Program-made: the position numbers and the translations under genes
Source: Owenia fusiformis
Lineage: Eukaryota
NCBI GenBank assembly: GCA_903813345.2
Contig: CAIIXF020000001.1
Span: 28,768,001-28,832,000, forward strand
Direction of reading: 5' to 3'
Length of the DNA: 64,000 nucleotides
Notes under the pieces: generated by a model
Seen by the model: only the letters and a program-made list of their open reading frames with translations
Database searches by the model: none
What the model was told of the DNA's origin: nothing
Part shown: positions 1 to 64,000 of the stretch, piece after piece
Layout: every line of letters starts with the position of its first letter
Numbering within the stretch: the stretch's first letter is position 1

Positions 1-2224
1 TATGTTATCAGGTTTGAAAAATTCAAAAGATATAGAGTTCAGGTATAAAAGTACTTGAGTTTTTGAGTTATGTAAATTGAGATTTAGAGGCCAACTGTCA
101 AGGCAGATTGCCAAAGTCTTTAGTAACATATAAAATGTAAAATATTAACTGATAAATTTTCAAAAGATTTATTTTAACAGATCCTGTATAAGATTCTAAG
201 ATGCCATCAAGTGTGAGTACATTTATGAAATTATTTTAGTTGGTTTACTTCGTGAAGAATTTTTTGTTAATTTATTTCTGTGACACAATATCACTGGATA
301 ATTATATGTTATATATACACAGATTTCAGTCAAGGTTACTGATGTGTAATTTTGCCAAACATGTAATTTAGTTAAAAGTTGGATAAGCATCTGTGTCATA
401 ATGAGTACATGTGCAATAATCTCTTCATCCCATCAGCTGATATATATTTGGTCACACATTTCTACAGAATTGTCTGCTCATCTCAAACTTGATGTGAAAT
501 GGATGAACTACTAGATCATGCAGGAAACCTAAACTTTTACCCTCAGCTTGGAGACAATTTTCTCAATAGCTAGACCACATTTAGTACAACTGCAAGATTG
601 GGGATATTTCTAGGTTCATTACAGGGATTTTGTTTAATGCAGAAGGGATGGAAAAATCTTGCAAAATTATTAGCATTTTCTACATGTAAACAGTTTCAAA
701 TTCTTCAATACATTAGTTTCATTTTAGTAAAAACAACCATAGAAAATTGCTTGCTGTTTGCTATTGAAAGCCCTGCATTCTCATATGTCATGAAAGGGTT
801 TGGCCTTTATCACATGTGAATGATGGGAGTGTACCAGGTGACATAGTGCTTTTGATAATAAAACGAAATCTAAGATATCATAATTCGATATTCATTTCCC
901 TATTTGCACATTATCTATTGGACAGTGTTCACCACTCATGTTATAAGATTGTGTTCTGCTAAAGTGACACAATTTGATAAAGAATATTTCTTTTTGTCTG
1001 TAATCCTCAAAATATTATGACATCATGATATTCATACAATGGATTTATAAAATTAATGTGAATTTTAACAGGTTAAACACAGTCATCTTAGTCAGTAGTT
1101 TTGGATTTTTATGTATTTCACATGCTATTATATGTGTCACACTAAACATGCATGTACAACTAGTGGAGCAAGCGTGTTTATTGTTTATTTATTGCATATG
1201 AATAAAATAATAGTAAATAAACATCTATAGATGAATGTCTTAGTATTATTTTGTCGCCCAAGAAGATATACAATTGTACATATGTTTTGTCCTAAATTTT
1301 TTATGGTTGGTTTTTGTTTGAATCTGTAACAATTGTCACAAACTTTTAAAATATTTACAATAACTCACCTTAATTAAGGCCTTATTGATTGTTGATTCCG
1401 TTAAGTTTCAAAGTTCTAATCAACATCATTCATGTTTGATAGTGAATCATCAAAAATCATTTCAAAGTATCGTGCTACCCTGCCCAATTGTTTACAATTA
1501 GGTTATAATTTAAAAAGTTGAATCAGGATGTGTGTCTATTCACCTATTACAAATAAATGAGTGGCTAACATGTTTTCAGGGAGTGATTTTGAATTCAGTT
1601 TTTCATAAACACAATGGTTTTTGAATCACTGATTATAAAAAAATCAGTGTCCCTGTCTCTCCCCCCCCCCATTAATTTCTAAATACCCAAAGGGGTTGTA
1701 TATCTATTATGTTGACAGATCTATTTTCAAATATTAACTGATTATTTACTGATTAGTTGATAACCGCATATTATAATATTGGCCTAGACTAATCCCCCAC
1801 TTATAAAGCAACAAACAATAGGAACAGGAACCCAAGTTTGTGAATCACCTTTACTCAAAACTGTAAATATATTCAAGAGAATAAGGGTATAAAATGGAAA
1901 GAGGATGTAAAATGCATAAAAAGAATTCAGTGGTCAGTTAAGGATAACTCTGAATCTTTCCTCCCCTAGGGGATGATGTCCAATTGTTAACAGTTGATCA
2001 TCGAAGTTAGTTTTGTTGGGAGGGGGTAAATGATGGTGTTAGCAAGCAGTGATTTTTTATATTCAAGTGAAAGACAAATCAATATTTTAAAATTTCATTA
2101 AGTGAAGGGTCAAACGATATCGAAATTAATTTATTTTTTCCACAACTAAGTGTGATGTCCAAGATTCATGATGTAGAGGAGAGCCTGTGAGTTTGAATGT
2201 ACATGCAGAGTGCAGACCCAAATA

Positions 2225-2266
2225 AAGGATTTCCTCATTTGTATGACGTCATGAAGGGGATTCCCC
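2225..2266. promoter_or_regulatory. Candidate CRE + NF-kB module upstream of the TBK1-adaptor gene
   Basis: TGACGTCA at 2244-2251, 4 bp from GGGGATTCCCC at 2256-2266; weaker GGATTTCC near 2227; possible 5'UTR exon donor AG|GTAAG at 2625. Confidence 0.45.
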
Positions 2267-4751
2267 TAATAAAGGCTCCATCTTGGATATTGAACAAATA
2301 AATATTTCAAACAAAAATGTATTTTCAAAGTATTTTTTCAACTTATGGTGATTTAAGACGGCTAATCTGGCGTGGTAGAAATGTTCTATATATCCCAAAG
2401 CATAGGTAAGATTGAAAAAAACGTTGTTTGATTGTGGATAACTCATGAGAATGAAGATAGAAATGATTCATTTTTGACCTCGTCACCAACAACACTCTTG
2501 ATTCATCCTATCTCAAGTACCTGTCCGTTTTCTAGAACAAACGTTATTACTTATTGACCATCGACGAAATTAAGGTTCATTTAGATTATTTACTTCGGAG
2601 AACTCATTTAATATTCTCGAAAAGGTAAGCTATGTAAACATGACCTGTTCAAGGGTCTATAATTTTGAATGGATATTTACTTCCTTGTCCAAACTTTCCT
2701 AAATCAAAAAATCTGTCAAACTGATCACTGAAGTGTTTATTATTATAGACTTTATTTCAGTATTTGGACACAATTTTGATTTTTTAGAAAAATAGCCGGG
2801 CTTGCTGCTTATGTACAAAGAAATGTTGAAATTATTCTCCTTTATATTTGCTGGGATACTCACCGTGTACAAACCATTATGGAAGAGAGAGCACATTTGT
2901 TACAAAATTAATTTCAACTATCGAAATTAGGCATGTTTGAGCAAAATTATTAAATGCATGAAACAATTCAGCTGACCTAAGCAAATTCAGTCGCAAGTGA
3001 AAAATAACTCAATGGACTGAACTCTGTACTCTACTCTCACTGTCAAATCGAACGCCTATGCACAAAGAAATACCGCAAAAGAATGCTGTGATTGGACTAG
3101 ATGCTTGAAAGAGCTTCACAGAAGAATACTCTCACGTATTATATTAGTTCTCAGAAGTTCAGTTTTTAGTCATAGGATCTATAGAATTATCTAAGCTAAA
3201 GGAGAAAGTATATTGACGCTAAAATTAAGTGATTTGACAAGTTTCTTGGAAGAAGAAATGTTTATGTTTTGTTATGCATTATATGAATAACAATTGATAA
3301 CATTTATAATGCGGCGTGGCATCTCATCTAATTTTATCTATTGGTCTATAACAGTATAATGTTATGCTGAATTGATATGCCCCTTGCATACCATATCTTG
3401 GGAGTAAAATTCAATAGATTAATGGCAAAGGAAATTGAATAACAGCACATTACTGTGAATAAAGGATCTGGAAAAATTTGCATGTCATCACACAGGAAGG
3501 AAATGTGACACATCTTCTGTTTTGAAGAGCAGAATTTTTTGTGTGACAACTACAAATTCAAAGAATAGTGTTGGACTCATTTTTGAAGCAATTTTTTATC
3601 CAAAATTCTGGGTTTACAGAACCAATATATCACTTGTATATAAACCACTAACATACATTAATTCATTATTTAGAATCAATGTACATCTACAAGATATTTA
3701 CACTTTTACTTTGGGAGGTAGGCATAATTGTAATTTTATATGTTTGGTTATTAATAGATTTATAATAAATAATGATTATTTAATTTGGAGGGTGCAAAAT
3801 GAAATAGAGTCGAAAGCCCATGGTAGAAGTAAGCTTTTTTAAAGCAAACCTTTAATTTATCATTTTTTGTATAAAATAATATTACCTTTATAATAATATG
3901 TTTTCTAAGAAAAATAGAAGATACCTGCTAGTTTACCATTTGAAATGGTATAGTACCATAGAATTTTTTATTCAGTTTTATGTAAGCACAATTAGAATTA
4001 CAGAAGTAGAAAAGATTGAAATCTTTTAAAAACAGAAAAGCAGTCCGAAAATGGAACACTGCTAAACGCAACCAGTATTTTGATATTTATTTTATTTCAA
4101 AAAATAAAAATTAAGTATATACTTTGAACACCAGCCTTTTTATATATGAACTTTAGGTGCATTTAATTATATTATGAATAGCTTTCACAGATAATATTAG
4201 ATACGATGAGATATTTATAATTCATTGTTGACTTTAAACTTTAAACCTTTTGTTTAGTTGAAATTATGAGATACTGTAAAACACTTTAAATTCGCGGTTG
4301 CAATTTTCCTGGATTTGTACATTTGATTATTTTCACGTATTCATGTATTCGCGATTTGTATGTAATGTGGGTTAATTAATATCTCATGTACAAATCATAA
4401 TACTGAAAGCTTGCATAAAATAATTGAATATACTAGTTAGTCCAGTGGTTTCACTACAATTTCTCACAACAGGCTAAATGAATAAAAACAACTGGCAAAA
4501 TTAATGGAAATCATAAATTTAACATGGAAAAGTTGAAAAGTCCTTAAAAACAACAGGCCATTTTGTGAAACAATCAGTGAAAATTGCCTGTTGTCTGCTG
4601 CCAATGAAACCCCTGAAGTCATTCTAATACTCATAGCATCTCTCTCTGTGGTTCACCACAATGCATACAAATTATATGTTGGAGGTTGATATAAGAACCT
4701 TAACTCATTTTATTTTATTTAATTGAATTGTCTTTTCTTTTCCAGACTGTA

Positions 4752-7700
4752 ATGGAATTTAATGAAGATGATATTAGCATCATAGATGACACTGTTGATG
4801 TGGTTAATGATTGGCCAGCAAGGATAATAAGTGGATCTCAACAATTTCATATGAGAAGTGGCGAAGAATCTGTCAGCCTTGCGTCACTCCATGCACTCCA
4901 AACAGCTTATACAGATCTGAAGAAACGATACCATACTTTGGAAAAGAAACAATTGCAGACACAACAAGTAGTGAAAAGTTTGCTACAAGATTCAAGAAGT
5001 ATGGAAATTGTGTCAAATGGATTCGATGATATAGATTCAGGAAGACCATTACAAAATGGTCATCCTATTCGAATCCGAAGTTCAGGATCTTTAGATCATA
5101 CTAGAAATGGGATGGATGAGAATGATGGTAAGCGACACATTGGAGGTGACAATGGGATTAGAAAGCCATATATAGATGGAAATCAAAGAGAGAAAATGCA
5201 ATGGGAACAAAATGAAAGGTTAACATCTAATGAACAGTATAAAAAATTAGAAGAGAAAAATAAATTAATGGAAATTGACATGTTGAAATTTAATGATAGG
5301 TACAAACAATTGGAAGAGGAAAATAAACAGTTGCTAATTGAGATTGACACTATGAAAAACAAATTAGAATGCTCAGAAGCAATGAAAAAGGAGGAAGTTA
5401 AGGTGTGGAAAGAACAATATCAAAAATTAAAGCTGGAATTTGATACACTTTTACAGCAATCAAAAACTGAAGGAAAACTTGATTTTAACGAAGGTAAGTG
5501 ACAAATTTGAAGTAATTTAAATGAAAATTTTGAAGTTACCTCATATTGAGCCCAAATGAATATATTAAGGTTCATTATTATTCAAGTTGGTGCAGTCATT
5601 TCATTCCCTTTCAAATATCTCAAAATCACACATATATTTTACTATTCATCCATCCTGAACTCGTCAGTAATTTCAACACCTCTATTTTTACAAATAATTC
5701 ATTTGTAGAAACAATACACATTTTTGCAACAGTCCATATACGTTAAATATTTAAAATTTCCCTGCAAGATTCATGTCCCTCAATTCCGACATTTCTAAGG
5801 TGATAGCTTGATGCATAATTATGGACCAATTCTATTTAGATTCAATGGGTAGCAGTTTCTCTGAGGAGCTGCAAAAAATGCAGGAACAGCTAGTCAAGTG
5901 CCAACAAGAGGTCAGAATGTTGAGAAGATTAGTAGAGGAACAGAAGAATGCGATGCTAGAGGCTATCAAAAGAGAAGAAGACTCACTAAGAGAGAAAAGG
6001 AGAAAAGGTTGGTTACATGGAAAAGTGCATTTAATATTAAGGTTCATATTATGTAACAATATGTTACATGCATTTATAAATGTTTATGCTTTATACTTGG
6101 AATTTATTTTTAGTTAGTTTTCAGGATTGCTCTCATATAAACATGTGTGGTTGTATTTCAGGTTCCTCTGGTAGAGGTAGTTTAAGTAGTGGGCCTAATA
6201 GCCCTGTGCCTGGATACATTGCCCCAGGCATTAATGCTTCAATGCCTCCCACCCAAGGAGGTATGGTACCAGGTGGCACAAGACAAAGGAACTCCCAGAC
6301 TACAATTATAAATCAAGAACCCCAAACATATCTAGGTGTCCAGGAAAGTGCTGCAACTATACCCGATAGGATAGCTCCAGAGGATGTTGCTAGAGTTGTG
6401 AAATGGCCTGGTCAGGGTCCACAGACTCTTGTATCAAACAAGGACACTGCAAAAGACACACCTTTAAGACAGGATAGTGATGCTGAGATGAAGAAAGCAT
6501 TAGAAGAAAGTCTTAAAGTATACAAACAAGAGCAAGAGTTACGGAAGCAAAGACAGTCATTATCTAATGATCCTGGGATGATTACTAAATCAGTTGTCCA
6601 GTTAGGAGACTCTTCAGTCCCTTTAGGATCTAGCCCTAAGGTTTCAATGGTGCCTGGTTCAGTGAGCTATTCAACAAGATCTAGGTTATCTCCCCTTCCT
6701 ACGGCCCCTTCACAGACTACACAAATTAATGAATCCCAACCAAGTGTTGAGGAAGTGACAAATGATATTGTAATTAAGGGAGGGAATATGCATGTAACCA
6801 CCAAAAGAAGTGGGAGAGGTGCAGGGTTAAACATTCATAGGGATACAATTGCTATTAACCCTAGCATTTCAGATAGTGTGTTTATACATGATGGCTCTGG
6901 TGGAGCTCGGAGCAAGGTTCTGCGCTCTCGAGGTCAATCTGAAGATATAAGACCAATTCATGCCCTTGAAATGATGAAACCAAGGCCTATCAGTTCATCA
7001 TATGGGGATAGAATGGAAATTGAATGTAGAGGCTTGGGGGGTCCTCCCGAGGCTCCTACAAATAGACCTAGATCAAGGGAGCGTGACCATACTGGCAGTG
7101 AGGAGCCAATACCTCAAGGTAATGCAGCCCTTGAGGTACATATAGATGACATAGCTACTGTTGGTGGACTAGAGAGAAGTGAATCACTAGAGGTCCTGAA
7201 TGTAACTGATGAGGAGCAAGGTATTAGCCCTGAGAATTGGCATCCCACTGGACCAACTGAGAATGATGAGAGTGAGGGTTCTCCTGTTGACCCAATACCA
7301 GCATCACCATTTGGACTGAATAATTTATCTGCTTATGTGGACACTAGACATCCTTCCCAGCTCAATCCCAATAGCCCTGTTTCAAACAACAGTACTCGTG
7401 TGCCCTCAAATCAAAGGGCATTGAACATTGAGCGTAATGAGCCCAATGGGGCTAGACCCAGGGGTTATGATAATGCTGGAAATAATGTCAACCTTAATAT
7501 GGGAGCCAAGGATAAAATCAGAGAAACAACAAGCCCCTCACGACCTATACTGAATAATAATCCTCTAGTAGAGATGAAAAATATCTCATCTCGGAATATA
7601 TTTAAAGAAAGTGACAGAGATCGCCTCGGAGGAAAAGATGCACGATGTCCTAATTGCAACATGCATTTTTCTTCTATGATGACAAAGGACGATGTTCAGC

Positions 7701-7858
7701 AACATATGCTAGAGTGTAATGGAGACTCTCCTGGAGAGGAGGAAAGAACTTGTCCCATGTGTAATGCTGTTTTCCCATCAGCTGTACCACAAGGGGAGTT
7801 TGAGCAGCATGTTAATGAACATTTCTCTGTGAATGAAGATTTTGTACACTTGGGATGA
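4752..7858 (+). CDS. AZI2/NAP1-TBKBP1/SINTBAD-like TBK1 adaptor with coiled coil, UIM-like helix, two UBZ-type zinc fingers (868 aa)
   Basis: Coding exons 4752-5493, 5840-6007, 6162-7858 have GT-AG boundaries and matching phases (2607 nt). The N-terminus EDDISII...SGEESVSLASLHALQTAYTDLKKRY resembles vertebrate AZI2/TBKBP1 (EDDICIL...SGDESVASHFALVTAYEDIKKRL, recalled). C-terminal fingers: CPNC..HMLEC and CPMC..HVNEH. An acceptor at 4744-4745 implies an upstream non-coding exon. Confidence 0.8.
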
Positions 7859-10800
7859 AGTGATATGAAATTACTTATGCCTTTTATGTTGAGCTTTAGC
7901 ATTTGGCGAGTGAAAGTGTAATGAGCTTATAGCCTATTAAGTGCTACTGTTTGGATTTGTATGAGCCTTGGCAGTTATCATTTCATTTCAATAGATTTTA
8001 ACTCACTATGAAATACAAATATGGAACTAGCCTATCATCCGTCCAAAATAACTATAAATGCCCTATAAAGTTTAAACCACTTTGGCTTATTATAGTCTTA
8101 TCCAAAGTTGATTTGAAGTGAATCTATTTCAAATAAAATTTTAGTTGTCATGCAAATACATTATTAAGCAATTATTTACACCAACACAGAACATACATCC
8201 TAAATTATTTTGTGTTGAAAAGAAAATTGGGCAAAAATAAGCGACAAAAAGTGCAGAAAATTGGTTCAGAGAAAAAAAGCGTTTTTAAGTTTTAGTTCTC
8301 ATTGAATCCAATGGTACATAAATAGCCTATTTAAAACATATAAAAAGTGGTTTTCATCCTAGATAGGCCAACACTATTGCTTTATTTTGGAAGTTTAGCA
8401 GTCTTAGAAAATATTTGTTTGAAAAAATATAAAGTCTAAAATTACAACATAAAGTAGTATTTCTACCTCATGATGCTCCTCGTGATTTTCTCTTCTAAAT
8501 ATGTATGTTTAACAACTGACATGATTAATGAGTGAGTGATCATAGGAATGTATTGGAATTTAAAAGTGAATAAACATTTATTAGTGGGGAATGGGCTACT
8601 ATTTAAAGTAATTGTAGTAGTTGTGCTTGTACTTTGAACTTTGAGTCAATGAATCATGTAACATTAGTACAATCCCAAATCTTGATATATATACATGTCT
8701 GTAGCCAGGAGGGCTCAGTAGGGCCAGATTTTACCCATTTCTTCTTAAATGATTTTGGCTAAAATTGGAATATTTTGTTCATATATGTAATTGTTAATTG
8801 GCATATATGTGGTCAAGATAGCATTTTTGAAATCAAACTGCATTTTTTGGCAATATTTTAAGTTTTTATGGGGAATTATATTTTGTTTCAATACATTATT
8901 TTATTAAGAGTTGGGCTAAATGATAAATGAGTTGGTTTAGTACAAATGAATCAATATTTGTAATATTTATTTTGGGGTGGATTTTGAAATTTAGAGGTCA
9001 TGATGACCTATGATAAAGTTTACTTGTTCTTTTTTTATAGATTGCGATAAATTGGCATGTATGAATCAGTGATGAGTGATGTATCAGAGTCAGTCATGAC
9101 TTAGGGTTGTGGGGTCTGTCGTGTATATTCTATTCAGAATGCTAAACTTTAGATATTGAGCTGATTAAAGTGTGCCAATGTAATTTTGACAATACACTAT
9201 TGCATATCATTATTTCCTTATTAGTTATGTTTGAAATATCCAATTTTTTCCAGACAAATAAAAACTGTCTGAACATTTGCACGTATCAATTTGATTTTTG
9301 ATTTTACCTTTCCTAAATGGCACTGACCTTCATACTTAATTTTGTGCAGAACGAACATGTTTTTGCAAGTTTGGCCATTCAACTGACCCAATCTGGTTAC
9401 TTTCTTTATACACAATCTTTTTTAGTTTAATCTAGTTAAAATATAATGACTCAAATACTATACACAATAAAATAATAAATATCAATAAAAGTATTGTCCA
9501 TCATGTATAAACTAATTGTGTTCTGTATTTTGCAAATTAACTATATTACTTTACATCATGCCAGTACAGGTATTTCCCCATGGATCTGCCCCCCTCTTAT
9601 TTTTGAATATCCCACAATCACTAAGTAATCATCTTGTTATTTGCATTGTTTTTAGAAAACAGATGTTCCTTACGGAGAGGGACCATTAACATGCAAATAT
9701 TTGTGTCTTGAAAAATGTTCCTTGTAGAGATGTGTTCCTTTATACAGAGAGATGTTTGTTGGAATAGGTTTTAGTAAACCTCTATTGGCAACAAGAAAAT
9801 TTCCCTCTTGAAAAAGAATAGAATTTTGTCTGAATAATACTTTTCCATTTCTTCCTTAATTGATAAAATGCAAAATTCTTGTTGTAATTGTAATTGGTGG
9901 AATAAAAACAAACTCTGCTTTAGTTATAATGTGTACATGTATTTACATTTATTTAGGATAAAATTTATGAATAACTGTACAATATCTACAGTTTATATGT
10001 AGTTCAATCAACCTGTACAATTAAATATATGCAATTAAAATTGGATATAAACATACATGTACATAACATGTTTACAACTATTAATAACATATAGCAAAAT
10101 CAGGCATATTCTGAATGGAGAACATCATACAACAGATAATACAGTAATACATGTAATAGTAACATGTCCATGAAATGTGTGCGTTTATTTCTGCCTAACT
10201 GTAACAAAAAATCAAAAATATAATCCAGTTGGATAATATTGGCCAGAGCCCCCTTCAACAAAGACTTCCATTTTTCCCTACCAAAATATATCTACCACTA
10301 AAAGACATAAGCGCATAAGGAAAAGGGGATAGTAGATAATAATAGACAATACTTGTTAAATTATGAACATACATGTACTTGTTAAATCATGAATACAAAT
10401 AATAGTATTGTGACATTATAACAAACTTACATTTATTTATTTGTTCATTCATTGATAGCAAATAACCAAATTGTTATGCTGTTGAAGTTGTAGCCTGTAG
10501 CCTCTAGTGACTGTATTATGCTGTTAGAATTTTGCAGACTGATTCAATCAGGTTAATGTTTCATCAGTCCAACTCATGGGAAAACCTGTTCTTTAATTTT
10601 ACAGATGCTGCTATTGAGCCAAGAGCTTTCTGACATTATAACAGAAATTACGCTTAATATTAACCATTCCATAAAGATATCCATAAACTGATAGGGGTAC
10701 ATACATATATCAACATCTGATGAGTTGTTACATTTCTTCAGTCTCATTACATAGTTTATAGTTCTAACATTTCTTAATAACTTTTCTTTTTAACTTTTAA

Positions 10801-11492
10801 TATTTTACAGATTACTTCATTGCACTAAATTATTTTTAAAGTGTCAGTATTGACGACAATGGCCCATCTCTGCGAAATGAAGCATTAAAAGATGTGCAAC
10901 GGCAAGATCATAATGGATGCCACGCCCACACATGATTGCATCATAGGTGAAACATGATTTTTAGCCCACAATATTTCCCATTTGAAAAATGACGAGGGCT
11001 TAAGTTGTACAATATTGTGAGACATATTTGCATACGATGCATCCATTGACAATGTGAAGAAATCGAAATTGGGACCTTTTTGCGATTGCACATTCTTAAG
11101 TAGACATTTCCCTGAGATAGATCTACTTGCAGCATGATCACTTCATAATCTGATAAAAGTTTGATTGTGTCTCCTAATCTACTTCATAACTGTATAGTAC
11201 ACAGCTCTGTTCATTCAAACTGCCAGATATGGCCTCATTAAAAAACATCCCAGTTTCCACATATCACGTCTATACGTGCCACTTATAATTTTGTATTCCA
11301 CATGGCATTTTCTGTTATCCATTGTCCTATTCCTCTACATTTCTGATTAAACAAATAACAACATCCTTTAAAGTTAGTCTCTCCAAAATCAAACCCATGC
11401 AATCCCTTGTACTATTAACATATAAGCCACCGTATCATAGTAGTATATCCACTTACAACTGCCTATTGGATAATAATGATATCTATGTATGG

Positions 11493-14400
11493 TTATGATA
11501 TAACACAGCCGCTCTTTTCAGGAACGTTTCCCTCTGCTTTTTCTATTTCCATTATAATAGCATTGAAAATGTCTGATACACTCTGGAAAACAAGGAACAT
11601 ACATATTAGGTAAATTTGAGAAACAGTCATATTGAAACACATGAAGAAGAAACATCATAAACATATGAGACAGACATTGAACAGAGAGAAGAGTTCTATT
11701 ATATTTCTATCTTGTAATAGGCTTGATATGAGGTAAGGCTGCAATGGAATAATAAAAGATTTACAGTAAATGTGGTTATACATTTTGTAGGTATTGCCCT
11801 CTAAAGTAAGCCCAAATCAATAAATCATCTAAAATATGCACTTGAATACTTATTTTTGATATATGTAGGTGTTTCTGACAGTTCATATTCAATTAACATT
11901 GTACATATTATCGTTTCCTCTACCTAAAGAAAAACAATGTGGCCTAAATACAAGGCAGTATGTCTCATACATTTTATTCTATTTTAAAGGACAACTGAAA
12001 TAGCTTTTCTCAACTTGCAGCTACAAAAATGCGGTTTTCTCATTTGTAAGCCCAACGTAGAGTTCTTGCGATAGCCATTATAAAATAAATGTTAGATAGC
12101 TGCTAACGGTCATAAATAACGAAACAAAACTAACTGATCAATCAAATTGGCCCCCACGTGATAAGTAACGTCATATACAAAATATAGCTTTGGTTTGTTG
12201 GTTCCTTAGTAATCACAACGTCACGGCAACCATAGGATTGTAGTGTAAACCAAAACAAAACATTTAGGCATTATGACGTTAAGGGCCACGTGGGGACCAG
12301 TGAGAGATCACGTGGGGGCCAATAACGTCACAACCAATTCGAATATTGCTTATTAAGCAGCTATAACGATCGTTAGAGTGAAATAGTTTTCGCACTACTG
12401 ATGAGAAAACATGTCCAAATACATTTATCAAAAAATTATATTGATTCCTGTAGGTTAAAAATACCATTTCATATCTGCTTTAAGGAAAACAAATGTCCAT
12501 GACTGTTCATAGCAATAGAGACTGTTCAATAAACAGGTCACACCTTTTCAGTGTATATAATTCAAGGGTAGGGCAAGTTAAGTAAAGGGCTTAACCACAA
12601 ATACCACCCACTTTTAGTCATCATACATACATGCTATAGTAAGATTTATAGGTTTATAGTATATCAACATCAAAAAATGTACTTATGCTTTTAGGTTATG
12701 CTGGCTTAGAGTGTGTGGGTGCTTTTTGTACTAAGCAATCAAAAAAAGTAATCTCAAAATATTCACTTTTATTAGCAGGGGCATAAAACATAAAATATAA
12801 GATAAAATAAAAGATTTTCCCAAAATGTCAAATGCAACCTTCAATTTGGAGAATTTGACAATGACTGTTCTAATATGGTAACAACAATTTGCAAAATAAG
12901 TTGCTCTCTATCTATGATTCTCACTTTAACCATTCAACTGACAAAATGTCATAAACTATTCAACTGACATTTATAACAAGTTAAATGTCATTTGGTAACA
13001 TAATTAGAATCCTATGAGTAAATTCTACAGAGTGTGCCAAAAACAACTCCATATTAAAAACTTGATATGAAAAGCAGTTTAGTCTCAGTAAAAACCTAAA
13101 TCATTTTTCACATTTTGCTGTATATCATAGTATTGCCCAATATATACCTATTTGAGGTCGAATGCCTCAAAAATTATTAGATTCATACATACATCATTAA
13201 CATGAATATGATGGTACTACAGTAAAGTTTTAAATGTTTGGAACTCCTTAAATTAAAAAAATAAGCAATGAAATGACAATATTGCAACAGTATATGAAAA
13301 AATAACATGACAGAGAAGCATCAAAATATAAAACTAAACTACAAAACAAACTAAAATAAACAAAAGTTAGGAAATGTATAAATGTTTCTATTTTTACATA
13401 TTCTGTTTCAATACGGTCCTTTAATTGCTAATTTTTAGATTCAAAGTAGTTCCAAACATTTAAAATTTTTACTGTATATGTAATTTTGAATATAAACAAA
13501 ACAAATCAATAACCCAGATATGAGACGAATAGTTGGTATCACTGAAACTCCTACATTACTAAGGAGGAGAAACATTTTCTGTTGATACAATTATTTTGGC
13601 CCACCATGTCTTTTGTGTAATCACTCCTTTTTCAACTTTACAAGGTAATACTTTTCAACGTTCTCAGTTCAAAGTGACATAAAGTACTAGATAAAGGATA
13701 AAACTTCCTTAAATACTCTAGTATTTGCTAGTCACATTTATGAAAAAGGTTGAATGAGTTTAAATACAATACCAATGTGAGCTTTAAGAGGGTAAAGGTG
13801 TTGGTGTCTTGGCAATAACAGGTAAACAACAACAAAACAATAATGTTCTGGAAATGACTCATAATTTTGACAATCTTTATTTTCAAAGAAAACACAATGC
13901 TTTCCTTTCACCATAAGTACCAGAAAGTGCCAAAAAGGAAAAGTGTAATATATATACAAACAACCAACCAACAAACATTGACAACCAGCCAGCCAGCCAT
14001 CCAACCAACCAATCAACCAACCAACCAATAATCCAACCAGTCAAAAGGAAAGCAATATCCAAAACTATGATCTAGATGTAGGTTAGAATGCTATGTATTT
14101 TTTAAAAATTTTGCCATATTATTCACAAGATTTTTACTATACTAGAGCTGTTATATTAGATTAATACTGAAGCTTATCATCTTGATATTTAGAAATGATA
14201 GACAAGTTTAAACCTTGGAGGGTGCAATTATCTTTTTGATATCAAAATATCTTCAGTATGGCAACGAGTTATCTATCATTTTCAAGGGGTTTAACACATA
14301 CATGTAGCATACAGTAAATCAATCACATCTATGATCCTTTAAGATTTAATTATAATAAAAAGGAGCAATCTCAAACTGTCAACATGTTTTATATTTATCA

Positions 14401-17400
14401 AATTAAATCTTTACATATTTTGATAAGAATCCAACGCTCCTATAGGATAATAGGACATTATCTGAACATTTTACTTCCTTGTATAATGTCAATATACCTT
14501 TTGAACAAGGTCGAGCCACTTTAAGTAAAGTATTATAAATAGTCAAGCAAACCTTTACTTAAACATACGAGTACGTGGACCAATGCATATCTAGTTATAT
14601 TACATTACATGTACATGATAACTATGCATGCAAAGTTGAACGTAGAATCTATGATCCAGGGTTGGACAATTTCCAAGCAATACATGTACATATTTACAAA
14701 TAATATATATACAGTATATAAGATGAATCTTCATCTGAACCTTTATCTAAATACATGATATCCTCATTTGAGCGGCATTTGTGTCCCCAGCTGTGAGAAG
14801 ATGCAAATTTTCAAAGAATTCAACAATAAGTATCTATCTTGGTAGTTCTTTTCTCATTCTTGTCAATATTTTCCGAAAACGAGGGACTCTGTATAATGGA
14901 GTAATGTACCAACAGAAAGGCATATTTGTTATGTTTTTAATGCAACAAGTTTGAAGAAAAACGATGCAGTATGAGATTGACAATCCTTGCTGGTAGGTTT
15001 AAAATTCAAATTAATGGTTTTTGCAGGGCGTAATGAGTTTTGATAAACCTTAAAAGATGAATCCCGTGAATAATATTAATTCATAGCAAGAAGAAATACT
15101 TTGATAAACAGTCAGTATAATGACTACTTGGACCGAACATTAAAAACTCCACCGAGCATAGTAAATCTCCCTGGAGTTGCTAATTACTCACAGATGTCTA
15201 ATTTGATAAGCATCGCAGATATATATGCTATTATATGTTGCAAGCTTTACACTGTGATATTACACAATAATATCTAGCCAACCTCATTAAAATTGGAAAA
15301 AGGATGTATTATTTCCAGATCACCTTAGTAACCTGAGGTTTATGATGGAATAAAGCCAGAACTATTGGCCTTTTTAGAAAATAGTCATAACATGTAATGT
15401 GGCTAAATAATGAGATGAGATGCGAGAGGAAGTACTCATAATTTTCATCATTAAAAATTCGAGTTCAAAATTTCAAAAATGGTGATCACCTTGGTATATT
15501 TATTCGGTAGATTCCTGAAAGAGACCAGGCCACGTTTTATATCAAGAAAAATTAAATATCTTTCCTTATATTGATTATTGAACAGATATTAATTTTTTTA
15601 CTGGAAACATTTTAAATAATTGGTATATATTTCTGCCATGTTATAATCAGATATCTCTCAAATTGTTACACTCTCTAGTAGTAGCACCTAGTAGTAGACT
15701 AAGTAGCACATTTTAAGTTGAAAGAGTGTACCTCAATACAAACCAGTTACTAATAAAACTAAATTCCAGAGTTCTATAGATTCAAAAACACTCAATGGCT
15801 TGTTTGCTGATTTTATTCACAAATGCATATCAATAACTTATTCACTTTGCTCACGCATGCAGCTATCAATATAAACTTGTTGATAAATATAATATCACAA
15901 CTCATAATCATAGGATTTTTATATATTGTAGACTCACACACTGGCCATATGCAACACAGTCATATGCTTTATATTACTAGTATTTACACTTGACAGTGTC
16001 TCAAAGCTGTGAATTCTTCCTCAATAACATGGAAGGTAGAGTGAAAGATACAGATGATTTCCATTATGCAGGGCTACTAGAATTCCATTTTTCCAAACCG
16101 CAGCAGAAAAAGTGCAGAATTTAGTTTTGCAAAAATTTGCAGAATTATGAATTTCTGTTGATTTTTCACGGAATTCTCGCGGAATTCATACTTTGAGAAC
16201 ATAAATTGAACTGAAACCTCACCAAGCATTGTTTTAGGTGCTTGTAGATTGTTTTGGCTCACTTTTGTTGCGATTTAAACAGAATAAAATATGGCAGTTT
16301 GATTTTGATTTTCACACTATTTCGACACAAAATGCTGTGCAAAAATGCTTCGGCATAGCTTTGTTATGTGTTATCTATTATAGGACAGAAGAAAGAGGAG
16401 TAATTTTGAAGCCTTCTTTTATTAATCATCATGATTTCTTGCATGATAACTATATGTATAAACACTTTGGCTCAAAGAGCACTACTGCATTCCTGGGAGA
16501 GCCTTGTATAATGATGAAGCATACTCACCTTCTCCTGCTATGTAGGATCAGTTCTAGTTATTACTATTAAACATTATGACCCTTGGAATATATACGCCCC
16601 TTGGGGTGTCTTTTTCATGTTATTGATGAAATATTGTATGATGTAATTTTGAATGAATAAATTGAATTGAACTGAATTGAATTATGCTAATCAATATTTA
16701 AACACTAAATGTATTATATATAACTACCTGATTTTCTTTAGCAGATGTTTCACTAAATGCAGCCTTCCAGGAGTCAGCCAGTTTCTTACCATCTTCTCTA
16801 CTAATGACCCTGAAATTAACAATAACATGGTAAAAGAGGATGTTGGAATAGAATACTACTTTAAAGGGGTAATAATCCCAAGAAAAAAGGATCATTTATC
16901 AGAAAAAACCTAACCTGGGTATGAAAAATGATCAACAAATGCATTTGTAGATATGTTGGAATAAATTTAACTGAGGCGGGGATAATTGAGAAGATTTGGA
17001 AAGAACCTTTCTAAATGAGTCTATCTTTCTACCATGGGACAACAATGGTAGAATGTTGATTAGAGTCAAGTACATTCATCAGAATATGAAATGATTTTGA
17101 TTACTAAATGAAGACAGCTTCCATATTGATTGTGAGAAAAATCATATCTATTTGTATAGTACCTGTTGCATATATTATAATGTATTTCAGTAATATGAAG
17201 TCATTATAATGTTTTATTAACACTTTTCCCCATGGTTCATTCTTCGGCATATGAATAAACTGGAAAATCTTCACCAGTAAGTGAAGTTTTGATCTAACAA
17301 TATTTGAGAAAATTGAAAAATATATCCAAAGATAAGAATGCATGACATCTTTGAAATGATTAGTGTGTTGTATTCTGTCCTTTATGGTGTTACTTACAAA

Positions 17401-20400
17401 AGAAAAGGGAAGGAGTGAACAATATCTTCAAAAACAGCACTTTATTAAAAACTTTCATTTTCAATTAAGCAAAGAGGTAAACAGGACTATGTTGATTGGC
17501 CAATAAGCTGAAGCGCTGCCTCATACAATTCCTACCAAATGCTGACATAATCAATTTTGTTTGGTAGATACTTTAAGGCTGTTTCATTAGCTAAAAGGTT
17601 TGAAAATCATTATAAAAGTAACCCTTTTGAATTAGAAAATAATCATGTTCTTTAAAACATTTGTTTCATTAACAAAGGACGATTCTCGGTTTGGAGAACA
17701 GTCCCCTACGCTAATATTTTTTTTCGTGAAAAATATAGAAATATTACTCAAATTAAATTATGAATATTCAAAAGAGGACATTTAAATCTACAAGATGTAA
17801 AAATAACAAATTGGTCTGAAGCAGGGATAACGCTCAATTAAACCGATTCAATAAAATACAAGTTTCGATTTGGGGAAAGAAGTTCATCAGTGTACTGCGC
17901 TAATATTTTTTTGCGAAAAATCTAAAAATATTACCCAAATTAAATTATGACTATTCAAAAGAAGACATTCAAATCTATATTATGTAAAAAAATCAAATTT
18001 GTCCGAAGCAGGGATATTGCTCATTTAGATTGATGAACTTTGTTCTCCAAACTGAGAATCGTCCTTTGATTAAAGTGGTCTAGAAATAAAAGATGGATAA
18101 CATACATATTAAATGTGAAATACTAAATGATTCTTAGATTAATATACCTTTCCATCCTTAAATCTGTTTTGTTTCCAACAACAACTAGAGGTACCCTGAA
18201 AAAGAAAAATCCAGTTATTCATAAGGCAAATCACAAATTTGATGTTTGTGTATCATGCGAGAATACTAATTCAGATATGCCAAGTGTGTCTCAGCCAATC
18301 AGCTTAGAGAATTTCAGTGCATTAATTCAAGGTATATGGTCTGAGCAGTACCATTATTGGTAAAAGAGTGACACCATCAAAGTGTATTATGATTTCATAA
18401 AGAACTGGAAAATTGCATTTTGTATAAAGGAGTGATAGATATTTGTATATTCAAATTTCAATGAAGAACCGTCTTTCATGTATTATTGGATTTATGCATT
18501 CATGCATGTACAAATCCATCCTGATAATGTATATGGATTGCACCTACATGTATTACATGTACAGATTAGTACATACACTATTTATTTCTAATAAAGAATT
18601 ATGCAGGATTCTTTATTCCTTAAATAATGCACAGCTATTCAACAATTTTTATGGTCGACTAAGAATTCATTTTTTATATCCAGATTTCTATTCTGTTTTG
18701 CAATTATTGGCAGGGCAGAGGAAATATCCTAAATGCCTACTTATAATATAACTTACTGAGCTTTTCCTGTCATGTCTAGCAGTTTATCATGTATCACCTG
18801 TACCACTTCAAAGCTGAAAATAAAGGATATATGGAGATTAAGGTACACATTTTAAAGATGCATTATACCATAGGTTTCTCCCCTAGACAACCAATGATGT
18901 CCTATTGTTATTGCTCATATAATATCTCACATACGATGGATATACAGGGTGTCCAAAAAACAGGACCGTAAGAAAGTTGAATAATTCGGTCAATTTTGCA
19001 TATTTTCCCTTGAAATTGAAGAATTATTTAATTCATTCAATGAGAATTTTGTTGTGACCGTTTCATGATAATCTGTTGATTGTGTCAAAAACTACAGTAC
19101 CTTACAAAAAATGCTCAAAATGGGCACTTCTTCTCTCTATGCACAAATGAATCCTGCGAACAGTTGTTAATGACCCTGACCTATACACATCAATGTGGAT
19201 GGTACGAATTGGGGTATTTATTGCCCTCTTAAGATTGTTAGGGGCCTGTCAGTATACATATTGGCTTTGAGAAATCCCCAAAGATAAAAATCTGAGAGAT
19301 TTAGATCTGGCGAATAAACTGCCTATATGTTTTGAGTTCTGTGACAGATGAGCTGATCACAAAAGCATTGCTTAAACCATTGGTATTGGCTTGTTGAAAC
19401 CACTGCTTATCTCCTTAGATGCCCCCTCTGATGCTTAGTGACCTCCAAAACTTAGTGAGAACTTGAATATACTGGTTCTTGTTCATGGGAAAGCACGTCC
19501 CCAGTCATCTTCGAATCAGAAAGGACTGATGATTCCATGTTTCCTCATTGCCACCCAGGCAGTGCATTGTTCAGAATGCAATGAATGCTGTCACACTTCA
19601 TCAGAAGAATGTAAGCCCCAGTAGCAATTGTTCTTGGAATAAACTTGTCCATACAAAAAGTAATGTGTGTAGGAGGATCATCAACAACTTTGTAGCCGGA
19701 TTGAATCATGCATAGAGAGGAGAAGTGCACATTTGAGGCATCTTTTGTAAGGAACTGTAATTTTTGACTCAATAGGCAGATTATTATCAAACTTTCACAA
19801 CAAATTTCACATTAAATGAACTAAATAATTGTGAAATTTCTAGGCAAAATATGCAAAACTGACCGAGTCATTTAACTTTCTTACGGTCCTGTTTTTTTTG
19901 GACACCCTGTATCTTGAGAATAACTTTTGGGTATATTATTACCGAAATACTGAAATAATCAACAGAACAACCAACCTCCAGAATTAAACACAATCGATTC
20001 CTCGGCTAGCGAGGGGAATCCCCATTGAGTCACACAAGCGCCAACAAGTGCCTTGAACCAAGCAGCCAATCAGGTTCATGATAAACAAATCCAACGACCA
20101 ATCAGATAACAGGAGGACTTTCCTGGTATATTCAAACTTCATATTGAATTAATTTCCACGAAATAATTAGATCGGCCAGCACAATTGCAAAATTTACACT
20201 GAAAGAGGGGGATTTGGGACTTTATCTTTGGTAAGTAGTTAGGTGAATATGTTGTGAAACTCAATATGCAAAAAAGTCTTGATTGTGCTATCCTATGCAA
20301 AAAAAGCCTCTTTAAAGAGAATTGATACATGAATGTGTAGAATATTGGTACTCTATGGATTAAGTCTCCTTTCATAGTATTTACTTGCTTGATTCAGTTT

Positions 20401-23400
20401 ATTATTAGGGTATAAGGAAAACAGTTGTAATATGGCCCCTGGAAGAATCAATTGAGAAGGGGACAGTTATTGCCGGGGTTCATAATATTGCTCTTTCACA
20501 TATAGGTTCTCTTATAACGTGAACCTTATCATCTCTACTGAAGTGAAAGTATGTGAGAACTAGGCTAGCATTCAATCTACATATTATGCATGGCAATTTT
20601 TTACAACAACATATTTTTCGAATTGAATAATTTATTCAATAAAGGAAATCATCTGTATATTTTAACTAAAACTGAATGATAAATCCAGGGTTGGTATAGC
20701 AAATCCCATTGAAAATCATGTTTTGCCCCTTTTTTCTTTCAGTATCTTACAATTACAGTCTGGGATATTCTTACCTCTGTTGTGAGTTCACAGAATACAC
20801 CAGTACATAACCATCTACATTCATGACGTAACCCTGGGGGACAATAGAGTACTCATCCTGAAATATTACAAACACAACAATTATGAATCTTGTGATATGA
20901 ATGACAATTCATTGTGAGGAATAAAATTACATACAAAAAGAATGCTGGAATATTTAATGCAACGGGAAGTCATCAGGTTGGCAGGTTGGGATATCAGTTA
21001 CCCATACACCTGAAAATTCCATGTATAATTTTAACAAATTTAACATGTTCACTGTTTTTCAGAAAATACCAGGTGGATAGGAGTACAATCCAATATTAAA
21101 TCCAGTTTGTAAACAGTGTATGCCCTTAGGATCTGAGAGCTGCCGGTCAAAATGGCATCATTGACCAGTTGCAATGTTATTTTCCTATATCTTGAGAAAA
21201 AATCAACTGGTCAGTATTAAAAGTAACCTGGTAACGACCAGCTGACCAGCCCTTAGGGCGTACCCTGTTTGTAAAAACAAAATACAGGACTTTCAATATC
21301 TCTTAGTATTGAGTGTCCAATTTGATCATACATTGTCATAAGTGTGGAAACAAATATATTTGATTGTTTTACACCACTGGTACCAATGAGTCCCAACCAC
21401 AATGCTGTAAATGTTAGTTTAAACTCTGAGGTAACACAAACATATCTAGACACTAGACAGTTCCACAAAAATGTCAATATTGGATTGCAATAAAAAGAAT
21501 TACCAAAATGTTCAATTTAGGGTGTTTAATACATACGAAAGGAAATATTGAGAGGCGTTTATCATTTCTGACTTCATCTGAATATTGAACAACTTGAATT
21601 TATTTTATATTTGACTGCAGCTACAACAAATAGAGCATTTTATCTTACTAGCACATAGTTGTACATGTACATGTACTTTTTTCCATCAATTGTAACAGAC
21701 TAGTATTAGTAATCATTGATCTCCTCCTCAGCCAGGAGGAACCAGTAAGTTCTACATTATCTTTATGAAAGGACAGTAGAGTACTACAGATGTATATCTA
21801 TTTCAAGCTTTATTCCCATATAACAATATATTATACACAAATTTCAAAACATGGTGTTATTATGAAATGTCCTAGTTTTTGGAGGAATGTTACTATTGGG
21901 AAATAACTTGTTGCCACGCCAAACCACAAACAAACTCATGTTTCCTAGTGAAGAAAATATCATATAACAATTAAATCAGATGATCATTTCCTTGCTTCAA
22001 GGAAATGCTATGACCTCATTCTGATTTTTTGACCTCATTTTGGTGTCATTGCCCGGAGTTGGAATTTTAACATGATGAATCATAATATCGAAAAGAAAGT
22101 AAACATGCCTTATCTTCTGCTTTGCTAAGAAATCAGTGGTAATGGCCACTCTGAAAAATTGACTTTCGATTTGACTTTGATTTACAAACGAGGATGCCTT
22201 TGCATGTTTTTAAGTGTGCATACAATAGAGGTTTTGCTATAGCTTTGAGTTATCATATTTCTAATGAGATTTTTGGCAGATTTGCATTTTGAAAAGTGAA
22301 GACATATTTTGTTCTATTTGATGACATAATTTAATTATGCATATAATATTCTAAACGAAGCAATTTGATTTTCATAGTTATTTTTTCTAAATAAATTCAA
22401 CTTTCATTGTATTCTGGATACAATGCTATTAAAAATATCAAAAGTTGATTTTCTCTTTTAAATTTTAAGGTTAAGTCACCCTGTTGCTATATGTCAAAGC
22501 AATTTTACATTAATCCAATATGAAAAATTTGATAAATTAAGAAGTAAGGTAACCTTAATCAGATTTTCTAAATAAAGAGAATAATATAATAGCTAGACCA
22601 AGTCTACTCCTGCCATCTATCAATTATCTCTATAGCAAGTCCTCTATAGGAAGTAAAGCTATTATAGCCATTATATGTAGGCTCAACTAGCACAATAAAA
22701 TATCCACTGCTACTTTTCCCAAAGATTAATGGGTAACAAAGATACATGTAGTATGAATTGCTCAAAATAGGACTCTATATAAAATCAGTACAATACAGGG
22801 TGTCCCGAAAGTATGGGGCCCCCCTAGGAAGACATATACCAGTGTCGTCATAGTATGTGTTATATATCATTTGAAAGCTTATCCAAAGTTACATTGATTC
22901 GCCAATTATCATGGTTCAACTCTCAAATGTGAAAAAATTACAGGCATTTCAAAATTTAGTGTTTGGTCAAAATTAAGTTCAATTTTACACCAAATCACTA
23001 GTCAATGTGTCCTCCTGGGCCATCTTAACAGCAGCAATTCTTTTCGGGTCGGAGGGATATTGAGTTGGAAAAAGAGAATGGTGAGGGTAGAAACTCTTCT
23101 AAAGTCCCTTAACAGGTTTTAAGAGGGTTATAAAATCCCACACCCCTATTTGAAGGGCTTTTAAGGTCATATCTGAAAATAATTGCTGCTGTTAACATGG
23201 CCAAGGGGGGACACATTGACTAGTAATGTGGCGTAAAATTGAACTTTATTTTGACAAAACACTAACTTTTAAAATGACTGTAACTTTTTCCCATTTTGGA
23301 GTTAAACCATGATACTTGGCAAATCAATGTAACTTTGAATAAGCTTTAAAATGATATATGACACATACTATGAGGACACTGGAATATGTCTGCCTAGGGG

Positions 23401-26400
23401 GGGCCCCATACTTTCAGGGCACCCTGTAGATGCCCATAAAACAGAATTTGTACAACCTTTTTAGAGTTAATTTCCCTGACATTCTCTGACATTTTAAAAC
23501 CAATGTGATTGTATATGAAACCATTTAAATGTTATTTTGGTTATTTGTCATGATTGATTTTGTGAGACTCAGAAAGACACGAGAGAAAGATATGGGGAAA
23601 AATACTGAGATGTTCATCCTTTATGCACAGAATTCAATTAGCACATCCACAACATTTACTCATTCATAATTACTCATTTAAACTGACATTTGTCATGATT
23701 GCTTTTATGTTTATTTTGATATTATTTCACAATTAAATATAATTGATGGAGTGACATATTCATTGATCTAAATGTTACAATGTCACATACACTCATATTT
23801 TGTAACCTACACTTATATTTTGTCATCCCCCAGTTGAAGTTGATAATAGCGGCCCAGGAAATTCCACTAGTATAGTCTAATTATCTAAAATAAATTTTCA
23901 ACAGAGCTGCGATTAGACTAGATATTGAACTCCTAGACCTTCCTGTAGATCTTCCCGAAACAAAAAGTGATCAAGAAAATTGTGATAACATCCAGACACT
24001 CATCTACAAATTGTGATAACATCCCGACACCCATTAACTAATTTTGATAACATCCTGACACCCATCTACAAATTGTGATATCATCCTGGCACCCATGTAA
24101 AAATTGTGATAACATCCTGGCATCCATCAACAAATTGTGATAATATCTTTGCATCCATTTACAAATTGTGATAACATGCTGCGACTCATCTATGTACATG
24201 TGACAATATAAAAATTTCATAAGTGAAAGTAACTAAAAAAATGTCATACAAATATTTAAATGGTGTCAGCATATCAAAGTACCGTATTCTCTCGAATGAG
24301 GCACAGTTCCAATGCACACCAGAATACCCTGACAACGGTAAACTCAGATACCATTGTTACAAATGGCGGCCACCGTCACGGGTTTGTATTCGATTTGATT
24401 TTCATTAACTGCATGTTTCATAGAGCACCTAGATTGTGACTAGACTGTGTGCTCATTAGAGAGAAAACAGTATTCACACAGGATTTGACAAACAATTTTT
24501 CTAAGAATCTGATCATCTTTAGCTAGTTAGATTACATTTTGTACAATTTATAGATGTCACTCTAGGAAAGTATAACCATACTTTTAAAATCAGTGAAATA
24601 CAGTAGGCCTGGGGGGTTCACTCTAATATACCTCTTAATACCTATGTGCCGCGCCAAAGACCCCCTTTTTGAGCATTTTTTTCATGTCAATTTCCTCTCA
24701 AGATTGAAAGTTTCCATGTATACTTCCTCTCACCTATGCCCTAAACCAAAATTGCCCATGCTGCACATACCTACCCAAATTATTAAGAGTAAACCCCCGG
24801 GGAAATAGGGCCTTACCTGACCGGCTGTATCTACTAACTGCAGCGTGTAATCCTGATTCCTCAGTCTGATGTTCTTAGTAAATGCTACAATGAAAGGATA
24901 ATTATGAGAAAAATATGAAAAACAACCATATTCTCTCATATACATGTATGTATTGACAATTGTAAGTGAAAATATTTTGAACAGAAAAAGCTAAAATATG
25001 ACATTTTAGTTGCCACACCCATATTTTTTACATTCATTTCTCAAAATTCAGTTTTATTATGCCAAGCCAGAATACCCCTTCAAAATCACTTAATTGAAGT
25101 ATCCAATAGCATATGAATGAAGAATATGAAGGTATTTAACTCAGGATTTTCAAATTAGGAAAGTGCAAAACATTTACAAGTGTCAGTAAGACACAACAAT
25201 GTCAGGCTTGTCAGATGGGGGAGGTTAATACATACCTAGGAGTGGAATCATTTTTAAGTGGATTTAAATAAAATTTAATAAAGTAAATTAAGCGATCATA
25301 ATAGAACTGAAATCAGCATATTTCTTCAAGTAAAAAATTATGAAACAGCACTTAAAACAATTAATAATTTCTTTAATATCTTATCATATTATATATCATA
25401 TATTATTTACCATGGGCTTTCTAATTAAAAGCCCATGTATTTACATAGACGTAGCGTCTGCTATGCCTGGTACACACAGGCATACCAGATGGTTGCAATA
25501 CACTCCAAATACAACCAAACCTCAAAATTTTCTGGGAGGGACCCCTTGAACGCCCGTTATTGATTTTGCTTAACTCGTTTTCCTGTGGGTAGGCATACTA
25601 CTCATAAAAATAGCGCTACAGCCATGTTTACTAAAGGTAAATGCATCATTTTTACTTACTGTTTTCAATAGTTGGATCATAAGAGTCCACAAACTGGCCT
25701 TCAACATACTGGATGGTCAGTGAGGATTTCCCTGAAAAATGAAAATAGTATTTAGAATCTTTTCTTGTTCAAGAGGTTGTTCATAAGATATTTAGCTAAA
25801 AGAGGGGATCAAACTATGTTGAACAACTAATGAGGTCAGGAGATGGGGAGGTTTTAACTATTTTACAGAACAGCATTCTGAGGATAATAAGGGCAATAAT
25901 GATAATGGCGTTGAAAAATTCCTTTCATTTATTGTGATAAAAATTATATACAGATAGAATTTCAATGCATCATATCCCTTTAACATATTGATCCCAGATT
26001 CTTGTATGTTATTCATGGGCTTTCAAGTGTTGAAAGCCAACGTAATACGAAGTTATAGATGACATTGCTTTAAAATTTAAAAAATGTTTATCTTATAGTT
26101 TCAAGCATGTTCCTGATTGATACAGATATAATTTATCTTTGAAACGAGACATCACATATCAGAATGGGCATGCGCTTTCTCTTGAAAGCTCATAATCTGA
26201 GCCATTTTGGAAAACTAAAACAGCTTTGTTTACAAAACGTCCTCTCTGTAACTGAAATAGTCAAAGTTTATCCCACAAAGGCAATTCAAGCTTCTGTGCA
26301 ATCAATGTAATTTTACATGTATGTGTAATACTTTACAGAATAGATGTTTAGGAACAAGTATTGTTACACAAACAATGTAATTGAAAAATATTGGATAAGT

Positions 26401-26523
26401 GCCAATAATGTGAATCACAAAACAACATTCATTGACCAATGTGGCATGAATGTTTTGAAAACAAAAGTACTTACCAACTGATCTAAATCCCATAATCGCT
26501 ATCTTACGTTGCTTGGGTGGCAT
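11493..26523 (-). CDS. RHEB: GTP-binding protein Rheb (182 aa)
   Basis: Exons (-): 26523-26475, 25731-25660, 24884-24817, 20857-20775, 18813-18757, 18195-18148, 16809-16728, 11582-11493 (549 nt, all GT-AG, in phase). Motifs: G1 GFRSVGKS with the Rheb-specific Arg, YDPTIENTF, DTAGQDE, GNKTD, ETSAK, CAAX box CVIS*. Confidence 0.97.
13220..13474. mobile_element. TA-flanked MITE (CAGTAAA termini)
   Basis: CAGTAAAGTTTTAAATGTTTGGAACT ... AGTTCCAAACATTTAAAATTTTTACTG with TA on both sides. Confidence 0.7.
13960..14040. repeat. Degenerate (ACCA/GCCA)n microsatellite
   Basis: caaccaacca...ccagccagccagccatccaaccaacc. Confidence 0.75.
14770..15030. mobile_element. Partial older copy of the 38666-39084 MITE
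   Basis: Shares GTCCCCAGCTGT, AACGAGGGACTCT, TTTGAAGAAAAACG.TGCAGTATGA, GGTAGGT..AAAATTCAAATTAA. Confidence 0.7.
17673..18068. mobile_element. MITE with about 28-bp TIRs and an internal direct repeat
   Basis: CAAAGGACGATTCTCGGTTTGGAGAACA ... TGTTCTCCAAACTGAGAATCGTCCTTTG; internal duplication of about 17708-17840 at about 17898-18025. Confidence 0.75.
18945..19909 (-). mobile_element. Decayed, internally deleted Tc1/mariner transposon
   Basis: TA-flanked TIRs CAGGGTGTCCAAAAAACAGGACCGTAAGAAAGTT. The minus strand near 19270-19320 reads YSPDLNLSDFYLW then a frameshift; QWFQQ near 19400. Confidence 0.85.
20013..20123. promoter_or_regulatory. Candidate intronic enhancer (kB, AP-1, CCAAT) in Rheb intron 4
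   Basis: GGGGAATCCCC 20013-20023, TGAGTCA 20026-20032, CCAATCAG twice (about 20066, 20098), GGACTTTCC 20115-20123. Confidence 0.45.
22796..23426. mobile_element. Tc1/mariner-type MITE, long imperfect palindrome
   Basis: TA|CAGGGTGTCCCGAAAGTATGGGGCCCCCCTAGG ... CCTAGGGGGGGCCCCATACTTTCAGGGCACCCTG|TA; arms complementary over about 245 bp. Confidence 0.88.
23978..24190. repeat. Minisatellite, about 31-32-bp unit, about 7 copies
   Basis: AAATTGTGATAACATCC.GACACCCATCTAC repeated. Confidence 0.85.
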
Positions 26524-27090
26524 GATTGTGTTCCCTAGAATAATCAGTAAATAAAAATACTTGAGTTACACCACTGATTAACGTATTCAATAGAATAAAT
26601 GTCTAAAATATGAGATTTTTTTAGATTTTTCACATTTTTGTCAACACAGGAAGTTCCTTTTGCACATGCGTAATTGATATCTATGAATCCTATAATGTCA
26701 TAAGGCCCCTGTTTGGGTACTCTTATGTTTTACAATAAGTTCACTATTAAACAAAACAGAATATTCACATTAAAGAAATTAATTAACTATACTGAACAAT
26801 TATAATACAATGGTATTTAGGAAGATATTTTCTCTGATATTCGGCATAGAAATGTTAATAATTTTTGGTGCTGCAATATTTACAGTCGGAGCTCCAGTAG
26901 AAGAAACCGGATATGGCGGGTTCTGCAAATTCAAACAGGTTCGTTTTTGTATTTTGAAGTTTGTTTGCAGTTTGTTTAAGTTAAATCGAATCCATCAGAT
27001 GAACTCCTTGGGGAATCAGTTCACCATATTTCTAAAAATAATTATTGATAGACTTGATTTATTGTGGAGAACTTAAAAGCAAGTAAGGAT
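26524..27090. promoter_or_regulatory. Probable bidirectional promoter Rheb/TOPBP1 including a TOPBP1 non-coding first exon
   Basis: Divergent genes. ETS-like CAGGAAGT near 26647, YY1-like ATGGCGG near 26913, donor-like AA|GTAAG at 27083. The TOPBP1 ATG exon begins at an acceptor (TTTTACAG 28531-28538). Confidence 0.5.
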
Positions 27091-27943
27091 CCTTCTCTAT
27101 TTTTATTTTCAATTTTTGAATGAAAATTTGAATGAAATCAATGTACGATAACGAATAGATTCACGATCACAGATCCGGAGCCAGATCCAGCCCCTTTTGG
27201 AAGTAGGCTCAAAGGATAAATGGGAAGATAAGATACAAGGCAAAAATGCTACATCAAAAAAATGACCACCCAAAAATATGACCCTCGTACTGACCTTTAT
27301 ATTTTCCATCTGGTAGACATTGATTGATCAATATTTACCCTGTAATCTCTTCTTTTTGTATTAGTTTGAATGGTTGCATGATATCAATTATTGACGCTGT
27401 AAATCAAATTTTCCCGGGACATTTAAAAAAATTCAAATACATTAGATCTAGATCAATAAATGAAATGGTTCTATCGTCGTAGGGTACGACAATTAACTAT
27501 CGACAATTTCAAACATGATAACCTAACTTACTTCGAGGGTATGACAAGAAAGATAGATCTCTCAATTTCTGAATATGAATATTTAAGACCCCTTAGACTC
27601 TCATGTGCGGTCATCCTAATTATCGCACAAGTTGTCCTAATTAGATCGTTGTGTTTTGATTGTCATTTCATGGTACTTTGTACAATTTACTGTTTATAAT
27701 AAAGATGTAACCATAAAAAATGGTTGTATTTTATTATGGGCTTTTCAACTCTTGGAAGCTCATGTATTTATATTTATATGATATATTGTTTCTACAATAT
27801 TCATCAACTTCATCAATTTATTTCTTGCATTGGATAAATCATTAAGAGAAATGGTGTTGAGCATGTGCTAGTAACACTGGTTTAAAAGAGGAAGGTGTAT
27901 ATTTTAGCTACATGTATTTAGGAGAATCGTGCAACAATTAGGA

Positions 27944-28077
27944 CTAAATCCCATAATCGCTATTTTACGTTGCTTGGATGGCATGATTGTGTTCCCTAGA
28001 ATAATCAGTAAATAAAAATACTTGAGTTACACCACTGATAAACGTATTCAATAGAATAAATATCTAAAATATGAGAT
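27944..28077 (-). pseudogene. 134-bp duplicate of Rheb exon 1 start and upstream sequence
   Basis: Direct copy of 26483-26616 with 4 substitutions. Encodes MPSKQRKIAIMGF but stops short of the splice donor. Confidence 0.85.
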
Positions 28078-28574
28078 ATGTGATAAATAAGGCCATTTCC
28101 CCTGACTTACCCCATACAGATACATCAAAGTTCAATGGAAACTCCTTACTTCATGTTGAGGTAATTGTCCATTGTATAATTTGAGACCCCCGGGTTGAGA
28201 CCTATACCTAGAAAGATCACATAGACATGGTCTGAAGAGATCAAGATTTATGGTTGTTAATTCCTTTCTTGTCCCTGTTGGTATACGCTAGGTGTATAAA
28301 TATTTCAAGCTGCTCTGATGCGGAGGAGATCACAGGGCTAATATACACACATTTTATTAACAGGTAAAAATAGATGTAATGATGACAACTCAAGATACCA
28401 TCCCCATGGTTATTGTATGCCAAAAAACTCTTGGGGATAACAAACTAACGACTAACATTGGATGAAGAAAATTAAATTGACTTTTTATTTCACATACTAT
28501 AACTTGTAACTGAAATTTGTTATATGCAAATTTTACAGAAAACTGGGCAGTATTTGTAATTAAAGTCCAGCAGA

Positions 28575-30075
28575 ATGGCAGAGGGCAGTATGGGCTGCTA
28601 CTTTGTACAGCCAAATGAGGGAACATGCTCAGAGAATTCTCAATTAACATTCAAGGTTGGTATGCCATTTGTCCATTAACATATTTTATACACAAAGTCT
28701 GTATGATGTCCTTTCAGACCTCACCAATTTATTCAATTTTCAATTTATTCATGAAAATTGCACGAGGATCATTACATCAGCTAAATGCAAAAATTGGGAT
28801 TTTGAATTCACAAGGACATCCTATTAAGTATGTACATGTGTCTCTCATAGGTCGGCATCGGCCAGGCACTGTTTAATTTTTATGTATTGTTTAATGTTAT
28901 ATTATGTAAACAGTATCTGTTATAGTGCGTGAGACATAAATAAATAAAAATACTACTACTGTACTGTATAGTTGTTAAATAACGCAGATGCGAGTAAGTA
29001 GTTACCAGTTTCGCCACCAGGTGGCTCGTTCGGGTCAGATAACATGGCGGGTATAGTAGAAAGTTCCCTTTAACTTAAATTACATCTGTATTAGTGGTTC
29101 AATTGTTATATAACCCTTATGTATCTAATTGTTATGCAAATCAAGTAAAAGAAAATGTTATCTGTCCAATACAAGAAAAGATATTTCACTTTTTGTGATT
29201 TTGTAACATGGGGTCTATGAGGAATCAACCCGAGCTAGAAGTCACATTTTCAAAAAAAATTAAATTTTCAAAGTTTATAAACAATTTTTGAAACCATTTT
29301 TCTAGACGTACTTTTACATGTAGATTTCAAATATGACATCACTTTGACTGAATTTTGAATATTTAATGACGTAAATCGAGATTATTTCTATTCGCATCTA
29401 GTCTATTGTTACTCATTTACAGATTTTTTGATATAATCTAAATTGCAGTATAAAATTTTGTTCAAACCTCTACCATATATTTTGGGGTTTTAAAAATTGA
29501 TTTTATTTTACAGGTTGCAGAAGAAAAAATGTTGGAACCCAAATGGATAAATGAAAAGGACTGTTTCGACTTCAAGACCAAACTTAAAAACACATTTTTT
29601 GTAATTGACCCATTTGGGGGAGAAGCATATGAACATTTGAAGAATTTGGGATGCAGGTTTGTAAAAAATACTTTCACTTAAACTTTATTGAATAAGCTAA
29701 TATTGTTACCCAACTTATGTGAATTGACTTTTGAATACAGATTGAAAGCTGAAATATTTTTATTGCACATTTTATTATAGATTTATTTTTATTCTGTTGT
29801 CAGAATTCCATGTAAACCACTCACCTATTCATCTTGAAATTTGAACTTTTGCCAAGATCTGATATGCTTTTGGGCATGCTGGGTAAAATACTTAGAGACA
29901 TTTTGAATTTTTTGATATAAAGCTTTGATGTTTATCACTTTATCACTGACTGTGGCTTGTTTTATTTTTTTCAGAATCCTTGGACCACATGTAGTTTTAT
30001 GGGCCCTGAACAGTTTACAGGTAAAAACAATTCATTTTAGATGAGAGCTTCCAAATAAATTGACCAACATTTCCT

Positions 30076-30121
<46 letters not shown>

Positions 30122-33100
30122 CAGCAAAAGTTTTCAAAGATTTAATTAATAGCCTTGTATTTTATATCTAGTATGTAAGTTTTAAAAACTTCAGATATTA
30201 TGTAACCCTGAAAACATCAGGAATGACTAGATAGTTCTAGAGTATTGTAGCTTTATGTGATAAATACCATGACTTGATAGTTTATAATTTATCAATCAAC
30301 CCTCAATGTTTCAGAGTGTTCCAAAATCTTCACACCCTTTGTACTGCCTGTCAATGAAGGGAATGCAAGTCAGCGTCACAAATGTTTCTAAAAAGCAACG
30401 TGTAAGTATTTATATCAAAATTTTTAATATATACAATCAGTCTATACATTTTATATTTTTGCAATTTAAACTGTCCCTTGAAAGTCTGTGGAAGTAACAT
30501 AGCGTAGTTAGATTCCTAATTTGGTTGATGATGAACTAATTAAAGGTGTTGCATTTGCCAATAGATTTTGTTTATTTTTAGGGTGAACTTCTAGATCTAG
30601 TGTCTATGATGGGAGGTACACCATGTAAGGACCTCACAAGTGAAGTCACACATCTAGTGGCTGGAGAACCAGGCTCAAAGAAATATATTGTGAGTCTTCC
30701 ATTTTCTTCATGTCTCCCTAGCACCTACTAATATTGCATTTTTCCTGTTTAATCGTTTTGCATAGTGTGGATCTGTCAAAGTTAACTAAATGAATTTCAA
30801 ACATGACTGTATTCACGCCTTCTATAAACTGTAAACAAAGTCAACATTTCACCAGGTATATTCACGAACATTGCCCTTGGTAATACATTTAATGTGTGAC
30901 GTCATAATGGTGGAGCGTAGTAATGGCGGACCATAATGAATATTTGAAACATTTTGGTGAGTTTTCATGTTCGAATTGTAATATAGACCATAGAGCAGGT
31001 GTAATATCGTCGAATACACCCCTTAGAGCTAGACACAAAAGCTTTCGAACCCCTCACTCCCTTCAGTCATTCCGGGTACAGAAAACATTTGTGCCTAGCC
31101 CTGCGGGGTGTATTCGACATATTACCCTTGCTCTTGGTCTATATTTCTTGAATAATGTAAAAAAACTAGAAGGGGAGTTAGTTCATGTAGATCCACATAC
31201 AATCCAGAGAACCAGTTTAAGCTATTGTGCACTTAATTGTTTCAATGAATTGTTTAGAAATCTTCATTTTATTGCCTGTCAAAAATGATGTTACTGTTTA
31301 TTCTATTGTAAACATGAATTTTAAAAATGATTTTAGTTTCCTGATGTACATACATTTAGAATACTGCATGTAAAAATTAAGCTCAACATTGGCTAGGCTT
31401 CTTTATTAATGTTATACATGCATGTAGTTTGTAGAATATACTTTGAATAAAAGTATGTGAGATACTATTGCACCACATGTACCTATACACATGTATGTAT
31501 TAGTATGTTATATTTTACCTTCCAGGCTGCTGGGTCTTGGGGCAAGAAAATCATGTCTCCAGAATGGGTTACTGAAGTATGGAAACAATGCCAATCTGAG
31601 TGAGTTAATGGATTAAATATTAGTTTAAATTGTGAACCAGTAAAACCTCTGTAAGTGTAGCTTAAAAGTTTTCCTTTTATAAAGGTTAAGATTAACATTA
31701 AGTCAGTTGGTCACAGAGACTGTGAAAAGTGTTCCACTTGCAAATATATTCCACTTACAGAGGGGCTCCACTTGACTGGCTTCACTGTATTACCTTATTT
31801 ACAAGTGAATTATAATCTACAGTTATAGTAACTCTCACCACATATTGCACCAATCTTAACCATTGTCTATTTAGGCCTGTGGGAGCTGACAATGTTGCAT
31901 TTGAGAAATTTCGCTGTCCAATATTCAAGGATTTTGTGGTGACTGCTTCGGGAATTTCAGCTCAGGAAAGAAATGAAGTGAAACGCATTGTCGAGGTTGA
32001 AGGTATGTCAAATAGACAACATTTAAAAATGGAAGTAAACATGTAAAAATGGAAGTAAACATCAAGTAAACAACATTTAAAATGGTACAGGGTTGATTGT
32101 AACTCGAAAGAGTCAATGATTGATATTTCAGTGTCTTCTGGTATTGTAATTTTGAACAATGTACATGTTAACATTGTAATGTATTTTATTTTCAGGAGGA
32201 CGATACACGGGAGAAATGAAGATAAACGAATGTTCCCACCTCATTATTAACCACCCTAAAGGTAAAATAAGAGATTTAATAACTTCAAATGTATTTTTAA
32301 AAATTTATTGGTAAAAATTGCAGTGTTGATTAATAATCCAATTGAATCATTGCTGATTTTGACATTGATTGAACTGAATCAGCATTGATTGAACTGAATC
32401 AGCATTGATTTGAAGCTGATCGGTATTGCAAATGTTCTGTCATCTGTTGTGTTTCATTTTCAAATTATTTTTCTTTGTTTGTTCCAGGTCAAAAATATGA
32501 GTTTGCTCGAAAGTGGAAGATTCATATAGTGACTTTCCAGTGGTTATTGGATAGTTATGACAAGGGCTACTGCCAAGACGTTGCACTCTATGGGGTGAAG
32601 GATGATCCTAATTCCCACCCCCCTCCACAGGTCACCTCCACTCCAGCACACACTCAGCCAAGACGTGAGATAATAAAACTAGCTTTGTTAGAAAACAAAA
32701 GTGCACAAAATACCCCTTGTACAATAACATTTTTCATATTTTTAAAGCTATTATATCACGTCAGAAAGACAATTGCTTGAAAATAGTACAATATTATACT
32801 GGAATCTTTGCAAAATTTAGGGAGATGTTTATATATGAATAAGATCTATAATACTCTGAAAATGGCAATTTACTTTGAGGTTACATGCTTCATTTCAGGT
32901 CCAAGTGCAATCAATGACATGAGTACTATTGGTAATATGTCCACTACCAGTCATATAAATGAGACCAACATGACGTACATGAGTCGAGTTAGTGAGGAAC
33001 AAGACCCATATGATGCTATAGATCTTACTCAAGATAAGCCAGATATGTTCCTAGATGGATGCAAGGTAAGAAGAAAAACACAGCTGGTATCTGTTGTTGT

Positions 33101-36100
33101 AGGCACAGTGTTCAAATGTAGTTTACTGCTGGTGTTGGTAGTATACGTAAGGTTATGTACCTTTAACATATATATTCCTTAAAATTGTACTTTGCTAAGA
33201 TGATCAAAAGTATTGATGCAGTTTTTATAAAATATGTCATTTTTGTAAGCCTGTCTTTGCCATGCCTACATTAGAAAAATTCTAAAAATTACTGAACATT
33301 TATTTTTAATTTTTCAGATTTTCCTGAGTGGTTTCACAAGCCAGAAACTTGAAATATTACGTAAAATAGTGAATATTGGAGGAGGTACAAGACTGAACAA
33401 AATCACTGCTAACATATCTCATGTTGTCATGGGAGAAAAAATAGCATCTCATGTGGAGCAAATTGAGAAGGAAAATATAAGGTAAAATTTCCAAACTCAC
33501 TTAAAAATGTAAATTATTACAGTCAAGAATTTAATCTTTCAATTATTGATAAGAAAAAAAACAATGTGTACAATAATATGAAAATGTCTCTTTATTTGAT
33601 GATTTTCTACAGGCCCCATATAGTGCATGGTCACTGGCTACTTCAGTGTTTCAAACAAGGGAAACATGTTCCAGAAGCAGACTTTGAGTGCCTTCAACTA
33701 GCGCCTCAGGACCCCTTGTCTCCTAGTATAAAAAGGTAATACATTATTTCCATGGTCACTCCATGGAGACTCCCTTTTATTAGACTATACCATTGCTGTT
33801 AATCAGTTGTCTTTGCAATGTAAATATGGCGATGAATGCCATTTTTCTTAAATATGGCCTCCAGAGGCAGGTACATGCACATACTTATGATACATGTACA
33901 TTTTGAAATGCTTTAATATGAACCTCTCGTTTGGCTCCTATTGTCAATATTTTGTGATTGGTGGTTTCAGGCAAAGTCTGAACATCTCTACAGCAAGAAA
34001 TAAATCAGCAAATGAATCCTTGCGAGCACCAACAGAAGATGATGATGTCACAATGATGGAGAACCCTCCTGAAGTTGATGATGTCATGAGTCAGTACCTC
34101 CCACAGAACAACATACCAGGTGAGAGTAATTGATCAACACTTGTGAGGATACCATTTTGCCATCTTTTAGTATCTACATGTATATGATTTCCCATTTAGA
34201 TTTTCAATATATGTAAAGCTCTGAATTTATGACAATATTTCCTGCTCTAAGACTTTATTGGTAGGTCAGTATGTTTGAGAGTTACTGTGTACTTGAAGAG
34301 AGTAATATCTATTATTTCTGTAATACATTCATAAACTTAGGTTTCTTTCAGCTGCTTTTATAAACAGTATTTGGCTGAATAATTCAAAACATGTATAAAA
34401 ATCAATGCATTTCCCCTTGGTAATCTTTTAAGTCTGTATCATATAATATGTACTGCTGCTCAACTTCTTTTATCCATTCCTGCCAAAATAAGTTACATAA
34501 TGAACTCTATAATAAAACTGATCAATTTGTTTCTGCTATAGATTTGACAGATGATAGTGCACTTCTAAGAGCTGTCGAGGGAGTTGAAAATGACATGGCA
34601 CCTAAAGGGGACAGCAAGGAACCTATCAGCAATGCACCCGAGGAGACCACTAGACCTGATGACAGTGGAGATGAAACACCAGATGAGATAGAGGGTAAGA
34701 CATTGCTTTGGAAATACATACAGTAGAGCTTATGTGAGGTGTACAACATTTCTACTTAGATCTGGTGTACAATTTTCCAGCTATTTTTCAAGTCTTAATA
34801 GATTCAATCTGGATATGTCCAAGTCAACATTGTTCAAAAATCTTAAAAACAATTTGATTGATAATGAATGTTAAGATGCATTGATGTTTCCTTGAATCAA
34901 GTCTTATATTCTGCCCATTTAGGAATGCCTGCTGAAGTCCCCACCCAGCAAAGCATACTTGGTGGCAAGACATTTGTGATTCTGGGTTTTGAGACAGAAA
35001 TGGAAAGTCAACTGGTAGAGCTGGTCAATGAAAATGGAGGTGAGTGGCTCATATTTCAATGTCAGAATTAAATATCACAAAGATTTGATCTTCATAAATA
35101 TTTCACTGATTATAATACATAGTACCTGTCTGCTTAATGCATTCAAAATATTTCTCTTCAATGAACCCAAATTTGAATTAAGCTCCCATGTTTTTAGGGC
35201 CTTACTATGTGGGTGTTGAGGAGGTTGATTTCAAGTGGATTAAATGTAAATACTAGATATAGTACTTTTCTAGTTGCATTTGAATTCATCAGAGAATGTA
35301 CCCATATAATTTATATTCATTTACAGGGAAGGTGTTTGGGCCTACTAAGAAGGGAGTGCCTGACTATGGGGTGGTTCCCATCCTAGGGTGTGAGGTGACC
35401 CGTACAGTGGGGGAGGTTGTCACAAATGCTTGGCTGGTAAGAATTTTTTCTCATGGTGTTTATAACCACATATGTTTTTCAGCATCTGTAACATTTGTTA
35501 CACTTTTCCAGGTGGTTACATTTGTTGTGTTAATGCCTTGTTTATGTTTGCAATCTCAGTGTCAATGTTTCTATAAAAATGTAAATTCAGTTTCTGTTTA
35601 AAGATACATATATGTTGTTTAAACATCTGACATCCTCTTAGACAGCTATTACATAATCATGCTTTAATTCAAGATGCTTGCTAAATATGACTTCTAGAAA
35701 AGTGTTCAGTTTTTGCAGCACAAGAAATCTTATTTACAAAATGAAATAAATTACTATGTATTAGAAGAAATGGTATACTGTGTATTTCAAACTGTACTTT
35801 GTTTGTTCAGCAAATCTGTATAGAGGATGAGATGGTGCATGAAGCCAACAGCAACCCTGCATTTGTCCCAGTAGAGCTACAACTAGATGTACAGCCATTG
35901 GATGATTGTGTTGTCTCCATAAGGTAAACATACAGTTAATCCTGTATAGGTAAACATACAGTTATGTAAAGTCCTGTTTGGGTAAACATTGAAAGTGGCC
36001 ACATTTAGAGGATCTGCTGACATGTGGGTGAATATATTGGACCTCCAAAATAGTGAAATAAAGAAGTTTTCACAATATATTTCCATGTACAAGTATTTAC

Positions 36101-39100
36101 TTCAGAGAGTTGATAACTTGATGACATATACAAATTTCTCTGTACATGAACTTTCATTTATTGCTATGACTTCGTGAATCACAAGTACATGTACATGTAG
36201 AGGCTATCTAGCAAATAGCTCAGTTCCAGTTGATTCAAGCTGTTTGTCTTAAAGAGATGCATTCGTCCTACCATGCAGTTAGTAATCTGGTATTATTGTA
36301 ATTTCAGTGGTTACAAAGGCACAGAGAGAGATTGTCTGATGCACCTGGCAGAACTTCTTGGAGCGAAGTAAGACTTTCACACTTATACGAGTATATGCAA
36401 TAATCAGGATGTTGCTTCCTGATAATATGCTAGATCACAATTTCTGATTTTTTAATTGTATAATATTTATAGGATATCCTATGATTTTGAGGAATATCAT
36501 TTTTATCTACGAGGTGATATTGATATCTGCACGAGAGAGCGAAGCGAACGAGTGCATATATAAATATCACCGAGTAGATTAAAATGATATTCTGAAAAAA
36601 ATCATAGGATGTTCTTATTATCCTACACTTACAAGGAGTGTACTGAATGTATAATATCATTGTAAAATTAATTCCATGCCAAATAGAGTCAATTTGGCGG
36701 GAAATCAACAAGCGGAGTATATCGTCACAATATCCTCCGCATATTGGGTTTTCCGGAGTATATCGTCACGATATCCTCCGCCCGGAGTATATCGTTACGA
36801 TATCCTCCGGATATTCATTTTGCCAATAAATATCAAATTTATTTTTTCATGTTATTATACATTTAGTACACTAAGTGTAGGATAAATAGTATTACCTATG
36901 GAGATTGCAGAAGAAAGAAAATATGTCTGACAGTTGTCTCCCCAAGATTTATCTAAATCTCATTTTACAAATTCTGACCAAAAAGTTGACAAATTGTTCT
37001 AAAATTATTTTGAGCAAATAGATGGATAGGTTCATTCTAAACTGGGTGTAAGGTAGTCTTCCAAGTTCTCAATTGAGCGCAGTTGGTACTTAAGTACCTA
37101 CTTCAGTTGAGACACCATTACCACCAAGTTGAGAAATTGAAATTATGGAAAATTGGGATATTTTTTATTCAGTTTTGGATATTGCAGGGAAATGGGAATA
37201 CAATACAAATGATAGAATAACTGTGATATTTTAGGAGCCAGGAGTACTTTGTGAGGAGGGCTAGTAAAGGTTACCTTGCTACAACACACCTGCTGATCAA
37301 TGAACCAGGCGGCTCCAAGTATGAAGCTGCTAAGAAATGGGGCATTCCAATCGTCACCAACAAGTATGTAATCATTAATTATGTCACTACCACTTTTTTG
37401 TGGACATCAGTTTGTGTTCAGCAGTCGGTGTCTTAACAAATGGCAGATGGTGACATTTTGCATGTTAATGCCTTGTTGAATTAGTTGATGTATTTTTGAA
37501 GCATTTCACCTTCTGAATTTAAAAAAAACTCCGATAGTAATGTAATGAGTGTCCCAAGTTCAGGTACAAATCCAGGTACTCTTATCAATTGTGAATGCTC
37601 TAGCAAATACGATCAGAATTATGAAGAAAAAAATTGAAAAAGGTTTGACTGTATTTGAAGTTTTCTCAGTGCGTTCTTACCCTTGTTAAATGCTTTCTTT
37701 ACAGATGGATATTTGTAGCTGGAAAGACTGGTAAAAAACCACCAGAAGAGAAGTACCATATAGATGCAGAGACTGCTGATCAAAACACTAGTGTTATTGC
37801 AAATAATGTTGCAAACACTTCAACTGCACAAGCGCCTGAAACGCATGTGCAACAAAACAAACAGACCGTAGTATCACACACAGAAAGGACATCGATTACA
37901 ACTACACCTAAACCATCCACACCAAAACCAGACACACACAAGGCAGCCACACCACTAGTAACACCAAAACCTGCCATGCCTAAAGAAGCTACGCCTGTTT
38001 GGGTCTCAAATGCCGAAGCCTCAGATAATCATTTGAAAGATGCACTGAAGAACTCTATTAAACGGCAAATGGTGAAGGAGATTAACTTCAGGACTCCAAA
38101 ACTTGTAAACAGCAGAGTAAAAGTAAGAATATATTGATGTCTATGTAATCAATACAAGATAATGTTTTGATATACTAGTACAGAGATCGTTGAATGATCA
38201 TCCCACTGATTGAAGCTCAGTATAGGGATATAGAGAAACTAACAGTTTTACTATATTCTGCTCAAGAAAGAATTTTCAATATGGCCACCTCATGTAAAAG
38301 TGATGCCATTTTGTAAAAAATCTAATGTTTATACCCAAATATGAGTTGACGTTAAAGTTTAATAAAATTCGTAAAAGTAATTTATAGCATTGATGCATAT
38401 GCTTGGCATCTTACTATTCACACAGTGAATGATCATGCACTCATGTATATTATTATGTATTTTAAGATATTCAACATTTTTTCAGGCCCTGATGAATACA
38501 GAAGGTAGTGGTAAACCATCCTCTCTACTCACTCCCAACCATCTTGCTGGTGTTGAGTCACCTAGTGCTTTCCTAGATCCAAATAAATCATGGTATCCAG
38601 ATTTTGACTTCTCTGTAAGTGTCACTTTCAATTTTAATTTAATTTTATAACCACATTCCATGTATCACGCGGTCCTAACTTTGACCGTTAATTTGACCTA
38701 CCTACTTTTTGACCTACCGGATGTTTGAAAATCAACGATTACGAGTCTCATACTGCACCGTTTTTCTTCAAACTTGTTCCATTCAAAGCATAACAAAAAT
38801 CCCTTTCTGATGGTACATTATTCTCTTAAACAGAGTCCCTACTTCCAGCGGAATTTTGGTCCCCAGCTGTAAGAAGGCCTTCTAACAGCTGGGGACCAAA
38901 ACGCTGCTAGAACGAGGGACTCTTTACAATAAAGCAATGCACCGACAGAAAGGGATTTTTGTTATGCTTTTAATGGTGTAATAGGTTTGAAGAAAAACGG
39001 TGCAGTATGATACTCGCAATCCTTGATTTTGAAGCATCTGGTAGGTCAAAAATTCAAATTAACAGTCGAAGTTAGGACCGCGTGTATATATAGTAATTGT

Positions 39101-42100
39101 CCCTATCTAACAAAATGAAGATTTTTGGGCCTCAGACCTTGATATTCTCATTTCATTGGAATATTCATGAATGTTGGAAATCCCTTGGATATCTTAAGAA
39201 GTCAAATTCATTACATATACATTTACTGGAAGAATGTTCAAATAGTAACCAAACATTATTTCAATTCCAGCTGGAATGGTGTGTATTTTCACATTTGCCT
39301 TTATTGCATGATTTATTCGTATGATTTCAAGTCTAGCTCTCCATTCCTGTTTTGTAGGGTATAATAGACCAGATAGAATCACCAGAAGTCAACAGGAGAA
39401 AGTCTAGTTTGGTGAGTCACATTTTGTACCTGAATCATGAGTGTTGTTAAGAAATTTTAAGTTTCCTCTATCAGCTATGAGTTAAATTGCAATTGAAAGT
39501 GCTATATGAGGAAGGTAAGCTTTACATTTTTTGAGAACTTGTACATGAACTTTAGAATTATGGTTCTGTAGGGACTAGTTCCCCCCTCTGTAGTATTTAC
39601 ATGCCATATTGAATATAGAGGTACTTGGAAAATAGTTGTAATTTAGTCCCTGGAAAAACTAATTGAGAGAGGACAGTCATCCCTGGGGATTGTAATATTA
39701 AACATTCATGTACATGTTCTCTTAAAAATATGTAGCTTATTGACGTCTTGCGCTTATGTTTCATATTCCACATCTTACAGTCAGATGATGAGTTGAAGAC
39801 TTTACTCAAGGAAGCCATGGTGATTGCCCTCAAGAACTCTGAGTTGTCTGATGAGAGTAGTGCTGATGATGAATCTGCTGAACAGTCAGCTAAACAAGTA
39901 AGTACAATAGAGCCTTCAAACCTTGTGAATGTCCATTTTGGAGACCCAATGGTATATAAGTATATAAAGAATCACCAAATATTTATAGAGCACTTTCCTG
40001 ATAAATCTTACTAATATGAATAGAAATAAAGAATGGGTTGTAATAGTTTAATAATGATTCTCACTGCTATCCCTAGCCATCATACATATCTTGAGGTTTG
40101 AATGCTTGATCTATTTGACACTTGTACATGTATTTACAGGCTAAAGTCCAGTCTCCAGTAGCTCCCTTACATGGTGTAGTAATAGGAGTGAGTAAGAAAC
40201 TAACAGCCAGACAAGCTGATTTTAACAGTATTGCTAATGCCCTTGGGGCTGATTACAGGTGGACTTACGATACCTCCTGTACCCACTTCATATACCAGGT
40301 AAGTAGGATATAAGCCTTCTTTTACTTCATATTCAAACATGACCGTGCTCTATTCGAATTTCTCAACCAATCAGAATGCAGCATAGCCAATATAGAACGT
40401 TCTCTAATTCTCCATAGATGCACGACCATGCTCTATTCAATCTGCAATTTGCATTGTTTTGAGTGACGTCACATCTCAGCTGCACATCTGGGGCTCTGTC
40501 CGGGGATAGCTGTTCTTTTTTACTCCCTCCGTAGCTACTGTAACTATTTAACTATGGCTGACTTCAGTTTGCATACACCGTATAAAATCTAAAACGGGGA
40601 GTAAAATAGAACAGCCCAAACAAATTCTAAAAGTTTTTCCGGCCGACTTCAGAATCTTGACAGCATGCGTATTCTTCCTTCATGCCCGTTCCACAGACAC
40701 GGCTTTTACTAATTTTTATGTTTGAATCGGAATAAATAATGATAGGCCATTCAATATGGTGAAATTCAGCACTCGTTGGACAGAATGTTAGTACAAATGC
40801 ACTCACCTTCGGTTCGTGCTTTGTACAACATTCTGTCCAACTCGTGCTGAATTTCACCATATTGAATGGCCTATCATTATTTATTCCTTAATTATTCCAG
40901 TCCAAACATGAATGCTTACATATTGCTTGATGTGCAATTGCATCGTAATGTAACATCCATTATGAAGTAAAAATATAAACCTAACTATAACTATAAATTA
41001 GATAGAAAGTGAAAGTTGAAATTTTCAGACTTGTCCTTTTTTATCTGTTATAGTTTATATATTCCTGATATCTTTATCTGAAAATTGTTTTCTTTTAGAG
41101 CAATCGCTCCAATGACATGACTAAAGAGTTCCGGCTAGCAAAAGAACAGGCCAAGCATATTGTCTCTCCACACTGGCTCACTGTGGTAAGTTGTCCAGAA
41201 TGTTATTACTTTTTAACTTTGGTTGATCGCTACAGATCTATCATAATACTGTTAAATCAATGTTATTATAAAAATTTCAGTTAAGCTGATGTATTAAAAA
41301 AGATTTTTTTCAAAGATATTTAGCAATCTCATATTTCAGTGGTAAGCTCATAAGAAAAGGATTGCATTGATTTATGTTTATTTTGACTTGCAATTATGCT
41401 TATAACAACTATGGTTGTACGTTATATTTGTATGTTGGAAAGTGTTTTATTTTTGTACTATTGTATTTTGTAATCATGTATTTGCAGTGTCAAGAACAGA
41501 ATGCCAGAGTTGACGAATCCTTGTTTCCACACAACTACAATCCAAACATGACCTTGGTAAGTGAAATTCTACACAATACAATTCTAGAATTTTCCATATA
41601 TGGAAACTTCACATCATTATGGCATTAATCATGCAGCAGATTGTATAATCCCTTGCCAGTTAGTTTTAGTTTCACTTATTTAGTTTCTTTTTGCATATTT
41701 TGTCACATTACATCTTGTTACATGTGGATAAGCAGGTAGGTGGTGGTCCCTCTTGATTTTGATGTATCTTCGAGTTAATAAATGTGTGTGTAAATGTCTG
41801 TATGAATGGAATTTTACCTCTGGTTTGTTTGAGTATGAGCATCTGTTCCCTCTTGCCAGAGTGGCTGATGAAATAACCTTTTTTGGTGTTGTCAAGTTGG
41901 CTGAGTTGTCCTGAGCAATGAACATGTTGAAATAGGGGCTGTTCCTGTAACCATTAGTTGAATACTTGTGACTCGTGAGCTCCTTGCGTTTATTCATTTA
42001 AATAAAACGGAATCACTCAATCACTCTCAATTGTTCAATCTAACTGAATGAGCACAATAGTGACATATTTTTTCTATATTTGGGGTGACATGATATTGTC

Positions 42101-45100
42101 ATCCAGGTCTATGAATTATTCTGAATAAAACATTAAAACTTTATTTGTGTTTATATTGTTATGTTCAAGAAGCCAGTCAGACCTTATTATTATCCCACCA
42201 AACAAAGTTTGGTATTTAGTCCATACACTCGTCCATGTCATGTATCGTGTATTACCTTTCAGTTTAATTAAAACTTATGAACGTCAGTCTTACCTGAAAA
42301 TAGGTTTCGTTAAGTTTTTTATTATTAACACGTTTTTGTTCTTGAAAAAGTTGGACTTTGAAATAATTATTTCAAAATGTTTCAACAACCATGCTTTGTC
42401 CTTTTTCTACAAATTCAAAAAGAAATATTAAGTAAGCAGATTTTGATATATCAATCAATTGATGAATCAACCTATCAATGGCAATGTCAATTGAATTAAA
42501 TACACAAAACCATGTTTATAATTATCCCACTGCCTATTGCCATTGGCCTATTACTCCATGAGAGTCACTTCATATTTATATGCTGGTTAACCAAGATAAT
42601 TATTATCCTATTTTTATCCAGAACAAAAATTTATTTTGCCACTGGCCTTATCTGCCATGAGAATCACTTAATATTCATATGTTAATTAATCAATAGTCAA
42701 AGTGGCTCATCCTTTTTTGATCGGTATATATGACACATGTTACCAAGCAGAAATCATCTTCACTTGAACAGTCGGATCATACACACAACAATGTTGTCTG
42801 CTGCTGTCTTCATTGCTGGACTCGCCACTGTCTTCGCCAGTGGCTATGGATGTAAGTTTAACATTTTGTAATTATCTCGGATATACTTGATATTGCTTAA
42901 ATGATGTATCTCTTATAACTTTGCTTAACAATGATGTAACTTAATTTTTCCATTTATCAGTTGTCCATTTTAAATTGTTTGATTTTTATCTTTAACTTTC
43001 AGCTCGTTGCTATGACTGCAACTATGCCCCATCTGGTTACACCAAGCAGGTGAACTACTGGACCAGAGTGTCCTCCAATGCTGGATACGCTGGATGTGCC
43101 CTCTCCAAATATGGAGATGCAGAGACCCTTGACAAATGGAGCTGTGCCTCAGGAGAGTGCTTCATCCGTAAAGACCCCAACGGTCTTGTGTACCGTGGCT
43201 GTGCCAACAAGGAGAATCTTCCCCTTGGAGTGTCCACCTACAAACAGTGCGCCAACCAGGCTGGTTCTCTGTGGTACTTCTGCAAGGGAGATCTCTGCAA
43301 CAGCAAACAGCTTGGTGACTATGGAGTCTGTGGATACAAGCCATCTTACCATGCCTCTTACCCAAGTATGTATAACCTTTTTTTCTGTCTTTTAAAAACA
43401 CAGAATTACACCCTGTCAGGACTGATGTGATAAAAAGAAGCTATTTATGATGTTACAAATTTTAATCATTCTTGAAATCAAACAAATGATACATTTCATA
43501 TTGTAGGCCCCTGTGATGGAAAATGCTACAACAACCCAAGTGGTCTTTTCGCTGACAAATATAACAAGAATGGTTTCATCCAATGCGGATGTGACTACAA
43601 ATATGGCAAGGCCTGTATCTGCTGCAAACCTTTCTTCATGAAGTGCCCATATGGTAAAGATTTTCTTTATTTCTATAATTGACCTTTTCCTCAAAACATT
43701 AGATCCATCTTATGTGTATGTTATTTAAGAGTTATATCCTGTATCATAATTCATTGAATGAACTATTTCAAATCTATTAATGATTTAATATTTGTAGGAA
43801 CTGCTTTCGATGATAGCACCAAAGTGTGCAGCAAAGCTGCTTACAGTGCCCCAGCATACAAAGCCCCCAAACCAGCATACAAAGCCCCTAAGCAAGCATA
43901 CAAAGCCCCTGAGCCAGAATACAAAGCCCATGAGCCAGTATATCATGCCCCAGCTTATGGATACCAGGCACCATCCTATGGATACAATCAATACAATAAT
44001 CACTATTAAATGACATTAGTTTACTTTATGATGTGCCAAACTGCATTGATTAAAAAATAAAGAAAAGTTACATATACAGATTATTTGTGTGTTTTACTTC
44101 TTATATGCTTGCAGTTTCATTGATAATTTGCGATATAGGGGCTTACGTATATGCACACATTTTAGGAGAAAAGGTGTGGAGTACTTACTCTGGTCAATTA
44201 ATACATTGTTTTAGTTTGTGGGTTTGACAAGAAATATTTATCACATGATAATGTGCCCTACCTATTCAAACTCCACGCTTGATTTTGTTTGGTTTCCTTG
44301 TAATCCTGTGTATTTGCTAGCAGAAATAGAAAAGGCTAAAGAAAAGCATTTGACTTTTCAAACAAAAGCATGTATAACTGATATGAAACAACAGTTTCGC
44401 TTGTTGAGGCATGAAAAGACAATCAATGAGTATTTCTAAAACCTGTATCTAAATATCATATGCTGTAGATCTACATAAATCCATTATCGCCCAACTACAG
44501 TTTAGTCCGTAATTTTTTTACCATTGCATGCATACACATACTCTCGAGTAGCAGAATATTTGGACAGAATGTTTTTTTGAAATCAAATGATCGAACTAAC
44601 ACTCATTAAACAAATATCCTAATATCTAGACAGAATGTCCGTAATTTATTTAATGATTATTGGATAATGAAAATACTTCTTGTGTCATTCTAGTCTATTT
44701 CCAAGAAAACTCCTGCAAGGACAAGACTGTCCAGACGGTCAATGCGGCAGCCTATCAAAGAAAAACTTACAATAGAAAATAGCACCAAACAAAATGACTT
44801 GAGGTTAACAGAAGACAATACAATGAAAAATACTAAATTGAATGAATTAACACTTGTGACCAAATCAACAGATGTGGATGTAAAATGTGATGAAAAGACT
44901 AATAGTATAACTGATAAAGACACTACTAAAAGTGAGAAAGTGAATAATGATGTTGAAATGTCCACAAAAGAATCAAATGTATCTAATCAAGAGACTAAAA
45001 AGAGTGATAGAGATCTATGTGGGGCTGTTCCACATGATGAAAGTGCTAATGATGGCTTTGATATGGACACCACACAGAGTGATGATGAAGCTTTGGCACA

Positions 45101-48100
45101 GGCAGCAGCTGAGGTTACCAACCAAGGCCCTGAAACACAGGTATGTGATAGAAAATAAGTAAAAGTGAAATGACTAGGTGCAAAGGGCACATTTAAAATC
45201 AAAAACTTCATGATTATGCATGGTATATCTACTAAAAAATAATTTAATTTCTAAAATAGTTTTTTATCATACTCACATTGTGCATACCTCCTAGAAAATA
45301 ATGAATCCACAATTGCTATTATACACTAGTGTCTGTATATTGTTATCTATTTCCAGGAGATGAAAACAAACAGCGCTTCCCTAGAAATGCGAGATGAAAT
45401 AACTAAACAACTAGAGCATGTAATGGCCTCTGTAGCTAAGTAAGCAATCCAGGGTGGACCAAACGAGGGATACCTTAATTATTTAAGGATTTTAAAAAAA
45501 TGTCAACCCAAATCATGCATTATTTTCTCCCAAAAACAGAAAAGATTGTGCTCTAGAAGGAATTTGGAGGCAAATATTGTCTGTATTTCATAAGAAATCA
45601 TGCATAAAACAACATTTTGGCTTTTCATTCTGTTAGGTGCTATATTCAGCAATTAAAGACACATTCAAATCATCAATAGAAAAATAAAAGATACATAACT
45701 GAATCAAAATTCTTAAGTGATGTATACTTGTATTTATCTTTAGAATGGATACATAAACATACTAACATTGTACTTTCAGTAAACCTGCTAGAAAAAGAAA
45801 CAGTCGCATAAACTGTAAGTTATCTCTTAATGTTGACAACTGATCAATCGATCAATAAGATATATTTGAAACATACTAAATCGGCAGCTAAACTGCCTAA
45901 TTCTTAAATAAATGAGATACTGGGATCTCTCACTTGGGAAAGAAAAACCCCCATATCAGTCAGTTGTACTGGCATTTCCGTTTCATTTGTTTTTGAAAAA
46001 ACTGTAAAAAAGTCCTGTTCTTTATCATGTTTTCTCCCAGATTATCTTTATATGGTTTCCTATCATTATAATAGTATATGCTTAATAGTTAATACACTAA
46101 TGCCATGTTTTGTTATCACAGCTGCTAATTTGAATTCCTCTGGGGAGAATCCTGCTGACAGAAGCCGTCCTTCTTCAAGGACCAGGGGCATTGTGACATA
46201 CTCATGTAAGTACATGTATAGCAATTAATATAAAGCACCTAGACTATCAGCTAGACAAGGGACAGCAATTAAAATGGCCGTTGTCTTTTCTTACTGCTAA
46301 AGAAATATACATGTACATGTATAGCTAAGGAGTGTGAGATGATAAAGTGAAAAGAGCAATTTAAGTGCAGATATAACCATTAATTAGGGACTTTGTGACA
46401 TCAATGTCTCTCATCTACTTCACACATTTGCTGAAATGGAAATCAGTGGTTTTAAATTCTGATGGACCAGAAATGTCTTAATTCTGTTAAATATGTTTGC
46501 ATTCGGTGATCACTGATAATATTGAATGTAGAACTATAATGATGAAATAATACAATATGTCATATCACAGTTTGATTACACATTATATTTTGCTAGTTAC
46601 CTGTGTGATTATATGGATAATATTAGTATGGCATGTGGCCGACTTGTCTTACAAACATATTCACATTGACAGTGTTAAACCACACAACAAAAGTGCACAT
46701 AAGGAAGACACAGAGAGGATAGCTGTACTTGTTTACTTGGACTACAAACAAGGTGGAAACTTTGCGATAGAGTTCTGTACTTTCTTGTATGCATCATGGA
46801 AGTATGTGATGAGCCACTCATACCTTACTGATTATGTCAGATTCAAGAAAGGGGTCTCAAGGAGGTGTAGTAATCACACTCTCATTGATTTGATTGTTTT
46901 CTGTCACCCCACAACATGTGCTTCTTTACCTACAGACTGTCTCAAGTGGAGCACACTAACACAGTTTGATCTCAAATGGATGATTAACTCATCAAACTGT
47001 ATGTATCGACCATTGCCCCCATTGACTCAAAACCCAAATTATCCAGCCAAGTATGAATACCTTAACACGTTCTCATTTCTACAACATATGCATCTTGGGG
47101 ATGTTTTAATGCGATATGATTGGATATTACGTTCAGACACAGATGTATTTTTGACACCAACACTTTTAAAATGGCGGCCTAAATATAACCTTGTCACAGG
47201 AGAGGGTGGCTATGGTGATTTGTTCAACAGACAACGATTGAAAAATATTTCCCTTAAATTGAATCTAACTCACAGAGGTGTGACAAACTTTGGAAGTACT
47301 TGGTATGGACGTCCAAAGCAATTTCTTATCGCTGCTAAGCTAACACTGAATATCTCAAGATATCTGTATGAGAATGAATTTAAGCCAAACTTGTCAGGTC
47401 TGGAGGTGATATTCACTGAAGGGACTGACAGTAATGGGAAATGGCCCATGTGGTGGAGACCTGTATCAACAATGTATGGGTCAGAACTAGCACTTAATCA
47501 TCTCATCCCAGGAATCAATCAATCCTACAAAGCTATTGATCTCTTAGATGCATTCAGCTCTCGGAGGAAACCAGCGCTTCTTTACCCACACATCCATTGT
47601 TGGCACGGAGAAGCAGAATTCTCAAAGCATCGATTCATTAATAATATCACATCTCTGTTGCATCTTGATAAAGAGCTCAAATCTGATGATGTAAAAAATC
47701 TGATAACTGACAACATTGGTGATAAGAATGCAAGAGACATGCTAGCTTGGGAGTACTGTATGTACATTGCATGGAATGCTGTTGGCAACCACCTTCCTCA
47801 TGTTGTGACAGCCATCTTGAAAATTGGATAGATATATTATGATATCAGATTATTTAAAAAATAAATCAAAAATTCAAAAAATCAGTCAACTATGGTGCTT
47901 TCTTTATTCTGCTTGATGATATATGGCTACACTGTGTTTGAAGCTAGAGGCAATTAATTGTAAGGCTTCACTACTATACATACATGTAGTGAATGATTAA
48001 CACAACTGAAATATGTATTTTAGTTGATATGGATAGTGTAGTTAACTGTAATTTTACATTCATTGGTTACTTGTTAAACAGACTTTGATATGTCCAGTTA

Positions 48101-51100
48101 TTTTAACATAATACAAATTTCAAAATCCAGGTAATTTTGAAAACTGCAATTTTAGATATTTCTTGTCATCACAATCTCAGAAATATTGCACATTGCATTC
48201 AATCTTTTCAACTGAGGTTATGTGGTATCTCTTTCTAGATTCTTTTTTTTGGTTGCCATGTTTAATTCCAGCAACCATTTTAAATTGTTTTCATCACTTT
48301 TGCAGTGGCATTTCGAAGAAAGCCATTGAAGAGATTCATTTCTTTTTAAAGATGCTACTTAGTATGTTAAACTCGAGTAGACCTGACAGGTCTAGAAGTG
48401 ATATGGGTGTTTTCCTCAAGTATATTAAGTGTGATATTTATTGTTGTGTGTCAGTGTTTGCAAATGACAAATGCCCTTTTCATATTGCGTGCAAATAATT
48501 GACTTTTTATAAGAATGAATAGTCTTGTATCAGGTCCATGTATATGGAATCTCCCTAGTGAGCTAAATAAGTGAGGTGAATTAAGGTTCAAAGGGGCTTG
48601 ATGTAAGACTACATTATCATATTTGAAACAAAAGTTCTCATGCTTTACATGAGCAATGACTGTATATAATAAACTTAAAAGCATGATGATTTTTTTTATT
48701 ATTGAAATCAATGTAACATATATACAGGTTATAGTGGCTATGACCGCCAAAAGGGTATGTTAATCCTAAGCATAATAATGTTATTGTATATGTTAATGTT
48801 AATCTCATATGTGGATGTTCCAGTGGAGAGGAAGGATAGTGATGGTACAGGTAGACGATCAACAAGGAGCGCAGCAAACGGTGAGTCAATGCAGATTCTA
48901 ATATGATACGTGACATCACAATAGCTAGAACAATTGATTTACTGGTCTATATTGGATTATGTATGACCACTAAAATCCATAAATGCAAATAATTGTGTTT
49001 CTTGTCTATTTATCATATTAGAATCGTAACAAAGACCTCAATTTTATGATTTATGTCAAATATATGACCTCAAATTTTATTCTGGCCTTTGCCAAAGACC
49101 TCAATTGCTGTGCGATTTCAGTCTCTTAACAATGAACAGAATAAAATTTTCGGTCATATATTACAACATGAATCATAATATCTCAGTCTTTATTCCTTAA
49201 ATAATATAATTAATCATAGTTGCAATAGAAGGACGTTTTTGTTAAAAAAAAAAAAAAGCATGGGGCATTAATAAAACACTTATATCAATACACACATATA
49301 CATTGAATGAACATACAAATGCAAGTCTTGGACATTAGTGTTTATAGTTTTCATGTCTAATATATTCAAGAGTGATATATGGCATTTTACTGATGGTTTA
49401 ATGAATAATACCTGATTTTTGCTTTCAGCTCGAGCTATAGAGACTGATACAGAGGCCTCTCAGAGGGTCCAGTTTACATGGGATGATCCAAGAGCACGGT
49501 GAGTGGCAAGCTAATGTTAGATTATGAAACTTATGGACAATGTATGGTAAAACTTGTGAATTGAAACACCTCTGTAAGTGGGGCACATCAGTGGAAAGGG
49601 AACACCGTTTAGATCCCATGACCAATCTACTTAATGTTAAATGAACCTCTGTAAGTGATACACCTTCCAAGAGGAACCCTTTTTAGAGGTTTATCACACA
49701 GGTTTTACTGTATTTACTTACTGTATTACTGTAGTGACTTATTTACAATCAAGCCTTTAATGATTAAATGACTAATTGTGCACATGTTTTTTTTTTACTT
49801 GTTATACTTCCATTGTTCAACAAATAAAATAGAAAATGTACATGTATGCATATTTTATCCCAGCAAACACAGTATGACAGGGATAGGGAATAACTAATGC
49901 TAAGCTAATAAAAGCTCTTTTAAAGGAGTATTCCTTGCCGGACCATTTCTCTCTTAATATGGTAGCTATAACTATATAGGCACTTTCAATATAAGCAAAA
50001 CATGGGAAAATGTTTTGATATGGTCAATATTGACAATTTAAAAATGAACTGATAATTTCAAGTGGGCTGCTATCTTTTAATATTTCAGACAGGAAGTAAT
50101 GTCATCGACTCTCTATTTTACATTTAGCATTTTTAAAAGCAGGTATTTAGGACTTAACTAGCTGAAGTTGAAGTTGACAAGCCCTGAAAATCTATTTGAA
50201 TAGAAACTAAGAACCACTTGTCTGGAAGTTACTTTGTGCTACATTCTAAATTGTTATGGGCAATGTTATACAATTTGAGAGTTGATGACATCACTTCATG
50301 GGTGAAATCTTAAAAGATGGCACCCTACTAGGAATGAATTGACCATATCAAAACATTTTGCCATGTTTTGCATAATATGGAAAGTATATACATAAGGGTT
50401 ATGTACTGGGAGGTTTTGGATATGGGGTTTATCCAGAGGGAGATATGTATATCTACCTGAGGGACCATAGGGACCGAAGGTAGATGTGCATATCTCACGA
50501 GGGATGAGCCCTATATCCAAACCGACCGTACATAACTGCTTTATCCTATACCAAGTAGAGTTTTCTTTCAATTTTTTCAATTTTTTCTCAATTTTTTCTG
50601 TTTTTTTTATCGTACCTAACAAAAGGTACGATATTGTAGTCAGCTTGACGGGCGGCGGGCGGGTGGACGGGCGGCGGGCGGGTGGGCGGGCGGGCGGCGT
50701 CTCACTTTTCAGCTTGTCTACAGGTTTCCAGCTAAACCATTTGAGGGATTCATCTGAAATTTTCAGGGATGTTTCTACATATCAACGTCAAGAACTGATT
50801 AGTTTTTGGGCATTCTGGGTAAATTTTAAGGTGGCCATTTTGGATTTTCCGTCCTAAAATCTTCACTTTCAAGACTTGTCTACAGGTTTCCAGCCAAACC
50901 ATTTGAGGGATTCATCTGAAATTTTCAGGGATGTTTCTACATATCAACGTCAAGAACTGATTAGTTTTTGGGCATTCTGGGTAAATTTTAAGGCGGCCAT
51001 TTTGGATTTTCCGTCCTAAAATCTTCACTTTCAAGACTTGTCTACAGGTTTTCAGCCAAACCATTTGAGGGATTCATCTGAAATTTTCAGGGATGTTTCT

Positions 51101-54100
51101 ACATATCAACGCCAAGAACTGATTAGTTTTTGGGCATTCTGGTTAAATTTTAATGTGGCCATTTTGGATTTTCTGTCCTAAAATCTTCACTTTCAAGACT
51201 TGTCTACAGATTTTCAGCCAAACCATTTGAGGGATTCATCTGAAATTTTCAGGGATGTTTCTACATATCAACGTCAAGAACTGATTGGTTTTTGGGCATT
51301 CTGGGTAAATTTTAAGGTGGCCATTTTGGATTTTCCGTCCTAAATTCTTCACTTTCAAGACTTGTCTACAGGTTTCCAGCCAAACCGTTCAAATTTTTAC
51401 ATATGTTACACAGTGATAAGTTCTAGAGCTGATTAACTTTTCTGCGGCCATCTTGCTTTCTTGGTCAACAAGACCACAATGCTGTGTTTTAGGTATGATA
51501 TTGTTCACGTCTATGCCTTGTTCTTTTTTTGAATTTGTTATTTTTTCACATTTTTTCTTTTTTTTCAATTTTTCTTATTTCTCCAAATTTTTTTATCGAA
51601 GTGGGAAGATATGCCCTGGAGTGGGAGATATGGAGGTTCAGGATATGGAACCTCAAAATCAGGATAAGGGATATATCTTACCAACTTATCTCCCTAAAAC
51701 TCTACTTGGCATAGGATAAAACCTCATAACTACCATATCAGGAGAGAAATCATCTGGCAAGGAATATTCCTTTAAGGAGTTACCAGTTCTAGTTAAATTT
51801 AAATATTACATAATATTATATTTTAATTTCTTAACACACATTCTCTTTTTTAACATTGACGCTCTACAGCATATACTTTCATAACAGTATTTTCATAACA
51901 ACATTACAAAACATAAAGTAACGCAAAATAATGTAATGTAACGTAACGTAACATAACATAACAGAATAACAGAATTCGTAGGTAACAACATATTAGAGTC
52001 TATTATATGATGGTGTAATTTCCGTTCTCAATCTGGTTGGTCCATGTGATGTAAATATATCCTGTATTTTCAGTACAGAATCAGTAAAGTCAAATTTTGA
52101 TAAGGTTGTTATAAGCTCTTATATAGTGAACTGTTATAGCTATTTAATTGCACACGTGTCTGTCTTTATGAAAGTCCCAGACTTCTTAGTTCCCCATAAG
52201 CAAAATATGCAGTCTATAGAAAGCCACCTGCGTCAATGGAACTGAATGCCTTCAGATTTAGTAGCAGCATCTCTTACATATGTTTGTAAGGCATAATCAG
52301 GAGGGCCTTGTTGTGGTTTAAAGGATTCTTGATCTGATGATATAACAGTCTTCATAATAGCTTGTAACCCTGTCAGTCTTAATAGTACACTACTGTGGTC
52401 ACTTATATGGCCCCCTATAATAACACTATCCATATCCTCAAGGAGTATCCCAACGGGAAATACAAATGGGTTCTCTATCATCCAACTTCTAACTATTGGG
52501 TACTTTTTTGAAAGATCATTGTGAATTTTTATAGGGCCACTTACATACACTATTCTTGGTTTCGGTGTTGTGCAGAATACTACGACATTAAATGTATAGT
52601 ACCTCACACTTGTAGCTTTTTTATACAGTGTTGCATGCGTAATAGAGATATAATATGAGCCTTTGTACTTTTCCATTGGGGTCCCACCCCTTAAAGGAGT
52701 TTTAACATTGCTAAATTCTGCTGTTAGGTTTCCACGAAGTATTTCAAACTCACAATCGCAAGTGTCAGCCCCTAATTGACATTTAAGGATACGGAGTGGA
52801 TCAAAACCATGCACAAAGTAAAGTTCATTGTTGTCGATGTATGGTATCCAGTGTTTGTCCCTTGTTTCTGGTTTTGGCTTGGAACCATGGATTCGAGGGC
52901 GTATCAACACATTGGATTCTATATCCATGATGAATGTAAAATCGCGCATACTGTCATGTGATGATATATAGCCTGTGTTAAATGTCATTAATAAACGGTT
53001 CCTAAACGTAAAAAGCCTTGGTTCAATCGGGCCATCCCCTAAATGCCATTTTGGGGTTACCATACCAACAAGGGATCCATTGGTCAACGGCTTCATGAAT
53101 TTATTGAATTGTTGCGTGAATAAAGTGTTATCCTGAAACCTATTTGCAGGCCATTTTTGGGCTTTTTCATAAGCTTCGTTCTGCAGCCATATCCTTAGTA
53201 CCGTAAATAGTCGTCCTCTGAACCATGAAATAGCTGGGCTATTGGCGTAAAGTTTATTGTCACGTCCATCCAGGATGTACATCTTTCTTGCTGACTGTTC
53301 CACTCTTGGTGAGAATGAGTACACAAGAGATGTTGAGACAACATATGAGACACTTAATGCTATGCCTTTATCTGAAAATACAGCACCATCCAATTCAAAA
53401 TGATGCTTAAATGTTTCATTCAGTATCAGTTTAGATTGTTCCTCATGGTTAATAGCTTTATCACTTCTTGTGTTGTTTCTTGACGTGGAATCTCCACATT
53501 GTTTCTCGTGGTATATAAAGAACCGTTCAGTTGACTTTGTGAATAACAATCCACAAAGCACAATAAGCATTAATCCTAACAATTTCTTCTTTGAAATCAT
53601 CTTTGCACACTATTTAGACATGGTCTCAAATATCTCTCACAATAGTTGAAGCTTGGCAAAGTCCATATGTTCCAATATAATAAGTTAATTTGATCTGTCA
53701 CTTGTGGAAATAACAAAACATTTCCGATCTCATCTAAAGAAAAGTATCAAAAATATTAATACATGTATTTTATTATGCTCTATATCCTCAGAGGTTGATG
53801 TTAAAAGTCCCATAAAAAGCCATAAACTTGTTCTATGACTGTTATAATGTAAAATAACTGCAGTATTACTGTACATTTTCTAGATTTTTCCAGTCATATT
53901 ATTGGTTGGTATTTTAATGTCAAATGAACCTAAACTGCTCTCAGTTGTATTATTACATAACATATGTACTACCTGAATAATAACCCCTGTGGTATATCTG
54001 GCTGTGTATATTTTTAGTCACAATTTTAGGTCAACCTTGCCAAACTCAGTCAGTGTAAAATTACATTAAAATTGTGCTTTCATAAGGCCCTAATCTTTTA

Positions 54101-57100
54101 AGGTGCCATGGAAGTTAACAGGAAATGACAAAACAAAAAGTGACTTGCTGGATTTTGAATTTTTTTAACCAAGATAACAAAGTTCTGTTTTGACCTCCAG
54201 TCAGTTTAACTAGTTCCAAACAGAACTCTGTTATCTTGGTTCAAAAGATTTTCAAAATCCAACATAGTTTTGTCACTTTTTGTTTTGTAATTATGTCACC
54301 ACCAAAAGTGGTGACATATTGTTATGGTCTCCGTTTTTTTTTGCGACGGCGGTTGGCGTCCGGCGGTTGGCGTCCGGCGGTTGGCGTCCGGCGGTTGGCG
54401 TCCGGCGTCTGTAACAATTTCTTACAACTTCCTATAACTTAACAAATACTGTTTAGACTGACTTCAATTTTTTTCTAAATCATCTACATGTTCTCAGAAG
54501 TTCAAATCTGACTTTAGATTTGACATTTGACCTTCAATGACCTTCTCAAGGTCAAAAAGGTCTTTTTTCAACTTGCTTCACATTGACTAAATTTTTTTTC
54601 AAAATCATCTACATGTTCTCAGAAATTCAAATCTGACTTTAGATTTGACATTTGACCTTCAAATCTGACTTTAGATTTGACATTTGACCTTCAATGACCT
54701 TCTCAAGGTCAAAAAAGGTCAAAAAGGTCTGTTTTCAACTTGCTTCAAATTGACTAAAAAATTTTTTCAAAATCATCTACGTGTTCTCAGAAATTCAAAT
54801 CTGACTTAAGATTTGACATTTGACCTTCAATGACCTTCTCAAGGTCAAAAAAGGTCAAAAAGGTATTTTTTCAACTTGCTTCAAATTGACTAAATTTTTT
54901 TTTCAAAATCATCTACATGTTCTCAGAAATTCAAATCTGACTTTAGATTTGACATTTGACTCATCGAAGTGTTCTCAGAAATTCAAATCTGACTTTAGAT
55001 TTGACTTAGGATTTGACATTTGACCTTCAATGACCTTCTCAAAGTCAAAAAAGGTCAAAAAGGTCTTTTTTCATCTTGCTTCAAATTGACTTAATTTTTT
55101 TTCAAAATCATCTACATGTTCTCAGAAATTCAAATCTGACTTAAGATTTGACTTTAGATTTGACATTTGACCTTCAAGGTCTTTTTTCAACTTGCTTCAA
55201 ATTGACTAAATCTTTTTTTCAAAATCATCTACATGTTCTCAGAAATTCAAATCTGACTTTAGATTTGACATTTGACCTTCAATGACCTTCTCAATGTCAA
55301 AATAGGTCAAAAAGGTATTTTTTCAACTTGCTTCAAATTGACTAATTTTTTTTTCAAAATCATCTACATGTTCTCAGAAATTCAAATCTGACTTTAGATT
55401 TGACATTTGACCTTTAATGACCTTCTCAAGGTCAAAAAAGGTCAAAAAGGTCTGTTTTCAACTTTCAAATTTTTTTTTCAAAATCATCTACATCTTTTCA
55501 GAAGTTCAAATTTGACTTTACAAGTTCTCAGAAATTCAAATCTGACTTAAGTTTGAACTCATAATATTGTGAGCAACTAGGTGGTGACATTTTGTCATGT
55601 TAATGCCTTGTTTCCTGTTAACTTCCATGGCACCTTAAATGAATTTGGATTTATCAGAGTCTTTTTGGTGATTTTGTCTCAAGAACTTCAAGAACATTTT
55701 TTGCTTTTTGCTTTTGTTCACTGAACATGTTGATTAAGATTGTAGTATTAGTTGTTTTTCAGGCCTTGCAAATCTTTCTTCTCACCATTTCTTAAATATT
55801 TTGGCATTCTATTGGAGAAGGAAGTTTTTTTGTCTTTTCTTCTCTTTGTCTTTTTTAAAAATGTTCCCCTGTATTTTTTCCAAAAAACTCCTTCTATTTA
55901 TAAACTGATAAACTGATGTACTGAACACTATCAAGATGTAATAGACTTGAGTCCCCCTCCAAACATATATATGAATGTCATTAAAGGGCTAATAACTGTA
56001 ATTCTCATTCTAAATAACCTTGAAATAGTTTGAATTCATAATTCATAATAATGTGTTTTACGCATTCAATTACTTAGAAATAAACCTTCTTTTTTAATTA
56101 TTGAAGCTTGAAAATAGTGTTCATGTAGAAATTGAATTAATTGCTTTTTAAAATAAAAAAATGTGCAAGTAGTTTTTTTGATTTTGGAACTTGTGATAAT
56201 GCTTACTCATGAAGGTCTGCTTACTGAACCAATATTGTAGAGATATCTGAAAAATAGGATGTACCTTGTGAGCTAGACTGTACTATGTATTAACTACATG
56301 TATGTAGGGATTTCTTGTTAAGGCTTTTATTTGAATTCTCTAAATGCATGTGTATGTGTTTTATAGGATGGAGAAGGAACGTTTGGCTGAGCAGTTGAAT
56401 GGATCCCTCAGTCCAGAACCTCTCTCAGATATACCAGACAATGAAGCAGATGAGTCTATCATAACTTTTAAAGTAATTGATTACCTGTTATTACCATTGC
56501 ACTTATTAATTACCTGTTAATACCATTGCATTTATTCATCCAAGATATCACCTTAGACGCAGGGAACCCATGTGCCTGACCAGCACCCCTGTCCACATTT
56601 GTATATATATTTTCCCTCACCTGTATACCCTTCTATAATGCTGGAAAATGATTGATGAACTCTTATTTTTGTATAGATAAATTCCAAAAAAAAATTGCAC
56701 TTATTATTTTTTTTAATTATCCTGTTATTGAAACTTCAAATGTTATTTTCAAAACAAATCTTTATGAGTTTCATATTGCAAAACAATATTAATGCCACAT
56801 TATTGAATGACCCTTAACACTTCTTATATGTTGATACTTTCAGAATCCTATGAGTTTGACATCCCCCAAGGAGCGCAATGAGGACAGCAATAGTAATAGT
56901 AAAGACAGAATAACAACTCCTGAGCCTCCCCCTCTAGGTACATAACAACTCTATTTAAGACCTATAGTGTTACCCTTTGATACTGCCCTATGGAAATCAT
57001 ATTAGCTTTAATTTAGGATTTCAATGTATGAATAGTGGAGGTATATTGAGTGAAAGTACCTTTGCACGAATTTGATAAACGCCCTGTATATCTAAACATA

Positions 57101-60100
57101 TTATGAGGTTATATAATGATTCTTTCTGTATATCTTGTTTATACTCGAGTTAGTATATTATATATTCACAAGTGAGCGTAGCGAACGAGTGAATATATTA
57201 TATTCTCACGAGAGTATGAAATGCACGATATACAGAATGAACCATTATATAATCTTATTATGCCACTCTAAGTTCAATTACAGTTGATTCGAACACAGTC
57301 ATAACAATTAAAAACCATAAATATCCCATAGCCAACTCAATAATGCTGATGTTGATCTCGAACCATTTATGACGTCACTTGATTCTAGGAAATCATGAAA
57401 ATGTTCATGATTTTTTTATTCATTAGTTCCCAGAATGCACTTCTACAGTGGTATACGCTGGAGTGTATACGGAGGAGTTGTATACGATGACGATATACCA
57501 CTCTCCACTGTATATCGTTGTTATAGACCCATGTTATACAACTGTAATTGGACTTAGAGTGGTATAATAGTAGTTATCACATTGGATTGGCTCACTATGA
57601 GCCTATATCTCAGCTCTTACGTAGAATCAATGGTATAGCCATCATGAAAACTGTAAATAGGTATTGCATGTGAACATTTTGTTCTGAACTACCAAAGTAG
57701 AAATGTTTTTACCTCAAAAAAATTGTTCTGCACCAGATACATTCCTATCCTCAAAAATGTTTCAGTCCATTGAAATATGTGATGTCATAAAAAGAGAACA
57801 ATAGACTGGGGAATCCGTATCTGTCCTACTAATTTACCCCATTAAATGAGCTATGTGAAGTCATTTAACAAAATACAATTGCTGTATCTGGGAATCACAC
57901 ATGTTTATTTGCTAGATACAGAATTTCAACTGGTATCTTTTCTAAGTGTTCTCTAACATCATTTCACTACAGCAGGTTGTTTTCTTGCAAATATTGGGTG
58001 GGATCTTTGGAGATGAAGCACATGTACACCCCCAAAATGCAATCTGATTTTCGAAGCCGTTTCGGTGCAATGGACTGACTAGTCCGGTGGCAAATTTTGG
58101 TGTCAAAAGGTTTCGGTGCCGGAACGGTGTCGAAACAGTGCCGGAACAGCGCTGAATTTTTTCGATGCCAAAACGACGCCGAATTATATTGGCTGTGCAT
58201 AAGGCCCCCAAAATGTGGCATTAGGAGATATAATACAAGAGGTCTAAACAGGTATAAGTGAACTCATAGACCCAAGCTCCCCATTGCTTTATGATGTTTG
58301 TCTCTATACTTTTCCAGCATTCCCTCTACCCAAGAATAGCCACCAGGAGACAGCACAACCTATAGAGCTTATAGAAGAGGAGTCCAGAGATCTCCCACAG
58401 GAGAACATAAAACCAAAGGAGCCACCATTCTTTCTACTTTCTGGCCTGACCCCCGAGGTATGCAAATGAATTTAATTATGAGATAGTTGTAATTTATGAG
58501 ATCATGATGATGTATATGTACTTGCAGTCTTGCAATTTTCTTCCATCAAATTATTTTATATTTTGATAACTTTCGTTAACATTTGCTACCTACATATATT
58601 TGCAGAGATTTATGCAATTATTAGTACATGTATGTTGGACACTAAATTAAAAGTGCCTTGTATTGTTTGTTTTCTGCTAGGAGAGAGATGATTACGGGGC
58701 ATTAGTTGAGCAGATAGGTGGCACTGTATCAGACTCACTGTGCTACGACCCTAGGTGCACACATCTAGTCATAGGTAACAAATGAAACTAAAAGTACTTA
58801 AGTACAATAAAACCTGTGTTAGTGAACACCTTTCTCGATAGAACACTTGTGTTTAATGAACACCACTTCAAGGTTCATTTTATATTAGTGAACACCTACT
58901 CCAGTGAACACTTTTTTGTGGATCCATAGTTGTTCACTATATACAGGTTTTACTGCATAATCTATTCTAAGAATATAAGGAGGGGAGAATGTTTGCATTG
59001 TGATCTCACTTATTGAAAACACAATTAAATCATGTGATGTGATGTGAAAAAATCAGTCCACCCCTGGGAGTTCACCCCAATGGGGAACAAGCCCATGTTA
59101 TGATATTAATTAGTATGAAAATGTATTTTGTGGAAATGTAGCTGTATGATGAAGCTGATATCTGTTTGTTCCTCCTATTCTAGGTCAGCCTACCCGTAAT
59201 GAGAAGTTTCTGTCCTGTGTGGCTGCTGGGAAATGGGTGCTGCACAAGTCTTACCTAGAGGAATGTAGGGAAGCTGGTCACTTTGTAGAGGTATGTGCAC
59301 CTGAACTCCTGAAGTAATATTCACTAGGGTGGAGGTTTATTGAGTCGGAATATGAAGGTTAACAGAGGGCATTGACAGTTATTGACTAAAATAACTGTCA
59401 ATTCAAGTATAATAATAATAACTGTTTATTCAAGTAATATAATTATTATCAAATGTTACATTTACACACTAGATACCCATAGGGGTATATCAGTTCATTA
59501 TCAAAAATTGGAAAAACCATATATTCATTTTCTTCCCATATAGCTGAAGTACAAACAAGAGTACTGAACCTTTTGTGTCAAATGTATTCTCAGCACAAAT
59601 TCTACATTGGCCTAAAGTAGAACGATATATTATATAAAGGTCAAAATGGTTTATCATTATATTTTGTTTAATTATATATGATCATATGTCCACTCCAGGA
59701 GGCAGAACATGAATGGGGGAGTGATAACACTTTAGCACTACTAGCTAACAACCCTAAGGGAGAGCAAGCAAAGAAGTTAGCACGGGCAGCTAAAAGATGG
59801 CGCAATCGATTGCAAGATGAGAATCAGAAAGGGGCATTTAGCGGATGGCGCTCAATTGTATATACCGACACCACTAAAGCTAGTGGCTTCTCTAGGCTAT
59901 TGCAAGCTGGTGGGGCAGAGGTGACAGCGACGAGACCACCATTCACACAACTCAACAATGTCTCACATGCCTTCATGGAGCTACATAAAGTCAATGAAAA
60001 GGTATGTCTTACAATAGGTCCATTGAAGTCAGTTTTACTACATTTAGTAAATGACACAATGAACAATATACATTTATGTGAACAGATGAGGCTGACAGAT

Positions 60101-60794
60101 GAAAGACAGACTTACTTCAGAAACCTCGCATCTTAATCCAATGTAGATTCTTGGGTGAGTCAAACATATCTAAAACCCTGAAAAATCATTGGTGCCTTAA
60201 CCTGTACATTTATCACTACTTTTGCAGATTGACTTGGCATTATTCCTGTCTGCAGAGGTGAAATGTTTAAAGCCTGACTACATAGCAGCCTTCCTCACTG
60301 ATGACCCTCCACCTGACACTGGAGCTCATTGTATTCCTGAGGTCTCAAAACTTAAGGCACAAATGTAAGACTTGGTTTGCTTATTGGAGGTGTTATAAAA
60401 TGTCCACCTTGTATCACCTTGGAAAATGTTAAGATCTACCTGTAGATTAGATATTGTGTTTCAATCATTTTCATCATTTCAAATTGGCATCTGGCTGTAT
60501 ACTTGCAAGTACAGAAGCAGGTTTCAAATTATATAAAGCCCTCCTCTGAACAGCAAAATTTTTCATATTGTTTTGCCATGTAATTTAAATTGGATTTTTA
60601 TCAATTGATATCTGAATGGAGTTTGTATTAGCCTATAGGTTTTTACTTCAGGTTTCAAAATAATTCACATTATTTGAGCATTTTAATTATATTCCAGGAA
60701 TAATGAAACAGAAGAGTTAAGTTTACCAAAAACCAGAAAACGTAAGCCTTCAACAGTAACGACACCTAGTGGCAAAAGGACCAGGAAACGATGA
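28575..60794 (+). CDS. TOPBP1: DNA topoisomerase 2-binding protein 1 (multi-BRCT ATR activator), about 1693 aa
   Basis: 40 phase-consistent GT-AG exons: 28575-28655, 29514-29656, 29975-30020, 30315-30401, 30582-30689, 31526-31599, 31875-32002, 32196-32261, 32488-32664, 32899-33065, 33318-33481, 33613-33735, 33971-34119, 34542-34694, 34923-35039, 35327-35436, 35811-35923, 36308-36367, 37235-37363, 37705-38122, 38486-38614, 39358-39411, 39781-39897, 40140-40298, 41099-41185, 41488-41556, 44694-45140, 45357-45439, 45780-45814, 46122-46205, 48824-48880, 49429-49498, 56367-56472, 56844-56937, 58318-58457, 58681-58774, 59184-59290, 59699-60001, 60228-60364, 60698-60794 (5082 nt). BRCT motifs: [59 protein letters not shown]-activation motif [13 protein letters not shown]. 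Basic C-terminal NLS. Small linker exons are the least certain. Confidence 0.95.
30077..30121. repeat. (TTAG)n microsatellite
   Basis: About 11 perfect TTAG units. Confidence 0.95.
30979..31145 (-). mobile_element. Degenerate foldback hairpin of the same class
   Basis: AATATAGACCATAGAGCAGG..TCGAATACACCCC ... GGGGTGTATTCGA..CTTGCTCTTGGTCTATATT; apex CCTTCAG. Confidence 0.6.
36469..36885 (+). mobile_element. Foldback element: 150-bp hairpin plus second inverted-repeat pair
   Basis: Hairpin 36469-36618 with GCGAAGC apex; TTATCCTACACTTA / TAAGTGTAGGATAA pair; internal CGGAGTATATCGTCACGATATCCTCCG x3. Confidence 0.7.
37379..37477 (+). mobile_element. Minimal array-less copy of the 54291-55612 element
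   Basis: TTATGTCACTACCAC..GTGGACAT 5' end and GGTGACATTTTGCATGTTAATGCCTTGTT 3' end. Confidence 0.6.
38666..39084. mobile_element. Palindromic MITE
   Basis: CACGCGGTCCTAACTTTGACCGTTAATTTGA ... TCAAATTAACAGTCGAAGTTAGGACCGCGTG, foldback along its whole length. Confidence 0.85.
40729..40888 (-). mobile_element. Near-perfect 160-bp hairpin of a foldback element (element probably extends left to about 40320)
   Basis: GGAATAAATAATGATAGGCCATTCAATATGGTGAAATTCAGCAC ... GTGCTGAATTTCACCATATTGAATGGCCTATCATTATTTATTCC; apex CCTTCGG. Confidence 0.75.
42791..44009 (+). CDS. Nested secreted protein: signal peptide, three-finger (LU-like) domain, chitin-binding type 2-like domain, Tyr/Lys/Pro YKAP repeats (260 aa)
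   Basis: Exons 42791-42851, 43003-43365, 43507-43653, 43798-44009 (783 nt, in phase). Signal [23 protein letters not shown]...YRGC...[24 protein letters not shown]; tail of (P/Q)(A/E)YKAP repeats. TATATA at 42725, AATAAA at 44056. Lies within TOPBP1 intron 41557-44693. Confidence 0.85.
46557..47831 (+). CDS. Nested intronless type II membrane glycosyltransferase-like protein with DxD motif (424 aa)
   Basis: Uninterrupted 424-codon ORF with an N-terminal hydrophobic anchor. Motifs [49 protein letters not shown] near 47859. Lies within TOPBP1 intron 46206-48823. Confidence 0.8.
   Translation: MSYHSLITHYILLVTCVIIWIILVWHVADLSYKHIHIDSVKPHNKSAHKEDTERIAVLVYLDYKQGGNFAIEFCTFLYASWKYVMSHSYLTDYVRFKKGVSRRCSNHTLIDLIVFCHPTTCASLPTDCLKWSTLTQFDLKWMINSSNCMYRPLPPLTQNPNYPAKYEYLNTFSFLQHMHLGDVLMRYDWILRSDTDVFLTPTLLKWRPKYNLVTGEGGYGDLFNRQRLKNISLKLNLTHRGVTNFGSTWYGRPKQFLIAAKLTLNISRYLYENEFKPNLSGLEVIFTEGTDSNGKWPMWWRPVSTMYGSELALNHLIPGINQSYKAIDLLDAFSSRRKPALLYPHIHCWHGEAEFSKHRFINNITSLLHLDKELKSDDVKNLITDNIGDKNARDMLAWEYCMYIAWNAVGNHLPHVVTAILKIG
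50398..51720 (+). mobile_element. Foldback element of the same architecture, interrupted by the 162-bp array element
   Basis: Hairpin 50398-50536; inverted pair TTTATCCTATACCAAGTAGAGTTTT (50540-50564) / AAAACTCTACTTGGCATAGGATAAA (51696-51720). Confidence 0.65.
50601..51522 (+). mobile_element. Helentron-associated non-autonomous element (HINE/DINE-like) with a 162-bp tandem array
   Basis: 5' ATCGTACCT..AGGTACGAT inverted repeat, GGCG-rich microsatellite 50649-50700, units starting 50713/50875/51037/51199/51361, 3' AGGTATGAT...ATGCCTTGTT, T-rich flanks. Confidence 0.75.
52233..53600 (-). CDS. Nested antisense type II membrane protein, beta-propeller mannosyltransferase/glycoside phosphorylase-like (455 aa)
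   Basis: Uninterrupted 455-codon ORF with a KKK + hydrophobic anchor. Motifs [36 protein letters not shown] recall GPEDPR/EKNW/RGGT of BMT (GT91)-like propellers. A minus-strand acceptor near 53734 suggests a 5'UTR intron. Lies within TOPBP1 intron 49499-56366. Confidence 0.78.
   Translation of the reverse strand: MISKKKLLGLMLIVLCGLLFTKSTERFFIYHEKQCGDSTSRNNTRSDKAINHEEQSKLILNETFKHHFELDGAVFSDKGIALSVSYVVSTSLVYSFSPRVEQSARKMYILDGRDNKLYANSPAISWFRGRLFTVLRIWLQNEAYEKAQKWPANRFQDNTLFTQQFNKFMKPLTNGSLVGMVTPKWHLGDGPIEPRLFTFRNRLLMTFNTGYISSHDSMRDFTFIMDIESNVLIRPRIHGSKPKPETRDKHWIPYIDNNELYFVHGFDPLRILKCQLGADTCDCEFEILRGNLTAEFSNVKTPLRGGTPMEKYKGSYYISITHATLYKKATSVRYYTFNVVVFCTTPKPRIVYVSGPIKIHNDLSKKYPIVRSWMIENPFVFPVGILLEDMDSVIIGGHISDHSSVLLRLTGLQAIMKTVISSDQESFKPQQGPPDYALQTYVRDAATKSEGIQFH
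54102..55634. mobile_element. TTAA-flanked palindromic MITE (Kolobok-like ends) split by the HINE-like insertion
   Basis: TTAA|GGTGCCATGGAAGTTAACAGGAAA ... TTTCCTGTTAACTTCCATGGCACC|TTAA; removing 54291-55610 restores the right arm. Confidence 0.75.
54291..55612 (+). mobile_element. HINE/DINE-like element with about 135-bp tandem array
   Basis: 5' ATGTCACCAC..GTGGTGACAT, (GGCGGTTGGCGTCC)x4 near 54347-54405, about 8 units marked by AAATCATCTACATGTTCTCAGAA, 3' GGTGGTGACAT...ATGCCTTGTT. Confidence 0.75.
57111..57569 (+). mobile_element. Foldback element of the same architecture
   Basis: Hairpin 57111-57250 with GCGTAGC apex; inverted pair 57256-57286 / 57539-57569. Confidence 0.7.
58805..58954. 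mobile_element. Short pogo/Tigger-like MITE (similar remnants near 31638-31787 and 49544-49710)
   Basis: CAATAAAACCTGTGTTAGTGAACAC ... GTTCACTATATACAGGTTTTACTG. Confidence 0.55.
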
Positions 60795-61839
60795 CAAAGC
60801 AACTCTCCATCCATCATTATAAAGAATTAATATTTTGGAGGATTTTTTCTCTGAGGTTCAGTGAATGAATACATCCAACATTTGAGTTATATTGATAAAT
60901 ATGGACAACCTGTTGTGTATGACTTTATAATCTGAAACTGCCAACCAGACAACCCAGTCACTTTTGGTGAATTTGTCGATTTAAAAATTGAAACAATTTC
61001 CATCTTTGTCAAAATCTTAGATAAATCCTTTGTTCTTTGTTTACGGTGGAGCAAAAAGTGACATGGTCAGAAGTTGAACAGATTTGTACCTTTTATTGTT
61101 ATTACCACATAAATGCGCCACATGAAGCATTAATATTTAGAAAGAAAAACATGTACATTGTCGTGGTAATGACACTGTTGGGATAGACTATAATTCATAC
61201 TGGGACATTGAAGAACTGGTTACAAAAGGTGTTCACTCGAGAGAAGTGTTAAAATTGATTATTTATGATTTAATACTACAAGACTAAATGTCTTAAATGT
61301 AATCTCTTATTTAATGATACCTTGTGGTACTGTATGTAAATATTCACATATTAGCTGTAGTAATAGTACATGTCTATAGGATGTTCAAGTGCAGTTTAAA
61401 AACTGAGATTTTTGAATTATTTCAGTTAAAGTTTGTCAAAATGAGCTTTTAAACTTTTTTTTAATAATGAACATTGATGAGCATGTTATTTAATTCTATT
61501 TTTAATTGTAAAGTTTGTACATGTATTTTATCTTTACACAATACGTTCTGTACATACTGTATATAACTGGAAGTTATCTTCTAATAAAAACATTTAACAT
61601 ATGTTATAAAGTTCTTCTGTTGCAATGATGTGATGAAATATTATGGGAATCGTTGAAAAGCCAATTTCCAGTTGTGTTTTGCCTCAGAGTTACACAGATT
61701 TTGGTAATGACACCCAGGGTTTACATGTATATTAAAATAGGTACTAAATGGATAACCCTTTGCATTCATTCGACTTCACTTCTTAAAAGAGAGCTTCGTC
61801 TTCACTCTTTCAGTTTACAATAAATCTCTGATCTCACCG

Positions 61840-62070
61840 AGCCAATCAGAGTTTGTCGTCGAAATACGGACGACTTTTTATATAGTCATTTCCTCTGATA
61901 TCCCTGCACGTATTTAGCACATGTTCCTTCCACTTCGCTGATTGGTTGAGAAAGGGTTAGCGTGGAAGATTTAAAATGATTTATTACCCGGGCTGTCACA
62001 GGCACCAATATTCGGGGCGGGGCTGCTAAATTGTAATATATTATCTATATTAGGCAGAGGGTAAGTTATT
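61840..62070. promoter_or_regulatory. Promoter-like segment downstream of TOPBP1
   Basis: GCCAATCAG near 61841, CTGATTGG near 61938, GC box GGGGCGGGG near 62014, donor-like G|GTAAGT near 62061. No linked CDS found. Confidence 0.3.
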
Positions 62071-63222
62071 GCGAGAATCTCAATTTGTGTCAAATGGAGT
62101 AATGTTTGTGAATGTTTTCAGAATTAAATATTAATCATGAATTTGCAAAATTATTTATATACCAAGGATTAAAGTATGACGATTATCAGAGATAAAGATT
62201 GGTATGAAAATGAAACCCCACAGTTAACTGCCCATTGGCTTTAAAAACTGCAGAAATCTGGTATTTTGGATTGCCTCATTGGCACTGTGCCCACATATTA
62301 GTAATAAAAAAAATCAATAAAAAGAACTAATTGTAGTTTGTGGTATGTACATTATATATGCTATATATTCAGGTCTTTATTTCTAAAATGTACATGAAAA
62401 CATACATATAATCATCCAGACATACAGGTATAATTCACATAATAAGATTTTCAAAAGATTGTTCTTATTAATCTACAAATACAGTTGTATATACAGGAAG
62501 GAAATAAAAAACAGTTACATGTATAACCAGAATATCAACATACAGATGTATAAATGCATCTGCTAATATCATGAATATATCATTATTTCTACAAAATATC
62601 TCATAATTTCTTATACAAAAAATATCACAGTATAAATATTAAACAAATATTTAATTCTATTGAGGTGAATACCTGTGGATCTTTGGATATTCCAGGAAGC
62701 CAAAAGGCTAGTGGAGTATCACCTTGTGAAGGTATTCACCGAAAACAGAATCAAATATTTGTTTCATTATTCACTGTTATATTCCTCACTCACATTAATG
62801 GAATAACAAACTATCGATGTCTAATTAATCATAACAATGTACTCCTGGGGATATATAAAATTAAAATTACACTGGACTAAGTTGAGACAGGTGAATATTA
62901 TTTGATATTCAACTGAAGTCATGACTTCACTGAGAGTGAGGAATATGACAGTGATATAATAATATAGTACTAACATATTCCAACAAGGCATTAACATGCA
63001 AAATATCACTACCTGCCATTTGTTCCAGATGCTGTAATTTGTTACAGACTCCACACTTGTGGTTACATAAAAATGAAAACATGATTTAGGTCATGATCCT
63101 TTATTTATTACCTTGACAGGTTTCTACTCTCCTGACATGCTATGACAAATATGTCATGAAATTCAAAACCTGAGATTTTTTTCAAAAGTGACACTAAAGT
63201 ATTACAAATGCTTACATGATTA

Positions 63223-63326
63223 GAAATGTCACAATCACTAAAACAATTGAATTGGAAATGTCACAATCACTAAAACAATTGAATTGGAAATGTCACAATC
63301 ACTAAAACAATTGAATTGGAAATGTG
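63223..63326. repeat. Tandem repeat, about 33-bp unit x3
   Basis: GAAATGTCACAATCACTAAAACAATTGAATTG repeated three times. Confidence 0.9.
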
Positions 63327-64000
63327 TAATGGAGTATGTATAACTTGTAATGAGTAACAACCTAGCCCATCTATCATATATGTATATGTACATTAGAATA
63401 AGAATAAAATCCTTGATCTATGACTTATGACAAATATATGATCTTAGATTTTATTCTACCTATTATGCAAAAGATGATGGATGAACAAAGATGATAAGCT
63501 CTGTTAACCCCCTCCCATCCCTATCTATCATCATACAATACATGACTACATTCATTTGTATAGACCGGGTATATCAAAATGAAGCTGTACAAGCCTATAA
63601 TATAAATTTTATATCAGCAACAGACACTGATCAGTGCTCCATACAACCCCCACAAACCATAACAAACTGGGTAACTGTTACTCCAAGTAAATGTATGGAG
63701 TACAAGCCATTTCTTGGAAGTTTTCTATAACATAGTATACACATAATATAATTTAACAAGAGAATATTAGAAAAATATTAGCTTATATCACTGCACACTG
63801 CAAGTTGATTGTCTCATAAATAGTACTTGGGTTTTATTTTGGCTAAAAGCATTTACAGTAAAGTAGCAACAAAGACCAGAGAGTATAAAACACTGGAAGC
63901 AATGTATGACAATCTTATTAGAAACTTACTTTCAATTCATCTCTCATCTTTGTTAACCCTTTAAGACATGTAAGATATGTTCATTAAATGTTACACAGTT

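What the first reader, a model, noticed from the sequence alone, without database searches (positions are those of the whole stretch)
41557..56366. Three unrelated secretory-pathway genes nested in TOPBP1 introns, two on the same strand
Seen: three TOPBP1 introns between BRCT6 and the end of the ATR-activation region each hold a complete gene (42791-44009 +, 46557-47831 +, 52233-53600 -). The two sense genes have their own AATAAA (44056, about 47859), which a TOPBP1 transcript must read through. Established: nested genes are mostly antisense. Inference: use of these sites would truncate TOPBP1 before the WDDP activation motif and BRCT7/8, so high guest expression in secretory cells might shut down host checkpoint function. 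All three guests relate to extracellular glycan or matrix and could form a co-expressed module.
Basis: partly seen in the sequence, partly recalled or inferred. Interest (0 to 1): 0.7.

Follow-up and report, generated by a model that had tools for sequence, protein, structure and literature searches.

The report
Three passenger genes inside TOPBP1 introns
Three real, unrelated genes sit inside introns of a DNA-checkpoint gene in a marine worm, but their sister copies sit inside many other genes too, so this looks like ordinary gene-within-gene scatter and not a switch that shuts the checkpoint off.

Summary
A 40-exon TOPBP1 (28575-60795) carries gene A (four exons, secreted, sense), gene B (DUF7164, sense) and gene C (mannosyl-enzyme-like propeller, antisense) in its three largest introns. 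RNA contigs splice TOPBP1 across A and B, and indirectly across C. The regulatory reading is unsupported. TOPBP1 introns hold 30 sense AATAAA hexamers, 16 of them before A's. No host-guest hybrid joint was listed. Each guest belongs to its own dispersed family, and sister copies lie in unrelated hosts: 11 of 17 A-family loci examined are nested. No other fetched locus holds two of the families. B carries a frameshift allele in 2 of 4 runs. The best reading is independent dispersed duplications tolerated in introns; A has its own conserved TATA and poly(A) signals. Truncation before the WDDP motif is geometrically possible but unobserved, and contigs cannot show 3' ends. The more curious result concerns the A family: dispersed copies have 92-98% identical exons with unalignable introns, and orientation tracks clade (4 of 4 sense against 7 of 7 antisense, post hoc). 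The scan had already noted other nested genes in this genome, including one A paralogue.

The parts
28575..60795 (+). TOPBP1 host gene, 40 coding exons, 1693 aa
41488..41556 (+). TOPBP1 exon 26 (follows the BRCT6 exons), donor of the intron holding A
   Evidence: joined to 44694 in run X8
41557..44693 (+). TOPBP1 intron 26 (3137 nt), holds guest A
42725..42732 (+). TATA-like box of guest A; a similar box lies upstream of the ATG in all 7 four-exon copies
42791..44009 (+). Guest A: exons 42791-42851, 43003-43365, 43507-43653, 43798-44009; 260 aa; signal peptide, Ly6/three-finger-like domain, chitin-binding-type-2-like domain, Tyr/Ala/Pro/Lys tail
44056..44061 (+). AATAAA of guest A with a U-rich downstream stretch; an AATAAA follows the stop in all 7 four-exon copies
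44694..46205 (+). TOPBP1 exons 27-30 (44694-45140, 45357-45439, 45780-45814, 46122-46205)
46206..48823 (+). TOPBP1 intron 30 (2618 nt), holds guest B
   Evidence: skipped in X8 and X9
46557..47831 (+). Guest B: single-exon type II membrane DUF7164 protein, 424 aa, with a conserved DxD; a 5-nt gap at 46905 in contigs of runs X1 and X2
47860..47865 (+). AATAAA behind guest B
   Evidence: B pieces of X8 and X9 end at 47872 and 47848 while X1 runs on to 48144 (weak hint)
48824..49498 (+). TOPBP1 exons 31-32 (48824-48880, 49429-49498); exon 32 carries the WDDP motif (residue 1329)
49499..56366 (+). TOPBP1 intron 32 (6868 nt), holds guest C and two repeat arrays
   Evidence: indirect RNA support
50702..51386 (.). 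162-bp tandem array, 4.2 copies; related arrays occur elsewhere in the genome
52233..53600 (-). Guest C: single-exon type II membrane protein, 455 aa, beta-propeller like GH130 mannoside phosphorylases; weak Pfam BMT hit
53852..54002 (-). Non-coding block upstream of C, about 77% identical in its two nearest paralogues; probable promoter or 5' leader
54548..55520 (.). Array of about 135-bp units; related arrays occur elsewhere in the genome
56367..56472 (+). TOPBP1 exon 33, continues the frame after WDDP

Best explanation
Three independent dispersed duplications landed in TOPBP1 introns and were tolerated. Each guest is one member of its own multi-copy family and is transcribed as its own unit. 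TOPBP1 pre-mRNA splices them out like other intron sequence. Shown: nesting, splicing of the host, family dispersal, purifying selection, and conserved promoter and poly(A) signals for A. Inferred: DNA-level duplication for A (introns and promoter travelled with it); separate arrival times; suppression of the guests' poly(A) sites in the host transcript by fast splicing or U1 protection (established knowledge, recalled); and host and guests active mostly in different cells.
For: Families: 10 matches for B, 18 for C and 41 exon matches for A in G000 (lower bounds). A family: 11 of 17 loci examined lie between exons of another gene. Pfam gives consecutive profile positions on both sides for the CCDC93 and TALPID3 hosts. 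Pfam on one side plus motif continuity supports the kinase, kynureninase, EFR3, PEX10-like and PXA hosts. The DEAH-helicase, TPGS2-like and nucleoside-phosphorylase-like names are recalled. C family: the window plus 4 of 11 other loci look nested. B family: the window plus 1 of 9 others (ASC channel, Pfam on both sides). No fetched paralogue stretch holds two of the three families (20 stretches, 40). dN/dS against nearest paralogues is 0.04-0.08 for A exon 2 and 0.16-0.18 for C; B alleles show 16 synonymous and 11 non-synonymous changes among 27 listed sites. Two A paralogues share a 2.2-kb unit with introns 75-84% identical. Spliced host contigs bridge A and B. In fly and mammals nested pairs are common and mostly uncorrelated in expression (PMC3814207, PMC11694760; passages read).
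Against: Three guests in one 32-kb gene is still a dense case, and I did not compute its genome-wide rarity. A is a multi-exon sense guest in a normally essential host, the class that is depleted in fly (PMC3814207). All 4 nested copies of A's clade are sense, which neutrality does not predict. A's AATAAA has the second-strongest U-rich downstream score of 31 sites, so leak is plausible. Transcription of this A copy is not shown and C was not tested. No related species could be examined.
Confidence: 0.72

Rival explanations
1. Guest-driven truncation switch. High transcription of A or B in secretory cells makes TOPBP1 end at or before the guest's poly(A) site. The product keeps BRCT0-6 but lacks the ATR-activating motif and BRCT7/8, which relaxes the checkpoint.
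For: The geometry fits: stops at residues 1099 and 1299, WDDP at 1329. The mechanism exists in mammals (PMC11694760 passages; PMC3192792 abstract). The ATR-activating region is needed for ATR signalling but seems dispensable for CMG assembly (PMC8651625 passages), so such a product could be functional. A's site has a strong downstream element and is conserved in position across 7 copies.
Against: There are 30 sense intronic AATAAA in this host, 16 before A's. Spliced host contigs bridge both guests in runs that also cover B. Splicing exon 26 into A exon 2 gives an early stop. Clade-mates of A sit sense in a kinase, a PXA protein and a TPGS2-like gene with no shared checkpoint logic. B has a frameshift allele in 2 of 4 runs.
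Confidence: 0.08
2. A, B and C are a co-expressed glycan/matrix module that uses shared regulation inside TOPBP1.
For: All three enter the secretory pathway. A has a chitin-binding-like domain, B a conserved DxD and C a mannosyl-enzyme-like fold.
Against: The families never co-occur in the 60 other paralogue stretches fetched. Distances to nearest paralogues differ. A's upstream region is most like that of a copy on another chromosome (z 26.9) and C's is shared with its own paralogues. Nested pairs are usually not co-expressed (PMC3814207, PMC11694760).
Confidence: 0.07
3. Nesting is biased, not neutral. Copies of these families insert into, or survive better in, introns of broadly active housekeeping genes because of open chromatin, and clade-specific features set the orientation.
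For: 11 of 17 A loci are nested, mostly in housekeeping-type hosts. Orientation is 4 of 4 sense in the four-exon clade and 7 of 7 antisense in the five-exon clades (Fisher p 0.003, post hoc). The sense clade has one intron fewer, as sense guests tend to in fly (PMC3814207).
Against: A symmetric automated test gave 12 of 32 guest loci against 4 of 20 random 10-kb stretches (p 0.23), and 9 of 32 against 2 of 20 at a stricter score (p 0.17). The orientation split was noticed after the fact in 11 cases. A shared duplication unit lies well inside its host intron and has a non-nested twin.
Confidence: 0.12
4. Misassembly, or the flanking exons belong to separate genes.
For: The junction over C was not observed directly.
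Against: One open 1693-aa frame with canonical introns; RNA joints across A and B; X8 record 20 runs on past exon 32; DNA-like contigs of X1 cross from exon 30 into intron 30.
Confidence: 0.01

Closest known systems
Host/nested gene pairs of Drosophila and mammals (PMC3814207; PMC11694760)
   Same: Small genes wholly inside introns of a large, broadly needed host; origin by duplication; both orientations occur.
   Different: Three guests from three families in one host; one sense guest has four exons, the class depleted in essential fly hosts.
Nested-gene-linked intronic polyadenylation at imprinted mammalian loci, and transcriptional interference by nested genes and L1 (PMC11694760 passages; PMC3192792 abstract)
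   Same: A sense intronic transcription unit inside a host whose 3' part carries key domains.
   Different: There the truncated host RNAs and their dependence on guest activity were shown, and the paper places the premature site upstream of the guest. Here no truncated RNA was seen.
GH130 mannoside phosphorylases and fungal BMT beta-mannosyltransferases (guest C)
   Same: Beta-propeller model (pLDDT 89) matches GH130 structures at E about 1e-8 and TM about 0.5; Pfam BMT E 1.3e-5.
   Different: About 11% identity, BMT score below the curated cut-off, animal type II membrane protein; activity untested.
DUF7164 family (guest B)
   Same: Pfam score 405 bits over almost the whole model; invariant DxD.
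   Different: The family has no tested function that I found; glycosyltransferase activity is an inference from DxD, topology and GT2-fused relatives.
Ly6/three-finger (QVR, DUF7622) plus CBM14 chitin-binding proteins (guest A)
   Same: Signal peptide, cysteine pattern, weak Pfam and Atlas hits.
   Different: All hits are below cut-off; the only relative found outside this species is a Lingula protein at 61% over exon 2.
Interlocus gene conversion confined to exons (PMC3966223 passages)
   Same: Exons far more alike than introns among A paralogues.
   Different: Here it would act between single copies on different chromosomes over exons of 150-360 nt, while the review cites much longer identity for efficient unlinked conversion in mice.

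Membership tests
TOPBP1 orthologue (host) | BRCT0 and multiple BRCT domains with a C-terminal BRCT7/8 pair | tested here: met
   Pfam hits on single exons; exon 38 against human TOPBP1 E 2.5e-15
TOPBP1 orthologue (host) | ATR-activating tryptophan motif between BRCT6 and BRCT7 | tested here: met
   WDDP at 1329; best PDB match is human TOPBP1, but only E 0.69 on 22 residues. The role of this tryptophan is recalled and seen in search listings.
Host/nested gene pair | Guest lies wholly inside one host intron | tested here: met
Host/nested gene pair | Host exons on both sides are joined in RNA | tested here: met
   Direct for A (1 of 4 runs) and B (2 of 4 runs, two studies); indirect for C
Host/nested gene pair | Guest is a constrained, intact gene | tested here: met
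   Open frames; dN/dS 0.04-0.18; a frameshift allele of B also exists
Host/nested gene pair | Guest is transcribed | tested here: inconclusive
   B is covered in the two runs that show splicing; cover on A exons 2-3 is paralogue-like; C lay outside the laid stretch
Nested-gene-driven intronic polyadenylation | Host transcripts end at an intronic site at or before the guest | tested here: inconclusive
   Contigs cannot show 3' ends; spliced host forms bridge both guests
Nested-gene-driven intronic polyadenylation | Truncation depends on guest transcription | not testable with these tools
   needs perturbation or single-cell long reads
Co-regulated gene module | Members stay together in other copies | tested here: not met
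   0 of 60 fetched paralogue stretches hold two families
Co-regulated gene module | Shared expression domain | not testable with these tools
   contig depth cannot rank genes
Retrogene (B, C) | An intron-containing parent gene exists | tested here: inconclusive
   Full-length matches in G000 lie in single long open frames; no parent seen, and the lists are lower bounds
DUF7164 (B) | Pfam score above cut-off over the model | tested here: met
   405 bits against 27
BMT beta-mannosyltransferase (C) | Pfam score above cut-off | tested here: not met
   24.5 bits against 28.3
BMT / GH130-like propeller (C) | Beta-propeller fold of mannosyl enzymes | tested here: met
   Foldseek top hits are GH130, TM about 0.5; catalytic residues not compared
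Ly6/three-finger and CBM14 (A) | Profile score above cut-off | tested here: inconclusive
   QVR E 0.008, DUF7622 E 0.0008 on exon 2; CBM_14 E 0.07 on one paralogue of 5 proteins; Atlas 0.86, a lead only

The most novel reading that the evidence does not exclude
One clade of a highly expressed chitin-binding matrix gene has spread in sense orientation into introns of housekeeping genes (TOPBP1, an LRRK-like kinase, a PXA protein, a TPGS2-like gene), is kept uniform by exon-limited conversion between chromosomes, and acts as a cell-type-specific terminator of its hosts. In bristle- or tube-secreting cells it would yield a TOPBP1 that still loads replication factors but cannot activate ATR.
Probability: 0.06. 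Interest if true: 0.78.

Novelty: new member of a known kind. Interest (0 to 1): 0.3.

Why it matters
As it stands this is a dense but ordinary host/nested arrangement, and it shows that an essential checkpoint gene can read through a four-exon sense gene with its own promoter and poly(A) signal. If the truncation were real, it would be a natural way to separate the replication and ATR functions of TOPBP1 by cell type. The A family may matter more: about 20 intron-bearing copies scattered through housekeeping genes, with near-identical exons and unrelated introns, would be a clean test case for conversion between unlinked genes and for selection on nested-gene orientation.

Tried and rejected
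No run on record as RNA was listed for the stretch; all 12 were guesses with small shares. X1 and X2 gave pieces that cross exon-intron borders and no host splice joints, and X1 has loose ends that I recall as transposase adapter, so I treated both as DNA-like. No cover on A exon 1 in any of 4 runs, and no cover between exon 30 and 46388 in X8 or X9 (hand arithmetic on bin depths): blanks, not used as evidence. No host-to-guest joint among the 15 of 21 joints shown: also a blank. Single-sequence fold of C failed (pLDDT 33) and was redone with an alignment; B and A were not folded. PDB sequence searches with the B and C profiles, with A, and with two TPGS2-like exons found nothing. Enrichment of nesting over random stretches was not significant. 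Whole-intron transposition as the cause of the orientation pattern was rejected because a shared 2.2-kb unit lies inside its host intron and its twin is not nested. No terminal repeat or clear target duplication was seen at that unit's ends. The 105-aa minus frame at 41683-41997 gave only a weak unrelated Pfam hit. Candidate hosts rejected: the P450 next to one B copy and the DUF2340 gene next to one A copy end before the guest; the peroxiredoxin appears to start head-to-head. Flanks of three A loci (C9 cluster at 25.67 Mb, C9 cluster at 19.68 Mb, C11 at 34.6 Mb) were not followed far enough to settle their status. Paper searches found nothing on DUF7164, on this protein family in bristles or on TOPBP1 intronic polyadenylation as a topic (listing only); the library lacks most subscription papers, and no supplements were read.
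Full report
Verdict. The three nested genes are real and the coordinates are right. The proposed checkpoint switch and the co-expressed module have no support in what I could test, though the switch is not excluded. The organism is an annelid: paralogues of the guests are named Owenia fusiformis by their sources.

Host. I built a 40-exon model from 28575 to 60795 that gives one open frame of 1693 aa with GT-AG introns. Single exons hit TopBP1_BRCT0, BRCT and BRCT_TopB1_SLF1 in Pfam. Exon 38 matches human TOPBP1 structures at E 2.5e-15, and the 22-residue WDDP exon has human TOPBP1 as its best, weak match (E 0.69). Median intron length is 340 nt; the three longest (3137, 2618, 6868) are the three that hold guests. 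WDDP is at residue 1329. Ending the frame in intron 26 or 30 would give 1099 or 1299 residues. Intron 32, with C, falls just after the motif.

Guests. A has four exons and 260 aa and equals the public protein P0121. It has a signal peptide, a Ly6/three-finger-like domain (QVR E 0.008, DUF7622 E 0.0008), a cysteine domain that resembles chitin-binding type 2 (Atlas 0.86, a lead only; CBM_14 E 0.07 in 1 of 5 proteins) and a tail rich in Tyr, Ala, Pro and Lys. The chitin-binding reading came from earlier finding e1-7276731 on a paralogue. The only relative outside the species among 5 hits is from Lingula, so a role in bristles or another chitin structure is an inference. B is a single-exon type II membrane protein of DUF7164 (405 bits) with an invariant DxD in 39 aligned sequences (39 of 97 hits used); glycosyltransferase activity is inferred. 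C is a single-exon type II membrane protein. Its model from 21 sequences (21 of 23 hits; pLDDT 89) matches GH130 mannoside phosphorylases best (E about 1e-8, TM about 0.5), and Pfam BMT scores below cut-off.

RNA. I laid 4 of 12 listed runs on 41000-50500. All are contigs and their RNA status is a guess, but X8 and X9 show GT-AG joints at the predicted places. X8 skips the A intron; X8 and X9, from two studies, skip the B intron. X8 record 20 is 1489 nt long, of which about 505 lie on exons 27-32, and depth in the bin with exon 32 fits 70 nt of cover, so it leaves the stretch at the donor of intron 32 (hand arithmetic). B is covered in all four runs. The deep cover on A exons 2-3 in X8 carries letters of the chromosome 9 copies, so transcription of this copy is not shown. 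C was outside the stretch. X1 and X2 look DNA-like; both carry a 5-nt gap at 46905 that stops B at codon 136, while X8 and X9 do not. Among 27 listed coding variants of B, 16 are synonymous and 11 are not, pN/pS 0.18; only 40 of 108 variant rows were shown.

Poly(A) signals. TOPBP1 introns hold 30 sense AATAAA in 27,138 nt, spread over 19 of 39 introns, and 16 lie before A's. A hexamer alone therefore means little. A's site is probably genuine: it ranks second of 31 for U-rich downstream sequence, and all 7 four-exon copies have a TATA-like box before the ATG and an AATAAA after the stop. It does not show that the host ever ends there.

Families. In G000, B has 10 matches, C 18 and A 41 exon matches (lower bounds). 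I fetched flanks and predicted exons with a model trained on the window; it recovered 35 exact TOPBP1 exons among 42 plus-strand calls, a test on its own training gene. Of 17 A loci on 7 chromosomes, 11 are nested: TOPBP1, an LRRK-like kinase, a PXA protein and a TPGS2-like gene in sense; CCDC93, TALPID3, EFR3, kynureninase, a PEX10-like gene, a DEAH helicase and a nucleoside-phosphorylase-like gene in antisense. Pfam supports both sides for CCDC93 and TALPID3 and one side for five more; three names are recalled. Six loci are intergenic or unsettled, and weaker matches on C2 and C5 were not examined. For C, 4 of 11 other loci look nested (SART3-like, PHF10-like, HAUS4 and one host named only from recall). 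For B, 1 of 9 is clearly nested (ASC channel) and one more may be. Other multi-guest hosts appear: the SART3-like host holds a second open unit, and the host of another C copy seems to hold two cyclase genes. No fetched stretch holds two of the three families. A symmetric test against random 10-kb stretches gave 12 of 32 against 4 of 20 (p 0.23) and 9 of 32 against 2 of 20 (p 0.17), so enrichment is not shown.

Age and route. Distances to nearest paralogues are dS 0.28-0.50 for A, 0.75-0.84 for C and saturated for B, with dN/dS of 0.04-0.08 and 0.16-0.18 for A and C. These do not date the insertions exactly, and conversion may lower A's figure, but nothing points to joint arrival. Two A paralogues on chromosomes 1 and 5 share a 2.2-kb unit with introns 75-84% identical, which shows DNA-level duplication. 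For B and C the route is open, since no intron-bearing parent was seen.

Two oddities of the A family. First, dispersed copies within a clade have exons 89-98% identical and four-fold sites 65-96% identical (saturation about 0.37), yet most introns align no better than shuffles. In one pair on chromosomes 7 and 8 identity is 97% in exons and ends 8-12 nt into the introns. A few introns keep weak similarity (z 4-9.5). Exon-limited conversion between chromosomes fits best, at about 0.6 by my judgement; strong codon selection or an assembly effect are the alternatives. Second, the 4 nested copies of the four-exon clade are all sense and the 7 nested five-exon copies all antisense (p 0.003). This was noticed after the fact in few cases.

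Comparison with what is known. In fly nearly 10% of genes are in nested structures, 71% antisense; sense guests have fewer introns, and pairs are not co-expressed more than random (PMC3814207; abstract start and passages). In mouse and human over a tenth of genes host another, orientation is only slightly biased, most pairs are uncorrelated, and premature host polyadenylation linked to a nested gene is known at two imprinted loci (PMC11694760; passages). Interference by nested genes was shown with minigenes (PMC3192792; abstract and outline). The ATR-activating region is needed for ATR signalling and seems dispensable for CMG assembly (PMC8651625; passages). Conversion is usually reported for exons and is rarer between chromosomes (PMC3966223; passages). 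DNA-based gene moves may outnumber retroposition about 5 to 1 in bilaterians (PMC13689697; passages). Passages of PMC9977687 and PMC13468113 added nothing on this locus. Earlier notes of this scan list many nested genes in this genome, sense and antisense, including a two-guest host; they are unchecked and are not counted as support.

Scores. Best explanation 0.72; biased insertion or retention 0.12; truncation switch 0.08; module 0.07; misassembly 0.01. Novelty: new member of a known kind. Interest 0.30, much of it from the A-family pattern. Conservation in related species, 3' ends and cell types could not be examined here.

Noticed in passing
A-family loci L038, L039, L043/L064, L081, L083-L086, L089, L090 and window 42791-44009: Nested orientation tracks clade: 4 of 4 sense in the four-exon clade, 7 of 7 antisense in the five-exon clades (p 0.003, post hoc).
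   Followed up: partly
L086 against L088 and L085; window 43003-43653 against L038-L043: Dispersed A copies have exons up to 98% identical while introns mostly do not align; identity ends 8-12 nt into the intron. Suggests exon-limited conversion between chromosomes.
   Followed up: partly
window 43003-43365: A's clade lacks the intron that splits the Ly6-like domain in the other 13 copies examined.
   Followed up: partly
window 46905: A 5-nt gap in guest B in contigs of two runs from two studies, giving a stop at codon 136: a likely null allele in the population.
   Followed up: partly
window 26483-26616 and 27944-28077, minus strand: The first coding exon of a Ras-family gene (Rheb-like, name recalled) is present twice, 97% identical over 134 nt, just upstream of TOPBP1.
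   Followed up: no
window 4755-7855: A gene with a coiled-coil part and a C-terminal autophagy-receptor-type zinc finger (Pfam Zn-C2H2_12, E 2.8e-9).
   Followed up: no
L044 903-1616 with L075 and L076: The SART3-like host of the nearest C paralogue holds a second, plus-strand open unit in the same region: another multi-guest host.
   Followed up: no
L073 583-1232 and 6203-6853: Two cyclase-family genes lie antisense between exons of what seems to be the same host that holds another C paralogue.
   Followed up: no
L071 466-702 and L054 9231-9572: An exostosin-like gene (name recalled) has two similar versions of a late exon in tandem, possibly alternative exons.
   Followed up: no
guest B relatives: DUF7164 relatives are patchy: Hydra, one nematode, rotifers, a green alga, a bacterium and many unnamed records, some fused to a GT2 domain. 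Origin not tested.
   Followed up: no
window 50702-51386 and 54548-55520: Two tandem arrays flank guest C; related arrays occur beside other loci.
   Followed up: no
G000 C7 at 34.85 Mb (L004) and C11 at 9.78 Mb (L057): One B paralogue has an internal stop and one C paralogue is broken, in line with birth and death in both families.
   Followed up: no
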